From assembly GCA_017536445.1 (NCBI GenBank), contig JAFXHJ010000002.1:49467-113466 (forward strand): DNA of 64,000 nucleotides, read 5' to 3'. The notes beneath the pieces are model-generated. The model saw only the letters and a list, made by a program, of their open reading frames with translations. It did no database searches and had not been told where the DNA came from. The DNA comes from Clostridia bacterium. GTDB lineage: Bacteria; Bacillota; Clostridia; TANB77; CAG-465. Positions 1 to 64,000 of the stretch are shown here, piece after piece; positions within the stretch are counted from its first letter, which is position 1; the number at the start of each line of letters is the position of its first letter. A program made the translations under genes and the position numbers.

Positions 1-118
1 TCAGATTTATATAAGTTAATAACAACACCAAAGGAATATTTTGATTAATATAACAACAAAGCAAGGAATTTAATGTTCCTTGCTTTGTAGCATAATAAGT
101 ACAAATAATTAAGAGCTA

Positions 119-147
119 TTCACAAATCACACAATCTGTGGTAAAAT
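119..147 (+). promoter_or_regulatory. sigma70-like promoter for ABC-F leader (-35 TTCACA 119-124, 17-nt spacer, extended -10 TGgTAAAAT 139-147)
   Basis: Read directly: TTCACA, 17 nt spacer, TGG-TAAAAT upstream of the uORF. Confidence 0.4.
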
Positions 148-166
148 ATATATTGTAAGAAAAATT

Positions 167-336
167 GGAGGAATAACAATGACTAACAAACAAAAATTTA
201 TGGAGGAAACAAAACACAGAGGCTTCGGCTGTCATACTATTACAACGAGATAATTGCTATGGGTTGTAATAGTTTAAAGTAACATAGCAAATATATCTCG
301 TTATACTTAAAAATAGTAAGATAAGGAGATATAACA
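167..336 (+). promoter_or_regulatory. Attenuator-type 5' leader of the ABC-F gene. 24-codon uORF (179..253, MTNKQKFMEETKHRGFGCHTITTR) with its own RBS (GGAGGA), followed by nested inverted repeats (acaacgagata/tatctcgttat; ttgctatg/catagcaa).
   Basis: uORF with SD 9 nt upstream. Overlapping alternative hairpins lie between the uORF stop and the ABC-F RBS. ARE ABC-F genes (vmlR, msr, lsa, vga) are classically regulated by ribosome-stalling attenuation. Confidence 0.45.
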
Positions 337-1887
337 ATGATAGAAATAGAATTAAATAATGTAAAGAAGAATTACGGTCTAAAGAATGTTTTAGACGGTG
401 TAACTTTTGCGGTCAATACTCATGAAAGAATATCGCTAATAGGCGAAAATGGTTCGGGAAAGTCCACAATATTTAGAATAATAAGTGGCATAGAAAATCA
501 CGAGGAAGGTACCGTAAATATAAGAAAAGGTGCAACTATTGGATACTTAAAACAAGTGTATGAAAGTGAACCTACTAACATAATAGTAGAAGACTACCTA
601 AAAGAAAGCTTTAAGGAATATACAGAAATAGAAAACAGACTAAGAGAATTAGAACTTAAGATGGCAAGTGATAATGAAGACTTAGAAGATATACTTAAGA
701 AATATGGTAGACTGCAAGAAAGATATATTGCTTTAGGTGGATATGATCTAGAAGAAAAATTCAAAAAGATATGTTCTGGATTTAAACTAGATAAAGAATA
801 CCTAAAGAAAGAATATAACACACTAAGCGGTGGAGAAAAAACAATAGTAAATCTTGCCGCTATACTTCTTAAGAATCCAAGCATATTACTTTTAGATGAA
901 CCAACTAACCATTTAGATATAGAAACACTAGAATGGCTAGAAAGCTTTCTAATAGAATATAAAGGGACAATACTGTTAATATCCCATGACAGATATTTTC
1001 TAGATAAAGTAGCTACTAAAACAATACTTCTAGAAAATGGTCGCGCTAAGATATATTTTGGTAATTACACATACTTCTTAGAAGAAGATGAAAGAAGAAC
1101 ACTAGCTGAGTTTGAGAATTACAAATCTCAACAAAAGCAAATAGAAAAGATGAAAGAAAGCATAAAGAAACTAAGAGAATTTGGTATGCTTGCTGGAAAT
1201 GAAATGTTCTTCAAACGTGCTAAATCTATAGAAAAAAGATTAGAGAAAGTAGAAGTGTTAGAAAAAAGAGTAGAAACAGTATTACCAATAAAGATAAACT
1301 CTTGTGGCAAAGCAGGAAAAGATATATTAGTAATAAAAAACTTAAGTAAAAGTTATCCTAACAAAACTGTATTTACCAAATTTAACATGGGAGTATACGG
1401 TGGAGAAAAAGTCCAACTTAAAGGTAAAAATGGATCTGGTAAATCTACGCTAATTAAAATAATACTAGGAAAAGATAAAGATTACACAGGAGAAATAAAG
1501 ATAAATCCATCTGTAAAGATAGGATATATACCACAAGAAATAAAGTTCGAGAGTGAACAAGATACAGTATTAGAATATTTCTTCAAAAACTATGGTGGAA
1601 GCGAAACAGAAGCAAGAAATTTCCTAGCAAAGTATATGTTCTATGGAGATAATGTATTTAAGAGATTAAAAGAATTATCTGGCGGAGAAGGAGTAAGACT
1701 ACTAATAGCAGAATTAGTAATAAAACAAACGAACTTCCTTATACTAGATGAACCTACAAATCACTTAGATATATCTACAAGAGAACTCTTAGAAGAAAAT
1801 CTTAAAGAATACAAAGGCACAATATTATTTGTATCCCACGATAGATACTTTGCAAATAAAATAGCAGAAAGAGAAATAAATATATAA
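337..1887 (+). CDS. ABC-F family ATPase (two tandem ABC domains, no TMD), probable ARE-type ribosomal protection protein
   Basis: Two Walker A motifs (GENGSGKST, GKNGSGKST), two LSGGE signatures, two LLLDEPTNHLD Walker B motifs. ~80-aa charged interdomain linker (KSQQKQIEKMKESIKKLREF...). Strong RBS aaggagat. Confidence 0.9.
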   Translation: MIEIELNNVKKNYGLKNVLDGVTFAVNTHERISLIGENGSGKSTIFRIISGIENHEEGTVNIRKGATIGYLKQVYESEPTNIIVEDYLKESFKEYTEIENRLRELELKMASDNEDLEDILKKYGRLQERYIALGGYDLEEKFKKICSGFKLDKEYLKKEYNTLSGGEKTIVNLAAILLKNPSILLLDEPTNHLDIETLEWLESFLIEYKGTILLISHDRYFLDKVATKTILLENGRAKIYFGNYTYFLEEDERRTLAEFENYKSQQKQIEKMKESIKKLREFGMLAGNEMFFKRAKSIEKRLEKVEVLEKRVETVLPIKINSCGKAGKDILVIKNLSKSYPNKTVFTKFNMGVYGGEKVQLKGKNGSGKSTLIKIILGKDKDYTGEIKINPSVKIGYIPQEIKFESEQDTVLEYFFKNYGGSETEARNFLAKYMFYGDNVFKRLKELSGGEGVRLLIAELVIKQTNFLILDEPTNHLDISTRELLEENLKEYKGTILFVSHDRYFANKIAEREINI

Positions 1888-1907
1888 AAATAGATATATA
1901 AACATAA

Positions 1908-1936
1908 AAGCAAGTCACATAAGTGGCTTGCTTTTA
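1908..1936 (+). terminator. rho-independent terminator after ABC-F gene
   Basis: aagcaagtcac-ataa-gtggcttgctt hairpin followed by T-rich stretch. Confidence 0.6.
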
Positions 1937-2021
1937 AACAAGAAAATAAAACAGTATTAAAGTTTGTAATAAAAAATAAAATAGCACATATAATAAAACT
2001 ACCGCGAACGGAACAAAAACA

Positions 2022-2050
2022 TTGACAAATACTACCGAGTGCGGTATAAT
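2022..2050 (+). promoter_or_regulatory. consensus sigma70 promoter (TTGACA-17-TATAAT) for Fic gene
   Basis: Perfect TTGACA at 2022-2027, 17-nt spacer, perfect TATAAT at 2045-2050, 20 nt before the RBS gaggtga. Confidence 0.7.
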
Positions 2051-2070
2051 TGATGTATGAGGTGATAAAA

Positions 2071-2997
2071 ATGGAATATATGACTACAAGAGAAGCGGAA
2101 GAAAAATGGAATATTAGTGAAAGAAGAATTAGACAGTTATTACAAGAAGGAAGAATTGAAGGTGCGGTTAAAGTAGGAAGTACATGGAATATTCCAAAAG
2201 ATGCAATTAAACCAACAGATAAAAGAGTAGTAAGACCAGACAATAATGAATTTATAATAAATTTAGATAATAGTTATTTTGATGAAGTAGATAATCTAAA
2301 AAAAGAATTAGATAGTAAGAGACCAATTTCAAAAGAAACATTGAAATCATTAAAAGAATCTATTAATTTAGAGTGGACATATAACAGTAATGGAATAGAA
2401 GGAAATACTTTAACATTAAGAGAGACACAAGTCGTACTAGAAGGAATTACAGTAGGTGGTAAGACTTTAACAGAACACTTAGAGGCAATAAACCACGAAA
2501 AAGCAATTGAGTATTTAGATGACTTAGTAAAAGATAATAAGCCAATTACAGAATGGAATATAAAAAACATACATCAATTAATATTAAAAAACATAGATAA
2601 TGAGAATGCTGGAAGATACAGAAAAGAAAATGTAACAATAAAAGGTGCTGCGCATATACCTCCAGATTTTGTTAAAGTACCAGAGCTAATGGAAAAATTG
2701 GTTTTAAATTATGAAACTTGGAAGAAATATCACCCAATAGTTCAAGCTGCATTATTACATGGCGAACTTGTAAAAATACATCCATTTATAGATGGAAATG
2801 GAAGAACTTCAAGACTCATAATGAATTTAGATTTAATGAATCATGGATATAATCCTATAATTATAAAAAAAGAAAACAGATTAGAATATTATGAAGTTTT
2901 AGATAAAGCACACATAACAGGAGACTATACAGATTTTATTAAATTAGTTACTAAATTAGAAATTGAGATGTTAAAGATGTATTTGAAATTATTGTAA
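2071..2997 (+). CDS. Fic family protein (class II, autoinhibited AMPylator) with N-terminal excisionase/MerR-like HTH
   Basis: Canonical Fic motif HPFIDGNGRTSRL. Upstream inhibitory-helix motif S-x-x-x-E-G (SNGIEGN) in the same chain. N-terminal 'TTREAEEKWNISERRIRQLLQEGRI' HTH. Start set at the ATG with RBS (2071) rather than the ORF-track 2050. Confidence 0.85.
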   Translation: MEYMTTREAEEKWNISERRIRQLLQEGRIEGAVKVGSTWNIPKDAIKPTDKRVVRPDNNEFIINLDNSYFDEVDNLKKELDSKRPISKETLKSLKESINLEWTYNSNGIEGNTLTLRETQVVLEGITVGGKTLTEHLEAINHEKAIEYLDDLVKDNKPITEWNIKNIHQLILKNIDNENAGRYRKENVTIKGAAHIPPDFVKVPELMEKLVLNYETWKKYHPIVQAALLHGELVKIHPFIDGNGRTSRLIMNLDLMNHGYNPIIIKKENRLEYYEVLDKAHITGDYTDFIKLVTKLEIEMLKMYLKLL

Positions 2998-3142
2998 AAA
3001 GTAATAAAGGATAGATGTGAAAGAGAATAAACCATCAAAAAACATCATTTTATACCACAATACACAAGTAAAGTGAACCCAAAAAGTGTCTAACTTTTGG
3101 GGTTCACTTCATATATATTGGCCGAATTGTTTGTTACTATTA

Positions 3143-3760
3143 TTAATCATATAAATAGAAAGGTGGGTAAAAAGAGTCAATATATTCACATTCCATTGCT
3201 TTAAAAGCAGAAGTAGACATAGCGCTAGCCGCCTCAATAAGCTTATCCTCGTCATTAATATTAATCTCATTAATTAAAGTAGTGTAATATTTGTTGTTCT
3301 TATCTAACTCTAAATATTCTGCCCAAGCAGTAAAGATCTTGTTAACAAGTTCTTTACTTTTAGTATCAGGAAGTTGTTCAACTTTAGTAGTCCATAAAGT
3401 GTAATAATATGTATGTATAAATTCGAGATTAGTATGAAACATTGAAGCAATAGAAATATCTCTACTTGGTCTATATGGAGTTTCAAAGAAATAATTATCT
3501 TCATCCAAAACACAATCAATAAAATCTAATCTTTCATATATATCCTTCAAATCCTTTTTAGCAACTACTGCTAGTAACATTAGCATTTGCTTAATTGTAC
3601 TTTTTGTAGTATCTTGCATGCTGCTAATAGTAATATTACTGCCAGTTTCAGATATAGCGTTATATCCATCTAGAAAATCTTTAACTTCCTTTACGTTTAC
3701 TAACTCTAATAGTTCATCTAAAGAACATTTAATAGTATCTATGTAATTTTTAGAATCCAT
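3143..3760 (-). CDS. hypothetical protein (no recognisable motif)
   Basis: ORF with RBS ggaggtg before the MDSKNY start (3760). The upstream extension to 3835 in the ORF track lacks an RBS. Confidence 0.55.
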   Translation of the reverse strand: MDSKNYIDTIKCSLDELLELVNVKEVKDFLDGYNAISETGSNITISSMQDTTKSTIKQMLMLLAVVAKKDLKDIYERLDFIDCVLDEDNYFFETPYRPSRDISIASMFHTNLEFIHTYYYTLWTTKVEQLPDTKSKELVNKIFTAWAEYLELDKNNKYYTTLINEININDEDKLIEAASAMSTSAFKAMECEYIDSFYPPFYLYD

Positions 3761-3906
3761 AGAAACACCTCCATAAAATTTACATAGCAGTATTATAGCA
3801 TAAATATACCAAAATACAACTAAGCGGATATACATTAGTTGTTAGAATAACCATCCTGTGATATAATACAAGAAGAAAAACAAGTGAAATGCAAAGGAGA
3901 TAATAT

Positions 3907-4530
3907 ATGGAAAACAAAGAAAAACAAGCAGAACAAATATGGGGAAACACGGAACAATATAAAGAATTTAAGGATAAGAATTTAACTAACCAACAACTAC
4001 TAAACAGTGGTGAACAGCTAATGCAAATATTTAAGGATATAGGCAAACTAAAAGATCTAAATCCAGATGCTAAAGAGGTTCAAGATAAAATACAAGAACT
4101 TAAAACATTCATCACAAACCATTATTATACTTGTACAAATGAAACATTAAAAGCATTAGGAGAAATGTATATAACAGATGCATTTAAAGCAAATATAGAT
4201 AGAGTAGGTGGAGAAGGAACGGCACAGTGTACACATAAAGCAATAAATGCATACTTAAAACAACAAGAAGTAGAAATAACACTAGATGAAGAAACAAATA
4301 CAGTACTAGCATATATAGATAACAAACAAGTAGGAGAATGTGTATATGTAACAACAAAAGAAGAAATAAACATAGTACACACAGAAGTAGATGAAGACTA
4401 CCAAGGAAAAGGAATAGCAGGAAAACTAGTAGATAGAGTAATAACATATGCAGAAGAACACAACAAAAGACTAGTAGCAGATTGTTCTTATGCAAAAAAT
4501 AGAATAGAAAAAAGAAACCCAAACAAATAA
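3907..4530 (+). CDS. TipAS-like antibiotic-recognition domain fused to small GNAT (YjdC/Acetyltransf_CG-type) acetyltransferase
   Basis: N-terminal ~115 aa matches the TipAS pattern (QIWGNTEQYKEF...DAKEVQDKIQELKTFITNHYYTCTNETLKALGEMYITDAFKANID). C-terminal ~90 aa has the minimal GNAT pattern (VGECVYV...IVHTEVDEDYQGKGIAGKLVDRVITYAEEHNKRLVADCSYAKN). Confidence 0.7.
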   Translation: MENKEKQAEQIWGNTEQYKEFKDKNLTNQQLLNSGEQLMQIFKDIGKLKDLNPDAKEVQDKIQELKTFITNHYYTCTNETLKALGEMYITDAFKANIDRVGGEGTAQCTHKAINAYLKQQEVEITLDEETNTVLAYIDNKQVGECVYVTTKEEINIVHTEVDEDYQGKGIAGKLVDRVITYAEEHNKRLVADCSYAKNRIEKRNPNK

Positions 4531-4540
4531 AGGAGAACTT

Positions 4541-4939
4541 ATGAAAAAAGCAATAATCATACTAATAATACTAGTAGTAATAATAGGAGGAGTAATAATG
4601 TTAAATAAAAACACAGAAAAAGAAACAACGAACCCAATACAATACGTATCTATGGAAGAAATAACAACAATAATGCAAGAAAACACAAACTACATCATAT
4701 TAGATGCACGTACAATAGAAGAATATAACGAAGGACATATACCAAATGCAATATGCATACCAAACGAAACAATAGATGAAACGGTAACAAAAAAACTACC
4801 AAATAAGGACCGACTTATCTTAATCTACTGTAGAAGTGGCAACAGAAGCAAACAAGCAGCAAACAAACTTCACCATCTAGGCTACACCAACCTAGTAGAA
4901 TTTGGTGGAATCATTGATTGGGATGGAGAGATTGAATAA
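4541..4939 (+). CDS. membrane-anchored rhodanese-like sulfurtransferase domain protein
   Basis: N-terminal TM helix. Rhodanese active-site loop CRSGNRS with the catalytic Cys. RBS aaggagaa. Confidence 0.8.
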   Translation: MKKAIIILIILVVIIGGVIMLNKNTEKETTNPIQYVSMEEITTIMQENTNYIILDARTIEEYNEGHIPNAICIPNETIDETVTKKLPNKDRLILIYCRSGNRSKQAANKLHHLGYTNLVEFGGIIDWDGEIE

Positions 4940-5201
4940 AAACCAACATTTGTTCGATAAAATACTTGAAAAAATAAAAAAAGTGATGTAAAATCATACT
5001 TGGCACAGTATGTAATTGTTACATCGCTTCTTTTTTTATACAAAAATATCTTGTATAAAGTCTTCCCAAATACTTTATATCATTCAAGATATCTTTTGTA
5101 AATAAAAAACGGAGCAATACAGATAAAATGTAACTAAAGTAGAATATAAGTGAAATATATTTGTAATACTGTGACTTACAAAAGATAGGAGGTTGATATA
5201 A

Positions 5202-5423
5202 ATGGGACAAGGAAAACTAAAAGTAACTAAAGAGAGTGAAACTGGCAGAAATATAGAGTTTCAAAATACAGGCAATAATGAAAAATTAACAGCACAAGAA
5301 CTTATTTGTAGACTAGAAACTGGCAATTCTGTTTACAATCAAAGTTACTATATAAAACATCAAGGTGATGAAAAATACATAGTTTCTAAGCCAGATGGTA
5401 AGATAAAAAACAATTTGGGATAA
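5202..5423 (+). CDS. small hypothetical protein (73 aa; possibly DUF3892-like)
   Basis: RBS aggaggttgat, 73-aa ORF. Family assignment from memory only. Confidence 0.45.
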   Translation: MGQGKLKVTKESETGRNIEFQNTGNNEKLTAQELICRLETGNSVYNQSYYIKHQGDEKYIVSKPDGKIKNNLG

Positions 5424-5652
5424 TAAAAATAAGGAATAGCTTCATAGAAAAATATGAGGCTGTTCCTTTTATGTTTAATTTAATGGATTGGGAGGAAAGT
5501 GATATGAATTTAAAAGATTTATTGCTAAGTAAACAAAACATATTAAGGATAAGTTTGAAAAAAAGTAACAGCATACAACATTTAGTTACTTGTAGAAACG
5601 AACTGGAAACAAGTGAGGAATGTAATCTAGTATATTTATTAGGAGGTTTTCA

Positions 5653-6198
5653 ATGGAAATAATAGAATCTGAAATAAGACAAATTTTTGCATCTGTAGTT
5701 TGGAATCATAAAATACACGAAAAACAATGTGATATTAATAGTAAACACTATAATTTTTTAGAGTTTGTAAGATTGCTTTCATCTGTAATTACGACATCTG
5801 GTCTGTTGACTTGTATATTTATAGATGAATTCTATGTGAAACTAGTAACAACAATAGTTTCAGCAATTTCTATGTTTGTAACTGCATTTTGTAAAACATA
5901 TAATATAAAAGATACGATGCAGGAACATAAAGTTATAGCGTTGGAATTCTTACAACTAAAGAATGAAATAATAAGCATATTATCGGAGATAAAAATAAAA
6001 AGAATAGATGAAGAAAGAGCAATAGAAAAGCGAAATAAAGTATTGGACAAGTATCATACATTGTGTAAAAAAAGTCTAAATACAACTGATAAAGCTGTAA
6101 AACTTGCTAGTAAAGCGCTGAAAGAACAAAGAGACAATACATTTGACGATAAAGAAATAGATAGTTATCTGCCGATAGAGTTAAGAAAGGAGAAATAA
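5653..6198 (+). CDS. 2-TM membrane protein, SLATT-like predicted effector partner of the downstream nucleotidyltransferase
   Basis: RBS aggagg. Two predicted TM helices (LLSSVITTSGLLTCIFI; LVTTIVSAISMFVTAFC) followed by a charged helical tail. Stop TAA abuts the ATG of the next gene (translational coupling). Confidence 0.5.
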   Translation: MEIIESEIRQIFASVVWNHKIHEKQCDINSKHYNFLEFVRLLSSVITTSGLLTCIFIDEFYVKLVTTIVSAISMFVTAFCKTYNIKDTMQEHKVIALEFLQLKNEIISILSEIKIKRIDEERAIEKRNKVLDKYHTLCKKSLNTTDKAVKLASKALKEQRDNTFDDKEIDSYLPIELRKEK

Positions 6199-7476
6199 AT
6201 GTTAGCTAGAGATTTTGAAGAGTTTTGCAGTAATATTAAATTAGACAACAAAGAAGACATGGAATCTACTGTAAAAGATATAACTAAAAAATTAAATAAA
6301 CACTATTATGATTTAGATGATGCAGTTGAACATATGCACACTGTGGGCTCTGTTGGAAGAACAACTGCGATAAAAAATACTAGTGATTTAGATATATTAT
6401 TCGAATTACCACAAAGTGTATACGACAGAATAAATGACAATGAGGGGAATAAGCAATCACAATTGTTGCAAGAAGTAAAAAATGTGTTGAAGGATAGATA
6501 TCCCAACACTGACTTAAGAGGAGATGGACAAGTAGTAGTTATTAATTTTTCTAAATATACGGTAGAATTAGTCCCAGCTTTTAAGAATGATGACGATTCG
6601 TATAAATATCCAGATTCGAATGAAGGAGGAAAGTGGAGAAACACAAATCCGTTGCCAGAAATAGAAAAATGTCTAGAAATAGATGATCAGACAAGTGGAA
6701 ATTTCACGAATATATGCCATATGCTTAGGGCTTGGAAGAATAAAGCGGGATTTAAGTTTAAGGGCTTACTAATAGATACATTGACTAATAACTTTCTTAA
6801 TAATAATGAACAATACAAAAACTGTAATTATGAAGATTATCTAAATTTAATCAAAGATTTGTTTTTGTATTTGAAGAGTCAGAACAAGGAACAAGAATTT
6901 TGGCATGCTATAGGAAGTAATCAAAAAGTCTATGATGATGGAAGGTTTATTAGAAAAGCTGCTAAAACATATGAAGAAATAAAAGATTTAGAAGCGGATA
7001 CTGAAAGAATAAATAAAAAGTTAAGAAAAGTGTTTGGAAGAGAATTTCCCAAAAGAGACGAAGAGGAAACACAAAATAAATATAATTATGATAATACCGA
7101 AGAGTTTATAGAAGATCGTTATCAAATAGATATAATATTGAATGTACAATTAAAGTGTATAGTTACTCAAGATGGTTTTCGACCTACAGATTTAAGGGCG
7201 TTGAAATTTTTGAAGAAAAATAGAAAACTTGAGTTTGAGATAGAAAACAAGTCAGAACTTGTAAAAAATGGAGTGGAACATATTATATGGAAAGTAAAAA
7301 ATGAAGGCGAAATAGCGGAAAAAAGAAATCATATTAGAGGGCAATTGTTAATGACAGACCGTTATAATCGAGAAGAAAACACTAGTTTTGAAGGACCACA
7401 TTATGTAGAAGTATATGTTATAAAGAAAAATATTTGTGTTGGAAAAGGCAGAGTAGATGTAAATATTGCACCTTAA
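6199..7476 (+). CDS. SMODS/CD-NTase-like (cGAS/DncV-like) nucleotidyltransferase with uncharacterised ~130-aa C-terminal domain
   Basis: Pol-beta NTase core motif 'GSVGRTTAIKNTSDLDILFELP' (GS...x10...[DE]xD). Downstream 'VELVPAF' strand and 'W...NP...L.IDDQTSGNFTNICHMLRAWK' helix are typical of CD-NTases. Coupled to the upstream 2-TM gene. Confidence 0.6.
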   Translation: MLARDFEEFCSNIKLDNKEDMESTVKDITKKLNKHYYDLDDAVEHMHTVGSVGRTTAIKNTSDLDILFELPQSVYDRINDNEGNKQSQLLQEVKNVLKDRYPNTDLRGDGQVVVINFSKYTVELVPAFKNDDDSYKYPDSNEGGKWRNTNPLPEIEKCLEIDDQTSGNFTNICHMLRAWKNKAGFKFKGLLIDTLTNNFLNNNEQYKNCNYEDYLNLIKDLFLYLKSQNKEQEFWHAIGSNQKVYDDGRFIRKAAKTYEEIKDLEADTERINKKLRKVFGREFPKRDEEETQNKYNYDNTEEFIEDRYQIDIILNVQLKCIVTQDGFRPTDLRALKFLKKNRKLEFEIENKSELVKNGVEHIIWKVKNEGEIAEKRNHIRGQLLMTDRYNREENTSFEGPHYVEVYVIKKNICVGKGRVDVNIAP

Positions 7477-7484
7477 AGCACCCT

Positions 7485-7512
7485 CCCCACAATACACTTG
7501 TGTATTGTGGGG
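7485..7512 (+). terminator. terminator after nucleotidyltransferase gene
   Basis: Perfect 13-bp stem ccccacaatacac/gtgtattgtgggg with 2-nt loop. Confidence 0.55.
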
Positions 7513-7531
7513 ATAAGCATAGGAGAAACAA

Positions 7532-7891
7532 ATGAATAATGTTAATTTAGAAAGATATATAGAAGCACATAAAAGAGAATATAAACAAGCATTAGAAGAA
7601 ATAAAGAATGGTAAAAAGAAAACACATTGGATGTGGTATATATTTCCGCAAATAGATGGATTAGGAATAAGTAGCACATCTAAATATTATGCAATAAGAA
7701 ATAAAGAAGAAGCAAAAGCATATCTAAATAATGAATATCTATATAATCATTTAATAGAAATATGTAAAGAGTTAATGAAATTAAATACAAACAACATAAT
7801 AGAAGTACTACTTTATCCAGACAATTATAAACTATGTTCATCTATGACATTATTTTATCTAACTAACCCTAAAGAAGAAATCTTTAAGTAA
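7532..7891 (+). CDS. DUF1810 family protein
   Basis: Characteristic 'HWMWYIFPQ' motif and ~120-aa size. RBS aggagaaacaa. Confidence 0.6.
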   Translation: MNNVNLERYIEAHKREYKQALEEIKNGKKKTHWMWYIFPQIDGLGISSTSKYYAIRNKEEAKAYLNNEYLYNHLIEICKELMKLNTNNIIEVLLYPDNYKLCSSMTLFYLTNPKEEIFK

Positions 7892-8155
7892 GTATTAGAT
7901 AAATACTATAATGGTAAATTAGATGAAAAGACTATAGAGATATTAAATAAACAACAAAACAAATAACACATTATTTGTGTATAAAATCCATGCTAATAGT
8001 GTTGGCAAAATAAAATGTATGAGTAAAGAGAGCAGAGATGCTCGCTTTTTATAACATCATAACAAAATACGACAAAAGTCTTCAAAAATTTGGTAATTCA
8101 ATTGAGAAATTATGTGTTTTATGATATAAAATACATAAATAAACGGAGGTTACAA

Positions 8156-9715
8156 ATGAATAATAAAAATATGAAAGAAAGAGAAGAACTACACAAGGCA
8201 ATATGGGCTATTGCAGATGATTTAAGAGGTTCTGTAGATGGATGGGATTTCAAACAATATATACTAGGTATAATGTTTTATAGATATATATCAGAAAATA
8301 TAACAAATTACATAAATGAAGGCGAAAGAAAAGCAGGAGATAAAGATTTTGATTATGCAAAATTATCAGATGCTGAAGCTGAAACAGTAAGAGAAGATTT
8401 GGTAAAGGTAAAAGGCTTCTTTATATTACCTTCAGAACTATTTTGCAATGTATGTAAAAGAGCAAAAAGTGATGAAAACTTAAATGAAACACTAGAAAAC
8501 ATATTTAGCAATATAGAAAATTCTGCAAAAGGAGCAGAGAGCGAAGATGACTTTGCAGGATTATTTGCGGATTTAGATGTAAACAGCAATAAATTAGGTG
8601 CATCTGTACCTAAAAGAAATGCTAAATTAGTGAAGATACTAGAAGGTATAGCAAATATAAAACTGGGTAATTATCAAGACAACTCAATAGATGCATTTGG
8701 AGATGCTTACGAATTCTTAATGGGTATGTATGCATCAAATGCAGGAAAATCTGGTGGAGAATTCTATACACCACAAGAAGTAAGTGAACTATTAACAAAA
8801 CTTGCTGTACTTGGAAAAACACAAGTAAACAAAGTATACGACCCAGCTTGTGGATCTGGTTCATTGCTATTAAAAGCAGCTAAAATACTAGGTAAAGAAA
8901 ATGTAAGAAATGGCTTCTTTGGCCAAGAAATAAACCTAACAACATATAACCTATGTAGAATAAATATGTTCTTACATGATATAGACTATGATAAATTTGA
9001 TATAGCTTGTGAAGACACATTGGTATCACCACAACATTGGGATGATGAACCGTTTGAAGTAATAGTTTCAAATCCACCATACTCAATAAAATGGGCAGGA
9101 GACGATAACACAGTATTAATAAACGACCCTAGATATTCACCAGCAGGAGTACTAGCGCCAAAATCTAAAGCAGACTTTGCATTCATAATGCATTCATTAG
9201 CTTGGCTTGCAACAAATGGAACAGCGTCAATAGTATGTTTCCCGGGAATATTATATAGAGGTGGCGCAGAACAAAAAATTAGAAAATATTTAATAGACAA
9301 TAATTTTGTAGATGCAATTATACAATTACCAGATAATTTATTCTACGGAACATCAATAGCAACTTGTATTATGGTTCTAAAGAAGAACAAAAAAGATAAT
9401 AGCACATTATTCATAGATGCAACTAATGAATGTGTTAAAGTAACAAACAATAATAAACTTACGGACGAAAATATAGATAATATAGTAAATATATTTGCAA
9501 AAAGAGAAGATATAGAATATGTTGCAAAGCTTGTATCAAACAAAGAAATAGAAGAAAATGAATATAACTTATCTGTATCAACATATGTAGAAAAAGAAGA
9601 TACAAGAGAAAAAATAGACATAGTTAAGCTTAATAAAGAAATAGAAGAAATAGTTGCAAGAGAACAAGTACTTCGTGATGAAATAAATAAAATAATAGCA
9701 GAAATAGAGGTGTAA
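8156..9715 (+). CDS. hsdM: type I restriction-modification system, M subunit (N6-adenine DNA methyltransferase)
   Basis: N-terminal HsdM_N region, SAM motif DPACGSGSLLL, catalytic NPPYS motif. Start at ATG 8156 with RBS acggagg; the ORF-track 8090 start lacks an RBS. Confidence 0.92.
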   Translation: MNNKNMKEREELHKAIWAIADDLRGSVDGWDFKQYILGIMFYRYISENITNYINEGERKAGDKDFDYAKLSDAEAETVREDLVKVKGFFILPSELFCNVCKRAKSDENLNETLENIFSNIENSAKGAESEDDFAGLFADLDVNSNKLGASVPKRNAKLVKILEGIANIKLGNYQDNSIDAFGDAYEFLMGMYASNAGKSGGEFYTPQEVSELLTKLAVLGKTQVNKVYDPACGSGSLLLKAAKILGKENVRNGFFGQEINLTTYNLCRINMFLHDIDYDKFDIACEDTLVSPQHWDDEPFEVIVSNPPYSIKWAGDDNTVLINDPRYSPAGVLAPKSKADFAFIMHSLAWLATNGTASIVCFPGILYRGGAEQKIRKYLIDNNFVDAIIQLPDNLFYGTSIATCIMVLKKNKKDNSTLFIDATNECVKVTNNNKLTDENIDNIVNIFAKREDIEYVAKLVSNKEIEENEYNLSVSTYVEKEDTREKIDIVKLNKEIEEIVAREQVLRDEINKIIAEIEV

Positions 9716-9716
9716 T

Positions 9717-10400
9717 ATGAAGGAAAAAGGTGGATATATATACATATTAACAAATCCTTCTTTCAAAGAATATGTAAAGATAGGATATGCAGATGATGTA
9801 GAACAAAGACTAAAACAACTAAATAGAAGTGAATGTATTCCTTTTGCTTTCAGAATATATGCTGTTTATGAAGTAGATTCTAGATTATCAGATATAAAAA
9901 TACATTCAATTATAGATAAATTAAACCCAAATCTAAGATCAATAGATACATTTGAAGGAAAAGAAAGAAAAAGAGAATTCTATGCTATGACACCAGAAGA
10001 TGCATATAGCATTTTAGAGGCGATAGCCGAAATAAATGGTAGAAAAGACAAACTAAAATTAGTTGCACCAACTAAATACGAAAAACACGAAGAAGAAATG
10101 GCAGATGATGTAAAGCAAGAGAATATGGAAAGACTAATACCATTTAACTTTAATATGGTAAATATTAAACCTGGAGAAGAATTAGAATTTGTAAATAATG
10201 CAAGCCCTAATAATGGTGTGACTTGTATAGTTGTAAACGATAAACAGGTTGAGTATAATGGAGAGAAATGGTCGTTATCTGCACTAGCAACTAAACTTTC
10301 TGATGCAAAATGGGGAGTTGCTGGACCACGTTACTTCAAACACAAAGGTGAATGGCTAAACAGTATAAGAAAAAGACTGGAGGGCACAGATAGTGAGTAA
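9717..10400 (+). CDS. GIY-YIG (T5orf172-type) nuclease domain protein with C-terminal DUF4357-like domain, inserted between hsdM and hsdS
   Basis: N-terminal 'GGYIYILTN...YVKIGYA' GIY-YIG signature. 2-nt gap after hsdM. 8-nt overlap with hsdS. Confidence 0.65.
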   Translation: MKEKGGYIYILTNPSFKEYVKIGYADDVEQRLKQLNRSECIPFAFRIYAVYEVDSRLSDIKIHSIIDKLNPNLRSIDTFEGKERKREFYAMTPEDAYSILEAIAEINGRKDKLKLVAPTKYEKHEEEMADDVKQENMERLIPFNFNMVNIKPGEELEFVNNASPNNGVTCIVVNDKQVEYNGEKWSLSALATKLSDAKWGVAGPRYFKHKGEWLNSIRKRLEGTDSE

Positions 10401-11673
10401 ATTAGAACAGTTAATTCAAGAATTATGCCCTGATGGTGTGGAATATAAAAAGTTCAATGAAGTGGCAGAATACATTAGAGGAGTGTCATACAACAAATCT
10501 AAGGAAATTAATAATGGGAAAGAAGGTCACAAACTTTTAAGAGCTAATAATATAACATTGTTATCTAATGAATTAAATTATGATGAAGTTAAAATTATTG
10601 ATTTTTCTGTCAACGTAAAACCAAATCAAATGCTATTAAAAAATGATATTTTAATATGTGCAGGAAGTGGAAGCAAAGAGCATATTGGAAAAGTTGCGTT
10701 TATAGAGAAGAATATAAATTACACATTTGGAGGATTTATGGGGGTAATAAGAATAAAACACAATATAATGAATCCAAGATATATGTTTCACATAATGACT
10801 AGTCCTATATTTAAGGCTCATCTTAGTAAGGTATCGAATAGTAGTACCATAAATAATATAAACAATGATACTTGGAAAGAATTCTATTTTCCTGTACCTC
10901 CGTTGGAGGTACAATGTGAAATTGTCCGTATTTTGGACCATTTCACATTACTTACAGCAGAGCTTACAGCAGAGCTTACAGCAGAGCTTACAGCAAGAAA
11001 GAATCAATATGATTATTATATGGATGCGTGTTTTAAGAGTATTAAATCGACGGTAAAGGTAAAGATGTCAGATGTGTTAATTTCATTAAAAACAGGTTTG
11101 AATCCTAGAAAGTTTTTTCAGTTAAACACAGATGATGCACAAGGATACTATGTTACAGTTAGAGAACTAGGAGATAGACAAGTAAAATATTGGCAATCAA
11201 AAGATAAAGTAAATCAAGTTGGCTTAAATAGAATAAATGAACGCTCTAATTTAGAAATTAATGATGTTTTGTTTAGTGGTACTGGAACAATCGGTAGGGT
11301 ATCATTAATTGAAGAGAAACCAAATAATTGGAACGTAAAGGAAGGGGTATACATACTAAAACCAGATACTAAAGTAATAAATCCTGTGTTTTTAATGTAT
11401 TTGATGAAATCAAATTATATGAGAAATATATATTCTAATTATATAGTTGGTTCACCAGTAGCAAGTGTGCCGATGAAAGATTTAAAAGAACTAGAATTTG
11501 ATTTGCCATCAATTGAAGAACAAGAAAAAATAGTAGCGATATTAGATAGATTTGATAAATTATGTAATGACATTTCAGAAGGCTTACCTGCAGAAATAGA
11601 AGCAAGACAAAAACAATATGAATATTATAGAGAGAAGTTATTGTCTTTTAAAGAGGTAAAAAAATATGAATGA
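10393..11673 (+). CDS. hsdS: type I restriction-modification system, S (specificity) subunit with central (TAEL)3 repeat
   Basis: Two TRD-like halves separated by a central conserved region containing LTAELTAELTAELTA. C-terminal conserved helix (DRFDKLCNDISEGLPAEIEARQKQYEYYREKLL). GTG start overlapping the upstream stop. Confidence 0.88.
   Translation: MSKLEQLIQELCPDGVEYKKFNEVAEYIRGVSYNKSKEINNGKEGHKLLRANNITLLSNELNYDEVKIIDFSVNVKPNQMLLKNDILICAGSGSKEHIGKVAFIEKNINYTFGGFMGVIRIKHNIMNPRYMFHIMTSPIFKAHLSKVSNSSTINNINNDTWKEFYFPVPPLEVQCEIVRILDHFTLLTAELTAELTAELTARKNQYDYYMDACFKSIKSTVKVKMSDVLISLKTGLNPRKFFQLNTDDAQGYYVTVRELGDRQVKYWQSKDKVNQVGLNRINERSNLEINDVLFSGTGTIGRVSLIEEKPNNWNVKEGVYILKPDTKVINPVFLMYLMKSNYMRNIYSNYIVGSPVASVPMKDLKELEFDLPSIEEQEKIVAILDRFDKLCNDISEGLPAEIEARQKQYEYYREKLLSFKEVKKYE
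10951..10995 (+). repeat. 12-bp tandem repeat cttacagcagag x3.7 encoding (TAEL)n in hsdS central conserved region
   Basis: Direct reading: three perfect 12-mers plus one partial unit, in frame. Confidence 0.9.
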
Positions 11674-12733
11674 TGTGTATGATACAATAGAAACAGTTGC
11701 TGAAGGAATTAAAACAAATTTAATAAACAAAGAAGATAAAAAATCAATAACATTGTTATATGCTTTTAGTTCTACAGGGAAGACAAGAATATCTAGAATA
11801 TTATCTGATGAAGAAAATAATGATAACATTTGTTTCAATTCTTTCATTACAGACTTATTTGTTTGGGATAATGAAAATTTTGTAATTAATATTCCAAAAG
11901 ATTGCTGGATTGTTAAATTTATAAATGAACAAGGAATTGAAAATCAGATAAAGGATAATTTTAGAGAACTTGTAACTTCAAAAGTAGAGCCAAGGTTTGA
12001 ATTAAATGAAGGCAAAATCAAGTTTGATATACCAACTGGTGATAATAACGTAGAGACAGGAATAAAAATTTCAAAAGGAGAAGAAAGTTTATTTATTTGG
12101 AGTGTATTTTACACAATTTTAACCATTGTAATAGAAGAACTGAATATGAGTAAAGATAACCGAAGTACAGACGTTTTTAATAATTTACAATACGTTATTA
12201 TAGATGATCCGATTTCTTCAATAGATGATTCGAAAATTGTAACTATGGCACTGCAATTAATAGAAGCTATAAACAGTAGTAAAAGCAATTTGAAATTCTT
12301 TATTACAACACATCTGGCGTTATTTTATAATGTAATATACTCTAATTATAGAAAATCAAAAGATTTTAATTCTATTGTTTTAACAAAAAAAGATAATCAA
12401 TTCTATTTAACTAATCAATCAAAAGATACACCGTTTGGTTATCATTTAACTCTTAAACAAGAAATTGAACGAGCAATAGAAAACGATGATATAAGAAAAT
12501 ATCATTATAATTTGTTTAGAAATTTAATCGAAAAGACAAGTAATTTCTTGGGGTATAAAGAGTGGACAAACTGTATTGCTGGAAATCGAAAAACAGAATT
12601 TATAAAGAAAATAAATTTATATAGCCATAGCAGATTAATAGATTGGGAATATAAACAATTACCAGAGGAAGATAAGGAACTATTTAAAGAAGTATATAAT
12701 AGCTTTAAAAAAGAGTATAAATGGGAGGAATAA
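11666..12733 (+). CDS. P-loop ATPase-like protein at the PrrC position of the type I R-M operon (possible anticodon-nuclease/abortive-infection-like)
   Basis: Walker A-like 'AFSSTGKT', Walker B-like 'VIIDDPISSIDD'. Sits between hsdS and hsdR, overlapping hsdS by 8 nt. Anticodon-nuclease identity is not demonstrated. Confidence 0.4.
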   Translation: MNDVYDTIETVAEGIKTNLINKEDKKSITLLYAFSSTGKTRISRILSDEENNDNICFNSFITDLFVWDNENFVINIPKDCWIVKFINEQGIENQIKDNFRELVTSKVEPRFELNEGKIKFDIPTGDNNVETGIKISKGEESLFIWSVFYTILTIVIEELNMSKDNRSTDVFNNLQYVIIDDPISSIDDSKIVTMALQLIEAINSSKSNLKFFITTHLALFYNVIYSNYRKSKDFNSIVLTKKDNQFYLTNQSKDTPFGYHLTLKQEIERAIENDDIRKYHYNLFRNLIEKTSNFLGYKEWTNCIAGNRKTEFIKKINLYSHSRLIDWEYKQLPEEDKELFKEVYNSFKKEYKWEE

Positions 12734-12741
12734 TATTTAAT

Positions 12742-15700
12742 ATGAATAAATATAATGTAGTAATGGAAATGAGTAATTCTACAGTTGCAGCAGAATATGA
12801 ACCCTTAAAGAAGCGCTCTGAGGCATATCAATCTGAAGCCGCTTTAGAGGAAGAATTCATAAGAATGCTTACTGAACAGGGATATGAACGTTTGATGATT
12901 CATAATTCAGAAGCGTTAGTAGATAATTTGCGTAAACAATTAGAATTACTTAATGATTACAAATTTACAGATTCAGAATGGGCTAGATTTTTTAATAATA
13001 ACATTGCTAATAACAATGATGGCATTGTAGAGAAAACTAGAAAAATACAAGAAGATTACATTCAAGTTCTAAAAAGAGATGATGGGACAAGCAAAAATAT
13101 CTATCTATTAGATAAGAAGAATATTCATAACAATAGACTACAAGTTATTAATCAATATGTAGAAAATGAAGGTAATTATAATAATAGATATGATGTAACT
13201 GTTCTTGTTAATGGCCTACCTTTAGTACATATAGAATTAAAAAGAAGAGGAGTTGCTTTAAAGGAAGCGTTTAATCAAATAAACAGATACCAAAGGGATA
13301 GCTTTTGGGCTGGAAGTGGACTATATGAATATGTACAAATATTTGTAATATCTAATGGAACTACTACAAAGTATTATTCTAATACTACCAGAGAAAGTCA
13401 CATTAAAGAAAAAGCAGCTGGCAGAAACAAAAGTAAAAAGACAAGTAATAGTTTTGAGTTTACTTCATATTGGGCTGATGCAAATAACAAAGTAATACCA
13501 GATTTAGTAGACTTTACAAGAACATTCTTTTCCAAACATACATTGTTAAATATATTAACTAAGTATTGTGTGTTTACTTCAGAAGATTTGTTACTTGTAA
13601 TGAGACCTTATCAAATAGTTGCAACAGAAAGAATATTAAATAGAATAGAAGTTGCAAAGAATTACAAAAAAATGGGAACTATAGAAGCTGGTGGATACAT
13701 TTGGCATACAACTGGTTCTGGAAAAACTCTAACATCTTTCAAAACAGCACAGCTTGCAACAAATTTAGAATATATAGACAAAGTATTATTTGTTGTAGAT
13801 AGAAAAGACTTAGACTATCAAACAATGAAAGAATACGACAAGTTTGAAAAAGGCGCTGCTAATGGAAATAGAAGTACTAAAGTATTACAAAGACAATTAG
13901 AAGATAGCACATCTAGAATAATAGTTACAACTATTCAAAAATTAAGTGAATTTGTAAAGAGAAACAAAACTCATCCAGTATATCAAAAACATATGGTATT
14001 AATATTTGATGAATGTCATCGTTCACAATTTGGTGATATGCATAAGATGATAGTAAAAAGCTTTAAGAAATACCATTTGTTTGGGTTTACAGGAACACCT
14101 ATATTTGCTAAAAATGCATTTAACAAATCTAATCCGGACTTCTGTACGACAGAGCAAGCTTTTGGAGATAAACTACATACATATACAATAGTTGATGCTA
14201 TAAATGATGGAAATGTACTTCCATTTAGAATAGACTATGTAAATACAGTAAAATCTAAAGAAGGAATGAAGGATAAGCAAGTAACTGCAATTAATACAGA
14301 AGAAGCATTAGCTTCTCATGAAAGAGTTAGCAAAGTAGTAGAATATATAATTGAACATTTTGACCAAAAGACAAAAAGAAATGCTTTTTATGACTTAAAA
14401 GGACAAAGATTAAATGGATTTAACTCAATATTTGCAGTTAGTTCAATACCAATGGCTAAAAAGTATTATGCAGAGTTTAAGAAACAACTAGAGGAAGCTA
14501 ATAAAGATTTAACCATTGCAACGATATATTCTTTTGCAGCAAACGAAGAAGACAATTTAGATGGAATATTAGACGATGAAGGTTTTGAAACAGAGTTATT
14601 AGATCAAAGTTCTAGAGAATTCCTAGATTTTGCGATTGATGAATACAATAAGAAGTTCAAAACAAATTTCTCATCAGAAGGAAATGGATTCCAAGATTAT
14701 TATAAAGATTTATCTGATAGAGTAAAGAAAAGAGAAATAGATTTACTTATAGTTGTAAATATGTTCTTAACAGGATTTGATGCAACAACATTAAATACAT
14801 TGTGGGTAGATAAGAACTTAAAACAACACGGATTAATACAAGCATTTTCAAGAACTAATAGAATATTAAATTCAGTTAAATCTTATGGAAATATAGTTTG
14901 TTTTAGAGATTTACAAGAACAAACTAATGATGCAATAGCACTATTTGGAGATAAAGATGCAAGTGGTATTGTATTATTAAAATCTTATGAAGATTACTAC
15001 TATGGATACGAGGATGAAAAAGGTAAGAAACAAAAAGGATATGAAGAAAGAATAGCTGAACTTATTCAAAAATATCCTTTGGGTGAACCAATAATAGGTG
15101 AGCAAAACGAAAAAGACTTTATTGTATCTATGGGTAATATTTTAAGATTAAGAAATATATTATCTTCGTTTGACAAGTTTGAAGGAAATGAAATACTTTC
15201 ACCAAGAGATTTACAAGACTATATAGGAACATATACAGACCTATATGAAAAGTATAAACCAGACCCAACAGATAGCGAAAGCATTAAAGATGATATTGTA
15301 TTTGAAATGGAACTTGTAAAACAAGTAGAAGTAAACATAGATTATATTTTAATGCTTGTTGCTAAATATCATAAATCAAATTGTAAAGATAAAGAAATAC
15401 TTGGTTCTATCGATAAAGCTATTAAGTCAAGCTTAGCGTTACGTTCTAAGAAAGAGTTAATAGAATTGTTTATTGAAAGAATAAATACTGTAGCGGATGT
15501 GTTTAAGGATTGGACTAAATTTGTAAAAGAACAAAAAGAAATAGACTTGAAAGCATTAGTTGAAGAAGAAAACTTAAACGAAGATGAAACTAGAAGATTC
15601 TTAAATAATTCATTCAGAGATGGACAAGTTAAAACAACTGGAACAGATATAGAAAAGATATTACCACCAATGAGATGGTTTGGCGGTGGGAATAGAGCAG

Positions 15701-15864
15701 CAAGAAAACAAACTATAATACAAAAAGTGTCTAAGTTCTTTGAAAAATATTTTGGAATAGTAAATGTCGAAGAAGAAAAAGAAGATTTGTATGAAGTGTG
15801 CGAAGATAGCGAACCATATGAGGTGCTTATGGTTGCGGAAGATACGGAAAACGAGTATAAATAA
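12742..15864 (+). CDS. hsdR: type I restriction enzyme R subunit (DEAD/DEAH helicase-nuclease)
   Basis: Helicase motifs HTTGSGKT (Walker A) and FDECHRSQ (DEAH box), ~1040 aa. Start at ATG 12742 with RBS gggagga. Confidence 0.92.
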   Translation: MNKYNVVMEMSNSTVAAEYEPLKKRSEAYQSEAALEEEFIRMLTEQGYERLMIHNSEALVDNLRKQLELLNDYKFTDSEWARFFNNNIANNNDGIVEKTRKIQEDYIQVLKRDDGTSKNIYLLDKKNIHNNRLQVINQYVENEGNYNNRYDVTVLVNGLPLVHIELKRRGVALKEAFNQINRYQRDSFWAGSGLYEYVQIFVISNGTTTKYYSNTTRESHIKEKAAGRNKSKKTSNSFEFTSYWADANNKVIPDLVDFTRTFFSKHTLLNILTKYCVFTSEDLLLVMRPYQIVATERILNRIEVAKNYKKMGTIEAGGYIWHTTGSGKTLTSFKTAQLATNLEYIDKVLFVVDRKDLDYQTMKEYDKFEKGAANGNRSTKVLQRQLEDSTSRIIVTTIQKLSEFVKRNKTHPVYQKHMVLIFDECHRSQFGDMHKMIVKSFKKYHLFGFTGTPIFAKNAFNKSNPDFCTTEQAFGDKLHTYTIVDAINDGNVLPFRIDYVNTVKSKEGMKDKQVTAINTEEALASHERVSKVVEYIIEHFDQKTKRNAFYDLKGQRLNGFNSIFAVSSIPMAKKYYAEFKKQLEEANKDLTIATIYSFAANEEDNLDGILDDEGFETELLDQSSREFLDFAIDEYNKKFKTNFSSEGNGFQDYYKDLSDRVKKREIDLLIVVNMFLTGFDATTLNTLWVDKNLKQHGLIQAFSRTNRILNSVKSYGNIVCFRDLQEQTNDAIALFGDKDASGIVLLKSYEDYYYGYEDEKGKKQKGYEERIAELIQKYPLGEPIIGEQNEKDFIVSMGNILRLRNILSSFDKFEGNEILSPRDLQDYIGTYTDLYEKYKPDPTDSESIKDDIVFEMELVKQVEVNIDYILMLVAKYHKSNCKDKEILGSIDKAIKSSLALRSKKELIELFIERINTVADVFKDWTKFVKEQKEIDLKALVEEENLNEDETRRFLNNSFRDGQVKTTGTDIEKILPPMRWFGGGNRAARKQTIIQKVSKFFEKYFGIVNVEEEKEDLYEVCEDSEPYEVLMVAEDTENEYK

Positions 15865-15875
15865 CAAATGAAAAA

Positions 15876-15914
15876 ACAGAATAACATGCAATATAGCAAT
15901 GTTATTTTGTTTTT
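15876..15914 (+). terminator. terminator after hsdR
   Basis: acagaataacat/atgttattttgt stem (1 mismatch) followed by TTTT. Confidence 0.5.
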
Positions 15915-15983
15915 AACAAACAAATGGTAAAAAATACAATACTTGTAAAAGAATGCTATTCGGTAATAGAAAGGAAGATTAAA

Positions 15984-16379
15984 ATGTTAGAATATATTTA
16001 TCCAATAATTACGGCTGCAATAAGCGGCATGGTAACATATTTAGTTGCTAGAAATGGAAATAAAAAAGATATCGAAGTAGTGAAAATACAAAACAAGGCA
16101 GAGATAGATAGGTTGGTAAATCAACATGCTATAGATATTGAATCTATGAAAGAAAAACATAAATTAGAATTAGAGTCAAAAGAAAAGGAGCATCAATATA
16201 AATTAGAGTTGATAAAAGCAGAGAGTGAAAACGAAATAACAAAGCAAAATGCTATATCGGGAAATGAAGCAGTTAACAATTTGGTGGTAGGACTTATGGG
16301 AAGTATCTTTGGAAGTGAGGCAGCTCAAAAGGAAATTGAGAAAGGAATAAAAGAAGCATTTAAGAATAAGGAGCAATAG
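15984..16379 (+). CDS. small membrane protein with coiled-coil tail (hypothetical)
   Basis: RBS aaggaag. One N-terminal TM (YIYPIITAAISGMVTYLV) followed by charged helical repeats (KEKHKLELESKEKEHQYKLELIK). Confidence 0.55.
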   Translation: MLEYIYPIITAAISGMVTYLVARNGNKKDIEVVKIQNKAEIDRLVNQHAIDIESMKEKHKLELESKEKEHQYKLELIKAESENEITKQNAISGNEAVNNLVVGLMGSIFGSEAAQKEIEKGIKEAFKNKEQ

Positions 16380-16380
16380 A

Positions 16381-17022
16381 ATGTTAAGAGAATTTGAAAA
16401 TATTTATATAGAAACATATTCCGCCTGGGAAAAATATAGGAAAGCAATTATATATAGAGTTTTGGCAGCGGTTATAGTAAGTTTAATAATATCATTTTTA
16501 AATTTTTGGGTGGGAGAACTAATTTTTTATCTATCCATTTTAACATTAATAGTTTTTGGAATATATGCTAGACGAAATGATTTTCAAGATGTAAAAAAAC
16601 AAAGTGCTAAAAAGGAGTTTAAGAATTATGATTACAAAAGAGCAAAGTTTGAGCAAATGAAAGATAAAATAGCTTTGTTATTAAAACAAAAGAATATGTA
16701 TAATAAAGAAAGCTTGGAAGTTATCATACATTCTTTTGAAGGTGAGATGACTAAATACGATAAGGTTTCCACAACAGCATCAATATTATCAATAATATTA
16801 GCAGTAATTGGTCTCAAACAAAAGTTGGCAACGATTGTTATTCTTATATTTGCTGCAGCTGGTACGGGATTGCTTATATCGTTCGTTGTTGAATGGATAT
16901 TAAAATACATATTGGTTAACAAGGTAAAATATAATGAACTTGTTAATGCTTTAGTAGAAATAGAATTGGAAGTTATAAATTCAAAAAAGAAAAAGAATTA
17001 TAACAGTATAAATAAAGAATAA
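16381..17022 (+). CDS. multi-TM membrane protein (hypothetical)
   Basis: Four predicted hydrophobic helices. 1-nt gap after the previous gene. Confidence 0.55.
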   Translation: MLREFENIYIETYSAWEKYRKAIIYRVLAAVIVSLIISFLNFWVGELIFYLSILTLIVFGIYARRNDFQDVKKQSAKKEFKNYDYKRAKFEQMKDKIALLLKQKNMYNKESLEVIIHSFEGEMTKYDKVSTTASILSIILAVIGLKQKLATIVILIFAAAGTGLLISFVVEWILKYILVNKVKYNELVNALVEIELEVINSKKKKNYNSINKE

Positions 17023-17044
17023 AATGTATACGAGGGGATAAATT

Positions 17045-18346
17045 ATGAAATTTGATTTGGAACAAAAAATATACAACAAAAAAACAAAAGAATATTTCAA
17101 GGAGGTAGAAAGTTCGTTCTATGATGGAAATTATCGTTCGGCTACAGTAATGTTATATTCAGTGACAATAGCAGACATATTATATAAGCTAGAAGAATTA
17201 AGAGATGTATATGATGACAAAAAAGCAAAAAACATATTAAAATCAATAGAGATTCAAAGAAATGAAAATAGAATAAGTTCTGATTGGGAACAAGATTTGT
17301 TGAAACAGGTTAGGGAAGATACAGAAATAATAGAGGATATCACTTGGGCGAATCTAGAATATCTTAAAAAACTAAGGAATTTTTCTGCGCATCCCGCTTT
17401 TAATAGAAATAACGAATTAATTGCACCAACACGTGAAACTATAGCAGGACTAATAGAAGATATGTTAAATCAAATATTAATAAGACCGCCATTATTTGCA
17501 GATAAAATTATCGACTTAATAACCGAAGATATTGCGGAAAAAAGCGGAATTTTCACAGGAGATTACGATAAATTTGAACACTATATAAAAAATAAATATT
17601 TGATAAAAATGGGAACAGGTATGAAGACTCAAACGTTAAAAGCTTTTTGGAAATTTGTCTTTAAGCTAGAAAATGATGACTGTAATGAGAATAGAGAAAT
17701 TAACTATGAATTTATAAAAGTGCTTATTAAAAACGATAAATTGGTACACATTACTGAAATAAAAAATGATAAGCAATATTATAATCAAATAAGTGGAAAT
17801 ATAGAAATTCAAGAATATTTAATAAATCTTATTTACGAAATACCAGAAATATATGAATTTATAGAATATACTACAAGGACAGCTTTAGAATTAACATATA
17901 AACAAAAACCTTATCTAAATACAATTTCTTATTATAAATATCCAAATGTAGAAGAATTTTTGAAAAGTATAAAAGGTAATCAACTAACACGAAGAAAGTA
18001 TATAAGATTATTGGAAAGATATGTGAAGCAAGAAAACAAAGAAAAGGAGCTATATGATAAATATATAACAATATTTGCAGAGAGCGAAACATTTGATAAG
18101 GCTGATCACTTATTTACATATTTAATAGATAATAATTTAGAAAACTTTTCTGAAGAGCAAATAATTCGATTAATAGAGGTTGCTAATGGAAACAATCAAA
18201 TATATAATAGAAATAGAGCAAAGCATGATAATAATATTATTATTGAAAAATGTGCATATCGTTTAGGGATTGATTTTGACTATACAAAATATGAAAACTT
18301 CGAATATTCCGAAGAATTACTTGCTAAAGTATTATTTCCATTTTAA
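17045..18346 (+). CDS. HEPN-like (Rx4HP motif) Abi-family protein, candidate abortive-infection RNase
   Basis: 'KKLRNFSAHPAFN' contains the R-x4-H HEPN catalytic signature in a predicted helical context. 433 aa, alpha-rich. RBS gaggggataaattATG. Confidence 0.45.
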   Translation: MKFDLEQKIYNKKTKEYFKEVESSFYDGNYRSATVMLYSVTIADILYKLEELRDVYDDKKAKNILKSIEIQRNENRISSDWEQDLLKQVREDTEIIEDITWANLEYLKKLRNFSAHPAFNRNNELIAPTRETIAGLIEDMLNQILIRPPLFADKIIDLITEDIAEKSGIFTGDYDKFEHYIKNKYLIKMGTGMKTQTLKAFWKFVFKLENDDCNENREINYEFIKVLIKNDKLVHITEIKNDKQYYNQISGNIEIQEYLINLIYEIPEIYEFIEYTTRTALELTYKQKPYLNTISYYKYPNVEEFLKSIKGNQLTRRKYIRLLERYVKQENKEKELYDKYITIFAESETFDKADHLFTYLIDNNLENFSEEQIIRLIEVANGNNQIYNRNRAKHDNNIIIEKCAYRLGIDFDYTKYENFEYSEELLAKVLFPF

Positions 18347-18375
18347 CAATGCACCTATCACAAAGGAGGCAACCA

Positions 18376-19257
18376 ATGAATAAATCAAAAGTATACTATA
18401 CAAAAGAAATAATACCATCTAGTTTGGTGGAAATGTATAAAGCAGTAGGTAAAGAACTTACCGGAAAAGTAGCAGTTAAAGTACATTCTGGAGAAAAAGG
18501 TAATCAAAATTATTTAAGACCAGAATTTCTAAAAGAATTAGTAGATTATGTAGGTGGTACTATTGTAGAATGTAACACTGCATATAATGGTGAGAGAAAT
18601 ACTACAGATAAACATACTAAGTTAATGGAAGACCATGGTTGGAGTAAATGTTTTAATGTAGATATATTAGATAGTGAAGGTCCAGATTTAGAGATAGATA
18701 TTCCTAATGGTACTGTTATTAACAAAAACTATTTAGGTAAGAATATTAAAAACTATGATTCTATGTTAGTTGTATCTCATTTCAAAGGACATCCTATGGG
18801 TGGATATGGTGGGGCATTAAAACAACTATCTATTGGTTTAGCATCTGCATCAGGCAAAGCTTGGATTCATTCTGCTGGTGTTACAAAAGATGTTAATCTT
18901 GTATGGAAAAATACAGCACCACAAGACAAGTTTTTAGAAGCAATGGCAGAGAGTGCTTCTTCTGTAGTAGAATACTTTAAAGGTAACATTGTATATATTA
19001 ACATTATGTGTAATATGTCTGTAGATTGTGATTGTTGTGCAGTAGCAGAAGATCCTTGTATGAAAGATATAGGTGTGCTAGCAGCTACTGACCCAGTAGC
19101 TATAGACCAAGCCTCAATAGACTTAGTAAAGGAGGCTAAAGATATAGGGAAGGAATATTTATTAGAAAGAATTAATTCTAGACATGGTACTCATACTATA
19201 GATGTTGCAGATAAACTTGGCTTTGGTTCTAAGGAATATAATTTAATAGAGATATAG
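18376..19257 (+). CDS. DUF362 domain protein (Cys-rich, likely Fe-S binding)
   Basis: 'MNKSKVYYTKEI...' N-terminus typical of DUF362. C-terminal Cys cluster CNMSVDCDCCAVAEDPC. Start at ATG 18376 with RBS aaggagg. Confidence 0.6.
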   Translation: MNKSKVYYTKEIIPSSLVEMYKAVGKELTGKVAVKVHSGEKGNQNYLRPEFLKELVDYVGGTIVECNTAYNGERNTTDKHTKLMEDHGWSKCFNVDILDSEGPDLEIDIPNGTVINKNYLGKNIKNYDSMLVVSHFKGHPMGGYGGALKQLSIGLASASGKAWIHSAGVTKDVNLVWKNTAPQDKFLEAMAESASSVVEYFKGNIVYINIMCNMSVDCDCCAVAEDPCMKDIGVLAATDPVAIDQASIDLVKEAKDIGKEYLLERINSRHGTHTIDVADKLGFGSKEYNLIEI

Positions 19258-19260
19258 ATA

Positions 19261-19298
19261 AAAGAGATATATTTAGTTTGCACTAAATATATCTCTTT
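19261..19298 (+). terminator. terminator after DUF362 gene
   Basis: 15-bp perfect stem aaagagatatattta/taaatatatctcttt. Confidence 0.55.
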
Positions 19299-19393
19299 TA
19301 GTGTTTGCAAATTTTTTGAAAATGTCGAAATAAGTCTAAAAACATTGTAAAAAATGTAAAATATGGTATAATAATTCCAATGGAGTAGTAGAT

Positions 19394-19957
19394 ATGAAGA
19401 AGAAAATAAAGAACAAAGTAAGGAATGAAACAAAAAAGGAATTGGCAAGAAAAGATTTGAATAAGAATTTGGATTTAATATTAGATATAATGAAGAATGG
19501 GTATAATCAACATTATGAGAGAACACAAAGTTTGGATAGTAAAAGTGGATTCTTTGTAGCGTTTCATGCAGCGCTAATAGCATTTGTTTTAGATTTCGAA
19601 ACGATAAATAAAATGATTCATAATGATATTGAAAGTATGCCACAAATTGTCATAACAGTAGCGGCTACAATAATATTTGTGTTGCTATTATTAGTAGCTA
19701 TTGCCGCTATTGTAACATTTATGTGTAGTTTGATTTCAAGAAATATCAAATATATTCCAGAAGCAATATGCGCGGAAGTATATTACAATAGTGACAATAT
19801 AGATTTTAAGAAAAGACTATTAGAAGGCTATAAGGATATAGCAAGAAACAATGAAGAAGTATTGAAGAAAAAACATAGATCATTTAATTTAGGCGTTGCT
19901 TTAACTATTGCGGAAATTGTGCTGTGGTGCATTAGCATAATATTTAAATTGTTTTAA
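19394..19957 (+). CDS. membrane protein (hypothetical), Lys-rich N-terminus
   Basis: Two or three TM helices. RBS aatggag. Confidence 0.5.
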   Translation: MKKKIKNKVRNETKKELARKDLNKNLDLILDIMKNGYNQHYERTQSLDSKSGFFVAFHAALIAFVLDFETINKMIHNDIESMPQIVITVAATIIFVLLLLVAIAAIVTFMCSLISRNIKYIPEAICAEVYYNSDNIDFKKRLLEGYKDIARNNEEVLKKKHRSFNLGVALTIAEIVLWCISIIFKLF

Positions 19958-19970
19958 GGAGGGAAACAGA

Positions 19971-20099
19971 TGGCAGAAGATAAGGATAAGAAAAAACGGA
20001 TACAAACCCATGTCCGCCAATACCTACAGGAATACATCAAAACAGCTATGAGCCAAATAAGGATAAGAAAACTGAAAAACGTGGGTAGGTTTATATAAA
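19971..20099 (+). CDS. small basic ORF (42 aa, MAEDKDKKKRIQTHVRQYLQEYIKTAMSQIRIRKLKNVGRFI), not in ORF track
   Basis: Strong RBS aaggagggaaacagATG. Followed by a hairpin/terminator-like element at ~20101-20140. Confidence 0.35.
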
Positions 20100-20499
20100 A
20101 AACAGACATCCTAACTATATTGAAGTGGGAGTCTGTTTTTTTCTACAACGCCAACGGTTCTAGCGCTTTTTATATTAGATAAGATCGTTTGAACTTTCTT
20201 GAAAAAATATTTCTAATATAAAAAGAATTGTAAGTTTTTTGAAAAGCTAGTTGTATCAATGACTAAGAAGAATTGAAGTTTACCGTAAAAAAATCGCCGT
20301 CAAAAATGTTTTTATAATATCACAAAAAAGTTGCATTTGCAACAGATTTAATATTTTTCGCGGGTTACAATAAAGTAGGATAAAAAAAGTCCAGCTATAA
20401 GCTGAACAGTGTAAATTCTCCATTACACTGACAGTTTATCAAAAACCGTTCCGGAATTCAATAGTTTGGACTTAAATTATCCGGAAAGGAGTCAAATAA

Positions 20500-20694
20500 A
20501 TGCAAAAAACATTTAAACCGGGCGAAAAATCTAACCGTTCTGGCCAATTTGAAATAGTTGGACCTAGAGGCGGTAGAACAGGCGAAGAAAGAACTGTGGT
20601 TATAAGAGAACCTTTTCCGCCAACACCAAAATCAGGTCAAAAATATGTTTTAACTGACGCTAGCAAAAATGGCGCAGGTAAAGGCAGAAAATAA
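20500..20694 (+). CDS. YjzC-like small protein
   Basis: 'KPGEKSNRSGQFEIVGPRGGRTGEERTV...PPTPKSGQKYVL' resembles the YjzC family. RBS ggaaaggag. Higher local GC. Confidence 0.5.
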   Translation: MQKTFKPGEKSNRSGQFEIVGPRGGRTGEERTVVIREPFPPTPKSGQKYVLTDASKNGAGKGRK

Positions 20695-20698
20695 GACC

Positions 20699-20731
20699 AT
20701 AGCGAGAGATATTAATCTCTCGCTATTTTTA
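20699..20731 (+). terminator. terminator after yjzC-like gene
   Basis: atagcgagagat-atta-atctctcgctat stem followed by TTTTT. Confidence 0.65.
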
Positions 20732-20814
20732 TGTATTTTACTTGACAACGATTAAATGGCATGTTAAAATAATATTGCCATCAAAAAGAGGCAATAAACG
20801 AAGGATGTGGCAAA

Positions 20815-21177
20815 TTGGATACAATAGGTAAATATATAAGAGGTCAAAACCTATTAAGGATAAAACGCATAGTAGATGCGGATATAAACGGAGATAAATT
20901 TATTATACGAAGGAGAAAAAAGAATGTAGAGTTTATGAGAGAATATTCTTTAACAGATGAAGATGTTAAGAATATAGTAAGATCCCTTACTGTTAAAGAC
21001 TGTTTTAAAGGACCAGAGAAAGATAGAGATGAAGAATATGAGGGTTTTCTCTTTTTCTTTTGTCCGATGTTTGAAGGAATAAAATTATATATTAAGATTA
21101 GAATAGAAAGTGATGAGAAGTCGGTTTGTTTATCAGTGCATGAATTTGGTAAATATGATGAGGTGGGAGAAGTATGA
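20815..21177 (+). CDS. MqsR-family toxin (predicted mRNA interferase)
   Basis: Aligns by eye with E. coli MqsR along its length (LTVKDCFKGPE vs LSESDFYKSM; KLYIKIRIESDE...SVHEF vs QVYLKITVIHDVLIVSFKE). TTG start with RBS aaggatg. 4-nt overlap with the next gene. Confidence 0.6.
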   Translation: MDTIGKYIRGQNLLRIKRIVDADINGDKFIIRRRKKNVEFMREYSLTDEDVKNIVRSLTVKDCFKGPEKDRDEEYEGFLFFFCPMFEGIKLYIKIRIESDEKSVCLSVHEFGKYDEVGEV

Positions 21178-22187
21178 AAGTGTATTGTCCATATTGTAGA
21201 GAAGAAAAAGAATATATTATTGAAACAAGAGAAGTAAAAGAATTTAGAGGAAAAGAAATAGATACATATGAAAACGTAGCGATGTGTAAAACATGTAAGA
21301 ACGATTTGTATGTAAATGAATTAGAAACTGAAAATAGTAAAAGAATATATGAAGCATATAGACAAACTGAAAATATCATAAAACCACAAGATATAATAGA
21401 TTTGAGAAGCAAATATGATATATCACAAAGAGAATTAACTGCTATACTAGGATTTGGCAAAATGACAATAAATAGATACGAAAGAGGAGGAGTACCAACT
21501 AAATCTCAAAGTGATTATATTAAACTTTTAATAGAAAATGAATCTAAATTTATTGAGAAAGTAAAAGAAGCGTATAGTAAAAATAATATAACTAAAAAAA
21601 CATATGAAAAGATAATGTCTAAAGAAAATTATGAAGAATGTAATACTAATAATTTGCAAAATTTAATAAGAAAATGTATAACAAACAATCTATCTAGAAC
21701 GCCAGATATATATAATGGTTATAAGCTATTAGATTTAGATAAATTAGAAAATATTATTTCGTATATAGCAAGTCAAGTTAAAAATTTAACTGTTACAAGC
21801 ATTAATAAATATTTATGGTATATAGATATGTTATCTTTTAAAGAACAATGTGTTGCTGTAACAGGCCTAACATATGAGCATGAAAAGTTTGGCCCTACAA
21901 TAGATGGGAAAAACTATAATACGTTAATGATTCTAAACAACAAGTATGTTAAAGAAGAAACTGAAAATGATTATGGCACAACAACACAAATAGTAAGTAA
22001 AAAGAATTATGATCTTAATTGCTTATCTGATGATGAACTTGAAATTATAAACAAAGTAATTAAATTATTAAAAAACAAAAAAGTAACTGACATATCTGCA
22101 ATGTCCCATTTAGAAGATGGATGGAAAAAGACGAAAAGATATGAAAAGATTTCGTTTGAGTACGCAATGAATTTAAGCATAGATTAA
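21174..22187 (+). CDS. MqsA-like antitoxin (Zn-ribbon + XRE HTH) fused to C-terminal Panacea (DUF4065)-like domain
   Basis: N-terminal CPYC...CKTC zinc ribbon. HTH 'ISQRELTAILGFGKMTINRYERGGVPTKSQSDYIKLL' parallels MqsA 'LSQKEASEIFGGGVNAFSRYEKG...STIKLL'. C-terminal ~200 aa carries a DUF4065-like pattern (INKYLWYIDMLSF...GLTYEHEKFGPT). Confidence 0.6.
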   Translation: MKVYCPYCREEKEYIIETREVKEFRGKEIDTYENVAMCKTCKNDLYVNELETENSKRIYEAYRQTENIIKPQDIIDLRSKYDISQRELTAILGFGKMTINRYERGGVPTKSQSDYIKLLIENESKFIEKVKEAYSKNNITKKTYEKIMSKENYEECNTNNLQNLIRKCITNNLSRTPDIYNGYKLLDLDKLENIISYIASQVKNLTVTSINKYLWYIDMLSFKEQCVAVTGLTYEHEKFGPTIDGKNYNTLMILNNKYVKEETENDYGTTTQIVSKKNYDLNCLSDDELEIINKVIKLLKNKKVTDISAMSHLEDGWKKTKRYEKISFEYAMNLSID

Positions 22188-22215
22188 AATAAATCAAAAT
22201 ATACAAAGGAGAATA

Positions 22216-22575
22216 TTGATGTATAAATTAACAAGCGCATTATGTAGTTTAATAAGAGATGAAATATTTCCTGATGCTTTTGAAGGACTTGCAGATACTT
22301 CACCTTTAGGGGTAATAGCGAGCATTGGAGGATTTCTCTGGTTAATAGGATGGATTTCATATGCTATGTGTGGAATTTTTTATAGTCGAGGAGACGGAGC
22401 GTGGGTTGGTTCGATAGGATACACAATATTTTTGGGAATTAATACTTATATTATTATACAATTAGTAAAATGGTTTAATTCAATAAATATTATATTATTG
22501 CTTTATCTTTTAGTTGCTGGAATACTATATATAGCTTTGAGCAAACTAAACGAAATATTATATCGTTATAGTTAA
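22216..22575 (+). CDS. membrane protein (hypothetical)
   Basis: Three or four TM helices. RBS aaaggagaatattgATG. Confidence 0.5.
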   Translation: MMYKLTSALCSLIRDEIFPDAFEGLADTSPLGVIASIGGFLWLIGWISYAMCGIFYSRGDGAWVGSIGYTIFLGINTYIIIQLVKWFNSINIILLLYLLVAGILYIALSKLNEILYRYS

Positions 22576-22586
22576 TAAAAACACAA

Positions 22587-22616
22587 ACACCCAAGAATTA
22601 ATCTTGGGTGTTTTGT
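22587..22616. terminator. bidirectional terminator between convergent genes
   Basis: acacccaaga/tcttgggtgt stem flanked by A-run and T-run. Confidence 0.6.
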
Positions 22617-22647
22617 GGATAGTGTGGATACTTTCCACTCCTTTTGC

Positions 22648-23448
22648 TTACTTCTTGGAAATAAGAAGAATCTCGCTTTCTGCATCCACGACAGAAACTT
22701 CTTTGCAGCCATGAAGAAGCATAGACTCTTTCATCCAACCTAAGTTTAAGGCTGTCTCACTCTCGTTACAAGCATTATTCTCGGGGTTGTATACGCCCTT
22801 TATAGGGGTGTATGCTCCGTTAGATACATCAATGTACCCGTTAGAGATAGAGAAGAGAATTACGCCTCCTGGCTTCACAGAACGGTATGCTTTTTCTGCA
22901 ATGAAGTCCAGGTTGTTTCCTGCACAGTATGCAGCGCGAAGGCTAATGAAAATGTCATATGCACCTTCTTTAAGCTCTGCCTCATCCATAGAAGCACAGT
23001 GGAAGTCCATATGCGGGAAGAGTTCTTTACCTTTCTTGCAGGCATCTTCGGAAATCTCTACAACATCAAAAGACATTGTGTTAAAATACTTCTCGAAAAT
23101 TATAGCAAGCTCAGAGCCGTTGTTTGCTCCAACAGCAATAACCTTCTTTCCATCAAGAGGCCCTAAGAGACGCACAATCTCATTTAAGATAATGCTGTTC
23201 CAGTTAGGACAAACGGACCGGTAGTCTGTGGCATACTCGTATGCACCATACTTCTTGTTGAATGCATAAGAACGAGCATCTTTGGAAACTTCCAGGAATT
23301 GTTTATGGCTTTCAACAGGAATGTTTTTAAGCCAGTTTTCTACTGCTACATCCCAGTAAAGGGAAGAATCAAAGGTAAGATTGAAACCATGCGCTTTAAA
23401 GTATTCTTCAATGAGCGATTTAATACTTGCTTCGTACCAGTTGTTCAT
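22648..23448 (-). CDS. class I SAM-dependent methyltransferase
   Basis: Motif I 'VIAVGANNGSE'. Rossmann-fold pattern. Confidence 0.7.
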   Translation of the reverse strand: MNNWYEASIKSLIEEYFKAHGFNLTFDSSLYWDVAVENWLKNIPVESHKQFLEVSKDARSYAFNKKYGAYEYATDYRSVCPNWNSIILNEIVRLLGPLDGKKVIAVGANNGSELAIIFEKYFNTMSFDVVEISEDACKKGKELFPHMDFHCASMDEAELKEGAYDIFISLRAAYCAGNNLDFIAEKAYRSVKPGGVILFSISNGYIDVSNGAYTPIKGVYNPENNACNESETALNLGWMKESMLLHGCKEVSVVDAESEILLISKK

Positions 23449-23628
23449 AAGCTATCTCCTTTATAATTATTTTGAAAATCTTTAATCCAATATATTAATA
23501 ACACAAATATTATAGCAAAAAGCAGGAGAAAAGTAAACATAAAACGGTAGTAGAGTAGTTATTTAACACATTTACTTGCAAAAGGAATATAAAAATATTA
23601 AAATAATAGTAGTCTAGGAGGTAAAAAT

Positions 23629-24081
23629 ATGGATAAAATATTTAGCTTTATAGTAAACAGAAAAACAAATAAACTATTACTTCTTTTAGGAAGTCCAGAA
23701 GATCCACAATTCCATAAATCTTTTTGGTATGTAGTAACAGGTGGTAAGGAAGATACAGATACAAATCTAGAACAAGCGGTAGTAAGAGAAATAAAAGAAG
23801 AAACAAATTTAGATGCAGTAGAAACACTTTATCTAAAATGGATATTTAAATACAAATCACTTGGAAACATTTGCACAGAATATGTCTATGTTTCATTTAT
23901 AGGCGAGGATAGTAACATCGTATTAAATGAAGAAAGCATAGATTACAAATGGTGCGATGTAGATGAATTTATAGAACTTATAGAATGGTCAGATGACAAA
24001 GAGTTCTTAAGAGAAGTTGTAAAAGCAGCATTAAACAAAGAAGTATACATTAAAGAAGAAAAAGTAGACCAATACTTTTAA
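23629..24081 (+). CDS. NUDIX hydrolase
   Basis: Nudix box GGKEDTDTNLEQAVVREIKEETNL. Confidence 0.75.
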   Translation: MDKIFSFIVNRKTNKLLLLLGSPEDPQFHKSFWYVVTGGKEDTDTNLEQAVVREIKEETNLDAVETLYLKWIFKYKSLGNICTEYVYVSFIGEDSNIVLNEESIDYKWCDVDEFIELIEWSDDKEFLREVVKAALNKEVYIKEEKVDQYF

Positions 24082-24183
24082 TATAACAAAGATATAAATA
24101 TAACAAAGTAAAAGAAGAAGGAGCACACAGTAGTGTACTCCTTCTATTTATTTTTTGTATATTGGTATTTGCAAAGCATAGCG

Positions 24184-24906
24184 TTACTTCTTAATCAAGA
24201 AATAAAACTGCGTGTGCCTCACATCGTTAACCGGAGCAGCCGAAACATCGATGAGTTCATAGCTGTATCCGAGAGTTGTAAGAATGGTTGCAATCTCGTT
24301 GATAGAGAAAAGCCTAATCTTGTGGTAATCCATATATTCGAAGTCTTCGCCGGTAAGCTTGTTATGAACCTCAAACTTAGGCTCCCATACAGAGTAAACT
24401 TCATCCACTCTGTTGGATACCCAGGATTCCCTTACGATAATACTATCGTTTTCATAGGTCTTATCCTTGACATAGCCATCAATCCACTTGTCTATGCAGT
24501 ATCTTACATCGAAGATAACATAGTCATTCGCATGCTCCAAGAGGTTCTTGATTGAACGCTCGAGATCTTCAAGGGTAAGATTATACTGCAGTGCACTTCC
24601 AAGACAAGAGACAACGCTGAACTTTCTGTCAAGTGCAAAGTCGCTCATATCTCCGTGCATAAAGTTGATGTGTGGATTTTTTGCTCTGGCAATATCAAGC
24701 ATGCCTTTAGAGTAGTCCAAACCAAAGATGTTGTAGCTCTCAGGTGAGAAAAAGTGAATGTGTTCACCAGTTCCACAGCCAACATCCAAAAGGGACTTAT
24801 CTTTAGACTTGTCTGTAAGAAGCTTTAAGAGTTCGTATTCCCGGTCATAGGGAATGCCGGCGTTTATAAGGTCGTAGATTTCAGCAAGCTGTTCATACAT
24901 AATCAT
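24184..24906 (-). CDS. class I SAM-dependent methyltransferase
   Basis: Motif I 'LLDVGCGTGEH'. Confidence 0.75.
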   Translation of the reverse strand: MIMYEQLAEIYDLINAGIPYDREYELLKLLTDKSKDKSLLDVGCGTGEHIHFFSPESYNIFGLDYSKGMLDIARAKNPHINFMHGDMSDFALDRKFSVVSCLGSALQYNLTLEDLERSIKNLLEHANDYVIFDVRYCIDKWIDGYVKDKTYENDSIIVRESWVSNRVDEVYSVWEPKFEVHNKLTGEDFEYMDYHKIRLFSINEIATILTTLGYSYELIDVSAAPVNDVRHTQFYFLIKK

Positions 24907-24907
24907 C

Positions 24908-25480
24908 TTACTTTTCCTCCTTTATTTTGTTAATGCATTCTAAAAGAGTTTCAGCGCTGTTAAAATACATCACAGTCACATCGGATTCGAGCTCGGCGTT
25001 AAGATGAGAGCTTACAACTCTTTCATCAATAAGGACGTAAACCGTCTTATGACTCCAAAGCCTATGAACCTTGGTATGGGCAATCTCGGTGAATACACCG
25101 GCAGAGAGACCAAGGCAAAGCATAACATCAAAGTTCTTGTTTGGCTGAGTGTTCATCTCTGCCCAACCACCGTTAATTTCTACTGCTTCATCGCAGAAAG
25201 AAAGATTGCCAGTAATTGTAGGTGTATTTCCGTACTTGGGATAAAATCCCTTAATCTTGGTAGTTCTATCAGGAATAGAGTGAAGTGCTTTGGCAACGTC
25301 CAAAGGAACTCCGATATCCGGAAGTACACCGATAGCTTCAAAGTGAGTGTTTAAGAATCGTGCTATGCTATCGATATACTTAGGATAATCAGCTTCGGTG
25401 ATGTGACCAAACGTGTAAAGGTTCTTAATGCCATTGTTGCTAGGCCCGGCAATAAAGGCCGTAAGTTTAGTGTTGTTCAT
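24908..25480 (-). CDS. LOG/SLOG-like Rossmann-fold protein (hypothetical)
   Basis: 'LTAFIAGPSNNG' N-terminal strand and 'CLGLSAGVFTEI' resembling the LOG 'PGGxGTxEE' motif. Start set at MNNTKL (25480) with RBS ggagatg. Confidence 0.4.
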   Translation of the reverse strand: MNNTKLTAFIAGPSNNGIKNLYTFGHITEADYPKYIDSIARFLNTHFEAIGVLPDIGVPLDVAKALHSIPDRTTKIKGFYPKYGNTPTITGNLSFCDEAVEINGGWAEMNTQPNKNFDVMLCLGLSAGVFTEIAHTKVHRLWSHKTVYVLIDERVVSSHLNAELESDVTVMYFNSAETLLECINKIKEEK

Positions 25481-26552
25481 AACGCATCTCCTTGTAACTA
25501 TTATATGCCCCAGGAAACGAGTTTGCAAACACAATTTCGCCGTGGAGTTTCATTATGGCCTTACCATATTCATAAAGAATAGGGTTGATGTGGAGAGATT
25601 CGTTCCACTCGCCATACTTAAGGTAGCAGGAAGACAGATACTTCTTGTTGAATTTGCCGTAGGTAATCTCCTTGCAGTGCCCGTGAACAATCACATCTAC
25701 GTTCTTAAACTCGCTAAAGAGTTCATAAACGAGAGGAAATTCAGAGGTAGGGCACTTGGTACCGCACCAGTGTACAACACGGTTATCTACCTTAACGACA
25801 AGGACAATGTCCTCTTTGTTAAGAGCACCGACCTGCGCGCCAGTAGCAGTAACCAAGTAACCCTCGGGGATACGCTTAGCAAGAAAACCAGCAACATTGG
25901 AAAGATACCCATCATCACAAAGTTTCTTGCCGTTTTCAGCAAACTCGTTAAAGTATGCTTCAAGGATACTTTCAGGAATAGGTCCATCGCAGAGGTTCTC
26001 ATACTTAATCTTGGTGTAGCAGTGGAGAATAGAATCTACGATTTTTTCATAAGGAGCCATGGTGGTCTTTACGAGATTTCCTTCATCGTCATAGATATAC
26101 TCAGGGAAAATAACCTGAACATTTTTCTGACTCTGAAGGATACGAAGACTTTCCTGCAGTGCGAAGTTGTTCCAAAGGGAAGCATCCATAGCCGGTGCAA
26201 TAATGCACTTAACACCCTTGCCAAGAGCGTTGTGGATAACAGACAAAGGATAATTATCTGCAATGCCACGAGCAATCTTGTTCATGGTGTTAAAGGTGCA
26301 CGGTGCAACTACCACGATGTCCTCTTCAGGAACAATGAGGTTGTTGGACTTAGAGAAATCACACTTAATGTGATACTTGAGACTCAAAGCCTCATAGTTG
26401 GGCAGTAAATCTCGACCCATTTCAGTGGGCAGAATCCAAATGTTAGGATTATATGAACTGAGCTGCTCAAGAAACAAGTCGAAATACTTAGTCTTGTGTG
26501 CTCCGGTAGGAACAAGGTAAAGAACTTTTCCGTCCAAAAAGTTGTTTTTCAT
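25467..26552 (-). CDS. fusion protein: N-terminal HFCD-type flavoprotein (CoaC/EpiD/UbiX fold) + C-terminal class II aldolase/adducin-like domain
   Basis: N-terminal 'VVVAPCTFNTMNKIARGIADN' (flavoprotein PxxTANTxAKxAxGxxD-like). C-terminal 'PTSEFPLVYELF...VDVIVHGH' (class II aldolase PSSE...H..hY...VvHtH pattern). Confidence 0.55.
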   Translation of the reverse strand: MKNNFLDGKVLYLVPTGAHKTKYFDLFLEQLSSYNPNIWILPTEMGRDLLPNYEALSLKYHIKCDFSKSNNLIVPEEDIVVVAPCTFNTMNKIARGIADNYPLSVIHNALGKGVKCIIAPAMDASLWNNFALQESLRILQSQKNVQVIFPEYIYDDEGNLVKTTMAPYEKIVDSILHCYTKIKYENLCDGPIPESILEAYFNEFAENGKKLCDDGYLSNVAGFLAKRIPEGYLVTATGAQVGALNKEDIVLVVKVDNRVVHWCGTKCPTSEFPLVYELFSEFKNVDVIVHGHCKEITYGKFNKKYLSSCYLKYGEWNESLHINPILYEYGKAIMKLHGEIVFANSFPGAYNSYKEMRYEQH

Positions 26553-26578
26553 AATAATCCTCCTTCTCTTAATAGAGA

Positions 26579-27043
26579 TTAGAAGTAAAATTGCCTATTG
26601 ATTTCGTATGCAATCGCGGCTGTTACAACCGGAAGGGTCAGGAAATCTACCGAGGTATTCATAGGCAGTTTTACCAGGTCATCAAGCAGAGACTGCTTGT
26701 AGGTGGTTAAGCCAGATGACTCGTTGCCAAAGACGATGACAATATTTCCTTCCGAGCAATCAAGCTCATAGAAAGACTTGGTTGCAGCACCAGAGGTACC
26801 AACAAGGATGTTGCCTTCAGCACGAAGTGTGTTAACAGCTTCTTCGAAGGTCTCGAAATGAGTAACCTTGGGGTAGGACGTGATGTTCCAAGAACGAATC
26901 TTGTCTACGATTTTCTTGTTATCGAAGGGAATGGAATTTCCCGCAGTGTAGATCTCACAGTCAAGGGCCGATGCAATCTGGATTACGTGTGCGATGTCAT
27001 AAGGCGACCGAATGGCGTCATAGAGTAACTTAATCTTTTTCAT
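26579..27043 (-). CDS. SPOUT (SpoU/TrmH/TrmL-like) RNA 2'-O-methyltransferase family protein
   Basis: ~150 aa with SPOUT knot motif 'IVIVFGNESSGL'. Confidence 0.7.
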   Translation of the reverse strand: MKKIKLLYDAIRSPYDIAHVIQIASALDCEIYTAGNSIPFDNKKIVDKIRSWNITSYPKVTHFETFEEAVNTLRAEGNILVGTSGAATKSFYELDCSEGNIVIVFGNESSGLTTYKQSLLDDLVKLPMNTSVDFLTLPVVTAAIAYEINRQFYF

Positions 27044-27057
27044 AATGCTATATCTCC

Positions 27058-27981
27058 TTAAATTTTTTTATTAATGAAATAAATTGCCGTTTTGCCGTTT
27101 GCTGTTGCGTTGGACACCTGCTTAGGAAGAAGCTGGTTAATGTCGCCGATAGCATATACATTAGGAATGCTAGATTCCATAGTAAGCGGGTCGACTACAA
27201 TTCTACCAAGAGAGTCGGTAGCAATCTCAAGAACATTAAGATACTTAAGATTAGGCTTCATTCCAATAGAACAAAACAGATAATCGCAAGGGATAGTGAG
27301 CGATTTATTACCAACAACCATATCAACAGACGTAAGCTTATCGTCTCCGTTAATGCGGTATACAGTAGCGCTTGTGATAGCCTTAACGCGAGTTTTAGCA
27401 AGTCTTTCAAGATACTTGCGCGTTGCGTTAAGAGTAGAATCGCGTTCTATCAAAGTAACATTTGCGCTTGTGTTGTTCGCAAGGAAAATTGCGGTGGTTG
27501 CTCCGGAATTTCTTCCGCCCAAAACTACAACATTCTTGCCTTCGTAATCCAAATCTTCCTTACATACGAAGTTAAAGATATACTTGCCAAAGAACTTGTC
27601 GTAGTTTTCAATGTAGAGCTTTTTAGGAGTAGTTCCAGATGCAATCACAAGAAATCTTGCAATATACATAGAACCATCATCACAAGAGATAACAAAGTTA
27701 TCTTCATGCTTCTTAACAGCTTCTACCTTTTTTGGGGTAATACTAATTCCTTTGGAATCAAGATGCTTTTTGAAGCTTTCAACAAGCTCCGTGCCAGTGG
27801 TGTTATATGCACCCAGATAACCGTCGACGGTATAGTGCTGGTTAATAGAATACTCAGCATACCATCCGGACTTGTTGTTCTCAAAGAGAACGAAGTTTAA
27901 CCGGTTGTTTTCTGCATCAACAGCAGCTGCCATACCAGCAGGACCGGCGCCAATGATTGCTACATCAATGAAGTTTGTCAT
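27058..27981 (-). CDS. FAD/NAD(P)-binding oxidoreductase (thioredoxin-reductase-like fold, no CxxC)
   Basis: FAD GxGxxG 'VAIIGAGPAGMAAA'. Second dinucleotide motif 'VVVLGGRNSGATTAIFLA'. C-terminal 'AIGDI' FAD motif. Confidence 0.75.
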   Translation of the reverse strand: MTNFIDVAIIGAGPAGMAAAVDAENNRLNFVLFENNKSGWYAEYSINQHYTVDGYLGAYNTTGTELVESFKKHLDSKGISITPKKVEAVKKHEDNFVISCDDGSMYIARFLVIASGTTPKKLYIENYDKFFGKYIFNFVCKEDLDYEGKNVVVLGGRNSGATTAIFLANNTSANVTLIERDSTLNATRKYLERLAKTRVKAITSATVYRINGDDKLTSVDMVVGNKSLTIPCDYLFCSIGMKPNLKYLNVLEIATDSLGRIVVDPLTMESSIPNVYAIGDINQLLPKQVSNATANGKTAIYFINKKI

Positions 27982-27982
27982 A

Positions 27983-28687
27983 TCACTTACCTCCTATAAG
28001 GATAAACGGGTCTGAAGTGATTGTAAGATGACTTTGATCTTCCTCAAGATAGCGGATGATTCTTTCTTCATCTTCTTTGGAGTAATCCATAATATACGGA
28101 TAACTCTTAACAACATTCAGAACGCTCTTAACGTCAGGGAAGGTTCTTGTAATAGGGAGATGGAGAATTTCGATGCTTGTAAAACCAGCATCTTTAAGAA
28201 GCTTGGCGTAGAAATCTACTTTTCTTGAACGAATGAGTCGTCCGGGAAAAAGTTTAGAAATCTCAACCAGCCCCTTGTACTCGCCATACTCTCTAAGGAA
28301 GAACTTGCCTGTGGGTGTGAGTACTCTGTAGAGTTCTTCTGCAGAGAAACGTGTAACATTTTTGGCTGTAACCAAATCAAAAAAGCCGTCTGCGAAAGGT
28401 ATATTGTAGTTATCGGCTAAGCGAATGTCTATGCCTGCTAAACCTTTACTTGCATTTACCATTTCTTTAGAATTGTCTATTCCGTACAACCGTACGGGAA
28501 ATAAGGAGTTTGCTTTAATTAACTTGAGTACAAAACCGTTGCCAGTGCCAATGTCTAAAATTTTGCTATTTACTGTAATGTTTTTAACAATATGCTCCAA
28601 AAAAACATCGTTAACATTTAACGAGTTTTTAGAAGCGTTATCGTTTACATCGTCACGTAAATGCACAACATGTTCGGTATAAAACAT
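27983..28687 (-). CDS. class I SAM-dependent methyltransferase
   Basis: Motif I 'ILDIGTGNGF'. Confidence 0.7.
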   Translation of the reverse strand: MFYTEHVVHLRDDVNDNASKNSLNVNDVFLEHIVKNITVNSKILDIGTGNGFVLKLIKANSLFPVRLYGIDNSKEMVNASKGLAGIDIRLADNYNIPFADGFFDLVTAKNVTRFSAEELYRVLTPTGKFFLREYGEYKGLVEISKLFPGRLIRSRKVDFYAKLLKDAGFTSIEILHLPITRTFPDVKSVLNVVKSYPYIMDYSKEDEERIIRYLEEDQSHLTITSDPFILIGGK

Positions 28688-28852
28688 AACTGTAGCCTCC
28701 TCTCATATTAATAATCGGAAACATTATATCACTTTTAACACTTTATGTCAACTTTAATAACAGCTAATACATATAAATAATAAGCGTTAAAACGTTTGTT
28801 GCTATGATTAATTTTTTATGGTATAAATATAATCATAAAGAGGGGAAAAATT

Positions 28853-29452
28853 ATGAAAAAGAAAATAATATTTAGCATAGTGTTAACGCTTGTGCTTTTA
28901 ATAAATATGTGTAGCGTGTTTGCTACTGCTATGTACGCGGTGCCAGAAGATTCAAGAGCAACAGCTCCTAAGTATAATGTAACAAAAGGCGCTAACGGAA
29001 GCTTTACAGGTAAAGAAACATTAACATTTTTAACAGATGGCGATGGCGTAGATTACAAAAGCATATATGTAGATCTTATTGAATTAGAATTAGGTGAAGA
29101 CTATGTAATGGGTGGAGACAATGGACTGTTTAAGATAAAACCAGAGTTTCTAAAAACATTAAAAGATGGTAAACATGAACTTATAATAATCTATGTAGAT
29201 GGATACGCATTAACAACATTTACTACTAAAGGCGGAGATGGTACAGCTAAACCAACTGTTCAAGATGCGCCAAGTGTTGAGCCACAAAAAGATACAATAA
29301 CATTAGGTCCAATTAATCCAGCTACAATAGGGCCAACACAAGAACAAGCTACAGGAAAGAAAAGTGCAAATGTAATATTATTACCAATAGTTATTGTTGT
29401 GTTAATAATAGTAGTACTTTGCATTAAGAAAAAGGGAAATAATAAAAAGTAA
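28853..29452 (+). CDS. secreted surface protein with C-terminal membrane anchor
   Basis: Signal peptide (MKKKIIFSIVLTLVLLINMCSVFA), Pro/Thr-rich linker, C-terminal TM followed by KKKGNNKK. Confidence 0.55.
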   Translation: MKKKIIFSIVLTLVLLINMCSVFATAMYAVPEDSRATAPKYNVTKGANGSFTGKETLTFLTDGDGVDYKSIYVDLIELELGEDYVMGGDNGLFKIKPEFLKTLKDGKHELIIIYVDGYALTTFTTKGGDGTAKPTVQDAPSVEPQKDTITLGPINPATIGPTQEQATGKKSANVILLPIVIVVLIIVVLCIKKKGNNKK

Positions 29453-29476
29453 ATATAGAGGGGAATAAAGGTATAT

Positions 29477-30349
29477 ATGTTTAAATTTGAACTAGATGTT
29501 CTTTTGTTTTTACAAAACATAAGAACAGATATATTAAATGTGCTATTGCAGGGAATAACAATGCTAGGTGAAGAAGTAGTTATGGTTTTAGTTATAGCAA
29601 TACTATATTTCTGTATAGATAAGAAATTTGCACAAAAGTTATTTTTTGTAACAGTTTCATCAGCAGGCATAAATGGAATAATTAAAAATTTAGTGAGATT
29701 TCCAAGACCGTTTGCAACAGGTAAAATACTTTGTGTAAGAGAAGATACAGCAACTGGGTATTCATTTACAAGTGGTCATACACAAACATTTGCTAGTATG
29801 AGTACAACGATTGCTAAAAAGTTAAAAAAGCCATTAGTTACATTTCTAGTGGGTATCTTAATAGTTTTAGTAGCATTTTCTAGAATGTATCTTGGAGCTC
29901 ATTATCCAAGTGATGTGGTAGTAGGTGCAGTGTTAGGTGTAGTGCTAGCTTTAATAGGGACAAGCCTTTTTGATAAAGTTGAGAACAAAAAAGTGTTATA
30001 CTTAGCGACAATAATATTATTAACACCATTTGCTATAATGTTTTTAATAAATCCAGATGAACATTTTGAAGATTTTTATAAAATATTTGGAATGTTAATA
30101 GGTTTTCTATTTGCAGTTATGTTTGAAGAAAAATATGCACCTCTAGAATATAACATCTCTTGGTGGAAAAAGGTGTTAAGAGTAGTTACAGGTATAGTAG
30201 CAGCATTATTAATTAAAGAGGGTATAAAGGTATTTAATGTTTTTGATTCACTTAGAATGAACCTTGTATTTGATGCTTTGCGTTATGGAGTAATAGTATT
30301 TGTGACATTAGGTATATGCCCATGGATATTTAAGAAAATAAAAATATAG
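29477..30349 (+). CDS. PAP2 family phosphatase (undecaprenyl-diphosphatase-like), integral membrane
   Basis: PAP2 motifs: RFPRP (KxxxxxxRP), TSGHT (PSGH), SRMYLGAHYPSDV (SRxxxxxHxxxD). Multiple TM helices. Confidence 0.8.
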   Translation: MFKFELDVLLFLQNIRTDILNVLLQGITMLGEEVVMVLVIAILYFCIDKKFAQKLFFVTVSSAGINGIIKNLVRFPRPFATGKILCVREDTATGYSFTSGHTQTFASMSTTIAKKLKKPLVTFLVGILIVLVAFSRMYLGAHYPSDVVVGAVLGVVLALIGTSLFDKVENKKVLYLATIILLTPFAIMFLINPDEHFEDFYKIFGMLIGFLFAVMFEEKYAPLEYNISWWKKVLRVVTGIVAALLIKEGIKVFNVFDSLRMNLVFDALRYGVIVFVTLGICPWIFKKIKI

Positions 30350-30371
30350 AATTAATATAGGAGAAGATTAT

Positions 30372-31580
30372 ATGAAAAGAAATATAAGATTAATAATTTC
30401 ACTAATATTCTTAGCGCTAGCACTAGGCATAGTATATATGTATAGTTCTTTATTTAAAGATCTAGCAGAACCGCTAACAAGTACGGGCTTTATTTGGTAT
30501 TTTGTTATCGCCTTTGGAATATTCATACTTTCGTACTTAATACCTGTTATAGTATCTGCAAGAAATAGCAATATACAAAACAAGAAAATATCTACTGAAA
30601 ACTTAAATGAAGATACAAAGTTTGAAATGATATATACAGAAATACGAGATAAATATTCAGAAGATTTAGCAAAAATTAGAAAAGGATTAAGACCAGTAAC
30701 AATTATTGCTACTGCACTTGGTGTGGTAGTGGCTGGAATATTTATTTGGATGAAAGTAGCAGAAACAAATTTAGAAAAACATTTAGAGTTTATAATAGAA
30801 AATGAAACCCTACTTAAAGTTGGACCGGTAGTTGCGGTTTTATTATTCTTCGTTGTCTTCTTTTTCTATTCAAATAAGAAATATGATTATGATAAAAAAT
30901 ACAAAACAGGAGTTGTAACAGATATTGTAAATAAAGCAAATAATGGTCTTACATATAGCATGAAAACCTATGAAGTAGGAAACAAAGTATTAGAATCATA
31001 TAAACAAGCAGCATTTGATAAACATTATTTTAATAGGAACTCTACAGAAGATTATATATCTGGAATGCTAACAGACAAACTATCTGTATCAATATCAGAA
31101 TTAGACTTAGACCATAAAATAGGAAGCGGGAAAAATAGTCATACGGTAGATGTATTTGAAGGCTTGGTAGCGCATGCCTCTGGCATAGATGAGTTTAAGG
31201 GTACTATAAAAATATTAAATAATAATAACAAAATGAAAAACAAAAATACTGAAGGTTTAACTGAGGTAAAAATGGATAGTACAGAGTTCGAAAACTTATT
31301 TAATGTTTATTCAGATAATGCAGTTTTAACAATGAGAGTATTAACTAGTGACATTATGGAAAAAATGGTTGAGTTCGAAAGAAGATTGGGTGTGCATTTT
31401 GAAACATTTGTATCAGGAAAGAATATAGTAATGCGTTTCTTTACAATGGAACTATTTGAACCAGCAATATTTAATGAATCAAAGGAAAAAGACAGAGTAA
31501 GAGCATATTATGAAATAATAAATCTAATAACAGATATATCTAAAGAATTAGATAAAACTATATCTGAAGTTGAAGTTTAG
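30372..31580 (+). CDS. 2-TM membrane protein, paralogue A of a three-member family (RFFT...MFEP C-terminal domain)
   Basis: Two N-terminal TM helices. C-terminal segment 'VLTMRVLTSDIMEKMVEFERRLGVHFETFVSGKNIVMRFFTMELFEP' is shared with 35307..36491 and 36517..37884. Confidence 0.6.
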   Translation: MKRNIRLIISLIFLALALGIVYMYSSLFKDLAEPLTSTGFIWYFVIAFGIFILSYLIPVIVSARNSNIQNKKISTENLNEDTKFEMIYTEIRDKYSEDLAKIRKGLRPVTIIATALGVVVAGIFIWMKVAETNLEKHLEFIIENETLLKVGPVVAVLLFFVVFFFYSNKKYDYDKKYKTGVVTDIVNKANNGLTYSMKTYEVGNKVLESYKQAAFDKHYFNRNSTEDYISGMLTDKLSVSISELDLDHKIGSGKNSHTVDVFEGLVAHASGIDEFKGTIKILNNNNKMKNKNTEGLTEVKMDSTEFENLFNVYSDNAVLTMRVLTSDIMEKMVEFERRLGVHFETFVSGKNIVMRFFTMELFEPAIFNESKEKDRVRAYYEIINLITDISKELDKTISEVEV

Positions 31581-31644
31581 ATGAAAATAAAACCAAATAA
31601 ATAAAACAGCTGATGAATATTTAATTCATCAGCTGCTTTATGTG

Positions 31645-32064
31645 TTACAGATATTTTACTACAGAAGTAGGATAGATAATCTCTTTACCAGACTTAAGAT
31701 CTTCAAGGTCTACCCAACGGATAGGGTAAGATTTATCTCCTTCTTCGTAGTAAACTTCCTTGTAATCCTTTTCATCAAGGGTTACTCTGTAAAGGAAGAT
31801 AAGTTCGTGGCCTTGTTTACCATCGAATGTGAAGATATTTTCATCCACCCCAAGGAACTCGCCAACTGTTACGTTTGCTCCGATTTCTTCCATGAATTCT
31901 CTCTTAAGAGTTTCGTTACTCTTTTCCAAGAACTCGATGCCGCCTCCGATAGCACGAAAGAAATGAATTCCTTTTACCTTGTCAAAGCCTTCGCTTGCCA
32001 AAACCTTGCCGTCACGCACTACTATTCCAAGTGCAATTGGTCTAATGCCTTTAAATTTATCCAT
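31645..32064 (-). CDS. NUDIX hydrolase
   Basis: Nudix box GGGIEFLEKSNETLKREFMEEIG. Confidence 0.75.
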   Translation of the reverse strand: MDKFKGIRPIALGIVVRDGKVLASEGFDKVKGIHFFRAIGGGIEFLEKSNETLKREFMEEIGANVTVGEFLGVDENIFTFDGKQGHELIFLYRVTLDEKDYKEVYYEEGDKSYPIRWVDLEDLKSGKEIIYPTSVVKYL

Positions 32065-32253
32065 AAGACACCTCCGTTAAACTTAATGCACATATTATAA
32101 CATAGGCGACATAAAAAAGCAAATTTGGACAGGTCGTTTTTTAGTGTGAATTTTTCTTTAAGAAATTACACAAACTATTTGCAAAAATACTCTTTAATGA
32201 TATAATGAAAAATGTAATATAATGAATATAATAACGAAAGGAAGAGGTATATA

Positions 32254-34488
32254 ATGAACTTTGAAGAATGGAAAAAATTTAAGCCAGGTAAATGGCAAGA
32301 AGAAATTGATGTAAGAAACTTTATTCAACTAAACTACACACCTTATGAAGGAACAGATGAATTCCTTAAAGGACCAACAAGTAGTACGTTAAAATTATGG
32401 GATAAAGTATTAGAATTATACAAAAAAGAAAAAGAAAATGGTGGAGTGTTAGATGTAGATGTTAAAACAATCTCTACAATAACAGCACACAATGCAGGAT
32501 ACATAGATAAAAGATTAGAAAAAATAGTAGGATTGCAAACAGACAAGCCATTAAAAAGAGCAATAATGCCTTTTGGTGGAGTAAGAATAGTAGAAAAATC
32601 TTGCGAAGCTTACGATAGACAAATGGATCCTAAAGTATCTGAAATATTCCACACAATAAGAAGAACGCATAATGATGGAGTATTTAGTGTATACACACCA
32701 GATATACGTGCGGCTAGAAGCTCACACTTAATCACTGGTCTTCCAGATGGTTATGGTCGTGGAAGAATCATAGGAGACTATAGAAGAGTAGCTCTTTATG
32801 GTATAGATGCATTAATTGCAGAAAAGAAGAAATCTTTAGAAGCATTAGATAGAAGAGAGTTTACAGAAGAAATAATAAGATCTCGTGAAGAAACTTATGA
32901 CCAAATACTAGCTTTAGGCGAACTAAAAGAAATGGCGGCTAAATATGATTTAGACATATCTAAACCAGCTGCAAATGCAAGAGAAGCTGTTCAATGGACA
33001 TACTTTGGATATCTAGCAGCAATAAAAGACCAAAATGGTGCTGCTATGAGTATAGGTAGAATAAGCACATTCTTAGATGTATATATCGAAAGAGATTTGC
33101 AAGAAGGATTAATTACAGAAGAAGAAGCGCAAGAATTAATTGATCATTTGGTTATGAAATTAAGACTTGTTAGATTCTTAAGAACACCAGAATACAATGA
33201 ACTATTTAGTGGTGACCCTGTATGGGTAACTGAAAGTATTGGTGGTATGGGAATAGATGGTAGAACACTTGTAACTAAAAACTCATTTAGAATGTTACAT
33301 ACATTATCTAACCTAGGACCAGCACCAGAACCAAACTTAACAGTATTATGGTCAAATAATTTACCAAGAGGATTTAAAGAATATACAACTAAGATGTCTA
33401 TAAGAACATCATCAATCCAATATGAAAACGATGATCTTATGAGAGGATTCTGGGGAGATGACTACGGAATAGCATGTTGTGTATCTGCAATGAGAATTGG
33501 TAAACAAATGCAATTCTTTGGAGCTAGATGTAACCTTGCTAAAACACTACTTTATGCAATAAATGGTGGACGTGATGAAATATCTGGTAAGCAAGTAGCA
33601 CCAAAATTTGAAGGTGTAACAACAGATTATTTATACTATGATGATGTACTTGCAAAATTCGATAACATGATGGATTATGTTGCAATGGTTTATGTTAAAG
33701 CATTAAATGCAATCCATTATATGCATGATAAATACTCATACGAAAAAATTGAGATGGCGTTACACGATGACGAAATCTTAAGAACAATGGCTACTGGTAT
33801 TGCAGGACTTTCTGTTGTAGCAGACTCATTATCTGCAATTAAGTATGCTAAGGTTAAAGCTATTAGAAACGATCAAGGTTTAGTAACAAGCTACGAAATT
33901 GAAGGAGATTTCCCTAAATACGGAAACGATGACGATAGAGTAGATTCAATAGCTGTAGATGTATTAAAACGCTTTATGAACAAAGTAAGAAAGCAAAGAA
34001 CATACAGAAATTCTAAACCAACAATGTCTGTTCTTACAATAACATCAAATGTTGTTTATGGTAAAAATACTGGAGATACTCCAGACGGAAGAAAAGCAGG
34101 AGAACCATTCGGACCAGGTGCAAACCCAATGCATGGTAGAGATACAAATGGAGCACTTGCAGTTATGAACTCTATTGCAAAACTTCCATACGAACATTCA
34201 GAAGATGGTATTTCATATACATTCTCAATAACACCAAGTACACTTGGAGATAATGAGACAACTCAAGTTTCAAACTTAATATCTATGCTTGATGGATATT
34301 TTGCAAGAACTGGACATCATATAAATGTTAACGTATTTAATAGAGAACTTCTAATAGATGCAATGAATCATCCTGAAAAATATCCACAACTAACAATAAG
34401 AGTTTCTGGATATGCAGTTAACTTTGTTAAATTAACCAAAGAACAACAAATGGATGTAATAAACAGAACAATACATGAAAAAATATAA
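32254..34488 (+). CDS. pflB: formate C-acetyltransferase (pyruvate formate-lyase)
   Basis: 744 aa. Glycyl-radical signature 'RVSGYAVNF' near the C-terminus. Catalytic Cys-Cys ([12 protein letters not shown]). Confidence 0.95.
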
Positions 34489-34496
34489 GGAGTAAT

Positions 34497-35213
34497 ATGG
34501 AAAAAGTAACAGGGAGAATACATTCCTTTGAAAGCTTTAGTACAGTAGACGGCCCTGGGGTAAGATATGTTATCTTTCTCCAAGGCTGTCCTTTAAGGTG
34601 TAAGTATTGTCACAATAGAGATACTAGAGACGTACATCTTGGAGAAGTGTACGATACGGAAGCTATTGTAGAAAAGATACTTAATTACAGAGAATATATG
34701 GGTGAAGATGGTGGAGTTACTGTAAGTGGTGGCGAACCACTTCTTCAAATAGACTTTGTAATAGACCTATTTAAGAGACTAAAAGCTGAAGGAATACACA
34801 CAGCAATAGACACATCTGGATTTGTAGATGTAGACAAATTAAAAGATTTATTAGATTATACAGATTTGGTAATCTTAGACTTAAAAGAAATGGATAATGA
34901 TACACATAAGGACCTTATTGGTGCAGATAATGCGAAAATATTAAAGTTTGCAGAGCACATATCAAATGAAGGTGTACCAATGTGGATTAGACATGTGCTT
35001 GTACCTACAATAACGGATAAAGAGGAACACCTAATTAAACTTAAAGAATTTGTTTCTACACTTAAAACAGTAGAAAAAGTAGAAGTATTAGGTTACCATA
35101 CTTTAGGGAGTGAAAAGTGGGAAATGATAGGAGATAAGTTCATGCTAGAAGGTATTGCTGAAGCGAGCGCAGATGATGTTAAAAGAGCAGAACAAATACT
35201 TGGAATAGAATAA
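34497..35213 (+). CDS. pflA: pyruvate formate-lyase activating enzyme (radical SAM)
   Basis: CPLRCKYCHN (CxxxCxxC). Directly downstream of pflB. Confidence 0.93.
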   Translation: MEKVTGRIHSFESFSTVDGPGVRYVIFLQGCPLRCKYCHNRDTRDVHLGEVYDTEAIVEKILNYREYMGEDGGVTVSGGEPLLQIDFVIDLFKRLKAEGIHTAIDTSGFVDVDKLKDLLDYTDLVILDLKEMDNDTHKDLIGADNAKILKFAEHISNEGVPMWIRHVLVPTITDKEEHLIKLKEFVSTLKTVEKVEVLGYHTLGSEKWEMIGDKFMLEGIAEASADDVKRAEQILGIE

Positions 35214-35306
35214 AGAATGGAAATAAAAAATCCATTCTTTTTCTTTTACCTTGGGTACTGTACAATTTTTTTGTTATGTGATATGATTTTTTAGAGGTGT
35301 AAAAGG

Positions 35307-36491
35307 ATGCATCGTAAGACCGAAAAGAAACTAGGACAAAAATTTGTACTATCTTTAGCTATAGCGGCAGTGATTGCTGAACTAATAAATATAAATAGAA
35401 ATATAATAGGGGAAATGCCTATAATTAATATATTAAGCGAATTAAGTATATTATGTTTTGGAATATATATTTGGTATAAGTTAGTTATAGAAAAAGATAG
35501 AAAAAAATATAAACATAAGGTAGAATCTATACAAAACAGAATAAAGTTAATAGATTTTGATAACATATATAATAAATTAAGAAAAGAACACAGGGAATAT
35601 CTAGAGAAAAAAAGAATAAGCATAAGAAATAGACTGCTAGTAAGATATGTAGGAATAGCTCTTATTTCAACAAGCATAGTTTTTGGAGTGTTTGACCTTA
35701 TTACAAATGGATTGGGTAATGGAAAAGGTTGCTTGGCAATCGGCGTACTTGGTGTTATAGCTTTCCTAGGTTCGTTAATAGATGAACAAGAAAAAGAAAT
35801 GGAATATAGGGTGGCATATAAAATAAGAATAATTTCTAATTTATTAAAAACAATTAACTCAAAATTAACGTATAGAATAGCGAATGATGATGATGAATTG
35901 TTGCTATCCGAATATGAATATGCAAATTTTGGACTTATGCCATATACAACTTTAGAGTATATAGATAGAATAGAAGGTAATATAGACGGCAATAGACTAG
36001 ACATTTTAGAAATGAGATTGGAAGAAGATGTAACAGACGAGAATGGAAAGGGGTTTAATTTTGAAGTCTTTAATGGAATGCTTGCTAAGGTTCAAACGGC
36101 AAGAGAAGGAACGTTTAAATTAAAAGTTTCTTCTGTTGGAATACATACTAGAGCAGGAATATACGAGCAGGGATGTAGAAAAATTAAACTAGATAATTCG
36201 GTTTTTATGGAAAACTTTGTAGTGCAAACAAATGAAAAGATACTTGCAACGAGAATATTAACAAGTGATGTAATGGCGATGTTGTTAGATTACAAAGTAA
36301 AATATGGAATAGATTTGGATATAGCAATAAAGGATGGGAATATATACTTCTTATTTTATACAGGAGATATGTTTGAACCAGACGCACTTAGAGACTCTAT
36401 GAATAAAGAAGAACTATTAATAGATTATTCAACGTTAAAAATGGTAATAGAATTAATGCAAAAAATAGGTGCGATTATAACAGAGTTGTAG
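35307..36491 (+). CDS. 2-TM membrane protein, paralogue B (RILTSDVM...FLFYTGDMFEP)
   Basis: Same architecture and C-terminal motif set as 30372..31580. Confidence 0.6.
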   Translation: MHRKTEKKLGQKFVLSLAIAAVIAELININRNIIGEMPIINILSELSILCFGIYIWYKLVIEKDRKKYKHKVESIQNRIKLIDFDNIYNKLRKEHREYLEKKRISIRNRLLVRYVGIALISTSIVFGVFDLITNGLGNGKGCLAIGVLGVIAFLGSLIDEQEKEMEYRVAYKIRIISNLLKTINSKLTYRIANDDDELLLSEYEYANFGLMPYTTLEYIDRIEGNIDGNRLDILEMRLEEDVTDENGKGFNFEVFNGMLAKVQTAREGTFKLKVSSVGIHTRAGIYEQGCRKIKLDNSVFMENFVVQTNEKILATRILTSDVMAMLLDYKVKYGIDLDIAIKDGNIYFLFYTGDMFEPDALRDSMNKEELLIDYSTLKMVIELMQKIGAIITEL

Positions 36492-36516
36492 ATGATATTT
36501 TATATAGGAGGAACAT

Positions 36517-37884
36517 ATGATAATAGTAATAGCTGGAATAGTAATACCAATATTGTTATTAGTAGCAATGTTGATTGCTACATTAATGGTATCGCCAGAA
36601 ATAATAGCTGCAAATATTGGACAGATATATCAAGCTTTAATTGCAATAACTATTATTCCAATAGTTGTAATATTAAGCAAAGCTACTAAAGGATATGTAT
36701 TTACAAAAAATACTAAATTAAGAAACGCGAGAGAAGAGTTTGAAAAAATATACGAAGAATTACTAAAAATACAAAACGAAGATTTGCATAAAATGAAAAC
36801 TATAGCAAATGTTTTTGCAATGGTAGATATTGCGCTAGCATGTATTATGGTTTTAGGAATAGCTTTCGCTAAAATGTCTGCAATAGCAATAACTGAAAGA
36901 ATTGATGGAATAGTAAAAACGATAGCAATATTATCACCGTTTTTATTAGTAGGAATGATATTTCTTGGAGTTAAACATAGAAGAAGATATAAGAAGATAT
37001 ATAAAGAACAAATAATTAACAAATTTGTAAAATTGGTTGATGAGAATTTAAGATATAGCATGTATGGCAGAGTTGGAGATGATATGAAAAATAAGTATCT
37101 AGTCTCTGATTTTGAAAAGAAAGCATTCAATAGATTTTCATCAGAAGATTATGTTGATGGGAAAATTGATGGTAAGATATATGCAGAAATAGCAGAGCTT
37201 GATGTGGATTATGCATTTAAAAAGAAAAAACGTAAATTTAGAGAAGACTTGTTTAAAGGAATGTTTGCGGTAATTAGATCCGAAAAAGATATTGGCGCTT
37301 GGGTTAAAGTAACGAAGAATAAATTTAAAATATTTCTCTCAAAAAACAAATTGGAGACAGATGATATAGCTTTTGAAAAGATATTTGATATATATACGGA
37401 CAACAGATCGGTTGCTAATCAAATAATTCAAGGGGATATGAGAGAAATTCTGATGAGATTCCATAAAGATTATGAACTTAAATTCGAAGTGATGTTTAAG
37501 GAAAATATAATATTTATGAGATTTTTTACACCATCTATGTTTGAGCCAAAAGTATTTGGTAATTCAATAGATAAAAAATTGTTATTTACATATTATAATA
37601 TAATAAAATTTATAAGTGAAGTAACAAACAAAATAGAAGAAACAACAAAAACATCTAGAGATGAAGAAAGTAAAAAAGAAAAAGTAAAAGTTAGTAAGGT
37701 AGTTGATTCTAAAACAAATAAACCAAATGAAGTAAAAAAAGAAATTGTTACAGAGTTAAAGCAAGAAGAAAAAAGTGAAATAATAGTTGAAAAAATAGAA
37801 CCAATAAACGTACTTCCAGATCAAATATATGAAGAAATAAATATTATAAAAGAGAAAAAGAAAATAAGTAAAAAGCAAATATAA
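36517..37884 (+). CDS. membrane protein, paralogue C with Lys/Glu-rich C-terminal tail
   Basis: 'IIQGDMREILMRFHKDYELKFEVMFKENIIFMRFFTPSMFEP' matches the motif of paralogues A and B. Extra KE-rich 90-aa tail. Confidence 0.6.
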   Translation: MIIVIAGIVIPILLLVAMLIATLMVSPEIIAANIGQIYQALIAITIIPIVVILSKATKGYVFTKNTKLRNAREEFEKIYEELLKIQNEDLHKMKTIANVFAMVDIALACIMVLGIAFAKMSAIAITERIDGIVKTIAILSPFLLVGMIFLGVKHRRRYKKIYKEQIINKFVKLVDENLRYSMYGRVGDDMKNKYLVSDFEKKAFNRFSSEDYVDGKIDGKIYAEIAELDVDYAFKKKKRKFREDLFKGMFAVIRSEKDIGAWVKVTKNKFKIFLSKNKLETDDIAFEKIFDIYTDNRSVANQIIQGDMREILMRFHKDYELKFEVMFKENIIFMRFFTPSMFEPKVFGNSIDKKLLFTYYNIIKFISEVTNKIEETTKTSRDEESKKEKVKVSKVVDSKTNKPNEVKKEIVTELKQEEKSEIIVEKIEPINVLPDQIYEEINIIKEKKKISKKQI

Positions 37885-37941
37885 TAAAAGAAAACCAGTT
37901 GTTTTTTAAACAACTGGTTTTATATTTTAAAAACAAAATGA

Positions 37942-38688
37942 TTATTTTTTACCTTGGTTAAGTCCACGCATTGCTTCTAAACATTCAACTGGTAATGCAA
38001 ATATTACAGTGTTAGATTGATCACTACTTAAGTCATTTAATGTAGATAAAGTTCTTAAGTGTAACGCACCTGGTGTAGTACCCATTATGTTTGCAGCCAT
38101 TGCAAGGTTTGTTGCAGCTTCAACTTCACCGGCGGCTTTAGTTATAACAGATTGTTTTTCTCTTTCTGCTTCGGCAACTTTAGCCATATCTCTCTTCATT
38201 TCTTCTGGAAGAGCTACGTCTTTTAATTCAACGTTTTCAACTTTTATTCCCCATGGATCTGTTGCTGCGTCAACTATGTTACATATTTCTTGGCTAAGTT
38301 TTTCTCTTTCTGTTAATAATTCATCAAGAGATACAGAACCAACTATATTTCTCATTGTAGTTTGAGCAAGTTGAGCTACTGCATAATTGTAGTTTTGAAC
38401 TGCTAGAACAGCTTTAGAAGCGTCAAATACATTATAATAAAGAACAGCATTTATTCTTATTGAAATGTTATCTTTAGTGATTGCTTCTTGTTCAGGAACA
38501 TCAACAGCTTTAGTTCTTACGTCTATTTTACTATAAGAATGGATAACTGGTAGAATTATGTGCCAACCTGGAGCTAAAACTTTTGCAAATTTACCAAAAG
38601 AGAATAATATACCTCTTTCATATTCATTGATTTGTCTAACAGAGAATGCAACTATTACTAATGCTGCTAATAATAATAAACCTATCAT
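37942..38688 (-). CDS. SPFH/band-7 (stomatin/prohibitin-like) membrane protein
   Basis: N-terminal TM followed by an SPFH core (typical length and pattern: ...DVRTKAVDVPEQEAITKDNISIRINAVLYYNV...). Confidence 0.8.
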   Translation of the reverse strand: MIGLLLLAALVIVAFSVRQINEYERGILFSFGKFAKVLAPGWHIILPVIHSYSKIDVRTKAVDVPEQEAITKDNISIRINAVLYYNVFDASKAVLAVQNYNYAVAQLAQTTMRNIVGSVSLDELLTEREKLSQEICNIVDAATDPWGIKVENVELKDVALPEEMKRDMAKVAEAEREKQSVITKAAGEVEAATNLAMAANIMGTTPGALHLRTLSTLNDLSSDQSNTVIFALPVECLEAMRGLNQGKK

Positions 38689-38880
38689 ATTAATACCTCC
38701 TATATATTTTTCATTATATTATATGTTGAAAGTAAAGTAAATAGATTCAATTGAAATATAGATATGAAACTTTCAACTTATAACAGTTAACGATAATTTT
38801 AATGATTGTATAATATATAGGAATGTGGTATAATCTTGTAAGCTAAATATCAAAAACAAATCTTAATTAAGAGGTGCAAT

Positions 38881-39282
38881 ATGAACAAAAAAGAATTCAC
38901 AGCATACGTAGAAAAAGAATTAGAAGGGCTTACGGATGAACAAAAGATTGCTATTTTTCGAAAGATGGAAGGCAACTGGATTCCGAGCTTGCTTAAAAAA
39001 TACCAAAAAAAATTAGGCTATTACGTGGAGCCTAAGAAAAAAGATGAGTATATTCTTTGCGGAGAGTGTAAAAAATATTACTCGAAGAAAAAGGTAAAAA
39101 GTGAGTATGTAAATGAAACAAGGACAGAAACCACATATACTGACGCCGGTTATGGGGATGACGATATGATTGGAGATGTTAGGTATTTCGTAGAATACAA
39201 AACATGCCCTAGATGTGGCCATAGACAGGAAATTGGCAAACTATATATGGAAACGAAGAACGAAAGAAGAGCTAGAGGCTGA
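38881..39282 (+). CDS. hypothetical zinc-ribbon protein
   Basis: CGEC...(56 aa)...CPRC four-Cys arrangement. Confidence 0.5.
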   Translation: MNKKEFTAYVEKELEGLTDEQKIAIFRKMEGNWIPSLLKKYQKKLGYYVEPKKKDEYILCGECKKYYSKKKVKSEYVNETRTETTYTDAGYGDDDMIGDVRYFVEYKTCPRCGHRQEIGKLYMETKNERRARG

Positions 39283-39370
39283 TAAAAGGAGTGCTATTGC
39301 ACTCCTTTTTCTATTATTATGTAAAAATACAAATTTGTGTGAAATATAATAAATTATTGAATAAAAAATA

Positions 39371-39394
39371 ACCGTACAGATTATTCTGTACGGT
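39371..39394 (-). terminator. terminator of minus-strand tRNA cluster
   Basis: Perfect 10-bp stem accgtacaga-ttat-tctgtacggt followed (minus strand) by TATTTTTTAT. Confidence 0.7.
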
Positions 39395-39400
39395 ATATTT

Positions 39401-39476
39401 TGGAGCTGAAGGTCAGAATTGAACTGACGACCTGCTGATTACAAGTCAGCTGCTCTACCAGCTGAGCTACTCCAGC
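39401..39476 (-). tRNA. tRNA-Thr (anticodon UGU)
   Basis: Reverse complement folds as a cloverleaf: GCTGGAG acceptor, anticodon loop CTTGTAA, TTCAATT T-loop, encoded CCA. Confidence 0.9.
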
Positions 39477-39482
39477 GTGCAG

Positions 39483-39557
39483 TGGTGACCCGTAGGAGAG
39501 TCGAACTCCTCACTCCGCCGTGAAAGGGCGATGTCTTAACCGATTGACCAACGGGCC
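39483..39557 (-). tRNA. tRNA-Glu (anticodon UUC)
   Basis: Reverse complement GGCCCGTTGGTCAATCGG...CTTTCAC...GTTCGACTC...ACGGGTCACCA. Confidence 0.9.
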
Positions 39558-39560
39558 ATG

Positions 39561-39636
39561 TGGTGAGCTATCCGCGATTCGAACGCGGGACAACTTGATT
39601 AAAAGTCAAGTGCTCTGCCAACTGAGCTAATAGCCC
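39561..39636 (-). tRNA. tRNA-Lys (anticodon UUU)
   Basis: Reverse complement GGGCTATTAGCTCAGTTGG...CTTTTAA...GTTCGAATC...ATAGCTCACCA. Confidence 0.9.
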
Positions 39637-39664
39637 ACTAAACACTGCTCTATTAGTTTACAAT

Positions 39665-39700
39665 ATTTTTGTTTAAATGTCAACAATTTATGTTAAATTT
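39665..39700 (-). promoter_or_regulatory. probable promoter of tRNA-Lys/Glu/Thr operon
   Basis: Minus-strand TTGACA-17-TAAACT arrangement about 30 nt upstream of tRNA-Lys. Confidence 0.4.
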
Positions 39701-39777
39701 CTAAAAAAACTTTTTAAATATATTTTTACAAAAAATTACATTGCCTTGTCGAATAATCTCTAGTTTTGTAGTAATTA

Positions 39778-41631
39778 TTGCAAATGTCGATAAATATAGG
39801 TATATTTTATGCGGGTGATGGTATGCTTGCATGGTATTTGGTGATTTCTTTTATATTGTTTTTAGCTATAGATTATAAGGTGATATATAACTTTTTAGAT
39901 TCGAAAATATTATATACGTCCAGTGGCAGTAAAATCAATTATGATAAAAAGGAAGTTAAAAGTATTTTTTATATAATAGAAAATCTTAATATTGTAGACC
40001 TAATAATATTAGTAGTTTTATCTTTAATATCGTTTCTTTTGTTATTTGGAATTTCATCATATATATTTAGTATAACTCCGTTATATTTAAATTTAGGATA
40101 TAAAAGTATAAATATCCATATAGCGTTTGCAGGGGTTATTGAAGAGCTAAAGTTAATATATAATTTATCACAATTTTTATTCTGTATAATATTTATATTC
40201 CGCTTTAAGAATCAAATAATAAATTTTATTAAGAAACAATTAATAAGTATATTAAATAAAGATACAGATGAACCTTCAAGACAAATTTTAGAGGATAAAT
40301 CGTATAATGTTGGAAGAGATGAAAATGATGAGTGTATAAGTATATTGGAAAAGTCACTGTATCAAAATGTATTAATAACCGATAGTATTGGTAGTGGGAA
40401 AACAAGCGGAGCAATATCTAGACTGACTTATTCGCTAATAAAAAGTGGTAAAAGTGGACTAATACTAGATGTAAAAGGGAATTTTGCACATACAATAGAA
40501 GAAATGTGTAAAAGGTGCGGAAGATATGCGGATTTGAAAATAATATCTAAAAATTCGGATACGTATTTCAACATATTAAATCCGTCGAGTTCTTGTTTAG
40601 AACTTGCGAATAGGGTAAAACAAATATTAGAATTGTTATCAGTTAAAAATAACAGTGATTCATATTGGCTAGATAAAGTGCAAAATTTTCTTACAAATAT
40701 ATTTATAATAATGAAATATTTAAATAAGTTTAATATATTAGAATTGCACAAATTAATTACAGAAGAAAACTACTTGAAACAAACAATAGGTTGTATAAAA
40801 GAAAAAGTTATTAAAAATCCACCAAATGATAAATTGGCCTTTGAACTTAGCAATGCTGTTAATTTCATATCTAAAGAATTTGACGGCTTAGATACAAGAG
40901 TGAAGTCTATTATTAAATCCGAGATAACAAGATTTACCACACCTTTAATTACGGAATATGATATATATAATCAGTTTTGTAATAAAGGAAATAAAGAAGA
41001 AGTTTATTTCAATGACAAAAACATAATTGTTTTATCGATTCCAACAGGAGAAAATAGAACCATTTCAAAAATAATGGCGATCATACTAAAATTAGAATTT
41101 CAAAAATATGTTTTATCAAATCTTTCTAATCCGATACCAATTTTTTTCATAGCAGATGAATTCCAAGAGTTCGCAAATGTAGCAGATAGTGAATTTTTAT
41201 CACTGTCAAGAGAAGCTAAATGTATAAATATAATTAGTACGCAAAGTTATTCATCTTTAAAGTCCACGTTAAAAGATGAACAAGGGACAAATGTAATCAT
41301 ACAAAATTTAGTCAATAAAATATGGTTTAGGACGGACGATAACTATACAGTATCAGAAATAATAAAACAACTAGGAAAGACAAATGTTATAAGAGAAAAC
41401 AAAAGTATTAGCGAAGCGGGAACAGAGAGTAAAAAATATATTTTTAAAGAGGGGTTTAGAAACACCAAAAGTAGTATATCTAAGACGTTAAATTATGTAG
41501 AAACAAAAGAAAATGAATATGATGAAAACTTTTTTACCAGAGAGCTTAAAACCTTTGAAGCTCTTGCACTATTGGTTGGCAAAGAAGGAATAGAAGAACC
41601 TAAAAAAATAATATTTGAGAGGTGGAAATAA
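39778..41631 (+). CDS. VirD4/TraG/TraD-like type IV secretion coupling-protein ATPase (membrane-anchored P-loop NTPase)
   Basis: N-terminal TM segments. Walker A 'DSIGSGKTSGA'. Walker B-like 'IFFIADEFQEF'. ~617 aa. Exact start uncertain. Confidence 0.5.
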   Translation: MQMSINIGIFYAGDGMLAWYLVISFILFLAIDYKVIYNFLDSKILYTSSGSKINYDKKEVKSIFYIIENLNIVDLIILVVLSLISFLLLFGISSYIFSITPLYLNLGYKSINIHIAFAGVIEELKLIYNLSQFLFCIIFIFRFKNQIINFIKKQLISILNKDTDEPSRQILEDKSYNVGRDENDECISILEKSLYQNVLITDSIGSGKTSGAISRLTYSLIKSGKSGLILDVKGNFAHTIEEMCKRCGRYADLKIISKNSDTYFNILNPSSSCLELANRVKQILELLSVKNNSDSYWLDKVQNFLTNIFIIMKYLNKFNILELHKLITEENYLKQTIGCIKEKVIKNPPNDKLAFELSNAVNFISKEFDGLDTRVKSIIKSEITRFTTPLITEYDIYNQFCNKGNKEEVYFNDKNIIVLSIPTGENRTISKIMAIILKLEFQKYVLSNLSNPIPIFFIADEFQEFANVADSEFLSLSREAKCINIISTQSYSSLKSTLKDEQGTNVIIQNLVNKIWFRTDDNYTVSEIIKQLGKTNVIRENKSISEAGTESKKYIFKEGFRNTKSSISKTLNYVETKENEYDENFFTRELKTFEALALLVGKEGIEEPKKIIFERWK

Positions 41632-41982
41632 ATGAAAAAAGCAGAAATGAGAAAAAATAATGTAATGATAAAAGCTATATGTTGCACATTTTTAATGTGT
41701 TTGTTAGTTGTAGAAGGGAGCTATGTTTATGCAGCTTCGTCGACACCTACTTTAATAAATAAATTAAATACAGGATTGAAAAAAATATTAGAATATTTAG
41801 AGAAATTAGCAACTCCAGCAGCAGGGGTTGCGATAGCTACAGGGGTTATGATAAGAAAACTTAGCTTTGGAGATGAAGAAAAACTTATACTCGGAAAGCG
41901 TACTATAATAAATGCGATTGTTGGTTATTTAACAATACAACTAATAGATTTAATAATCAAATTTATCGAGGAAATAGTATAG
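41632..41982 (+). CDS. small secreted/membrane protein, VirB2/TrbC pilin-like topology
   Basis: Signal peptide followed by two hydrophobic helices (AAGVAIATGVMI; IINAIVGYLTIQLIDLII). Confidence 0.35.
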   Translation: MKKAEMRKNNVMIKAICCTFLMCLLVVEGSYVYAASSTPTLINKLNTGLKKILEYLEKLATPAAGVAIATGVMIRKLSFGDEEKLILGKRTIINAIVGYLTIQLIDLIIKFIEEIV

Positions 41983-42806
41983 TGGGAGCAGACGTATTAA
42001 ACAATCTTAACATATTGCTAGAGAAGTTGTTTGGAACCGTTGAAACAGAAGTTTTCAAAATGTTAGATAAACTATATAAAATAACTCCTGAAATTTTAGA
42101 AGAAGAGCCGCTAAAGAGTATACTTTCTAAAAGTACAGAAGAAAATGTAACTTTAATTTTATTCAGCTTAATTATACTATTTATAATATTTTATTTAATT
42201 ACTTATATGGTTTCGTTATATAGTGGAAATTATCAAGAAAATGTGTTTAAATTTGTATTTAAATTAACGGTATTCTTTATTTTGAGTTCATCGAGCATAT
42301 TTATAATGGAAACAATATTAGATTTAAACAATATGTTAACAGACGTAATTTTAAATATAGGAGAAGATATAACGAAAAAAGAAATTGCCTTTGAAAGTTT
42401 AAAGGAAAGTATATTAGATGTTGAAAAGTATATGTCTAAGGATGCTATTTCTATAGATGGAATCATTAAAGGAGTTGTTTCAATTGGAGCTTCTTCAATA
42501 TTAATCACGCTTTTAATAAGGTACGTAACGGTGATTATATTAATAATTCTAAGTCCTATAGCAATTATGCTTTCTGTTAACAGTAGCACAACTAGTTTGT
42601 TTTTTGCATGGCTTAAATCTTTCCTAGTTAATATATTAAGTCAAAATTTAATAGCAATTATATTAATAATTCCGCTTTCATTCAAAAATACAGAAGAGAT
42701 AATGTACAAGATTATTCTTGCAGGAAGTATATACTTGTTATATAAAATTAATTCATTTGCAAGAGAGTTGATAAATATATCAGGAGGGATAAATGCTAGA
42801 AAGTGA
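41982..42806 (+). CDS. polytopic membrane protein (VirB6/TrbL-like candidate)
   Basis: GTG start with RBS gaggaaat. At least five TM helices. Confidence 0.4.
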   Translation: MGADVLNNLNILLEKLFGTVETEVFKMLDKLYKITPEILEEEPLKSILSKSTEENVTLILFSLIILFIIFYLITYMVSLYSGNYQENVFKFVFKLTVFFILSSSSIFIMETILDLNNMLTDVILNIGEDITKKEIAFESLKESILDVEKYMSKDAISIDGIIKGVVSIGASSILITLLIRYVTVIILIILSPIAIMLSVNSSTTSLFFAWLKSFLVNILSQNLIAIILIIPLSFKNTEEIMYKIILAGSIYLLYKINSFARELINISGGINARK

Positions 42807-43104
42807 TAAAGTGTATCGTAATTTTAATAGAAAAAATAGATTTCTGGGAATTATAGATTACAAAACCTTAACATTATTTTTGGGATATGTGTGGATAGTG
42901 TGGAAAATTTCAATCAAAATCTTTAATAGCATCACATACTGTATATATTTTATGATGTTTTTAATAATACCGGTAATAGGTTTAGTACATGCAAATAGAA
43001 ATGAAGAAGATATATCGCATGTTATATATGTAATAATTAAATTTCTGTTTTCTTCTAAGTTATATATATTTAAACTTAACCATAAAAAATATTGGAATAA
43101 ATAA
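42793..43104 (+). CDS. small 2-TM membrane protein (VirB3-like candidate)
   Basis: 103 aa, two TM helices. Overlaps the upstream gene. Confidence 0.35.
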   Translation: MLESDKVYRNFNRKNRFLGIIDYKTLTLFLGYVWIVWKISIKIFNSITYCIYFMMFLIIPVIGLVHANRNEEDISHVIYVIIKFLFSSKLYIFKLNHKKYWNK

Positions 43105-43161
43105 TTGTTGTAAAATGTAAAATATAATGGTATAATTGCACCATAAAGGAGAGTGAGTCAT

Positions 43162-44130
43162 ATGAAGTTTGTAGAAAAATTAAATAGAGAAGTAATGGAT
43201 GTAGAATTACCAGGAATATTTGTAAACAATTGTATGACATCACTAGACGAGCTTAGTTTAAAATTATATATATATATAAAATTTATAGCTAAGAACAATA
43301 TGGAGTTTGCTAGAGCTGACATAGCAAAAAAACTAGGTGTAAAAGTTGCAGAATTAGAGAAAGCTTTTGATACCCTAGAAGCAGAAGAACTTGTAATAAA
43401 AACGATAGATGGTTATGATATTCTAGATGTTAAGGAACAAGAATTAAATAAAATATATATACCGAAACTTGAGCCAAAGGTATCTAAGGTGAAAAGTGAT
43501 GTTGAAAAGAAAAGAATTGCGGCAGCAAACGCTATTAATGAGAGCTTTTTCCAAGGTATTATGGCGCTTTGTTGGTTTGTAGATATCAACACACTATTTG
43601 AAAAATATGGATTTGAAGAAGATGTTATGATAGCTTTGTTCCATGAATGTGCTGAAAGAAAGGCATTAAATAAAAACTATGTATTTAAGGTTGCGGAATC
43701 TTGGTACAAGGGTGGAGTAAAAACATTTGTAGATCTAGAGGACTATTTAAATGAACAAGATAAACTTCAACAAATAAAAGCTAAGATAAAATCTAAATTA
43801 AGACTTAATAGAGCTTTTACAGAATATGAAGAAGTGTATATTTCAGAGTGGATAAATAAATATGGCTATACATTTGATGAAATAGATTATGCAATAAAGA
43901 AAACGGTAGCAAAAGGGAATGCTTCCATCGGTTATATTAATGGAATACTTACAAATTGGTATGAAAGTGGATATAAAACTCTTGCAAGTATTATTGAAGC
44001 TGAAGGAACAGTAACAAAACAGAAGATAGCAAGCGAAACACAGAAAGTAGCTCAAAGTAAAACGTTAAAACATAAGAATTATGAACAAGATAAAGCAATA
44101 GATTGGAATCAATACTATGATAATATGTAG
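43162..44130 (+). CDS. DnaD/DnaB-family replication initiation / replisome organiser protein (two DDBH2-type repeats)
   Basis: 'YVFKVAESWYKGGVKTFVDLEDY' and 'IDYAIKKTVAKGNASIGYINGILTNWYESGYKTLASIIEA' match the DnaD C-terminal domain pattern. Confidence 0.65.
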   Translation: MKFVEKLNREVMDVELPGIFVNNCMTSLDELSLKLYIYIKFIAKNNMEFARADIAKKLGVKVAELEKAFDTLEAEELVIKTIDGYDILDVKEQELNKIYIPKLEPKVSKVKSDVEKKRIAAANAINESFFQGIMALCWFVDINTLFEKYGFEEDVMIALFHECAERKALNKNYVFKVAESWYKGGVKTFVDLEDYLNEQDKLQQIKAKIKSKLRLNRAFTEYEEVYISEWINKYGYTFDEIDYAIKKTVAKGNASIGYINGILTNWYESGYKTLASIIEAEGTVTKQKIASETQKVAQSKTLKHKNYEQDKAIDWNQYYDNM

Positions 44131-44138
44131 GAGGAATT

Positions 44139-45152
44139 ATGAATTCATACATATCTAAAGATTTACAAAGAGAATATGACCTAAAAAGGCAACGTGCTAT
44201 CGGTGAAGCTGAGACAAGAAGAAAAGAATTATTAGAAAGACTTCCAAGATACGAAGAACTTTTAATAAGGAAAAATAAATTGGCTATAGAGATGGCAAAG
44301 ACAATGTTAAAAGGAAACGATTTAGACAGACAAATTGCTGAAGAAAATATGAAAATAAAGTTGGGAGAAATAGATAGAGAGATAGAAACTTTGTTTGTTA
44401 GTGAAGGGCTGCCAAAAGATTATATATATCCAAAATTTGAATGTGGTAAATGTGAAGATACGGGATTTATTAGACTTGGAAACAAGGAAACTAGATGCTC
44501 TTGTTTTACCCAAAAAGTAGTAAATATAACATATAAACAGAATAATATGTTAAGATTAGAAGATGAGAATTTTAATACTTTTGATATAGCATATTTTTCT
44601 AATAAGGTAGATAAAGAAAAATATCAATCAGATAAATCGCCGTTACAAAACATAGAAGATATAAAAAAACTATCTATATCATTTGTTAATAATCTAGATA
44701 ATCCATGCCAAAAGAATTTATTATTTACAGGAAGAGCTGGCACGGGAAAAACGTTTATGAGTAGTGCAATAGCACATAGTGCAGTAAACAAAGGCTATTC
44801 TGTGTTATATCAAACAGCTCCACTTCTAATGGATATGATAATAGAAGCAAAATTTGCGGGATATAAAGACGAAACAAAGAAGGAACAATATAATAGAGTG
44901 TTTGATGTAGATTTATTGATAATAGATGATCTTGGAACTGAAAATTTGAGTAATACCAAATTTACGGAATTATTTAATATAATAAATACAAGACTTTTAA
45001 AAGATAAGAAAACAATTATATCTACAAATTTAACACTTCAAGATTTAGCAGTTCAATATGATGACAGAGTAATGTCGAGACTTATTGGAAACTATACAAT
45101 ATGTAGATTTTTTGGAGATGACATTAGGCTTAAGAAAAAGAAAATGTGTTAG
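44139..45152 (+). CDS. DnaI/DnaC-like helicase loader (IstB-like AAA+ ATPase) with N-terminal zinc-binding motif
   Basis: Walker A 'FTGRAGTGKTF', Walker B 'LLIIDDLGTE'. N-terminal CGKCEDTG...CSC. Confidence 0.75.
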   Translation: MNSYISKDLQREYDLKRQRAIGEAETRRKELLERLPRYEELLIRKNKLAIEMAKTMLKGNDLDRQIAEENMKIKLGEIDREIETLFVSEGLPKDYIYPKFECGKCEDTGFIRLGNKETRCSCFTQKVVNITYKQNNMLRLEDENFNTFDIAYFSNKVDKEKYQSDKSPLQNIEDIKKLSISFVNNLDNPCQKNLLFTGRAGTGKTFMSSAIAHSAVNKGYSVLYQTAPLLMDMIIEAKFAGYKDETKKEQYNRVFDVDLLIIDDLGTENLSNTKFTELFNIINTRLLKDKKTIISTNLTLQDLAVQYDDRVMSRLIGNYTICRFFGDDIRLKKKKMC

Positions 45153-45197
45153 AAAATAAAAAATAGCAACCAACGGTTGCTATTTTGTTTTTATATA

Positions 45198-45518
45198 TTA
45201 TTCTACAAAGCTATCCTTAACATCTTTAACAAATCTCTTAACTAAAGATAATTGCTTGTCTGTTAGAACTATCTCGTCGGCTTCACAAACTTGGTTTGTC
45301 AATGATTCAGCAAATAGAACATCTAGACTTATTCCAAGAACATTAGATAATCTTATAGCTGTTGTTATACTAGGAGCTTTAATGCCTCTTTCGATATCTC
45401 CTAAGAAGTTTTGTGAAACACCTACTTCTTCAGCTAATGCATATTGTGTTAAATCCAACTTTAATCTGCCTTGTTTTATTCTTTTGCCTAGCATTTCTAA
45501 ATTTAAATATGATGTCAT
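45198..45518 (-). CDS. XRE-family HTH transcriptional regulator
   Basis: 'LTQYALAEEVGVSQNFLGDIERGIKAPSITTAIRLSNVLGISLDVLF'. Confidence 0.8.
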   Translation of the reverse strand: MTSYLNLEMLGKRIKQGRLKLDLTQYALAEEVGVSQNFLGDIERGIKAPSITTAIRLSNVLGISLDVLFAESLTNQVCEADEIVLTDKQLSLVKRFVKDVKDSFVE

Positions 45519-45610
45519 TTTACCACCTCACGCTTATAGTATAAATATACACTACGAGGGTGGAAAACTGAACAAGCGCAAAGTTGGCAAATAAACGCTC
45601 TTGGCGTTTA

Positions 45611-45997
45611 TTACAACAATGTTACTATTGCATTTGCAGTTGCATAATCTTTTATATGAGATATGCTTACATCAATTAATAACTTTTCTTCTTTTTGCAT
45701 AATATTAAGTTCTGGTTTTAATATATTAACTATAGGACGGTTCTTATTATCCTTATCATTTAATATTTCTATTTCATTTAGGCTTACACTGTTATCTATT
45801 TTAGATAAGCTTTTGTATATAGCTTCTTTAGCTGCAAATCTACCAGCATAATGTTCAAAACGTGTAACATCAGATTTTTTATCTGCATATTCTATTTCTA
45901 AGGATGTAAATACTTTTTCTTTGAAACCTGGAGTAGAGAGCACGGCTTTTTTAACTCTTGCTACTTCAATTATATCTGTACCACAATAATAACGCAT
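45611..45997 (-). CDS. acpS: holo-[acyl-carrier-protein] synthase (4'-phosphopantetheinyl transferase)
   Basis: N-terminal 'GTDIIEVARV' and 'FTSLEIEY...FAAKEAIYKSL' typical of AcpS, ~125 aa. Confidence 0.8.
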   Translation of the reverse strand: MRYYCGTDIIEVARVKKAVLSTPGFKEKVFTSLEIEYADKKSDVTRFEHYAGRFAAKEAIYKSLSKIDNSVSLNEIEILNDKDNKNRPIVNILKPELNIMQKEEKLLIDVSISHIKDYATANAIVTLL

Positions 45998-46036
45998 AAA
46001 TCCTCCTAAAAATCTATATAAATTTTAACATAATAC

Positions 46037-46065
46037 TTGCATTTTTTCAATAAATATATTATAAT
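46037..46065 (+). promoter_or_regulatory. promoter for tRNA-Pro (TTGCAT-17-TATAAT)
   Basis: Read directly upstream of the tRNA. Confidence 0.55.
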
Positions 46066-46076
46066 ACTATTCGTAT

Positions 46077-46152
46077 CGGGGTGTAGCTCAGTTGGTAGAG
46101 CGCGTGGTTTGGGACCATGAGGTCGCAGGTTCGGGTCCTGTCACTCCGACCA
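46077..46152 (+). tRNA. tRNA-Pro (anticodon UGG)
   Basis: CGGGGTG acceptor, anticodon loop TTTGGGA, TTCGGGT T-loop, encoded CCA. Confidence 0.9.
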
Positions 46153-46156
46153 TATT

Positions 46157-46182
46157 GAAGGCGAAAGCCTTCTTTTTTTTTT
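46157..46182 (+). terminator. terminator after tRNA-Pro
   Basis: gaaggc-gaaa-gccttc followed by T10. Confidence 0.8.
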
Positions 46183-46236
46183 ATGTCTTTACAAAAGAAG
46201 TTATATGTGATAGCATAATTTAAAGAGGTAAATAAT

Positions 46237-47607
46237 ATGACCAAAGAAGAGAAACAAGAAGAGATAAAAAAGAAAATATTAGCTGCTGGTGGAAAGATTG
46301 TTCATGTCGTTGGAAATGAAGCAGAAGTAGATATGATAGCTAGTAAAGGACAACTTTTTGATGGTGAAACTTCTATTGTAGAAGGTGGCCCTGCGATGTT
46401 GTGCCATGATAATTCGCTAAAATTTTATTTAGAAAATAAAGGAATGAGACTATGTACTGGTTATGCTGCGACTGTAACGGGCAACGATTATATGTGGGTA
46501 AAACATTCGTGGTGTATAGATAAGGATGGTATAATACATGAATGCACTCCTGAAAAAAGAGATAAATATTATGGAGCAATAATGGATGAGAGAGAAACTG
46601 AACGTTTTAGAAGAGAAAAAGACTATGCTTATGATGCGGAATGTAGAAGAAGGGAAATGGAGGAAAAAGATATGAGTGTAACAGAAGAAAAAGGAATAAA
46701 AGGATGGATGAAAAAGATATTTGTAAAAAAAGATACAAAACCATTAAAAATGTCTCTACAAGAATATGCGGCGCGAAAAGGAGTGGATACTCCGTTGGGG
46801 TATGTATATACAAGATTAAAACTATTAAAGATGGCAAGAGAAGAAGGTATAGATCTTACAGTACAAATAAATTCCAATATGCCTATAATGACTAATGTAA
46901 CATTAGGGAATAAAATACAAGAAGGTGTAGATGCGGGAGAAATAGAATTTAATTCTTTGGATGAAACGTTAGATTTTGACGAGTTGGCAAAGCAAATAAC
47001 AGGAAATGAGGAAATGACATGGGACGCTCATATTTTTGCCGAAGAGCAAGAAGAAAGGACTGCAAAAGCAAGGAGTGAAGAAAAAGAGGCTGAAAGAAAG
47101 GAAAAAGCAAAAAAAGAACTTTCGGTAACAATTGAAGAATTGGGAAATTATTCATATGGTAAAGCGTTAGAAGAATATGCAGATCCAGAAAAAGTGGATG
47201 AGCTTGGTGTTCAAGCTTTAAAAGAGGCTTTAGAAGTAATAAAAGCATGCGAAGCTGGAGAAAAGCCAAAAGAAGTTATGGATAGATTGGAAATAGAGGA
47301 GCCAGGTATAATTATGTCTTTAATCGCTAGAATCTCTAAAAAAGGACCAGAATTATATAAAACATACATAGGAGAAAATGGAATATCTATAGAAGATTTA
47401 GATAAATCAACGCAAAAAAGATTTAAGGAAATAGAAGAAAGAAATGAAAGATATGACGCAGAAGAAGAAAGACAGAAAGGATTTGGAGAAACTCTTGCTA
47501 AAGTAACGGATGACGTGGAATTTTCTGAATTTGTAGAGGTTGAACAGGAAAATGCGACAGAGATAAAACAAGATAGAGAAACACCAGAGGACGAAGAAAT
47601 AAAGTAA
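46237..47607 (+). CDS. hypothetical protein with Cys/His-containing N-terminal domain and highly charged (E/K-rich) C-terminal half
   Basis: 456-aa ORF with RBS agaggtaaataatATG. No recognised motif. Confidence 0.5.
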   Translation: MTKEEKQEEIKKKILAAGGKIVHVVGNEAEVDMIASKGQLFDGETSIVEGGPAMLCHDNSLKFYLENKGMRLCTGYAATVTGNDYMWVKHSWCIDKDGIIHECTPEKRDKYYGAIMDERETERFRREKDYAYDAECRRREMEEKDMSVTEEKGIKGWMKKIFVKKDTKPLKMSLQEYAARKGVDTPLGYVYTRLKLLKMAREEGIDLTVQINSNMPIMTNVTLGNKIQEGVDAGEIEFNSLDETLDFDELAKQITGNEEMTWDAHIFAEEQEERTAKARSEEKEAERKEKAKKELSVTIEELGNYSYGKALEEYADPEKVDELGVQALKEALEVIKACEAGEKPKEVMDRLEIEEPGIIMSLIARISKKGPELYKTYIGENGISIEDLDKSTQKRFKEIEERNERYDAEEERQKGFGETLAKVTDDVEFSEFVEVEQENATEIKQDRETPEDEEIK

Positions 47608-47664
47608 GTTAATAATATTAACCAAAACATTAAAAATAAGTCTACCATATCGGTAGACTTATTT

Positions 47665-48207
47665 TTAATCAATTGTATCTATAAGTATGTTGTTTACATA
47701 TATTCCAACAAGCACCATTTTACCATTTTTAACTCTAACCTTAACATAGGCGTTTTCTATATTATCGTTAAGATATTTTTCTGCTGTTAAAGATTTGTTT
47801 TCGTTCATATAATATCTGGTCGGAGTTTCTATAGAATACTCTTTGGCCCAAGAATGATAAGAAGCAGTAGTTTCATAATAATTAGTTGTATCAGTTGGAC
47901 GTTCCTTACTAATTTGTTTGAAATATGCAAATCCATTAGGACGTACTCCTATAGTAACATAGCATGGATCGTTATAGTCTAAATCTAAGAAGTTAGAATA
48001 TGCGGGTATTGTATCCTCTTTGAAGGTTACATATAGGTAATTACCTCTAAACATATCATATGGATCATATGCTTGTACTTCAAATAAAAATTCTGTTCCA
48101 TCTTTAAGTGTATTTGTGTTTATAGCTATTGTGTATATTGGTATAAAGAATAGCATAAACATTGTAATTACATAAATAACAAATTTTTTGAACGGTAATT
48201 TAATCAT
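47665..48207 (-). CDS. GDYXXLXY-like domain protein, N-terminal TM anchor
   Basis: 'AYDPYDMFRGNYLYVTF' resembles the GDYxxLxY motif. Start set at MIKLPF (48207) with RBS ggaggtaat. Confidence 0.45.
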   Translation of the reverse strand: MIKLPFKKFVIYVITMFMLFFIPIYTIAINTNTLKDGTEFLFEVQAYDPYDMFRGNYLYVTFKEDTIPAYSNFLDLDYNDPCYVTIGVRPNGFAYFKQISKERPTDTTNYYETTASYHSWAKEYSIETPTRYYMNENKSLTAEKYLNDNIENAYVKVRVKNGKMVLVGIYVNNILIDTID

Positions 48208-49432
48208 TTTTATTACCTCCAATCTTTTTCTTAATAACTTTTCCACTTAATAAGAAACATGTACCAGCTATTAAGAACAATATGCTTTTAATACCAAAGC
48301 TTAATTCGGCGCTAATAAATCTAAACATTATTATTAATAGAACTAAAGATACACCTTGTTTTATTTCTGGATAAGAATTCTTTTGGTTACCAATAACAAT
48401 CTTATATATTCCAAGAGAAATTGCTATTAGATTTACTAAAACAAATAGGAATTCTGCTTGAAGCCCAGTAAATTGAGCCAATGCTATAAATGCAAATATA
48501 AAATATTCCTTTGGATTTTTATATGCTTCAGATAAGTATATAAATACACCAGCTAACGCTGCAAATAATAATGTATCAACATGTATAACTAGTTCTTCTG
48601 TAAACTCTAACATTTCTGCAGTTGTACAAGATAATAATAGATAGAACATAAATGCAAAAGATAATACCTTGTTTAATGGGTTTGTTTTATCAAATAATGT
48701 TTGAGTTAAGAAATATAGCATATATAAGTACATAAGAATAGATTCTGGATTAATCCATTCTTTGTGAGATATAAACAGTGTAGCAAGTATCACATTTGTA
48801 ATCCACATTAATATATTCTTATCATCATTTTTATCTTTTATGTAATTAATAAAGTTAGCTATAATTATAGGTAAAGCTAATATAAATGTTTTTAGTAAAG
48901 CTTCACTTTCAGCAGTATATGAATTTATAGCTACTAGTGAATAGATTACGGTACCCATGCTATATACAAGTACAGAAAGTTTGTTGAAAAGTATAAATGC
49001 AATAGGTAAAAACATTAGTAGCGATGTAAAGAATAATTCATATATTTCAGTTTGTATATGAAATATTTGCGCTATAAGCGAATTTGTAGCAATTATAGAC
49101 ACTGGAGCAAATATACTTGTGTATAATTGCAACTTTTTGTTTCCTTTATACATATATTCGTGTAACATATATGCTGTTATAGCTAAAGGTACAAAAGATA
49201 TAATAACTTTTAATCCTTTGGCTATGTTGTTCCAATTCATTGCAAATAATGTAATGATGCTAAGTGCAATTAAGAATATACCTATTGCACCAAAAACTGT
49301 GGACAAAGATTTGCTTTCCTTCTTTGTACCAAAATGTTCTTTTGCAGCTATAAATTGAATATCAGTAATGATACCATTATCTACAAGTTCGGTTAACTTA
49401 GAATTCAAAAAAATAGTTTCTTTTTTATTCAT
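48200..49432 (-). CDS. polytopic membrane protein (DUF2157-like)
   Basis: At least ten hydrophobic helices. Overlaps the downstream gene by 8 nt. Confidence 0.5.
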   Translation of the reverse strand: MNKKETIFLNSKLTELVDNGIITDIQFIAAKEHFGTKKESKSLSTVFGAIGIFLIALSIITLFAMNWNNIAKGLKVIISFVPLAITAYMLHEYMYKGNKKLQLYTSIFAPVSIIATNSLIAQIFHIQTEIYELFFTSLLMFLPIAFILFNKLSVLVYSMGTVIYSLVAINSYTAESEALLKTFILALPIIIANFINYIKDKNDDKNILMWITNVILATLFISHKEWINPESILMYLYMLYFLTQTLFDKTNPLNKVLSFAFMFYLLLSCTTAEMLEFTEELVIHVDTLLFAALAGVFIYLSEAYKNPKEYFIFAFIALAQFTGLQAEFLFVLVNLIAISLGIYKIVIGNQKNSYPEIKQGVSLVLLIIMFRFISAELSFGIKSILFLIAGTCFLLSGKVIKKKIGGNKND

Positions 49433-49459
49433 ATTTCCTCCTTTGTAAAACTGTTTAGA

Positions 49460-49747
49460 TTACAGATCGGTAGGAGTTTGATATAACTCTTCTAAGTTAG
49501 TAATAAAATCTGTGTATTCTTGGTCTTCATAACCAATATGGATTACTTCATCTATATCATCGTGATAGAAAAGATATTGGTTGCCTGCACCAATGTTTCC
49601 CATTGGGTATGGCACTGCGATATAGTCGTATTGATCACCATCTTCTAACCCGTTAGATTGTAGTATTCCAAATATCATTAATTTTTGATCTGAGTCATCT
49701 AGGGTAACAATTGATCCTAGTGGCAATAAATCACTAATATTTCTCAT
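49460..49747 (-). CDS. DUF4176 domain protein
   Basis: 'LPLGSIVTL...KLMIFG...DYIAVPYPMG' pattern typical of DUF4176. Confidence 0.55.
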   Translation of the reverse strand: MRNISDLLPLGSIVTLDDSDQKLMIFGILQSNGLEDGDQYDYIAVPYPMGNIGAGNQYLFYHDDIDEVIHIGYEDQEYTDFITNLEELYQTPTDL

Positions 49748-49896
49748 ATAATCCGCCTCCTATTAAGAAATAATTCACTAGTTTCATTATAACAGAAAAT
49801 AAATAAATATGTAAAGCGTAGTAAGCAATATTGACGACTCTTTTTGGTTTGTGAAAACATGTGGTTTCTGGTATAATATATATATGAGGTGGTAAT

Positions 49897-50664
49897 ATGC
49901 TAAGTAGAGCCGAAATTGTAGAAATTTTAACTAATATAACTACAGAAGACAATAAAGAAAGAATTGAAGAATTAAAAGGGAAAATAGACAAAGTGTCTGA
50001 TGCGGAACTTGAAAAAATATTAAAAGAAAGAAAAATAAAAAGTGCAAGAGATGTAAGAAAAGTAGTGGAGGGGAAAGAAAAGAAACCAAGAATGACAAGA
50101 CATAAATTTGAAAACTTAAACGATGTAGTGTCATTTGGTATAACAGACGAAACGTTACATATACATTTAATTCCTGAAGATGCTAGTCATATGCTAACTA
50201 GAGAAGGACGTAAAGAAGCACAAAGAGCTTTAATAGATGCGATGGAAAAGATAAAAGCAAAACTTGTAGGAGATAAAAAATACGAAAGAATAAAACATGT
50301 ATATGCGGTATCGCCAATAATGACAGGAATAGTTTCTAGATGGTTTAAGGAACTTGGTTTTGATGTAAAAACACTACCGATGGAGCAAGCAAAAGAAGAT
50401 AAAGAATTAGCAAAATTTACTGGAAGATTTGATGGCGCTCAGAAATTAGGTAGAGCAAATTTACCTAAGGATGAATTAATGACAGAAGAGTGGGAACATA
50501 GAAAAGATGAAGTAAAATCAAAACTTTCACCTTCAAAAGAAGGTGGAATAATAGAAACACTTCAAACAATGACAAATACAGATCAGGAAATTGTACATAC
50601 TTCAGATAAGATAGAGATAAGAACACCAGAAACACGTGAAAGTAGAACGGAAGTTATAGAGTAG
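49897..50664 (+). CDS. hypothetical protein
   Basis: 255-aa ORF with RBS gaggtggtaatATG. Confidence 0.5.
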   Translation: MLSRAEIVEILTNITTEDNKERIEELKGKIDKVSDAELEKILKERKIKSARDVRKVVEGKEKKPRMTRHKFENLNDVVSFGITDETLHIHLIPEDASHMLTREGRKEAQRALIDAMEKIKAKLVGDKKYERIKHVYAVSPIMTGIVSRWFKELGFDVKTLPMEQAKEDKELAKFTGRFDGAQKLGRANLPKDELMTEEWEHRKDEVKSKLSPSKEGGIIETLQTMTNTDQEIVHTSDKIEIRTPETRESRTEVIE

Positions 50665-50731
50665 ATAAAAACAAAGTAAATAATAAAAAGCGGAGATTAT
50701 CTCCGCTTTTCTTCGTTTTAAACTAATTTAA

Positions 50732-51307
50732 TTAAGTATCTGAACTTAGCATAGCTTCTATCAATGATAGCGTGTTGCTAGTTTTTGTCGTGTGGATAGT
50801 GTGGATAATACCAACATTATTTGCACCGACAACATTCTCTTGTGTATCGTCAACAAAGCAAATTTCCTCTGGTTTAACATTAAGCGTTTCTAACATCTTA
50901 TTATAGAATTCAGCTTCAGGTTTAACTGTGTTTAACTCTGCTGAGATAAAGATTTCATCAAACAAATCTTGTCCAAAGGCCTTAAGTATAAATTCTTTAA
51001 CACAAGATATATGGTTTGTAGCAACTACAAGCTTAATATCTTTATGTTGTTCCTTGAATTTACTAAGTTCGCCTAAAGTTATTTTCAAAGAATATATTGA
51101 ATTGCATATATATTTACATCTTTCTTTAAGACTGTTAATGTCCAAACTTGGAACGATTTCAGTTGCTTGTGAAGAGAATTCAAAATCACTTCTGTTCTTT
51201 CCAAACAACCTTTCTAGTTTTTCATTAGTTTTATCTAAAACGAAGTCGTTTTCTTTTACAAGTACCCCGACTAAGTCGAGTGCGATAACTTTTATCAAAT
51301 TAATCAC
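50732..51307 (-). CDS. HAD-superfamily hydrolase
   Basis: Motif I 'VIALDLVGVLV'. Motif IV 'FVDDTQENVVGANNVGI'. Confidence 0.65.
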   Translation of the reverse strand: MINLIKVIALDLVGVLVKENDFVLDKTNEKLERLFGKNRSDFEFSSQATEIVPSLDINSLKERCKYICNSIYSLKITLGELSKFKEQHKDIKLVVATNHISCVKEFILKAFGQDLFDEIFISAELNTVKPEAEFYNKMLETLNVKPEEICFVDDTQENVVGANNVGIIHTIHTTKTSNTLSLIEAMLSSDT

Positions 51308-51412
51308 CTTGTCACTTATTATACCACAAAAAAATAAAAATGGAATACAAAAATCAAATTATGTGAAATTAAATCAAATATTAAAACTAAGTCACGTGAA
51401 GTGTGCTTTTCG

Positions 51413-51441
51413 TTGACAAACAGCCCATTCTATGAGATAAT
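51413..51441 (+). promoter_or_regulatory. promoter for metG (TTGACA-17-GATAAT)
   Basis: Read directly. Confidence 0.5.
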
Positions 51442-51492
51442 TATATGCAGTGAAAAAGGTGTAAAAATATTGTGAAACAAGGAGGAGTTAAT

Positions 51493-53424
51493 ATGACAGA
51501 AAAAGAAAAATTTTATATAACAACAGCGATAGCATACACATCTAAAAAACCTCATATTGGAAATACATATGAGATAATTTTAACAGACGCAATAGCGAGA
51601 TTTAAAAAGATGCAAGGTAAAGATGTATTCATGTTAACTGGAACAGATGAACACGGTCAAAAAATACAAGAATTAGCTGAAAAAGCAGGAATAGCTCCAA
51701 AAGCATATGTAGATAATGTTGCTGGAGAAATAAAAAGAATATGGGATTTAATGAATGTAGAATACGATCATTTTGTTCGTACAACAGATGATTACCATGA
51801 AGAAACTGTACAAAAAATATTCAAAAAGCTATATGATCAAGGAGATATTTATCTTGGAGAATATGAAGGAATGTATTGTACACCATGTGAATCATTCTTT
51901 ACAGAATCTCAATTAGTAGATGGAAAATGTCCAGACTGCGGAAGAGAAGTTAAACCTGCAAAAGAAGAAGCATATTTCTTAAAATGCAGTAAATACCAAG
52001 ATAGATTAATTGAATATATTGAATCTCATCCGGGATTTATTGAACCAGAATCTAGAAAGAAAGAAATAATGAACAATTTCTTAAAAGCAGGTCTTCAAGA
52101 CCTGTGCGTTTCTAGAACGTCATTTACTTGGGGAATACCAGTAAGCTTTAACCCTAAGCATGTTACATATGTATGGATAGATGCTTTAACAAACTATATA
52201 ACAGCTTTAGGTTACAAATTAGATTCAAAATCTGAACTATACAATAAAAATTGGCCAGCAGATGTACATGTAATTGGTAAAGATATATTAAGATTCCATT
52301 CAATATATTGGCCAATAATACTAATGGCATTAGGTGAGCCATTGCCTAGGAAGATATATGCTCATGGCTGGATGTTATTTGGCGAAGATAAGATGAGTAA
52401 ATCTAAAGGAAATGTAATCTATGCAGATGAACTTGCAGAAGAATTTGGTGTAGATGCAGTTAGATATTATTCTTTATCTGAAATGCCTTATGCTCAAGAT
52501 GGAAGCATCACATACGAAGCCGTAATATCTAGATATAATTCAGATCTTGCAAACACATTAGGAAATCTAGTAAACAGAACGGTTGCGATGGTTAATAAAT
52601 ACTTTGAAGGAACAGTATATTTACCAGGTGAAGAAACTGATGTAGATAAAGACTTAAAAGCATTTGTTAAAAATACAGTAGATACATACATTGCTAAGAT
52701 GGATGAATATAGAGTGGCAGAGGCTATTGAAACAGTAATGGATTTAGCTAGAAGAAGCAATAAATATATAGATGAAACAACTCCATGGACATTAGCTAAA
52801 GAAGACACAGAAAGATTAAAAACAGTATTATTTAATCTTTTAGAGGCTATTAAAGTTATTGCAACTTTAATATTCCCAGTAATGCCTGAAACAGCTAAGA
52901 AAATAGCTGAGCAAATAAATGTAGAAGAGGTAACATTAGATTCTGTTAAAGAATTTGGTGTAAATGCTGCTGAAAGAAAAGTAGGTACTGCAACTCCATT
53001 ATTTGCTAGAATAGATGAAAAAGAAAAGTTAGAAGAATTAACTAAGAAAATGGAGGCTAAAAAGGAAGCGGCTAAAGCAGAGGAACCAAAAGATGTTAAA
53101 GAAGAAATAACTTTTGATGAATTTGGTAAAACTGAACTTAGAGTGGCTAAAATACTTACAGCAGAAAGAATAGAAGGAGCCAACAAGCTATATAAAATAA
53201 CTGTTGATCTTGGATATGAACAAAGAACAGTAGTATCTGGACTTGTACCATATTACAAAGAAGATGAGTTAATAGGAAAGAAAGTAGTGCTTGTAGCTAA
53301 TCTAAAACCAGCTAAATTAAGAGGAATTGAATCTAGAGGAATGATACTTGCAGCAGGTGAAGGAGATAATATTAAGCTTGTAACAGTAGACGGAGATATG
53401 GAACTAGGGGCATTAGTTTGTTAA
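51493..53424 (+). CDS. metG: methionine--tRNA ligase with C-terminal tRNA-binding (EMAP-like) domain
   Basis: HIGH motif 'PHIGN', KMSKS present, zinc knuckle CTPCE...CPDCG, C-terminal 'ELRVAKIL...GLVPYY'. Start at ATG 51493 with RBS aaggagg. Confidence 0.95.
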   Translation: MTEKEKFYITTAIAYTSKKPHIGNTYEIILTDAIARFKKMQGKDVFMLTGTDEHGQKIQELAEKAGIAPKAYVDNVAGEIKRIWDLMNVEYDHFVRTTDDYHEETVQKIFKKLYDQGDIYLGEYEGMYCTPCESFFTESQLVDGKCPDCGREVKPAKEEAYFLKCSKYQDRLIEYIESHPGFIEPESRKKEIMNNFLKAGLQDLCVSRTSFTWGIPVSFNPKHVTYVWIDALTNYITALGYKLDSKSELYNKNWPADVHVIGKDILRFHSIYWPIILMALGEPLPRKIYAHGWMLFGEDKMSKSKGNVIYADELAEEFGVDAVRYYSLSEMPYAQDGSITYEAVISRYNSDLANTLGNLVNRTVAMVNKYFEGTVYLPGEETDVDKDLKAFVKNTVDTYIAKMDEYRVAEAIETVMDLARRSNKYIDETTPWTLAKEDTERLKTVLFNLLEAIKVIATLIFPVMPETAKKIAEQINVEEVTLDSVKEFGVNAAERKVGTATPLFARIDEKEKLEELTKKMEAKKEAAKAEEPKDVKEEITFDEFGKTELRVAKILTAERIEGANKLYKITVDLGYEQRTVVSGLVPYYKEDELIGKKVVLVANLKPAKLRGIESRGMILAAGEGDNIKLVTVDGDMELGALVC

Positions 53425-53439
53425 TAAGGAGTAAATAAA

Positions 53440-54057
53440 TTGAAAAACGGTTGGATAAAAGAGACTGTTGAATGGATAGTTTGTTTTATTATTGCATATG
53501 TAATTTATTTAGTAATAAATTACTTTGTAGGTACAGTTGCAGGAGTAAAGCAAAGTTCTATGTATCCAACATGTCATGAAGGAGACAGAGTTGTAATAGG
53601 AAGAAGAATACTATACAACAAAAAATTAAAAAGAGGAGATATAGTAATTGTAGAATCTCCATATATAACAGAAAATAACACAGAATTACTTGCAACTTAT
53701 GATAATAAAACTGGTTTTGCTAAATTTGCATATAATGTAATGGGAATTGGCAAAATGAGTTTCATAAAAAGAGTAATTGGACTTCCAGGAGAACATTTAT
53801 ACATTTCAGAAGATGGATATGTATATATAAATGGAGAAAAATTAGATGAACCATATTTAACAGAAGGACTAAAAACTCCAAGAATGGGAGACGTATATGA
53901 TATAAAAATACCAGAAGGTTATGTATTTTGTATAGGGGATAACCGTGAAGGTAGTATGGACTGTAGAATGTTTGGTGCAGTACCATTGGACAAAGTAGAA
54001 GGTAAAGTTATATGTAGAATATGGCCTTTAAATAAATTTGGCAAAATAGATAAGTAA
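53440..54057 (+). CDS. lepB: signal peptidase I
   Basis: Ser box 'SMYPT', Lys box region, 'GDNREGSMDCR' box E. TTG start with RBS aaggag. Confidence 0.9.
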   Translation: MKNGWIKETVEWIVCFIIAYVIYLVINYFVGTVAGVKQSSMYPTCHEGDRVVIGRRILYNKKLKRGDIVIVESPYITENNTELLATYDNKTGFAKFAYNVMGIGKMSFIKRVIGLPGEHLYISEDGYVYINGEKLDEPYLTEGLKTPRMGDVYDIKIPEGYVFCIGDNREGSMDCRMFGAVPLDKVEGKVICRIWPLNKFGKIDK

Positions 54058-54068
54058 GGAGAAAAGAT

Positions 54069-54896
54069 ATGTTTGAGAAAATAATAGGACATAATGAGTC
54101 AAAAAAAATACTTGAAAATGACATCGTAAATGGCAAAGTTTCTCATGCATATCTTTTTTCGGGCATAGAAGGAATAGGCAAGAGGGAATTAGCGTTAGAG
54201 TTTGCAAAAGAGTTACTTAATACAGAACATTTAAATGCATGTATAGATTTTAAGTATATAGAGAAAGCAGAAGATAGCACGGTAATAAAGGTAGAACAAA
54301 TAAGAAAAGCTTTGGCGGATGATGTACATATAGCACCAGCTACTTGTGATAGAAAAGTATATATAATAAACGACGCTCATTTAATGAATGAAGAAGCTCA
54401 AAATGCAATATTAAAAACATTAGAAGAACCACCGTCATATGTAGTAATAATATTAGTTACACACACAGAACAACAATTGTTAACAACGGTAATGTCTAGA
54501 GTAAAGCTAGTTAAGTTTTCTAAATTGGATGAACCGGATTTAGATGTGTTAACGGACAAAATAACAGGTAAAAAATTAGATGTATTAAAACACGAATATG
54601 CAAATGGTTCTCTAAAAATTGCACTCGAACTATTAAAAGATGATAATAAATATGATAAAATAAAAGCAGTTGTAGATAAAATTACATTTAAAGACAAACT
54701 AGGTACAATGAATGCATTAGCAGAAGTGAGCTTCAAAGATGAAGAAACATTTAAATATTTTGAATACATATTCTTAAGAAATAAAATGTATAGCTTGGTG
54801 CCAATAGTAGAATATGCGAAGAATCGTATGAATGAGAATGGCAATGAGGATATGATAAAAACAGCATTTATGCTAAAAGTTTTAAGAAAGGAGTAG
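54069..54896 (+). CDS. holB: DNA polymerase III subunit delta'
   Basis: 'HAYLFSGIEGIGK' P-loop-like. Conserved holB-ricT gene order. Confidence 0.85.
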   Translation: MFEKIIGHNESKKILENDIVNGKVSHAYLFSGIEGIGKRELALEFAKELLNTEHLNACIDFKYIEKAEDSTVIKVEQIRKALADDVHIAPATCDRKVYIINDAHLMNEEAQNAILKTLEEPPSYVVIILVTHTEQQLLTTVMSRVKLVKFSKLDEPDLDVLTDKITGKKLDVLKHEYANGSLKIALELLKDDNKYDKIKAVVDKITFKDKLGTMNALAEVSFKDEETFKYFEYIFLRNKMYSLVPIVEYAKNRMNENGNEDMIKTAFMLKVLRKE

Positions 54897-54898
54897 CT

Positions 54899-55750
54899 AT
54901 GGAGGAAATATTAGGAGTAAGATTTACCAAAACTGGAAGATTACATTATTTCTATAAAAATAATCTAGAAGTAAAAGTAGGAGATACAGTTGTTGCTAGT
55001 TCTGAAAGAGGATTAGATTTAGGTAGAGTAGTAAGCATAAAAGATAAAGAAAACATAGCATTAGAACAAGACGAGTCTATAGGAAAAGTAGAAAGAATAG
55101 CTACTAAAGATGATATAGATAAACAAAGAAATTTAGATAGTAAAGCACGTGAAGTGTTAGATACTTGTAAAAAACTTGCTAAAAGATATAATTTAGATAT
55201 GAAATTCATCAAAGCATCATATACTTTTGATGAAAGCAAATTAACTTGTTATTTTGTAGCGGAAGATAGAGTGGACTTTAGAGAAGTCGTAAAAAGTTTG
55301 GCTGCAGAATATAGAACAAGAATTGAGTTAAGACAGGTAGGACCACGCGATGAAATTAAGGCTTACGATAATATAGGAAGCTGCGGAAAAGAAGTATGTT
55401 GTAGAACATTTTTACCGGACTTTGAAACAGTAAATATAAAGATGGCAAAAGAACAAGGACTTCAAATAAATATGCAAAAACTATCTGGAAATTGTGGTAG
55501 ACTTAAATGTTGTTTAAAATATGAAGAAGAAGTATATAAAGAAAAACTAAAAGAATTACCTAAAGTAAATGCACAAGTTAAATATAATGGAGAAACTTGT
55601 AAAGTTGTAGCTCTAGATATATTAAAAGAAAGAGTTAGATTAAAAATAGGTCCGCAAGGCGAGGAACGCTTTGAAATGGTTGATGTAAAGGATATAGAAT
55701 TTGAACCAAGAAAAGCAGAAAGCAAAGAACCTAAAAAAGAACAAGAATAA
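54899..55750 (+). CDS. ricT: PSP1 domain protein / stage 0 sporulation protein YaaT (RicT)
   Basis: PSP1 C-terminal domain pattern with Cys cluster (CGKEVCCRTF...CGRLKCCL). Synteny with holB. Confidence 0.8.
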   Translation: MEEILGVRFTKTGRLHYFYKNNLEVKVGDTVVASSERGLDLGRVVSIKDKENIALEQDESIGKVERIATKDDIDKQRNLDSKAREVLDTCKKLAKRYNLDMKFIKASYTFDESKLTCYFVAEDRVDFREVVKSLAAEYRTRIELRQVGPRDEIKAYDNIGSCGKEVCCRTFLPDFETVNIKMAKEQGLQINMQKLSGNCGRLKCCLKYEEEVYKEKLKELPKVNAQVKYNGETCKVVALDILKERVRLKIGPQGEERFEMVDVKDIEFEPRKAESKEPKKEQE

Positions 55751-55788
55751 TAATATAAAAAATATAAGAGGGAAGGAAGTGAAAATTA

Positions 55789-55961
55789 TGGCATATAGAA
55801 TAAGCGATGATTGTATAGGCTGTGGAGCATGTATGGCTGAATGCCCAGTAGGTGCAATATCTGAAGGCGATGGCAAATGTGTTATTGATCCTGAAAAGTG
55901 CATAGGATGCGGAACATGTGCAGGTGTTTGCCCAGTAGGAGCACCAGCTGAAGAAGAATAA
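55789..55961 (+). CDS. 2x[4Fe-4S] ferredoxin
   Basis: CIGCGACMAECP and CIGCGTCAGVCP motifs. RBS ggaaggaagtg. Confidence 0.85.
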
Positions 55962-55974
55962 ATATATATAATGA

Positions 55975-56013
55975 CAAAACACTTTGTATTTTAATAATAC
56001 AAAGTGTTTTGTT
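55975..56013. terminator. bidirectional terminator
   Basis: 16-bp stem caaaacactttgtatt/aatacaaagtgttttg. Confidence 0.7.
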
Positions 56014-56014
56014 G

Positions 56015-56476
56015 TTAATATTTAAACTTAAATAAATCTAACGTTTTATGGTAAATCTTTTTATACCATGGTTCTTTAGGCATTTCTATTAATTGAGTTG
56101 TGGTATTATTAGACAATTCAATATCTTCACCTGTTATTATCGGAGAAGAATTAAACATTCCATTTGTGTCAGCTTGAGCTATTCCTAGAGTTTCAGAATA
56201 AAGCCTAGCTTCTTTTTCTTTATCTATAAGATGTTTTCGTTCTTCTGGAGAAGTTAGGAAATCTCTATATAATAACGCGAGTATAGCTTGAGTATTAGGC
56301 ATTAAACCATCTTCCCAATTTTCACTTAAGAAATCTATTCTAGCCACGTATTCTTCAGATTTATTAGTGTTGAACAAATCTATTAGTCTTGTAGGTATTT
56401 TTTCTAAAACTGAAGGTGATGAGTGATTTAATACTTCAACAACTTCTACAAAAGATTCTTGATATTCTTTAGTCAT
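56015..56476 (-). CDS. hypothetical protein
   Basis: 153-aa ORF. RBS not examined. Confidence 0.5.
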   Translation of the reverse strand: MTKEYQESFVEVVEVLNHSSPSVLEKIPTRLIDLFNTNKSEEYVARIDFLSENWEDGLMPNTQAILALLYRDFLTSPEERKHLIDKEKEARLYSETLGIAQADTNGMFNSSPIITGEDIELSNNTTTQLIEMPKEPWYKKIYHKTLDLFKFKY

Positions 56477-56490
56477 ATTTTTTACCTCCG

Positions 56491-57063
56491 TTATTTAACT
56501 TGTTCAAGAGGTTTATCTCTTCTTGCCAGCTTTTCTACATCTAAGAAAGATGGTGAGTCTGTTAGGAAAGTTTCACGTATTCTTGGATTGTATTTTTTAT
56601 AGATGATAGCAAACATAGCTTCGTCAATTGTTCCTAAAGGTGTGCTATTTAAATCTTCTAATGGTAAATCCTTTTTAGGTAAAACAGTTTGCTTAACATC
56701 TTTTTTTGCTGCTTCTAAAGGTTTAGAGTTCAAATCTTCTAAAGTTGGTTCTACTTCTTTTTTAGGAACAACCTCGCCTAGGTCTATTTCAATGTCCTCT
56801 AATGGAGCATCATTTAAATCTTTTAATGTTGGTTCGTTTTTAGGTGATTCAGTTACAGGAACCACTTCTTCCTTAGCTGGAGCCAAGGGTTCGCTGTTTT
56901 CTTTATATCTTGCAAGCACATCATCTATCATAGAAAGGACTTGCTTGTTTTTTGCATATTTAATACGAGCATTATCTACTGAAATGTGCTCGCGTTTTCC
57001 ATCAATACATATGTATAATAGTGTTTCGTCTATTATATCTACATCAATATTTGAGTCTATCAT
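56491..57063 (-). CDS. hypothetical protein with three internal 'LEDLNSxPLE' repeats
   Basis: Repeats TLKDLNDAPLEDIEID / TLEDLNSKPLEAAK / PLEDLNSTPLGTIDEA. Confidence 0.5.
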   Translation of the reverse strand: MIDSNIDVDIIDETLLYICIDGKREHISVDNARIKYAKNKQVLSMIDDVLARYKENSEPLAPAKEEVVPVTESPKNEPTLKDLNDAPLEDIEIDLGEVVPKKEVEPTLEDLNSKPLEAAKKDVKQTVLPKKDLPLEDLNSTPLGTIDEAMFAIIYKKYNPRIRETFLTDSPSFLDVEKLARRDKPLEQVK

Positions 57064-57199
57064 ATAGGCACTCCTCCTTACATAATATTATTAGAAAATT
57101 AAAAATAAGTCAATAAATATGTTAATAAAAAGAGAAGAATATATAAAAATAACAGCTTGGAAAACCAAACTGTTATTTTTGTTATATATTTAATACTTA

Positions 57200-59824
57200 C
57201 TATTTGTTTGCTATAGCTGCTTGAGCTGCTGCTAAACGAGCAATAGGTACTCTGAATGGAGAACATGAAACATAAGTAAGACCTACTTTGTGACAGAACT
57301 CAATAGTAGAAGGATCTCCACCGTGTTCACCACAAATTCCAAGTTTAATGTCAGGTCTTGTAGTTCTTCCAAGTTTAGCTGCCATATCTACTAATTTACC
57401 AACACCATTTTGATCTAATCTTGCGAATGGATCTTGTTCGTAAATTTTCTTGTCATAGTAGTAATTTAAGAATTTACCAGCATCGTCACGGCTAAATCCA
57501 AATGTCATTTGTGTTAAGTCGTTTGTACCAAATGAGAAGAATTCAGCTTCTTTAGCGATTTCGTCAGCTGTAACAGCTGCTCTTGGTATTTCTATCATTG
57601 TTCCTACTTTATAGTGCATATCGCTACCAGCTTCTTTAATTAAAGCGTCAGCAGTTTCTACAACTATTGATTTAACGTAAGCTAATTCTTTAACTTCTCC
57701 AACAAGTGGGATCATTATTTCAGGAACTATGTTCCAATCTGGATGTTTAGCTGCAACGTTTAATGCTGCTCTAATAACAGCTTTAGTTTGCATTTCTGCA
57801 ATTTCAGGATAAGAAACTGCAAGACGGCATCCTCTGTGTCCCATCATTGGGTTGAATTCATGTAAAGAAGCGATAACGTTCTTTAAGTGTTCAACTGTTA
57901 TATTTAATTCACCAGCTATTTCTACAATATCTTTTTCTTCTGTTGGAAGGAATTCATGTAGAGGTGGATCTAAGTAACGAATTGTTACTGGGTGGCCTTC
58001 CATAGCTTCATATAAAGCTTCGAAGTCACCTTGTTGCATTGGAAGTATTTTATCTAATGCTTTTCTTCTTGCTTCTTCGTTGTCTGAAACAATCATTTCT
58101 CTAACAGCTTTGATTCTGTCAGTCTCGAAGAACATGTGCTCTGTACGGCATAGACCTATACCTTCTGCTCCGAAAGTTCTAGCTTGTTTAGCATCTCTTG
58201 GAGTATCTGCATTTGTTCTAACTTGAAGTGTTCTGAACTCATCAGCCCATCCCATTATTGTTCCAAAGTCACCTGAGATAGAAGCTTCAACTGTTGGTAT
58301 AGCTTCTCCATAGATTTTACCTGTAGAACCATCAAGAGAAATATAATCTCCTTCATGGAATGTTTTTCCGCCTAAAGAGAATACTTTAGCTTCTTCGTCT
58401 ATAACGATTTCGCCACAACCAGATACACAGCAAGTACCCATACCACGAGCAACAACTGCTGCGTGAGATGTCATACCACCACGAACTGTTAAGATACCTT
58501 GAGCTGCATTCATACCTTCGATATCTTCTGGAGAAGTTTCAAGTCTTACAAGAACAACTTTTTCTCCTTTTTCTTTCCATTCAACAGCTGCACCAGCAGT
58601 AAATACTACTTTACCACAAGCTGCACCTGGAGAAGCTGGAAGAGCTTGGCCAATTGCTGTAGCTGCTTTTAAAGCTGTCGCATCAAATCCTGGATGTAGA
58701 AGAGAATCTAGGCTCTTAGCATCTATCATTGATACTGCTTTTTCTTTAGAAATTTTACCTTCGTTAACTAGGTCAACAGCTATTTTTAGAGCTGCAGCGG
58801 CAGTTCTTTTACCATTTCTAGTTTGAAGCATGTAAAGTTTTCCGTTTTCAATTGTGAATTCCATATCTTGCATATCTGCATAGTGGTCTTCAAGTCTTGA
58901 AGAAATTGAAACGAATTCTTCGTATGCGTGAGGCATAACTTCTTTTAATTGATCAATTGTTTGTGGAGTTCTTATACCTGCAACAACGTCTTCACCTTGT
59001 GCATTCATTAAGAATTCACCATATAATTTCTTTTCACCTGTAGAAGGGTTACGAGTAAATGCAACACCTGTTCCAGAAGTTTCTCCCATATTTCCAAATA
59101 CCATCATTTGAACGTTTACTGCTGTTCCCCATGATGAAGGAATATCATTCATTCTTCTGTAGTATATAGCTCTTGGGTTGTCCCATGATCTAAATACTGC
59201 TTTTATAGCTTCTAGAAGTTGAACTTTTGGATCGGTAGGGAATTCTTCACCTTTAGCTTCTCTATAGCAAGCTTTGAAACGAACAACAAGTTCTTTCATA
59301 TCAGCTGCATCAAGTTCAGTATCTAGCTTAACGCCTTTAGCTTCTTTCATTTCGTCAATGATTTTTTCAAAGTAGCTCTTTGGAACTTCCATAACTACGT
59401 CTGAGAACATTTGAACGAAACGACGATAAGAATCGTAAGCAAAACGAGGATTGTTTGTTAAAGCAGCAAAGCCTTCAACAACTTCGTCGTTTAATCCTAG
59501 GTTAAGGATTGTGTCCATCATACCTGGCATAGAAGCTCTAGCACCAGAACGAACAGATACAAGAAGTGGATTCTCAACACTTCCAAATTTTTTACCAGAA
59601 AGTTCTTCTAGTTTTGTAAGATTTGCAAATACTTCGTCAACGATTTCAGGAGCAATTTCTTTTCCATCATCATAGTAACGAGTACAAGCTTCAGTTGTAA
59701 CAGTGAATCCTTGAGGAACAGGCATTCCTAAATTAGTCATTTCTGCTAAGTTAGCACCTTTACCACCAAGAAGTTCTCTTTGTTTACCGTTACCTTCTGA
59801 AAATTGATAAACGTATTTTGTCAT
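57200..59824 (-). CDS. ppdK: pyruvate, phosphate dikinase
   Basis: 874 aa. N-terminal ATP-grasp 'GGKGANLAEM'. Phosphohistidine 'GGMTSHAAVVARGMG'. C-terminal PEP-utilising TIM barrel with catalytic Cys (LGICGEHGG). Confidence 0.95.
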   Translation of the reverse strand: MTKYVYQFSEGNGKQRELLGGKGANLAEMTNLGMPVPQGFTVTTEACTRYYDDGKEIAPEIVDEVFANLTKLEELSGKKFGSVENPLLVSVRSGARASMPGMMDTILNLGLNDEVVEGFAALTNNPRFAYDSYRRFVQMFSDVVMEVPKSYFEKIIDEMKEAKGVKLDTELDAADMKELVVRFKACYREAKGEEFPTDPKVQLLEAIKAVFRSWDNPRAIYYRRMNDIPSSWGTAVNVQMMVFGNMGETSGTGVAFTRNPSTGEKKLYGEFLMNAQGEDVVAGIRTPQTIDQLKEVMPHAYEEFVSISSRLEDHYADMQDMEFTIENGKLYMLQTRNGKRTAAAALKIAVDLVNEGKISKEKAVSMIDAKSLDSLLHPGFDATALKAATAIGQALPASPGAACGKVVFTAGAAVEWKEKGEKVVLVRLETSPEDIEGMNAAQGILTVRGGMTSHAAVVARGMGTCCVSGCGEIVIDEEAKVFSLGGKTFHEGDYISLDGSTGKIYGEAIPTVEASISGDFGTIMGWADEFRTLQVRTNADTPRDAKQARTFGAEGIGLCRTEHMFFETDRIKAVREMIVSDNEEARRKALDKILPMQQGDFEALYEAMEGHPVTIRYLDPPLHEFLPTEEKDIVEIAGELNITVEHLKNVIASLHEFNPMMGHRGCRLAVSYPEIAEMQTKAVIRAALNVAAKHPDWNIVPEIMIPLVGEVKELAYVKSIVVETADALIKEAGSDMHYKVGTMIEIPRAAVTADEIAKEAEFFSFGTNDLTQMTFGFSRDDAGKFLNYYYDKKIYEQDPFARLDQNGVGKLVDMAAKLGRTTRPDIKLGICGEHGGDPSTIEFCHKVGLTYVSCSPFRVPIARLAAAQAAIANK

Positions 59825-59980
59825 TTTCTGACCTCCTAATGATTAAATTAGCGTAGCAGTAAGCTACGACTTCAACGGCTATTATATCAAAAACATTGTG
59901 TAAAATCTAGACCTAAATGTAAAAAAATGTGTGATGTAGAGAAACAAGGACAAAATATAGCGTATATACTACATTAGGTG

Positions 59981-60250
59981 ATGAAAATGAGTATAGTTTT
60001 AGAGGTAATAATCTATATAATTTTAGTATTTGGAATAATAATAACAACAATAGCTTTTATGGAAGAAGGACTAAAGAAGAATGAAAGATATATAAGAGTG
60101 AGACGTGAAGACGCAAAAGTAATACTCACATTAAAAGTAGAAGGTATGACTAAAGAAGATGAATTATTAATAGCAGATGTAATAGAACAAGGAAAGTTTG
60201 AAAATGTATATGATGTAGTAGATGAATATACATTAGAAAATAACGGTTGA
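59981..60250 (+). CDS. small membrane protein (hypothetical)
   Basis: One TM helix (IVLEVIIYIILVFGIIITTIAF). Confidence 0.45.
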   Translation: MKMSIVLEVIIYIILVFGIIITTIAFMEEGLKKNERYIRVRREDAKVILTLKVEGMTKEDELLIADVIEQGKFENVYDVVDEYTLENNG

Positions 60251-60310
60251 AATTTACATAATATGTGATATAATATAGTGGTAAAAAATATTAATAAAAG
60301 GAGACTAACT

Positions 60311-60757
60311 ATGTCACAGGTTAAACGGAATTTTAAAAAGAACGACGAGGTCTATGTAGTAGACTACTGGGGAACAGAAAAAGGTTCGGCAGCGTTTTCT
60401 GCAAGAGCCCTTATAATCGATGTTGATGAAGAAAAGCAAACATTCTGCGGCGTGCTTTATGGTGATACATACCAAACGTACAGCTTTGCAGACTATGGAA
60501 GACTGATTTTTGATACTTCCATCGAAGCAAATGAAGCTGCAAGCAAACTGCCGAAACCCGGAGATATTGCATATCAAAGGATAGGAAACCGAGTATACAA
60601 AAAGCAAGTGGATTCTATCGGCGGTGGCTATGTAAACAATGTATACGATCTCAAAATTTGTTTCAAACGTGGTAAGAGTGTATCTACCAAGGAAATGGGA
60701 GTAACAGTTTTCCTTGATGAAGCTGCTGCAAGAGAAAATAAAAAACAGGGAGAGTAA
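60311..60757 (+). CDS. hypothetical protein in higher-GC islet
   Basis: RBS aaggagact. GC content visibly higher than surroundings. Confidence 0.5.
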   Translation: MSQVKRNFKKNDEVYVVDYWGTEKGSAAFSARALIIDVDEEKQTFCGVLYGDTYQTYSFADYGRLIFDTSIEANEAASKLPKPGDIAYQRIGNRVYKKQVDSIGGGYVNNVYDLKICFKRGKSVSTKEMGVTVFLDEAAARENKKQGE

Positions 60758-60758
60758 C

Positions 60759-61223
60759 ATGAGCTATATGGTAAAAGTTAAATGCAATGTATCAGATGCT
60801 ATTTTTGAGCTACCGCCATTAAGAAATAATCTTGCTTCGGCCTTTGTTACGCAAGGTAATCTTGTAAAAGAAAGGTATGATGAGATTTATGACTATCTTA
60901 GAGAGCATGGCTTGGAAGCAAGCGAGCTGTTGTCATACAACAATCTGCATTCTCTATTTAAGGTGTATGTTCACAAGGCGCTTATCAACGAAGCAGTTCA
61001 AAGAATATTCGATGTTGAGAGAAACGAATACAATATGATAGAGGTGTTGTCGGATTTGGTATCTGATAGAAAACTTCGCGAATATGTGTATGGCGAACCT
61101 ATGGTACGGGCTTTTGCACATGCAATAAGAACACTGCCAAATGACGATTCTGTTGAAGCGGTTTCGCATGGAAGTACAATTCTCATTCTTGAAAAGAAGT
61201 TTCTTAACGACCGCAAAATTTAA
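60759..61223 (+). CDS. hypothetical protein in higher-GC islet (coupled to previous)
   Basis: RBS cagggagag. Starts 2 nt after the previous stop. Confidence 0.5.
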   Translation: MSYMVKVKCNVSDAIFELPPLRNNLASAFVTQGNLVKERYDEIYDYLREHGLEASELLSYNNLHSLFKVYVHKALINEAVQRIFDVERNEYNMIEVLSDLVSDRKLREYVYGEPMVRAFAHAIRTLPNDDSVEAVSHGSTILILEKKFLNDRKI

Positions 61224-61250
61224 ACAAAAAACATTGGAAAGAAAACAAAA

Positions 61251-61307
61251 AGGCGACTAATTTTAGTCGTCTTTTTTGTTGACATATCCATACCTTCTTG
61301 ATAAAAT
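61251..61307 (+). promoter_or_regulatory. terminator hairpin (61251-61272) immediately followed by ruvA promoter TTGACA-17-TAAAAT (61279-61307)
   Basis: aggcgactaa/ttagtcgtct stem followed by T-run, then consensus -35 and near-consensus -10. Confidence 0.55.
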
Positions 61308-61336
61308 AAAATAGAATAAATATAAGGGGTAATGGA

Positions 61337-61933
61337 ATGTTTGCATATTTTAAGGGAAGCATCGAGAAAAAAGATGACTTGAAAGTAATAGTAGATGTAA
61401 ACGGTATAGGCTATGAAATATATATGCCAGCCGGAGATATAGATAGATTAAATATAGGGGAAACAACAAAAATACACACATTTACAGATATTAAAGAGGG
61501 GTATATCGGTATATTTGGTTTCTTAGAAGAAGAGGCATTAAGTGTATTTGAAAAGTTAAAAAAAGTAAGTGGAATAGGATCAAAAACAGCACTTGGAGTA
61601 TTATCTCATATGTCACCTAGTGAAGTATGTATGTCTATTGCAAATGAAGATTCTACACTAATTAGCAAGGTGCCAGGCATTGGCGCAAAAACAGCAGCCA
61701 GAATAATTTTAGAATTAAAAGACAAAATACTTAAAGAGACAGATATCAAACCTACAAAGATAGCTTCTAAGAAGGAAACTACAAATAACAGTAAGAACGA
61801 AGCGGTGCTTGCGCTTAAAGTATTAGGGTATACAACAACGCAAATTAATGAAGTTATTGATGAACTAGATATTGAAGGGCTTAAAGTAGAAGAGATAATT
61901 AAAAAAGCACTTTCAAATATGAATAAAAGATAG
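61337..61933 (+). CDS. ruvA: Holliday junction branch migration protein RuvA
   Basis: N-terminal OB domain 'MFAYFKGSIEKKDDL', two HhH motifs (VSGIGSKTALGVL; VPGIGAKTAARI), C-terminal domain III. Confidence 0.9.
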   Translation: MFAYFKGSIEKKDDLKVIVDVNGIGYEIYMPAGDIDRLNIGETTKIHTFTDIKEGYIGIFGFLEEEALSVFEKLKKVSGIGSKTALGVLSHMSPSEVCMSIANEDSTLISKVPGIGAKTAARIILELKDKILKETDIKPTKIASKKETTNNSKNEAVLALKVLGYTTTQINEVIDELDIEGLKVEEIIKKALSNMNKR

Positions 61934-62010
61934 AATATAGTAAATAATGTGATTACATTGAAAATGCTAATATATATGATATATTAAATTTATAAAGAAA
62001 GAGGAAAAAT

Positions 62011-62688
62011 ATGATTGAATTAAAGGGTGTTACAAAAGTTTATGAGCACAATGTCAAAGCTTTAGATAATTTTAGTATAAAGATAGACAAGGGTGAATTT
62101 GTGTTCTTGGCAGGGCCGTCTGGGTCAGGCAAATCTACCTTCTTAAAGTTATTACTTAAAGAAGAATTACCATCAGATGGAACGGTATATGTAAATGGTT
62201 TAAATTTAAATACAATGAAAGAGAAAAAGGTCCCATATATAAGACGAAAAGTGGGTTCAGTATTCCAAGACTTTAGACTTCTTTACGATAGAACTGTATA
62301 TGACAATATACTTCTAGCGTTAAGAGTAATAGATGCATCAAAAGAAGAAATAAAAGTGGCAATTCCAAAAGTTTTAGAACAAGTTGGTCTTAAAGGAAAA
62401 GAAAAATTCTATCCAAATTCATTGTCTGGTGGAGAACAACAAAGAGTTGCTCTTGCAAGAGCTTTAGTTACAAAACCATTAATAATACTTGCAGATGAGC
62501 CTACCGGAAATCTGGATGATGAAACGGCAGAAGGAATAATGAAACTTCTTTATGAAATAAATGCAGATGGTACAACCGTAGTAGTTGTCACTCACGATAA
62601 AAGAATAATAGAAAAAAGTGGTAAAAGAGCAGTCTTTTTAAATGAAGGAAAGATTGTATCAGATAATAAGAGAGGGGGTAACGAATAA
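62011..62688 (+). CDS. ftsE: cell division ATP-binding protein FtsE
   Basis: ABC ATPase motifs [35 protein letters not shown]. Followed by ftsX with TAATG overlap. Confidence 0.9.
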
Positions 62689-64000
62689 TGTCACAAGCTA
62701 CCTACCTAATAAGTGAAGGAATAGATAACCTAGGAAAACATAGGGGCAAAACGATTTCTACAATGTTAATTATTTGTGCAACAATGTTAATATTGGGAGT
62801 GTTCATTGCCTTGTTTATAAACATAGAGAGTAATGTATTATCAGTTACCGAAAATCAAGGGCTTCAAGCATTCATATCTGATGATGTTTTTGAAAGAGAT
62901 ATAAATAATTTGGGCAAGAAAATAAAAGAAATTACTAATGTAAAAAGTGTTAACTATATAGATAAAGATGCTGCATTAGAAGATGCAAAAGCTACATTAA
63001 AAGAATACGATTATCTTTTAGAAGGTATGGAAAATTCAAATCCTTTTCCAAGGTCATTTATAATAACTTTTGAGAATTTAACGGATACGGAAAAAGTAAA
63101 AAAAGCCATCGAAGGAATAGATGGAATATATAAAGTAAGTTATAACGCAAAAATTGTTAATGCAGTTGTAACAATATCTAAGATAGTAAATTATATAATT
63201 CTAGCAGTAGCTGGAGTTATGGTAGTAATATCAATATTTATTGTTTCAAATACAATAAAACTCGCAGTATATTCAAATAAAAGAGAAATATATATAATGA
63301 AGTATATAGGTGCAACACAAAACTTTATAAGAATGCCGTTCGTTATAGAAGGTGTGCTTATTGGAACGATGTCAGCTATAATTTCATGGATAGTTGTATC
63401 TTTAACATATTCAGTAGCGTTCAGATATTTGCCTAAAGTTGGTGAAGAACTTGGAGTGTTTGGATTTATCGGATATTCAAATATGTGGCATATAATTTTA
63501 ATTGCGTTTGCCGTACTTGGAATATTTATGGGTGCTTTAGGAAGTTTAATAGCTACTAAGAAGTATTTAAAAGAATGTGTTCCAGAAAAAACAGGTAAAG
63601 ATATTATATATACAACTATAAAAAACGCAGATGGAACAGAAACTAGAGTTGGAGAATCGAGTAAAGCGAGAAAAGAAAGATTAACATTAGAAAAAAAACA
63701 AGCAAAAGAAGATTTTGCTAGGAAAAAAGAAGAATTAAAGAAAGCTACTCTTAACAAAAAAGATGAAGAGAAGAAGCAAAAAGAAGAATTTAAAAAGCAA
63801 AGAAAAGCAAGACGTCTGTCTATATTACTGATAGCGTTAGTAATATCTTCTGTGTTTACACCGTTTAGTGCGGTTATAGCGAAAACAACGCAAGACAAAA
63901 TAGACGAATTAGATGATCAAGTATCTGAGGCGGCTAAAGAATATAGTCAAGTGACTAAAGACATAAGCATATATGAAGGTGAAATAGCAAGATTAGATTC
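62688..64000 (+). CDS. ftsX: cell division permease FtsX; ORF continues past TM4 without a stop into a signal-peptide + coiled-coil segment (partial, runs off window)
   Basis: Four TM helices, large extracellular loop. After TM4 the frame continues 'KKQRKARRLSILLIALVISSVFTPFSAVIAKTTQDKIDELDDQVSEAAKEY...' with no stop before position 64000. Confidence 0.75.
   Translation, partial: MSQATYLISEGIDNLGKHRGKTISTMLIICATMLILGVFIALFINIESNVLSVTENQGLQAFISDDVFERDINNLGKKIKEITNVKSVNYIDKDAALEDAKATLKEYDYLLEGMENSNPFPRSFIITFENLTDTEKVKKAIEGIDGIYKVSYNAKIVNAVVTISKIVNYIILAVAGVMVVISIFIVSNTIKLAVYSNKREIYIMKYIGATQNFIRMPFVIEGVLIGTMSAIISWIVVSLTYSVAFRYLPKVGEELGVFGFIGYSNMWHIILIAFAVLGIFMGALGSLIATKKYLKECVPEKTGKDIIYTTIKNADGTETRVGESSKARKERLTLEKKQAKEDFARKKEELKKATLNKKDEEKKQKEEFKKQRKARRLSILLIALVISSVFTPFSAVIAKTTQDKIDELDDQVSEAAKEYSQVTKDISIYEGEIARLD

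Follow-up and report, generated by a model that had tools for sequence, protein, structure and literature searches.

The window analysed here, 64 000 nucleotides from a Clostridia bacterium, contains a compact group of genes for methyltransferases (MT), flavoproteins, a SPOUT protein and a NUDIX hydrolase. The question raised by this locus is whether these genes serve a single pathway and on what kind of substrate such a pathway would act. The original prediction was of a gene set for an undescribed modification or biosynthesis, probably related to nucleotides or sugar phosphates, and the analysis supports this central claim. We estimate, at a probability of roughly 45 per cent, that the locus is a horizontally mobile cassette for an undescribed small-molecule pathway, in which a nucleotide or a compound linked to one is methylated and rearranged by redox chemistry. 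The functions of the cassette proteins are assigned at the level of fold or superfamily.

Organization of the locus

The features of the locus are listed in table 1. The eight open reading frames of the original prediction all lie where it placed them, its motifs ILDIGTGNGF, IVIVFGNESSGL and LLDVGCGTGEH are present in the sequence, and each of its domain calls other than 'LOG-like' (see below) was confirmed by Pfam. Six genes on the minus strand (28687→24184) form one operon, with the NUDIX/MT-D pair head-to-head alongside.

The operon promoter, about 36 nt 5' of the MT-A start, has a 12/12 match to the σ70 consensus in a scan of the pattern only; as a pattern match it is constitutive in appearance. 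The MT-C and NUDIX genes converge, with the hairpin (24145–24116) between them. Intergenic gaps within the operon are 1, 14, 26 and 1 nt. These four agree with the 1–26 nt originally given for all junctions; at the remaining one, the SLOG gene, read from its homologue-supported start (ATG at 25480), and the fusion gene have 14 nt in common. The GC content of the gene cluster is about 41 per cent, against 29 per cent for the genome, and this composition is foreign in Clostridia. The NUDIX gene, unlike the cluster, is host-like (GC about 0.28).

Table 1. Genes and candidate transcription signals of the cassette (positions in the window).
Feature	Position	Strand	Remarks
MT-A, class-I SAM methyltransferase	27983..28687	-	234 aa; universal core
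TrxR-fold FAD/NAD(P)H flavoenzyme without redox-active CxxC	27058..27981	-	307 aa; type-III accessory
Variant SPOUT (SpoU-fold) SAM-binding protein	26579..27043	-	154 aa; universal core
HFCD-fold flavoprotein :: class II aldolase-fold fusion	25467..26552	-	361 aa; signature gene
SLOG-superfamily protein	24908..25480	-	190 aa; type-III accessory
MT-C, TylM1/DesVI-type N-methyltransferase	24184..24906	-	240 aa; type-III accessory
NUDIX hydrolase	23629..24081	+	150 aa; recurrent accessory, head-to-head with MT-D
MT-D, class-I SAM methyltransferase	22648..23448	-	266 aa
σ70-type operon promoter	28723..28751	-	TTGACA-17-TATAAT, TG extended -10; pattern match only
Intrinsic terminator-like hairpin ending the six-gene operon	24116..24145	-	13-pair stem, 6 GC pairs, T-run
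MT-D own promoter	23537→23509	-	predicted
MT-D own terminator	22613→22585	-	predicted

Distribution and conserved core

The census comprises 73 non-redundant loci, of which 33 are complete, with at least 3 kb on both flanks. The complete loci come from Clostridia, Patescibacteria and DPANN archaea. The fusion, SPOUT and MT-A genes occur all together in 33/33 of them; this grouping is far beyond chance, and these three genes constitute the universal core. The neighbourhood search proposed with the original prediction, which would have counted scattered orthologues against it, found them in tight clusters in both bacteria and archaea. The predicted co-inheritance of six genes holds for this core; the TrxR-like, SLOG and MT-C genes are not universal and represent one of three alternative accessory sets.

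Of the 33 complete loci, 14 have the TrxR-like gene, which is also the number of loci classed as type III. Type-II cassettes, in gut Clostridia, have the divergent MT-D/NUDIX pair as their hallmark, and type-I cassettes carry a twitch radical-SAM enzyme resembling MoaA, viperin and SPASM enzymes. A third methyltransferase (MT-C, MT-D or MT-E) is always present. The NUDIX gene occurs in 30 of the 73 loci (18 of the 33 complete ones). A NadM-like NMNAT paralogue, absent from the window, is one of the operon genes in 18 loci; it is a feature of archaeal loci, and an APH-family kinase of some Clostridia. There are 10 archaeal loci with a canonical SpoU gene alongside the cassette. The full gene order of the window is also found in about 20 archaeal or environmental loci.

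The cassette is very rare, and gut Clostridia, ultra-small bacteria of the CPR and DPANN archaea share it by horizontal transfer. The fusion family has 68 clusters at 90 per cent identity, with 35 representatives at E ≤ 1e-30 among 1.84e9 proteins; there are 54 clusters of the SPOUT family in all and only 10 of the SLOG-protein family in 5.8e9 proteins. In MAGs of Clostridiaceae, an integrase/relaxase/TnpV/RepA_N element apparently carries the cassette as cargo.

Predicted enzymes and alternative functions

The SPOUT protein (PF00588, 2e-14) has AviRb (1x7o) and RlmB (1gz0) as top PDB matches. It is of the size of minimal TrmL-type enzymes, shares the trefoil-knot SAM motifs 2 and 3 with the SpoU/TrmH enzymes (TrmH, TrmL, RlmB and AviRb) and retains the SAM-knot motifs FGxE..GL and LPM. 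The essential residues of TrmH are Asn35, Arg41, Glu124, Ser150 and Asn152, of which Arg41 is activated by tRNA phosphate (PMC5372735). Every family member has replaced four of the five, the catalytic Arg among them (Asn35→D16, Arg41→Q22, Ser150→F134 and Asn152→T136 in the window protein), and Glu124 is kept as E108; D16 and Q22 are invariant in 52/52 family members. The catalytic set of RNA 2'-O-methyltransferases is lost. Because the Arg/Asn set is replaced across the family, the action on RNA riboses that had been proposed for this protein is probably inapplicable. The protein is acidic (pI 5.1; family median 6.2) and its 154 residues include no RNA-binding extension or domain.

The closest solved relative of MT-A (Methyltransf_11/25/31 in Pfam) is the phosphoethanolamine N-MT 5wp4 (2.5e-6); its family has the specific invariant motifs TAKNVT, REYG and TSDPF. 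MT-D (Methyltransf_25/11) matches best in the PDB the phospho(methyl)ethanolamine N-MT 5wp5 (4e-7). Full-length phmmer matches link MT-C to the dTDP-3-amino-3,6-dideoxyglucose N,N-dimethyltransferase TylM1 (6m83, 5.5e-24), to DesVI (3bxo, 3.7e-20) and also to CalS10 and KedS8. On these matches, all three methyltransferases are closest to small-molecule N-MTs. TylM1-like folds methylate proteins and thiols too (EftM, NmbA and GtmA).

These results bear on the main alternative, which we consider unlikely: a cassette for multi-site or hyper-modification of rRNA or tRNA, which might protect its host from an antibiotic or toxin that targets ribosomes or tRNA. RNA would then be methylated by the SPOUT and class-I methyltransferases, and the fusion would add a redox step on the modified nucleotide. 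The nearest solved relatives of the SPOUT protein are indeed rRNA/tRNA 2'-O-MTases, with the avilamycin-resistance enzyme AviRb first, and MT-E is weakly similar to the Erm/KsgA type. The element carrying the cassette in Clostridiaceae is of a kind often bearing resistance genes, the constitutive-looking promoter and the lack of a transporter or regulator would fit, and the canonical SpoU of the archaeal loci could hint at RNA. Against this stand the replaced residues and acidic character of the SPOUT protein and the affinities of MT-A, MT-C and MT-D, whose nearest relatives are not RNA MTases; moreover, the NUDIX, SLOG, NMNAT-like, APH-kinase and flavoprotein–aldolase proteins are not part of any RNA methylation pathway known. 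Of the two branches of the original prediction, we prefer the small-molecule (nucleotide) one to RNA hypermodification.

The fusion (PF02441 + PF00596; AF2 model pLDDT 93.5) matches AtHAL3a, EpiD, MrsD and UbiX with its N-domain and FucA and YgbL with its C-domain in Foldseek searches. The motifs PCTFN, GIADN, PSSE and HGH and residue H337 are invariant in its family. The N-domain, for which EpiD and PPC decarboxylases are the top profile matches, has the common fold of the HFCD flavoproteins (EpiD/LanD, CoaC/AtHAL3a and UbiX), with PCTFNT resembling PASANT and GIADN kept. HFCD Cys decarboxylases have a catalytic His and a substrate-binding Asn, whereas the fusion has neither: EpiD H67 has no counterpart in the HFCD domain and the PxMNxxMW Asn is not conserved there. 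The domain also differs from these flavoproteins in being joined to a class II aldolase domain, an architecture for which no description was found in a literature search. A separate, independent CoaBC + Aldolase_II fusion exists (P0165).

The aldolase domain shares its fold and three metal-binding His (HGH + H337) with the class II aldolase/adducin proteins (FucA, MtnB-like aq_1979, OtnC/YgbL and AraD), and it retains the catalytic Glu of PSSE and the T-x-T-G loop. Because these subfamilies match the fusion about equally (E about 1e-8), no orthology to any of them is assigned. The 'GN.S' motif with the phosphate-binding Asn of FucA has become 'GF.A', and a phosphorylated substrate is therefore not assured for the fusion.

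The TrxR-like protein (Pyr_redox_2, 1e-40) scores 187 bits against TIGR01292 (cutoff 343) and 1.5e-27 against TIGR04018, and TrxR profiles score it far better than YpdA profiles. The 'CAAC' of TrxR 7jyp is aligned to 'FVCK', leaving no CxxC. The SLOG protein has no match in Pfam or NCBIfam; the top Foldseek matches of its AlphaFold model (pLDDT 87) are YpsA (8e-6), a MoCo carrier, LOG, DprA and ShosA. Its family is invariant for G124-x-S-x-G128-x3-E132, retaining only G and E of the LOG motif PGGxGTxxE. 'LOG-like' thus stands as a fold match at the SLOG-superfamily level and falls for LOG itself, which has no sequence-level match. The NUDIX protein (PF00293, 1.4e-13; REIKEE in the Nudix box) has NudB as top NCBIfam match (47.7 bits; cutoff 103). 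The NMNAT paralogue scores 80.7 bits over its full length to NMNAT (family cutoff 127), and its match to PPAT is limited to the N-terminal motif. The variable accessory families (NUDIX, SLOG, NMNAT paralogue, APH-family kinase and twitch radical-SAM) are all predicted to be nucleotide-directed.

Some of these similarities recall a thiol-cofactor pathway, for a CoA-like or low-molecular-weight thiol, which we regard as improbable. The HFCD domain would correspond to CoaC, the NMNAT-like protein to PPAT, the NUDIX protein to CoA pyrophosphatase, the TrxR-fold protein to a Bdr/CoADR-type disulfide reductase and MT-C to the bacillithiol N-methyltransferase NmbA. The EpiD and PPC decarboxylase profiles, the independent P0165 fusion and the TIGR04018 match are consistent with it; YpdA/Bdr is likewise not known to have a CxxC, and NmbA and TylM1 are both members of one cap-domain MT group. 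However, the Cys-decarboxylase residues are missing, the cassette has no cysteine ligase, only NMNAT matches the nucleotidyltransferase over its full length, the TrxR-like protein is much nearer TrxR than YpdA, and MT-C matches NmbA (9RI2) at only 4.6e-5, about 60 bits below TylM1. The SLOG, SPOUT and radical-SAM components would be left unaccounted for.

A RiPP tailoring cluster, with a LanD-like HFCD decarboxylase, CypM-/daptide-like N-MTs and a SPASM-like radical-SAM enzyme acting on a small precursor peptide, is very improbable despite weak matches to a daptide MTase, to sactipeptide and mycofactocin maturases and to EpiD/MrsD. It is largely refuted because there is no precursor gene: a conserved small ORF was found in none of 31 loci (30 first-census loci and the window), and the recurrent 'small ORFs' are all shadow frames within large genes. 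The LanD catalytic His is missing, and protease, transporter and leader-binding protein are absent from the cassettes.

Chance adjacency of unrelated housekeeping genes (TrmL, TrxB/YpdA, UbiE, CoaC, FucA-like) is refuted: every protein comes from a large, common superfamily, but none in the window reaches an NCBIfam equivalog cutoff, all scoring far below and none being a TrmL, YpdA, UbiE or TrxB equivalog, and the constant core, the divergent catalytic motifs, the foreign composition and the single promoter and terminator framing six genes likewise argue against it.

Proposed pathway and known systems

For the nucleotide-tailoring pathway that we prefer, the most likely substrate is a nucleotide or a phosphorylated compound linked to one (mononucleotide, dinucleotide or NDP-linked amine), and the cassette would make or tailor a methylated, nucleotide-like compound. 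CPR and DPANN organisms are without most biosynthetic pathways but have nucleotides, so a nucleotide is the simplest substrate common to all hosts. The sequence data show the gene content, the invariable inheritance of the core as a unit, the operon signals, the folds and motifs, the foreign composition in Clostridia and the small size of the families; from these we infer the substrate class, the step order and the product. The HFCD-fold domain would bind FMN, and the aldolase-fold domain would bind a divalent metal through its retained His triad and use the retained PSSE Glu. Jointly, they may couple flavin-assisted oxidation or reduction to enolate chemistry (isomerisation, dehydration or C–C cleavage) at the substrate's phospho-sugar moiety. 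The product would then be methylated by the variant SPOUT protein and MT-A, and MT-C would here provide a TylM1/DesVI-type amine N-methyltransferase step. Redox chemistry could come from the CxxC-less TrxR-fold enzyme (type III) or the twitch radical-SAM enzyme (type I).

The accessory genes, which are interchangeable, would determine in which nucleotide form the intermediates occur. The NUDIX protein may cleave a pyrophosphate link, the SLOG protein may bind a ribose-5'-phosphate nucleotide or cleave its N-glycosidic bond, the archaeal NMNAT paralogue would adenylylate a mononucleotide and the APH-family kinase would phosphorylate. No sugar-nucleotide biosynthesis, aminotransferase, glycosyltransferase, transporter, regulator or riboswitch accompanies the cassette. 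Secreted natural products are not usually made without such genes, and their absence is equally compatible with modification of an intracellular macromolecule.

The archaeal cassettes resemble NadM–Nudix NAD salvage and LOG phosphoribohydrolases: an NMNAT paralogue occurs in them together with a NUDIX and a SLOG-fold protein, three types of protein that have ribose-5'-phosphate mononucleotides and dinucleotides as substrates or ligands. TylM1 and DesVI (also CalS10 and KedS8) align with MT-C over the full length, cap domain included, and methylate an amine carried by a nucleotide-linked substrate. However, TylM1 His123 is Tyr at the aligned position, MT-C is only an accessory (type III), and the 4,6-dehydratase, aminotransferase and glycosyltransferase of dTDP-sugar systems are lacking.

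The puromycin pathway includes oxidation of a nucleotide 3'-OH by Pur10, the NUDIX protein Pur7 and the methyltransferases Pur5/DmpM. Pathways of this aminonucleoside type have an aminotransferase, an amino-acid ligase, an acetyltransferase and an exporter that the cassette lacks, and they belong to actinomycetes rather than to anaerobic Clostridia, CPR and DPANN. Their logic is alike, as an analogy: ribose redox chemistry, a NUDIX step and several SAM-dependent methylations.

Gene organization of the cassette

The original prediction described six minus-strand genes forming an operon, with a NUDIX gene and a further methyltransferase gene alongside, as a candidate for an uncharacterized modification or biosynthetic pathway. 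The open reading frames of these genes were located in the region as described, and the domain calls were confirmed by Pfam.

Genes of the cassette and of its flanks in the window
Feature	Position	Strand	Remarks
187-aa membrane protein	19394-19957	+	weak PycTM (Pycsar effector-like) match
337-aa protein	20815-22187	+	MqsA-type antitoxin N-terminus and SocA/Panacea domain; coordinates include the preceding 120-aa ORF
MT-D (class I methyltransferase)	22648-23448	-	own promoter-like and terminator-like sites
NUDIX gene	23629-24081	+	head-to-head with MT-D
MT-C (methyltransferase)	24184-24906	-	last gene of the six-gene operon
190-aa (SLOG) protein	24908-25480	-	six-gene operon; unannotatable by Pfam/NCBIfam
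Flavoprotein + Aldolase_II fusion	25467-26552	-	Pfam domains
SPOUT protein	26579-27043	-	PF00588
TrxR-like flavoenzyme	27058-27981	-	six-gene operon
MT-A (class I methyltransferase)	27983-28687	-	first gene of the six-gene operon
Second NUDIX gene	31645-32064	-	host GC

The six genes of the operon are tightly packed, with gaps of 1, 14, 26 and 1 nt and a 14-nt overlap of the fusion gene by the 190-aa gene, when the latter is read from the start codon that all of its homologues back. MT-A is preceded, at a distance of about 36 nt, by a σ70 promoter (12/12 match, extended -10); a strong hairpin terminator is found 3' of MT-C. The family of 22-nt direct repeats (GTTGTTCATAA...CTCCTT) at positions 23440-23461, 25472-25493 and 26544-26565 is not a regulatory repeat: it is the reverse complement of the similar ribosome-binding sites and ATG-AAC-AAC starts of MT-D, the SLOG gene and the fusion gene. 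Rfam analysis of the window and eight other loci gave nothing above chance for a riboswitch or a leader that could name a ligand.

Conservation, cassette types and mobility

Scans of reference genomes and metagenomes identified the full-length fusion in 80 loci, 73 of them non-redundant. Complete loci, flanked by 3 kb or more on each side (n=33), all contain the fusion, the SPOUT protein and MT-A; in the five loci with no detectable SPOUT gene, the upstream flank is shorter than 530 nt. Co-inheritance of the six genes, as originally proposed, therefore holds for this core triad (33/33), but the TrxR-like, SLOG and MT-C genes belong to one of three alternative accessory sets, type III.

Type I is found in Patescibacteria (Saccharibacteria, Moraniibacteriota, Paceibacterota and others) and combines the core with a divergently transcribed methyltransferase (MT-E) and a 303-aa radical-SAM enzyme, whose C-terminus is twitch/SPASM-like and whose matches to the viperin, MoaA and MftC models stay below cutoff. 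In type II, from uncultured gut Clostridia, the core is accompanied by the divergent MT-D/NUDIX pair; four of these loci also have an APH-family kinase. Type III has the order MT-A, TrxR, SPOUT, fusion, SLOG, MT-C, NUDIX, identical in the window, and is present in MAGs of Pacearchaeota and Nanoarchaeota and in about 20 environmental contigs. The window thus carries a type III operon together with a type II MT-D/NUDIX pair, both members of which are most similar to the versions from gut Clostridia. The GC content is also mosaic: about 41 per cent in MT-D and the operon (24184-28687) versus a host-like 28 per cent or so in the NUDIX gene, the surrounding genome having about 29 per cent. The cassette in the window thus has the look of a hybrid between the two types.

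Many archaeal type III cassettes end with a second SpoU gene (about 170 aa; PF00588, 2e-26) with the catalytic N and R present (L031, L032, L035, L113, L114, L116, L118, L120, L122, L126, L129 and L132). Its product could be a self-protection rRNA/tRNA methyltransferase or simply a neighbour. L087, a contig of 25 per cent GC with a type III cassette, has many split genes (RF, UvrD/PcrA, SMC and the SLOG gene) in the stretch 4291-19742. An alternative genetic code was rejected, as the splits are frameshifts, with the pieces in different frames, plus a single in-frame TAA at a conserved Gln position of the SLOG gene; assembly errors or gene decay are the likelier cause.

In Clostridiaceae MAGs, integrase, relaxase, MobC, TnpV and RepA_N genes flank the cassette. 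In three of these loci (L004, 1994-12147; L005; L018), the region bounded by an integrase/HTH/DUF6076 end and a relaxase/MobC/TnpV/RepA_N end has no evident cargo other than the five-gene type II cassette, and the whole looks like an integrative mobilizable element. The GC content of the cassette is 4-10 points above that of the flanks in Clostridia, whereas most loci of CPR and DPANN organisms are within about 3 points of their host, some being 5-10 points off in the opposite direction. These offsets are consistent with Clostridia having recently acquired the cassette from donors resembling CPR or DPANN organisms. Annotated plasmids and phages contain no full-length match to the cassette, and the one match in IMG/VR covers the flavoprotein domain only. 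A Zn-finger protein of about 320 aa is encoded beside six archaeal cassettes (L035, L113, L122, L126, L129 and L132), about 3.8 kb downstream of the fusion start; to judge from its sequence it may be transposase-like, which would hint that the cassette is mobile in archaea too.

The 337-aa protein adjoining the window cassette (TIGR03830, 83.5 bits; PF13274) is preceded by an unannotated 120-aa ORF with a 4-nt overlap, and the two are a candidate toxin–antitoxin pair. The PycTM-like membrane protein and, further out, a type I restriction–modification HsdR gene (16596-21086 of locus L001) thus place the cassette at the edge of a defence/mobile-gene island in this genome. On the right (28853-32064), there are genes for a 199-aa protein that seems to have a signal sequence at its N-terminus and a membrane anchor at its C-terminus, a PAP2 phosphatase and a DUF3137 protein, all of host GC like the second NUDIX gene; further DUF3137 paralogues lie beyond the pyruvate formate-lyase genes in L001. 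Pyruvate formate-lyase genes are found about 3.6 kb from the window cassette and about 4.6 kb from the type II cassette of another Clostridia MAG (L088), which suggests that these cassettes share an insertion neighbourhood.

Core proteins and accessory enzymes

The SPOUT protein matches PF00588 with 54 bits (cutoff 29.7) and retains the SAM-binding trefoil-knot motifs 2 (FGxExxG) and 3 (IPM...), conserved as VFGNESSGL and LPM. The residues essential in TrmH are Asn35, Arg41, Glu124, Ser150 and Asn152, Arg41 being the catalytic centre, activated by a tRNA phosphate (PMC5372735). D16, Q22, E108, F134 and T136 are found at these positions in SPOUT, so that neither Arg41/Asn35 of motif 1 nor Ser150/Asn152 of motif 3 is kept. 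D16 and Q22 are invariant in 52/52 members of the family (54 clusters, all at least 51% identical), unlike the canonical SpoU proteins adjoining archaeal cassettes, which have N and R there.

The 361-aa fusion was modelled by AlphaFold with a pLDDT of 93.5. Foldseek relates one half to AtHAL3a, EpiD, MrsD and UbiX (the HFCD domain reaches probability 1.0 with 1mvn, 3qjg and 1g63) and the other to FucA and YgbL. In the HFCD domain, the flavin-binding PCTFNT (PASANT-type) and GIADN motifs are invariant. The histidine of Cys decarboxylases (EpiD H67) has no equivalent, falling in an insert with no column in the fusion family, and the Asn position of PxMNxxMW varies (D, N, G or E). In the aldolase domain, the metal-binding H290, H292 and H337 and also E271, the catalytic glutamate of PSSE, are invariant in 26 sequences and align with FucA (H92, H94, H155 and E73), YgbL and aq_1979; the T-x-T-G loop is kept, and the phosphate-binding 'GN.S' (FucA N29) has become 'GF.A', with F223 nearly invariant. 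The family is very small: 5.8 billion proteins yielded 68 clusters at 90% identity, and a set of 1.84 billion yielded 35 representatives at E ≤ 1e-30.

The representative search also revealed independent class II aldolase fusions to a complete CoaBC (Flavoprotein + DFP; P0165, 607 aa) and to a DeoC-family aldolase (P0218, 399 aa). Both keep the canonical 'GN.S', which puts them in another aldolase subfamily than the cassette's fusion. In Chloroflexota and actinomycetes (L041-L085), PCTFNT/GIADN motifs are shared by standalone flavoproteins of about 175 aa, and a nucleoside hydrolase, a PfkB-type kinase and a PRTase, as judged by motifs, are each neighbours in 7-8 of 46 loci. This could faintly suggest that the HFCD subfamily has a nucleoside or ribose context, but the neighbours are heterogeneous and the signal is too weak to serve as a clue.

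Residues 6-219 of MT-C align with TylM1 residues 17-234 (E = 5.5e-24), including the 4-β-strand cap domain; DesVI (3.7e-20), CalS10 and KedS8 are also matched. By sequence comparison, MT-C is a full-length homologue of dTDP-aminosugar N,N-dimethyltransferases, the one specific assignment in the cassette. An identity like that of the bacillithiol N-methyltransferase NmbA (9RI2) was rejected, the match being far poorer (4.6e-5). The closest relatives of MT-A and MT-D are phosphoethanolamine N-methyltransferases. ArsM-type metalloid methylation was rejected for MT-A, in which the similarity is weak and no Cys is conserved.

The TrxR-like protein has 'FVCK' in place of the redox-active 'CAAC' and is neither a thioredoxin nor a bacillithiol-disulfide reductase, because CxxC is absent and the scores are far below cutoff. 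The 190-aa protein had been called LOG/SLOG-like. It has no Pfam or NCBIfam match, and a PDB profile search gave E = 0.5 or worse; its AlphaFold model nevertheless has a SLOG-superfamily fold by Foldseek (YpsA, 8e-6; LOG 5zbl, 4.7e-5; DprA; TM about 0.5-0.65), which supports the earlier call for the superfamily but not for orthology to LOG. Of the LOG PGGxGTxxE motif, G128 and E132 alone are kept (G-L-S-A-G-V-F-T-E). In this family of 10 clusters, G-x-S-x-G-x3-E is invariant. The NUDIX protein matches PF00293 (51.5 bits, cutoff 21.1) with REIKEE at the REUxEE core of the Nudix box; its best subfamily score is NudB, 47.7 versus a cutoff of 103. In 18 archaeal or environmental type III loci, a 156-aa paralogue of archaeal NMN adenylyltransferase (full-length match, 80.7 bits, cutoff 127) is encoded between the SLOG gene and MT-C; this gene is not in the window. 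Each of the variable accessory genes (NUDIX, SLOG, NMNAT-like, APH-family kinase, twitch radical-SAM and TylM1-like) is thus from a family whose members bind nucleotides or interconvert their states. No transporter, regulator, riboswitch, precursor peptide, aminotransferase or glycosyltransferase is associated with the cassette loci.

None of the cassette proteins approaches an NCBIfam equivalog cutoff: scores are 187 versus 343 bits for TrxB (TIGR01292), 96 versus 340 for YpdA, 30 versus 191 for TrmL and 47 versus 220 for CoaBC. Several hallmark catalytic residues of the parent families are absent from the TrxR-like, HFCD and SPOUT proteins, and the aldolase domain retains its His triad and glutamate. 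With the constant association of the core triad, this speaks against mere housekeeping genes. Membership of a known anti-phage defence system was rejected, as the fusion, SPOUT and SLOG proteins have no match in PADLOC v2 and the methyltransferases match only the generic methyltransferase region of mad2.

Possible functions and relationship to known systems

The cassette is rare, real and conserved across domains; its function is what we infer. In our favoured reading, with a probability of about 0.45, it is mobile and encodes a small-molecule pathway whose substrate is a nucleotide or a phosphorylated compound linked to one. The fusion would couple flavin-assisted redox chemistry to metal-enolate chemistry, the variant SPOUT, MT-A and a third methyltransferase would methylate the product, and it would be for the accessory enzymes to determine how the intermediates are phosphorylated and adenylylated and what their glycosidic state is. 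CPR and DPANN organisms have minimal biosynthetic capacity, and their presence among the hosts favours a substrate that all of them have, for example a nucleotide. Antimetabolite, antiviral agent, protected cofactor and signal are candidate roles of the product.

It is doubtful that the cassette makes a new methylated nucleotide or dinucleotide, with the SPOUT protein re-tooled (Arg→Gln, Asn→Asp) for a free nucleotide and a new flavin- and metal-dependent 'flavo-aldolase'. The product would be, for example, an NAD/NMN-like or ribose-modified analogue serving episymbiotic CPR/DPANN cells as an antimetabolite, antiviral or protected cofactor, and the cassette would have moved from one domain to the other, archaeal or bacterial, and also into gut Clostridia via mobile elements.

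If the nucleotide pathway of the favoured reading is confirmed, it would add a new nucleotide-derived metabolite pathway in CPR bacteria and DPANN archaea, the least understood microbes, and in human- and animal-gut Clostridia, and a clear inter-domain transfer of a complete metabolic cassette. It would also extend the catalytic range of two well-studied folds, with an HFCD domain coupled to a class II aldolase and a non-RNA substrate for SPOUT, a fold hitherto associated almost exclusively with RNA methylation. The core consists of only three small genes and so is directly testable by heterologous expression.

An RNA modification or resistance cassette is unlikely. The nearest structural relatives of the SPOUT protein, AviRb and RlmB, would fit such a role, as would the mobile element, the lack of an exporter and the canonical SpoU co-located in archaea; yet the SPOUT catalytic residues are lost, the protein is acidic (pI 5.1) with no extra domain, and the nucleotide-handling partners are left unexplained. 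Were this alternative right instead, a new and mobile determinant of RNA modification or resistance would have come to light. A CoA- or low-molecular-weight-thiol-like pathway, at which the HFCD fold, the TrxR fold devoid of CxxC and the independent CoaBC + Aldolase_II fusion hint, is highly improbable, the decarboxylase residues being missing from the HFCD domain and the nucleotidyltransferase being NMNAT-like. RiPP tailoring is essentially excluded, the conserved small ORFs in 31 loci (30 of the first census and the window) being only shadow frames of large genes, and so is chance adjacency, given the core triad in 33/33 complete loci.

The literature searched, PADLOC and annotated plasmids and phages contained neither the fusion architecture nor the D/Q SPOUT variant nor this combination of genes. 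The individual proteins are all members of known superfamilies, and we regard the cassette as a candidate operon for nucleotide tailoring or biosynthesis that is made up of known folds. MT-C resembles TylM1 and DesVI over its full length, cap domain included, but in a cassette with no sugar-nucleotide genes. The fusion shares fold and flavin motifs with the HFCD Cys decarboxylases (EpiD/CoaC) but not their active-site His and Asn, and it keeps the His triad and Glu of the class II aldolase/adducin superfamily but not the phosphate-binding Asn of FucA. The SPOUT protein resembles the SpoU/TrmH RNA 2'-O-methyltransferases in its SAM-knot motifs and differs from them in having D, Q, F and T in place of Asn35, Arg41, Ser150 and Asn152.
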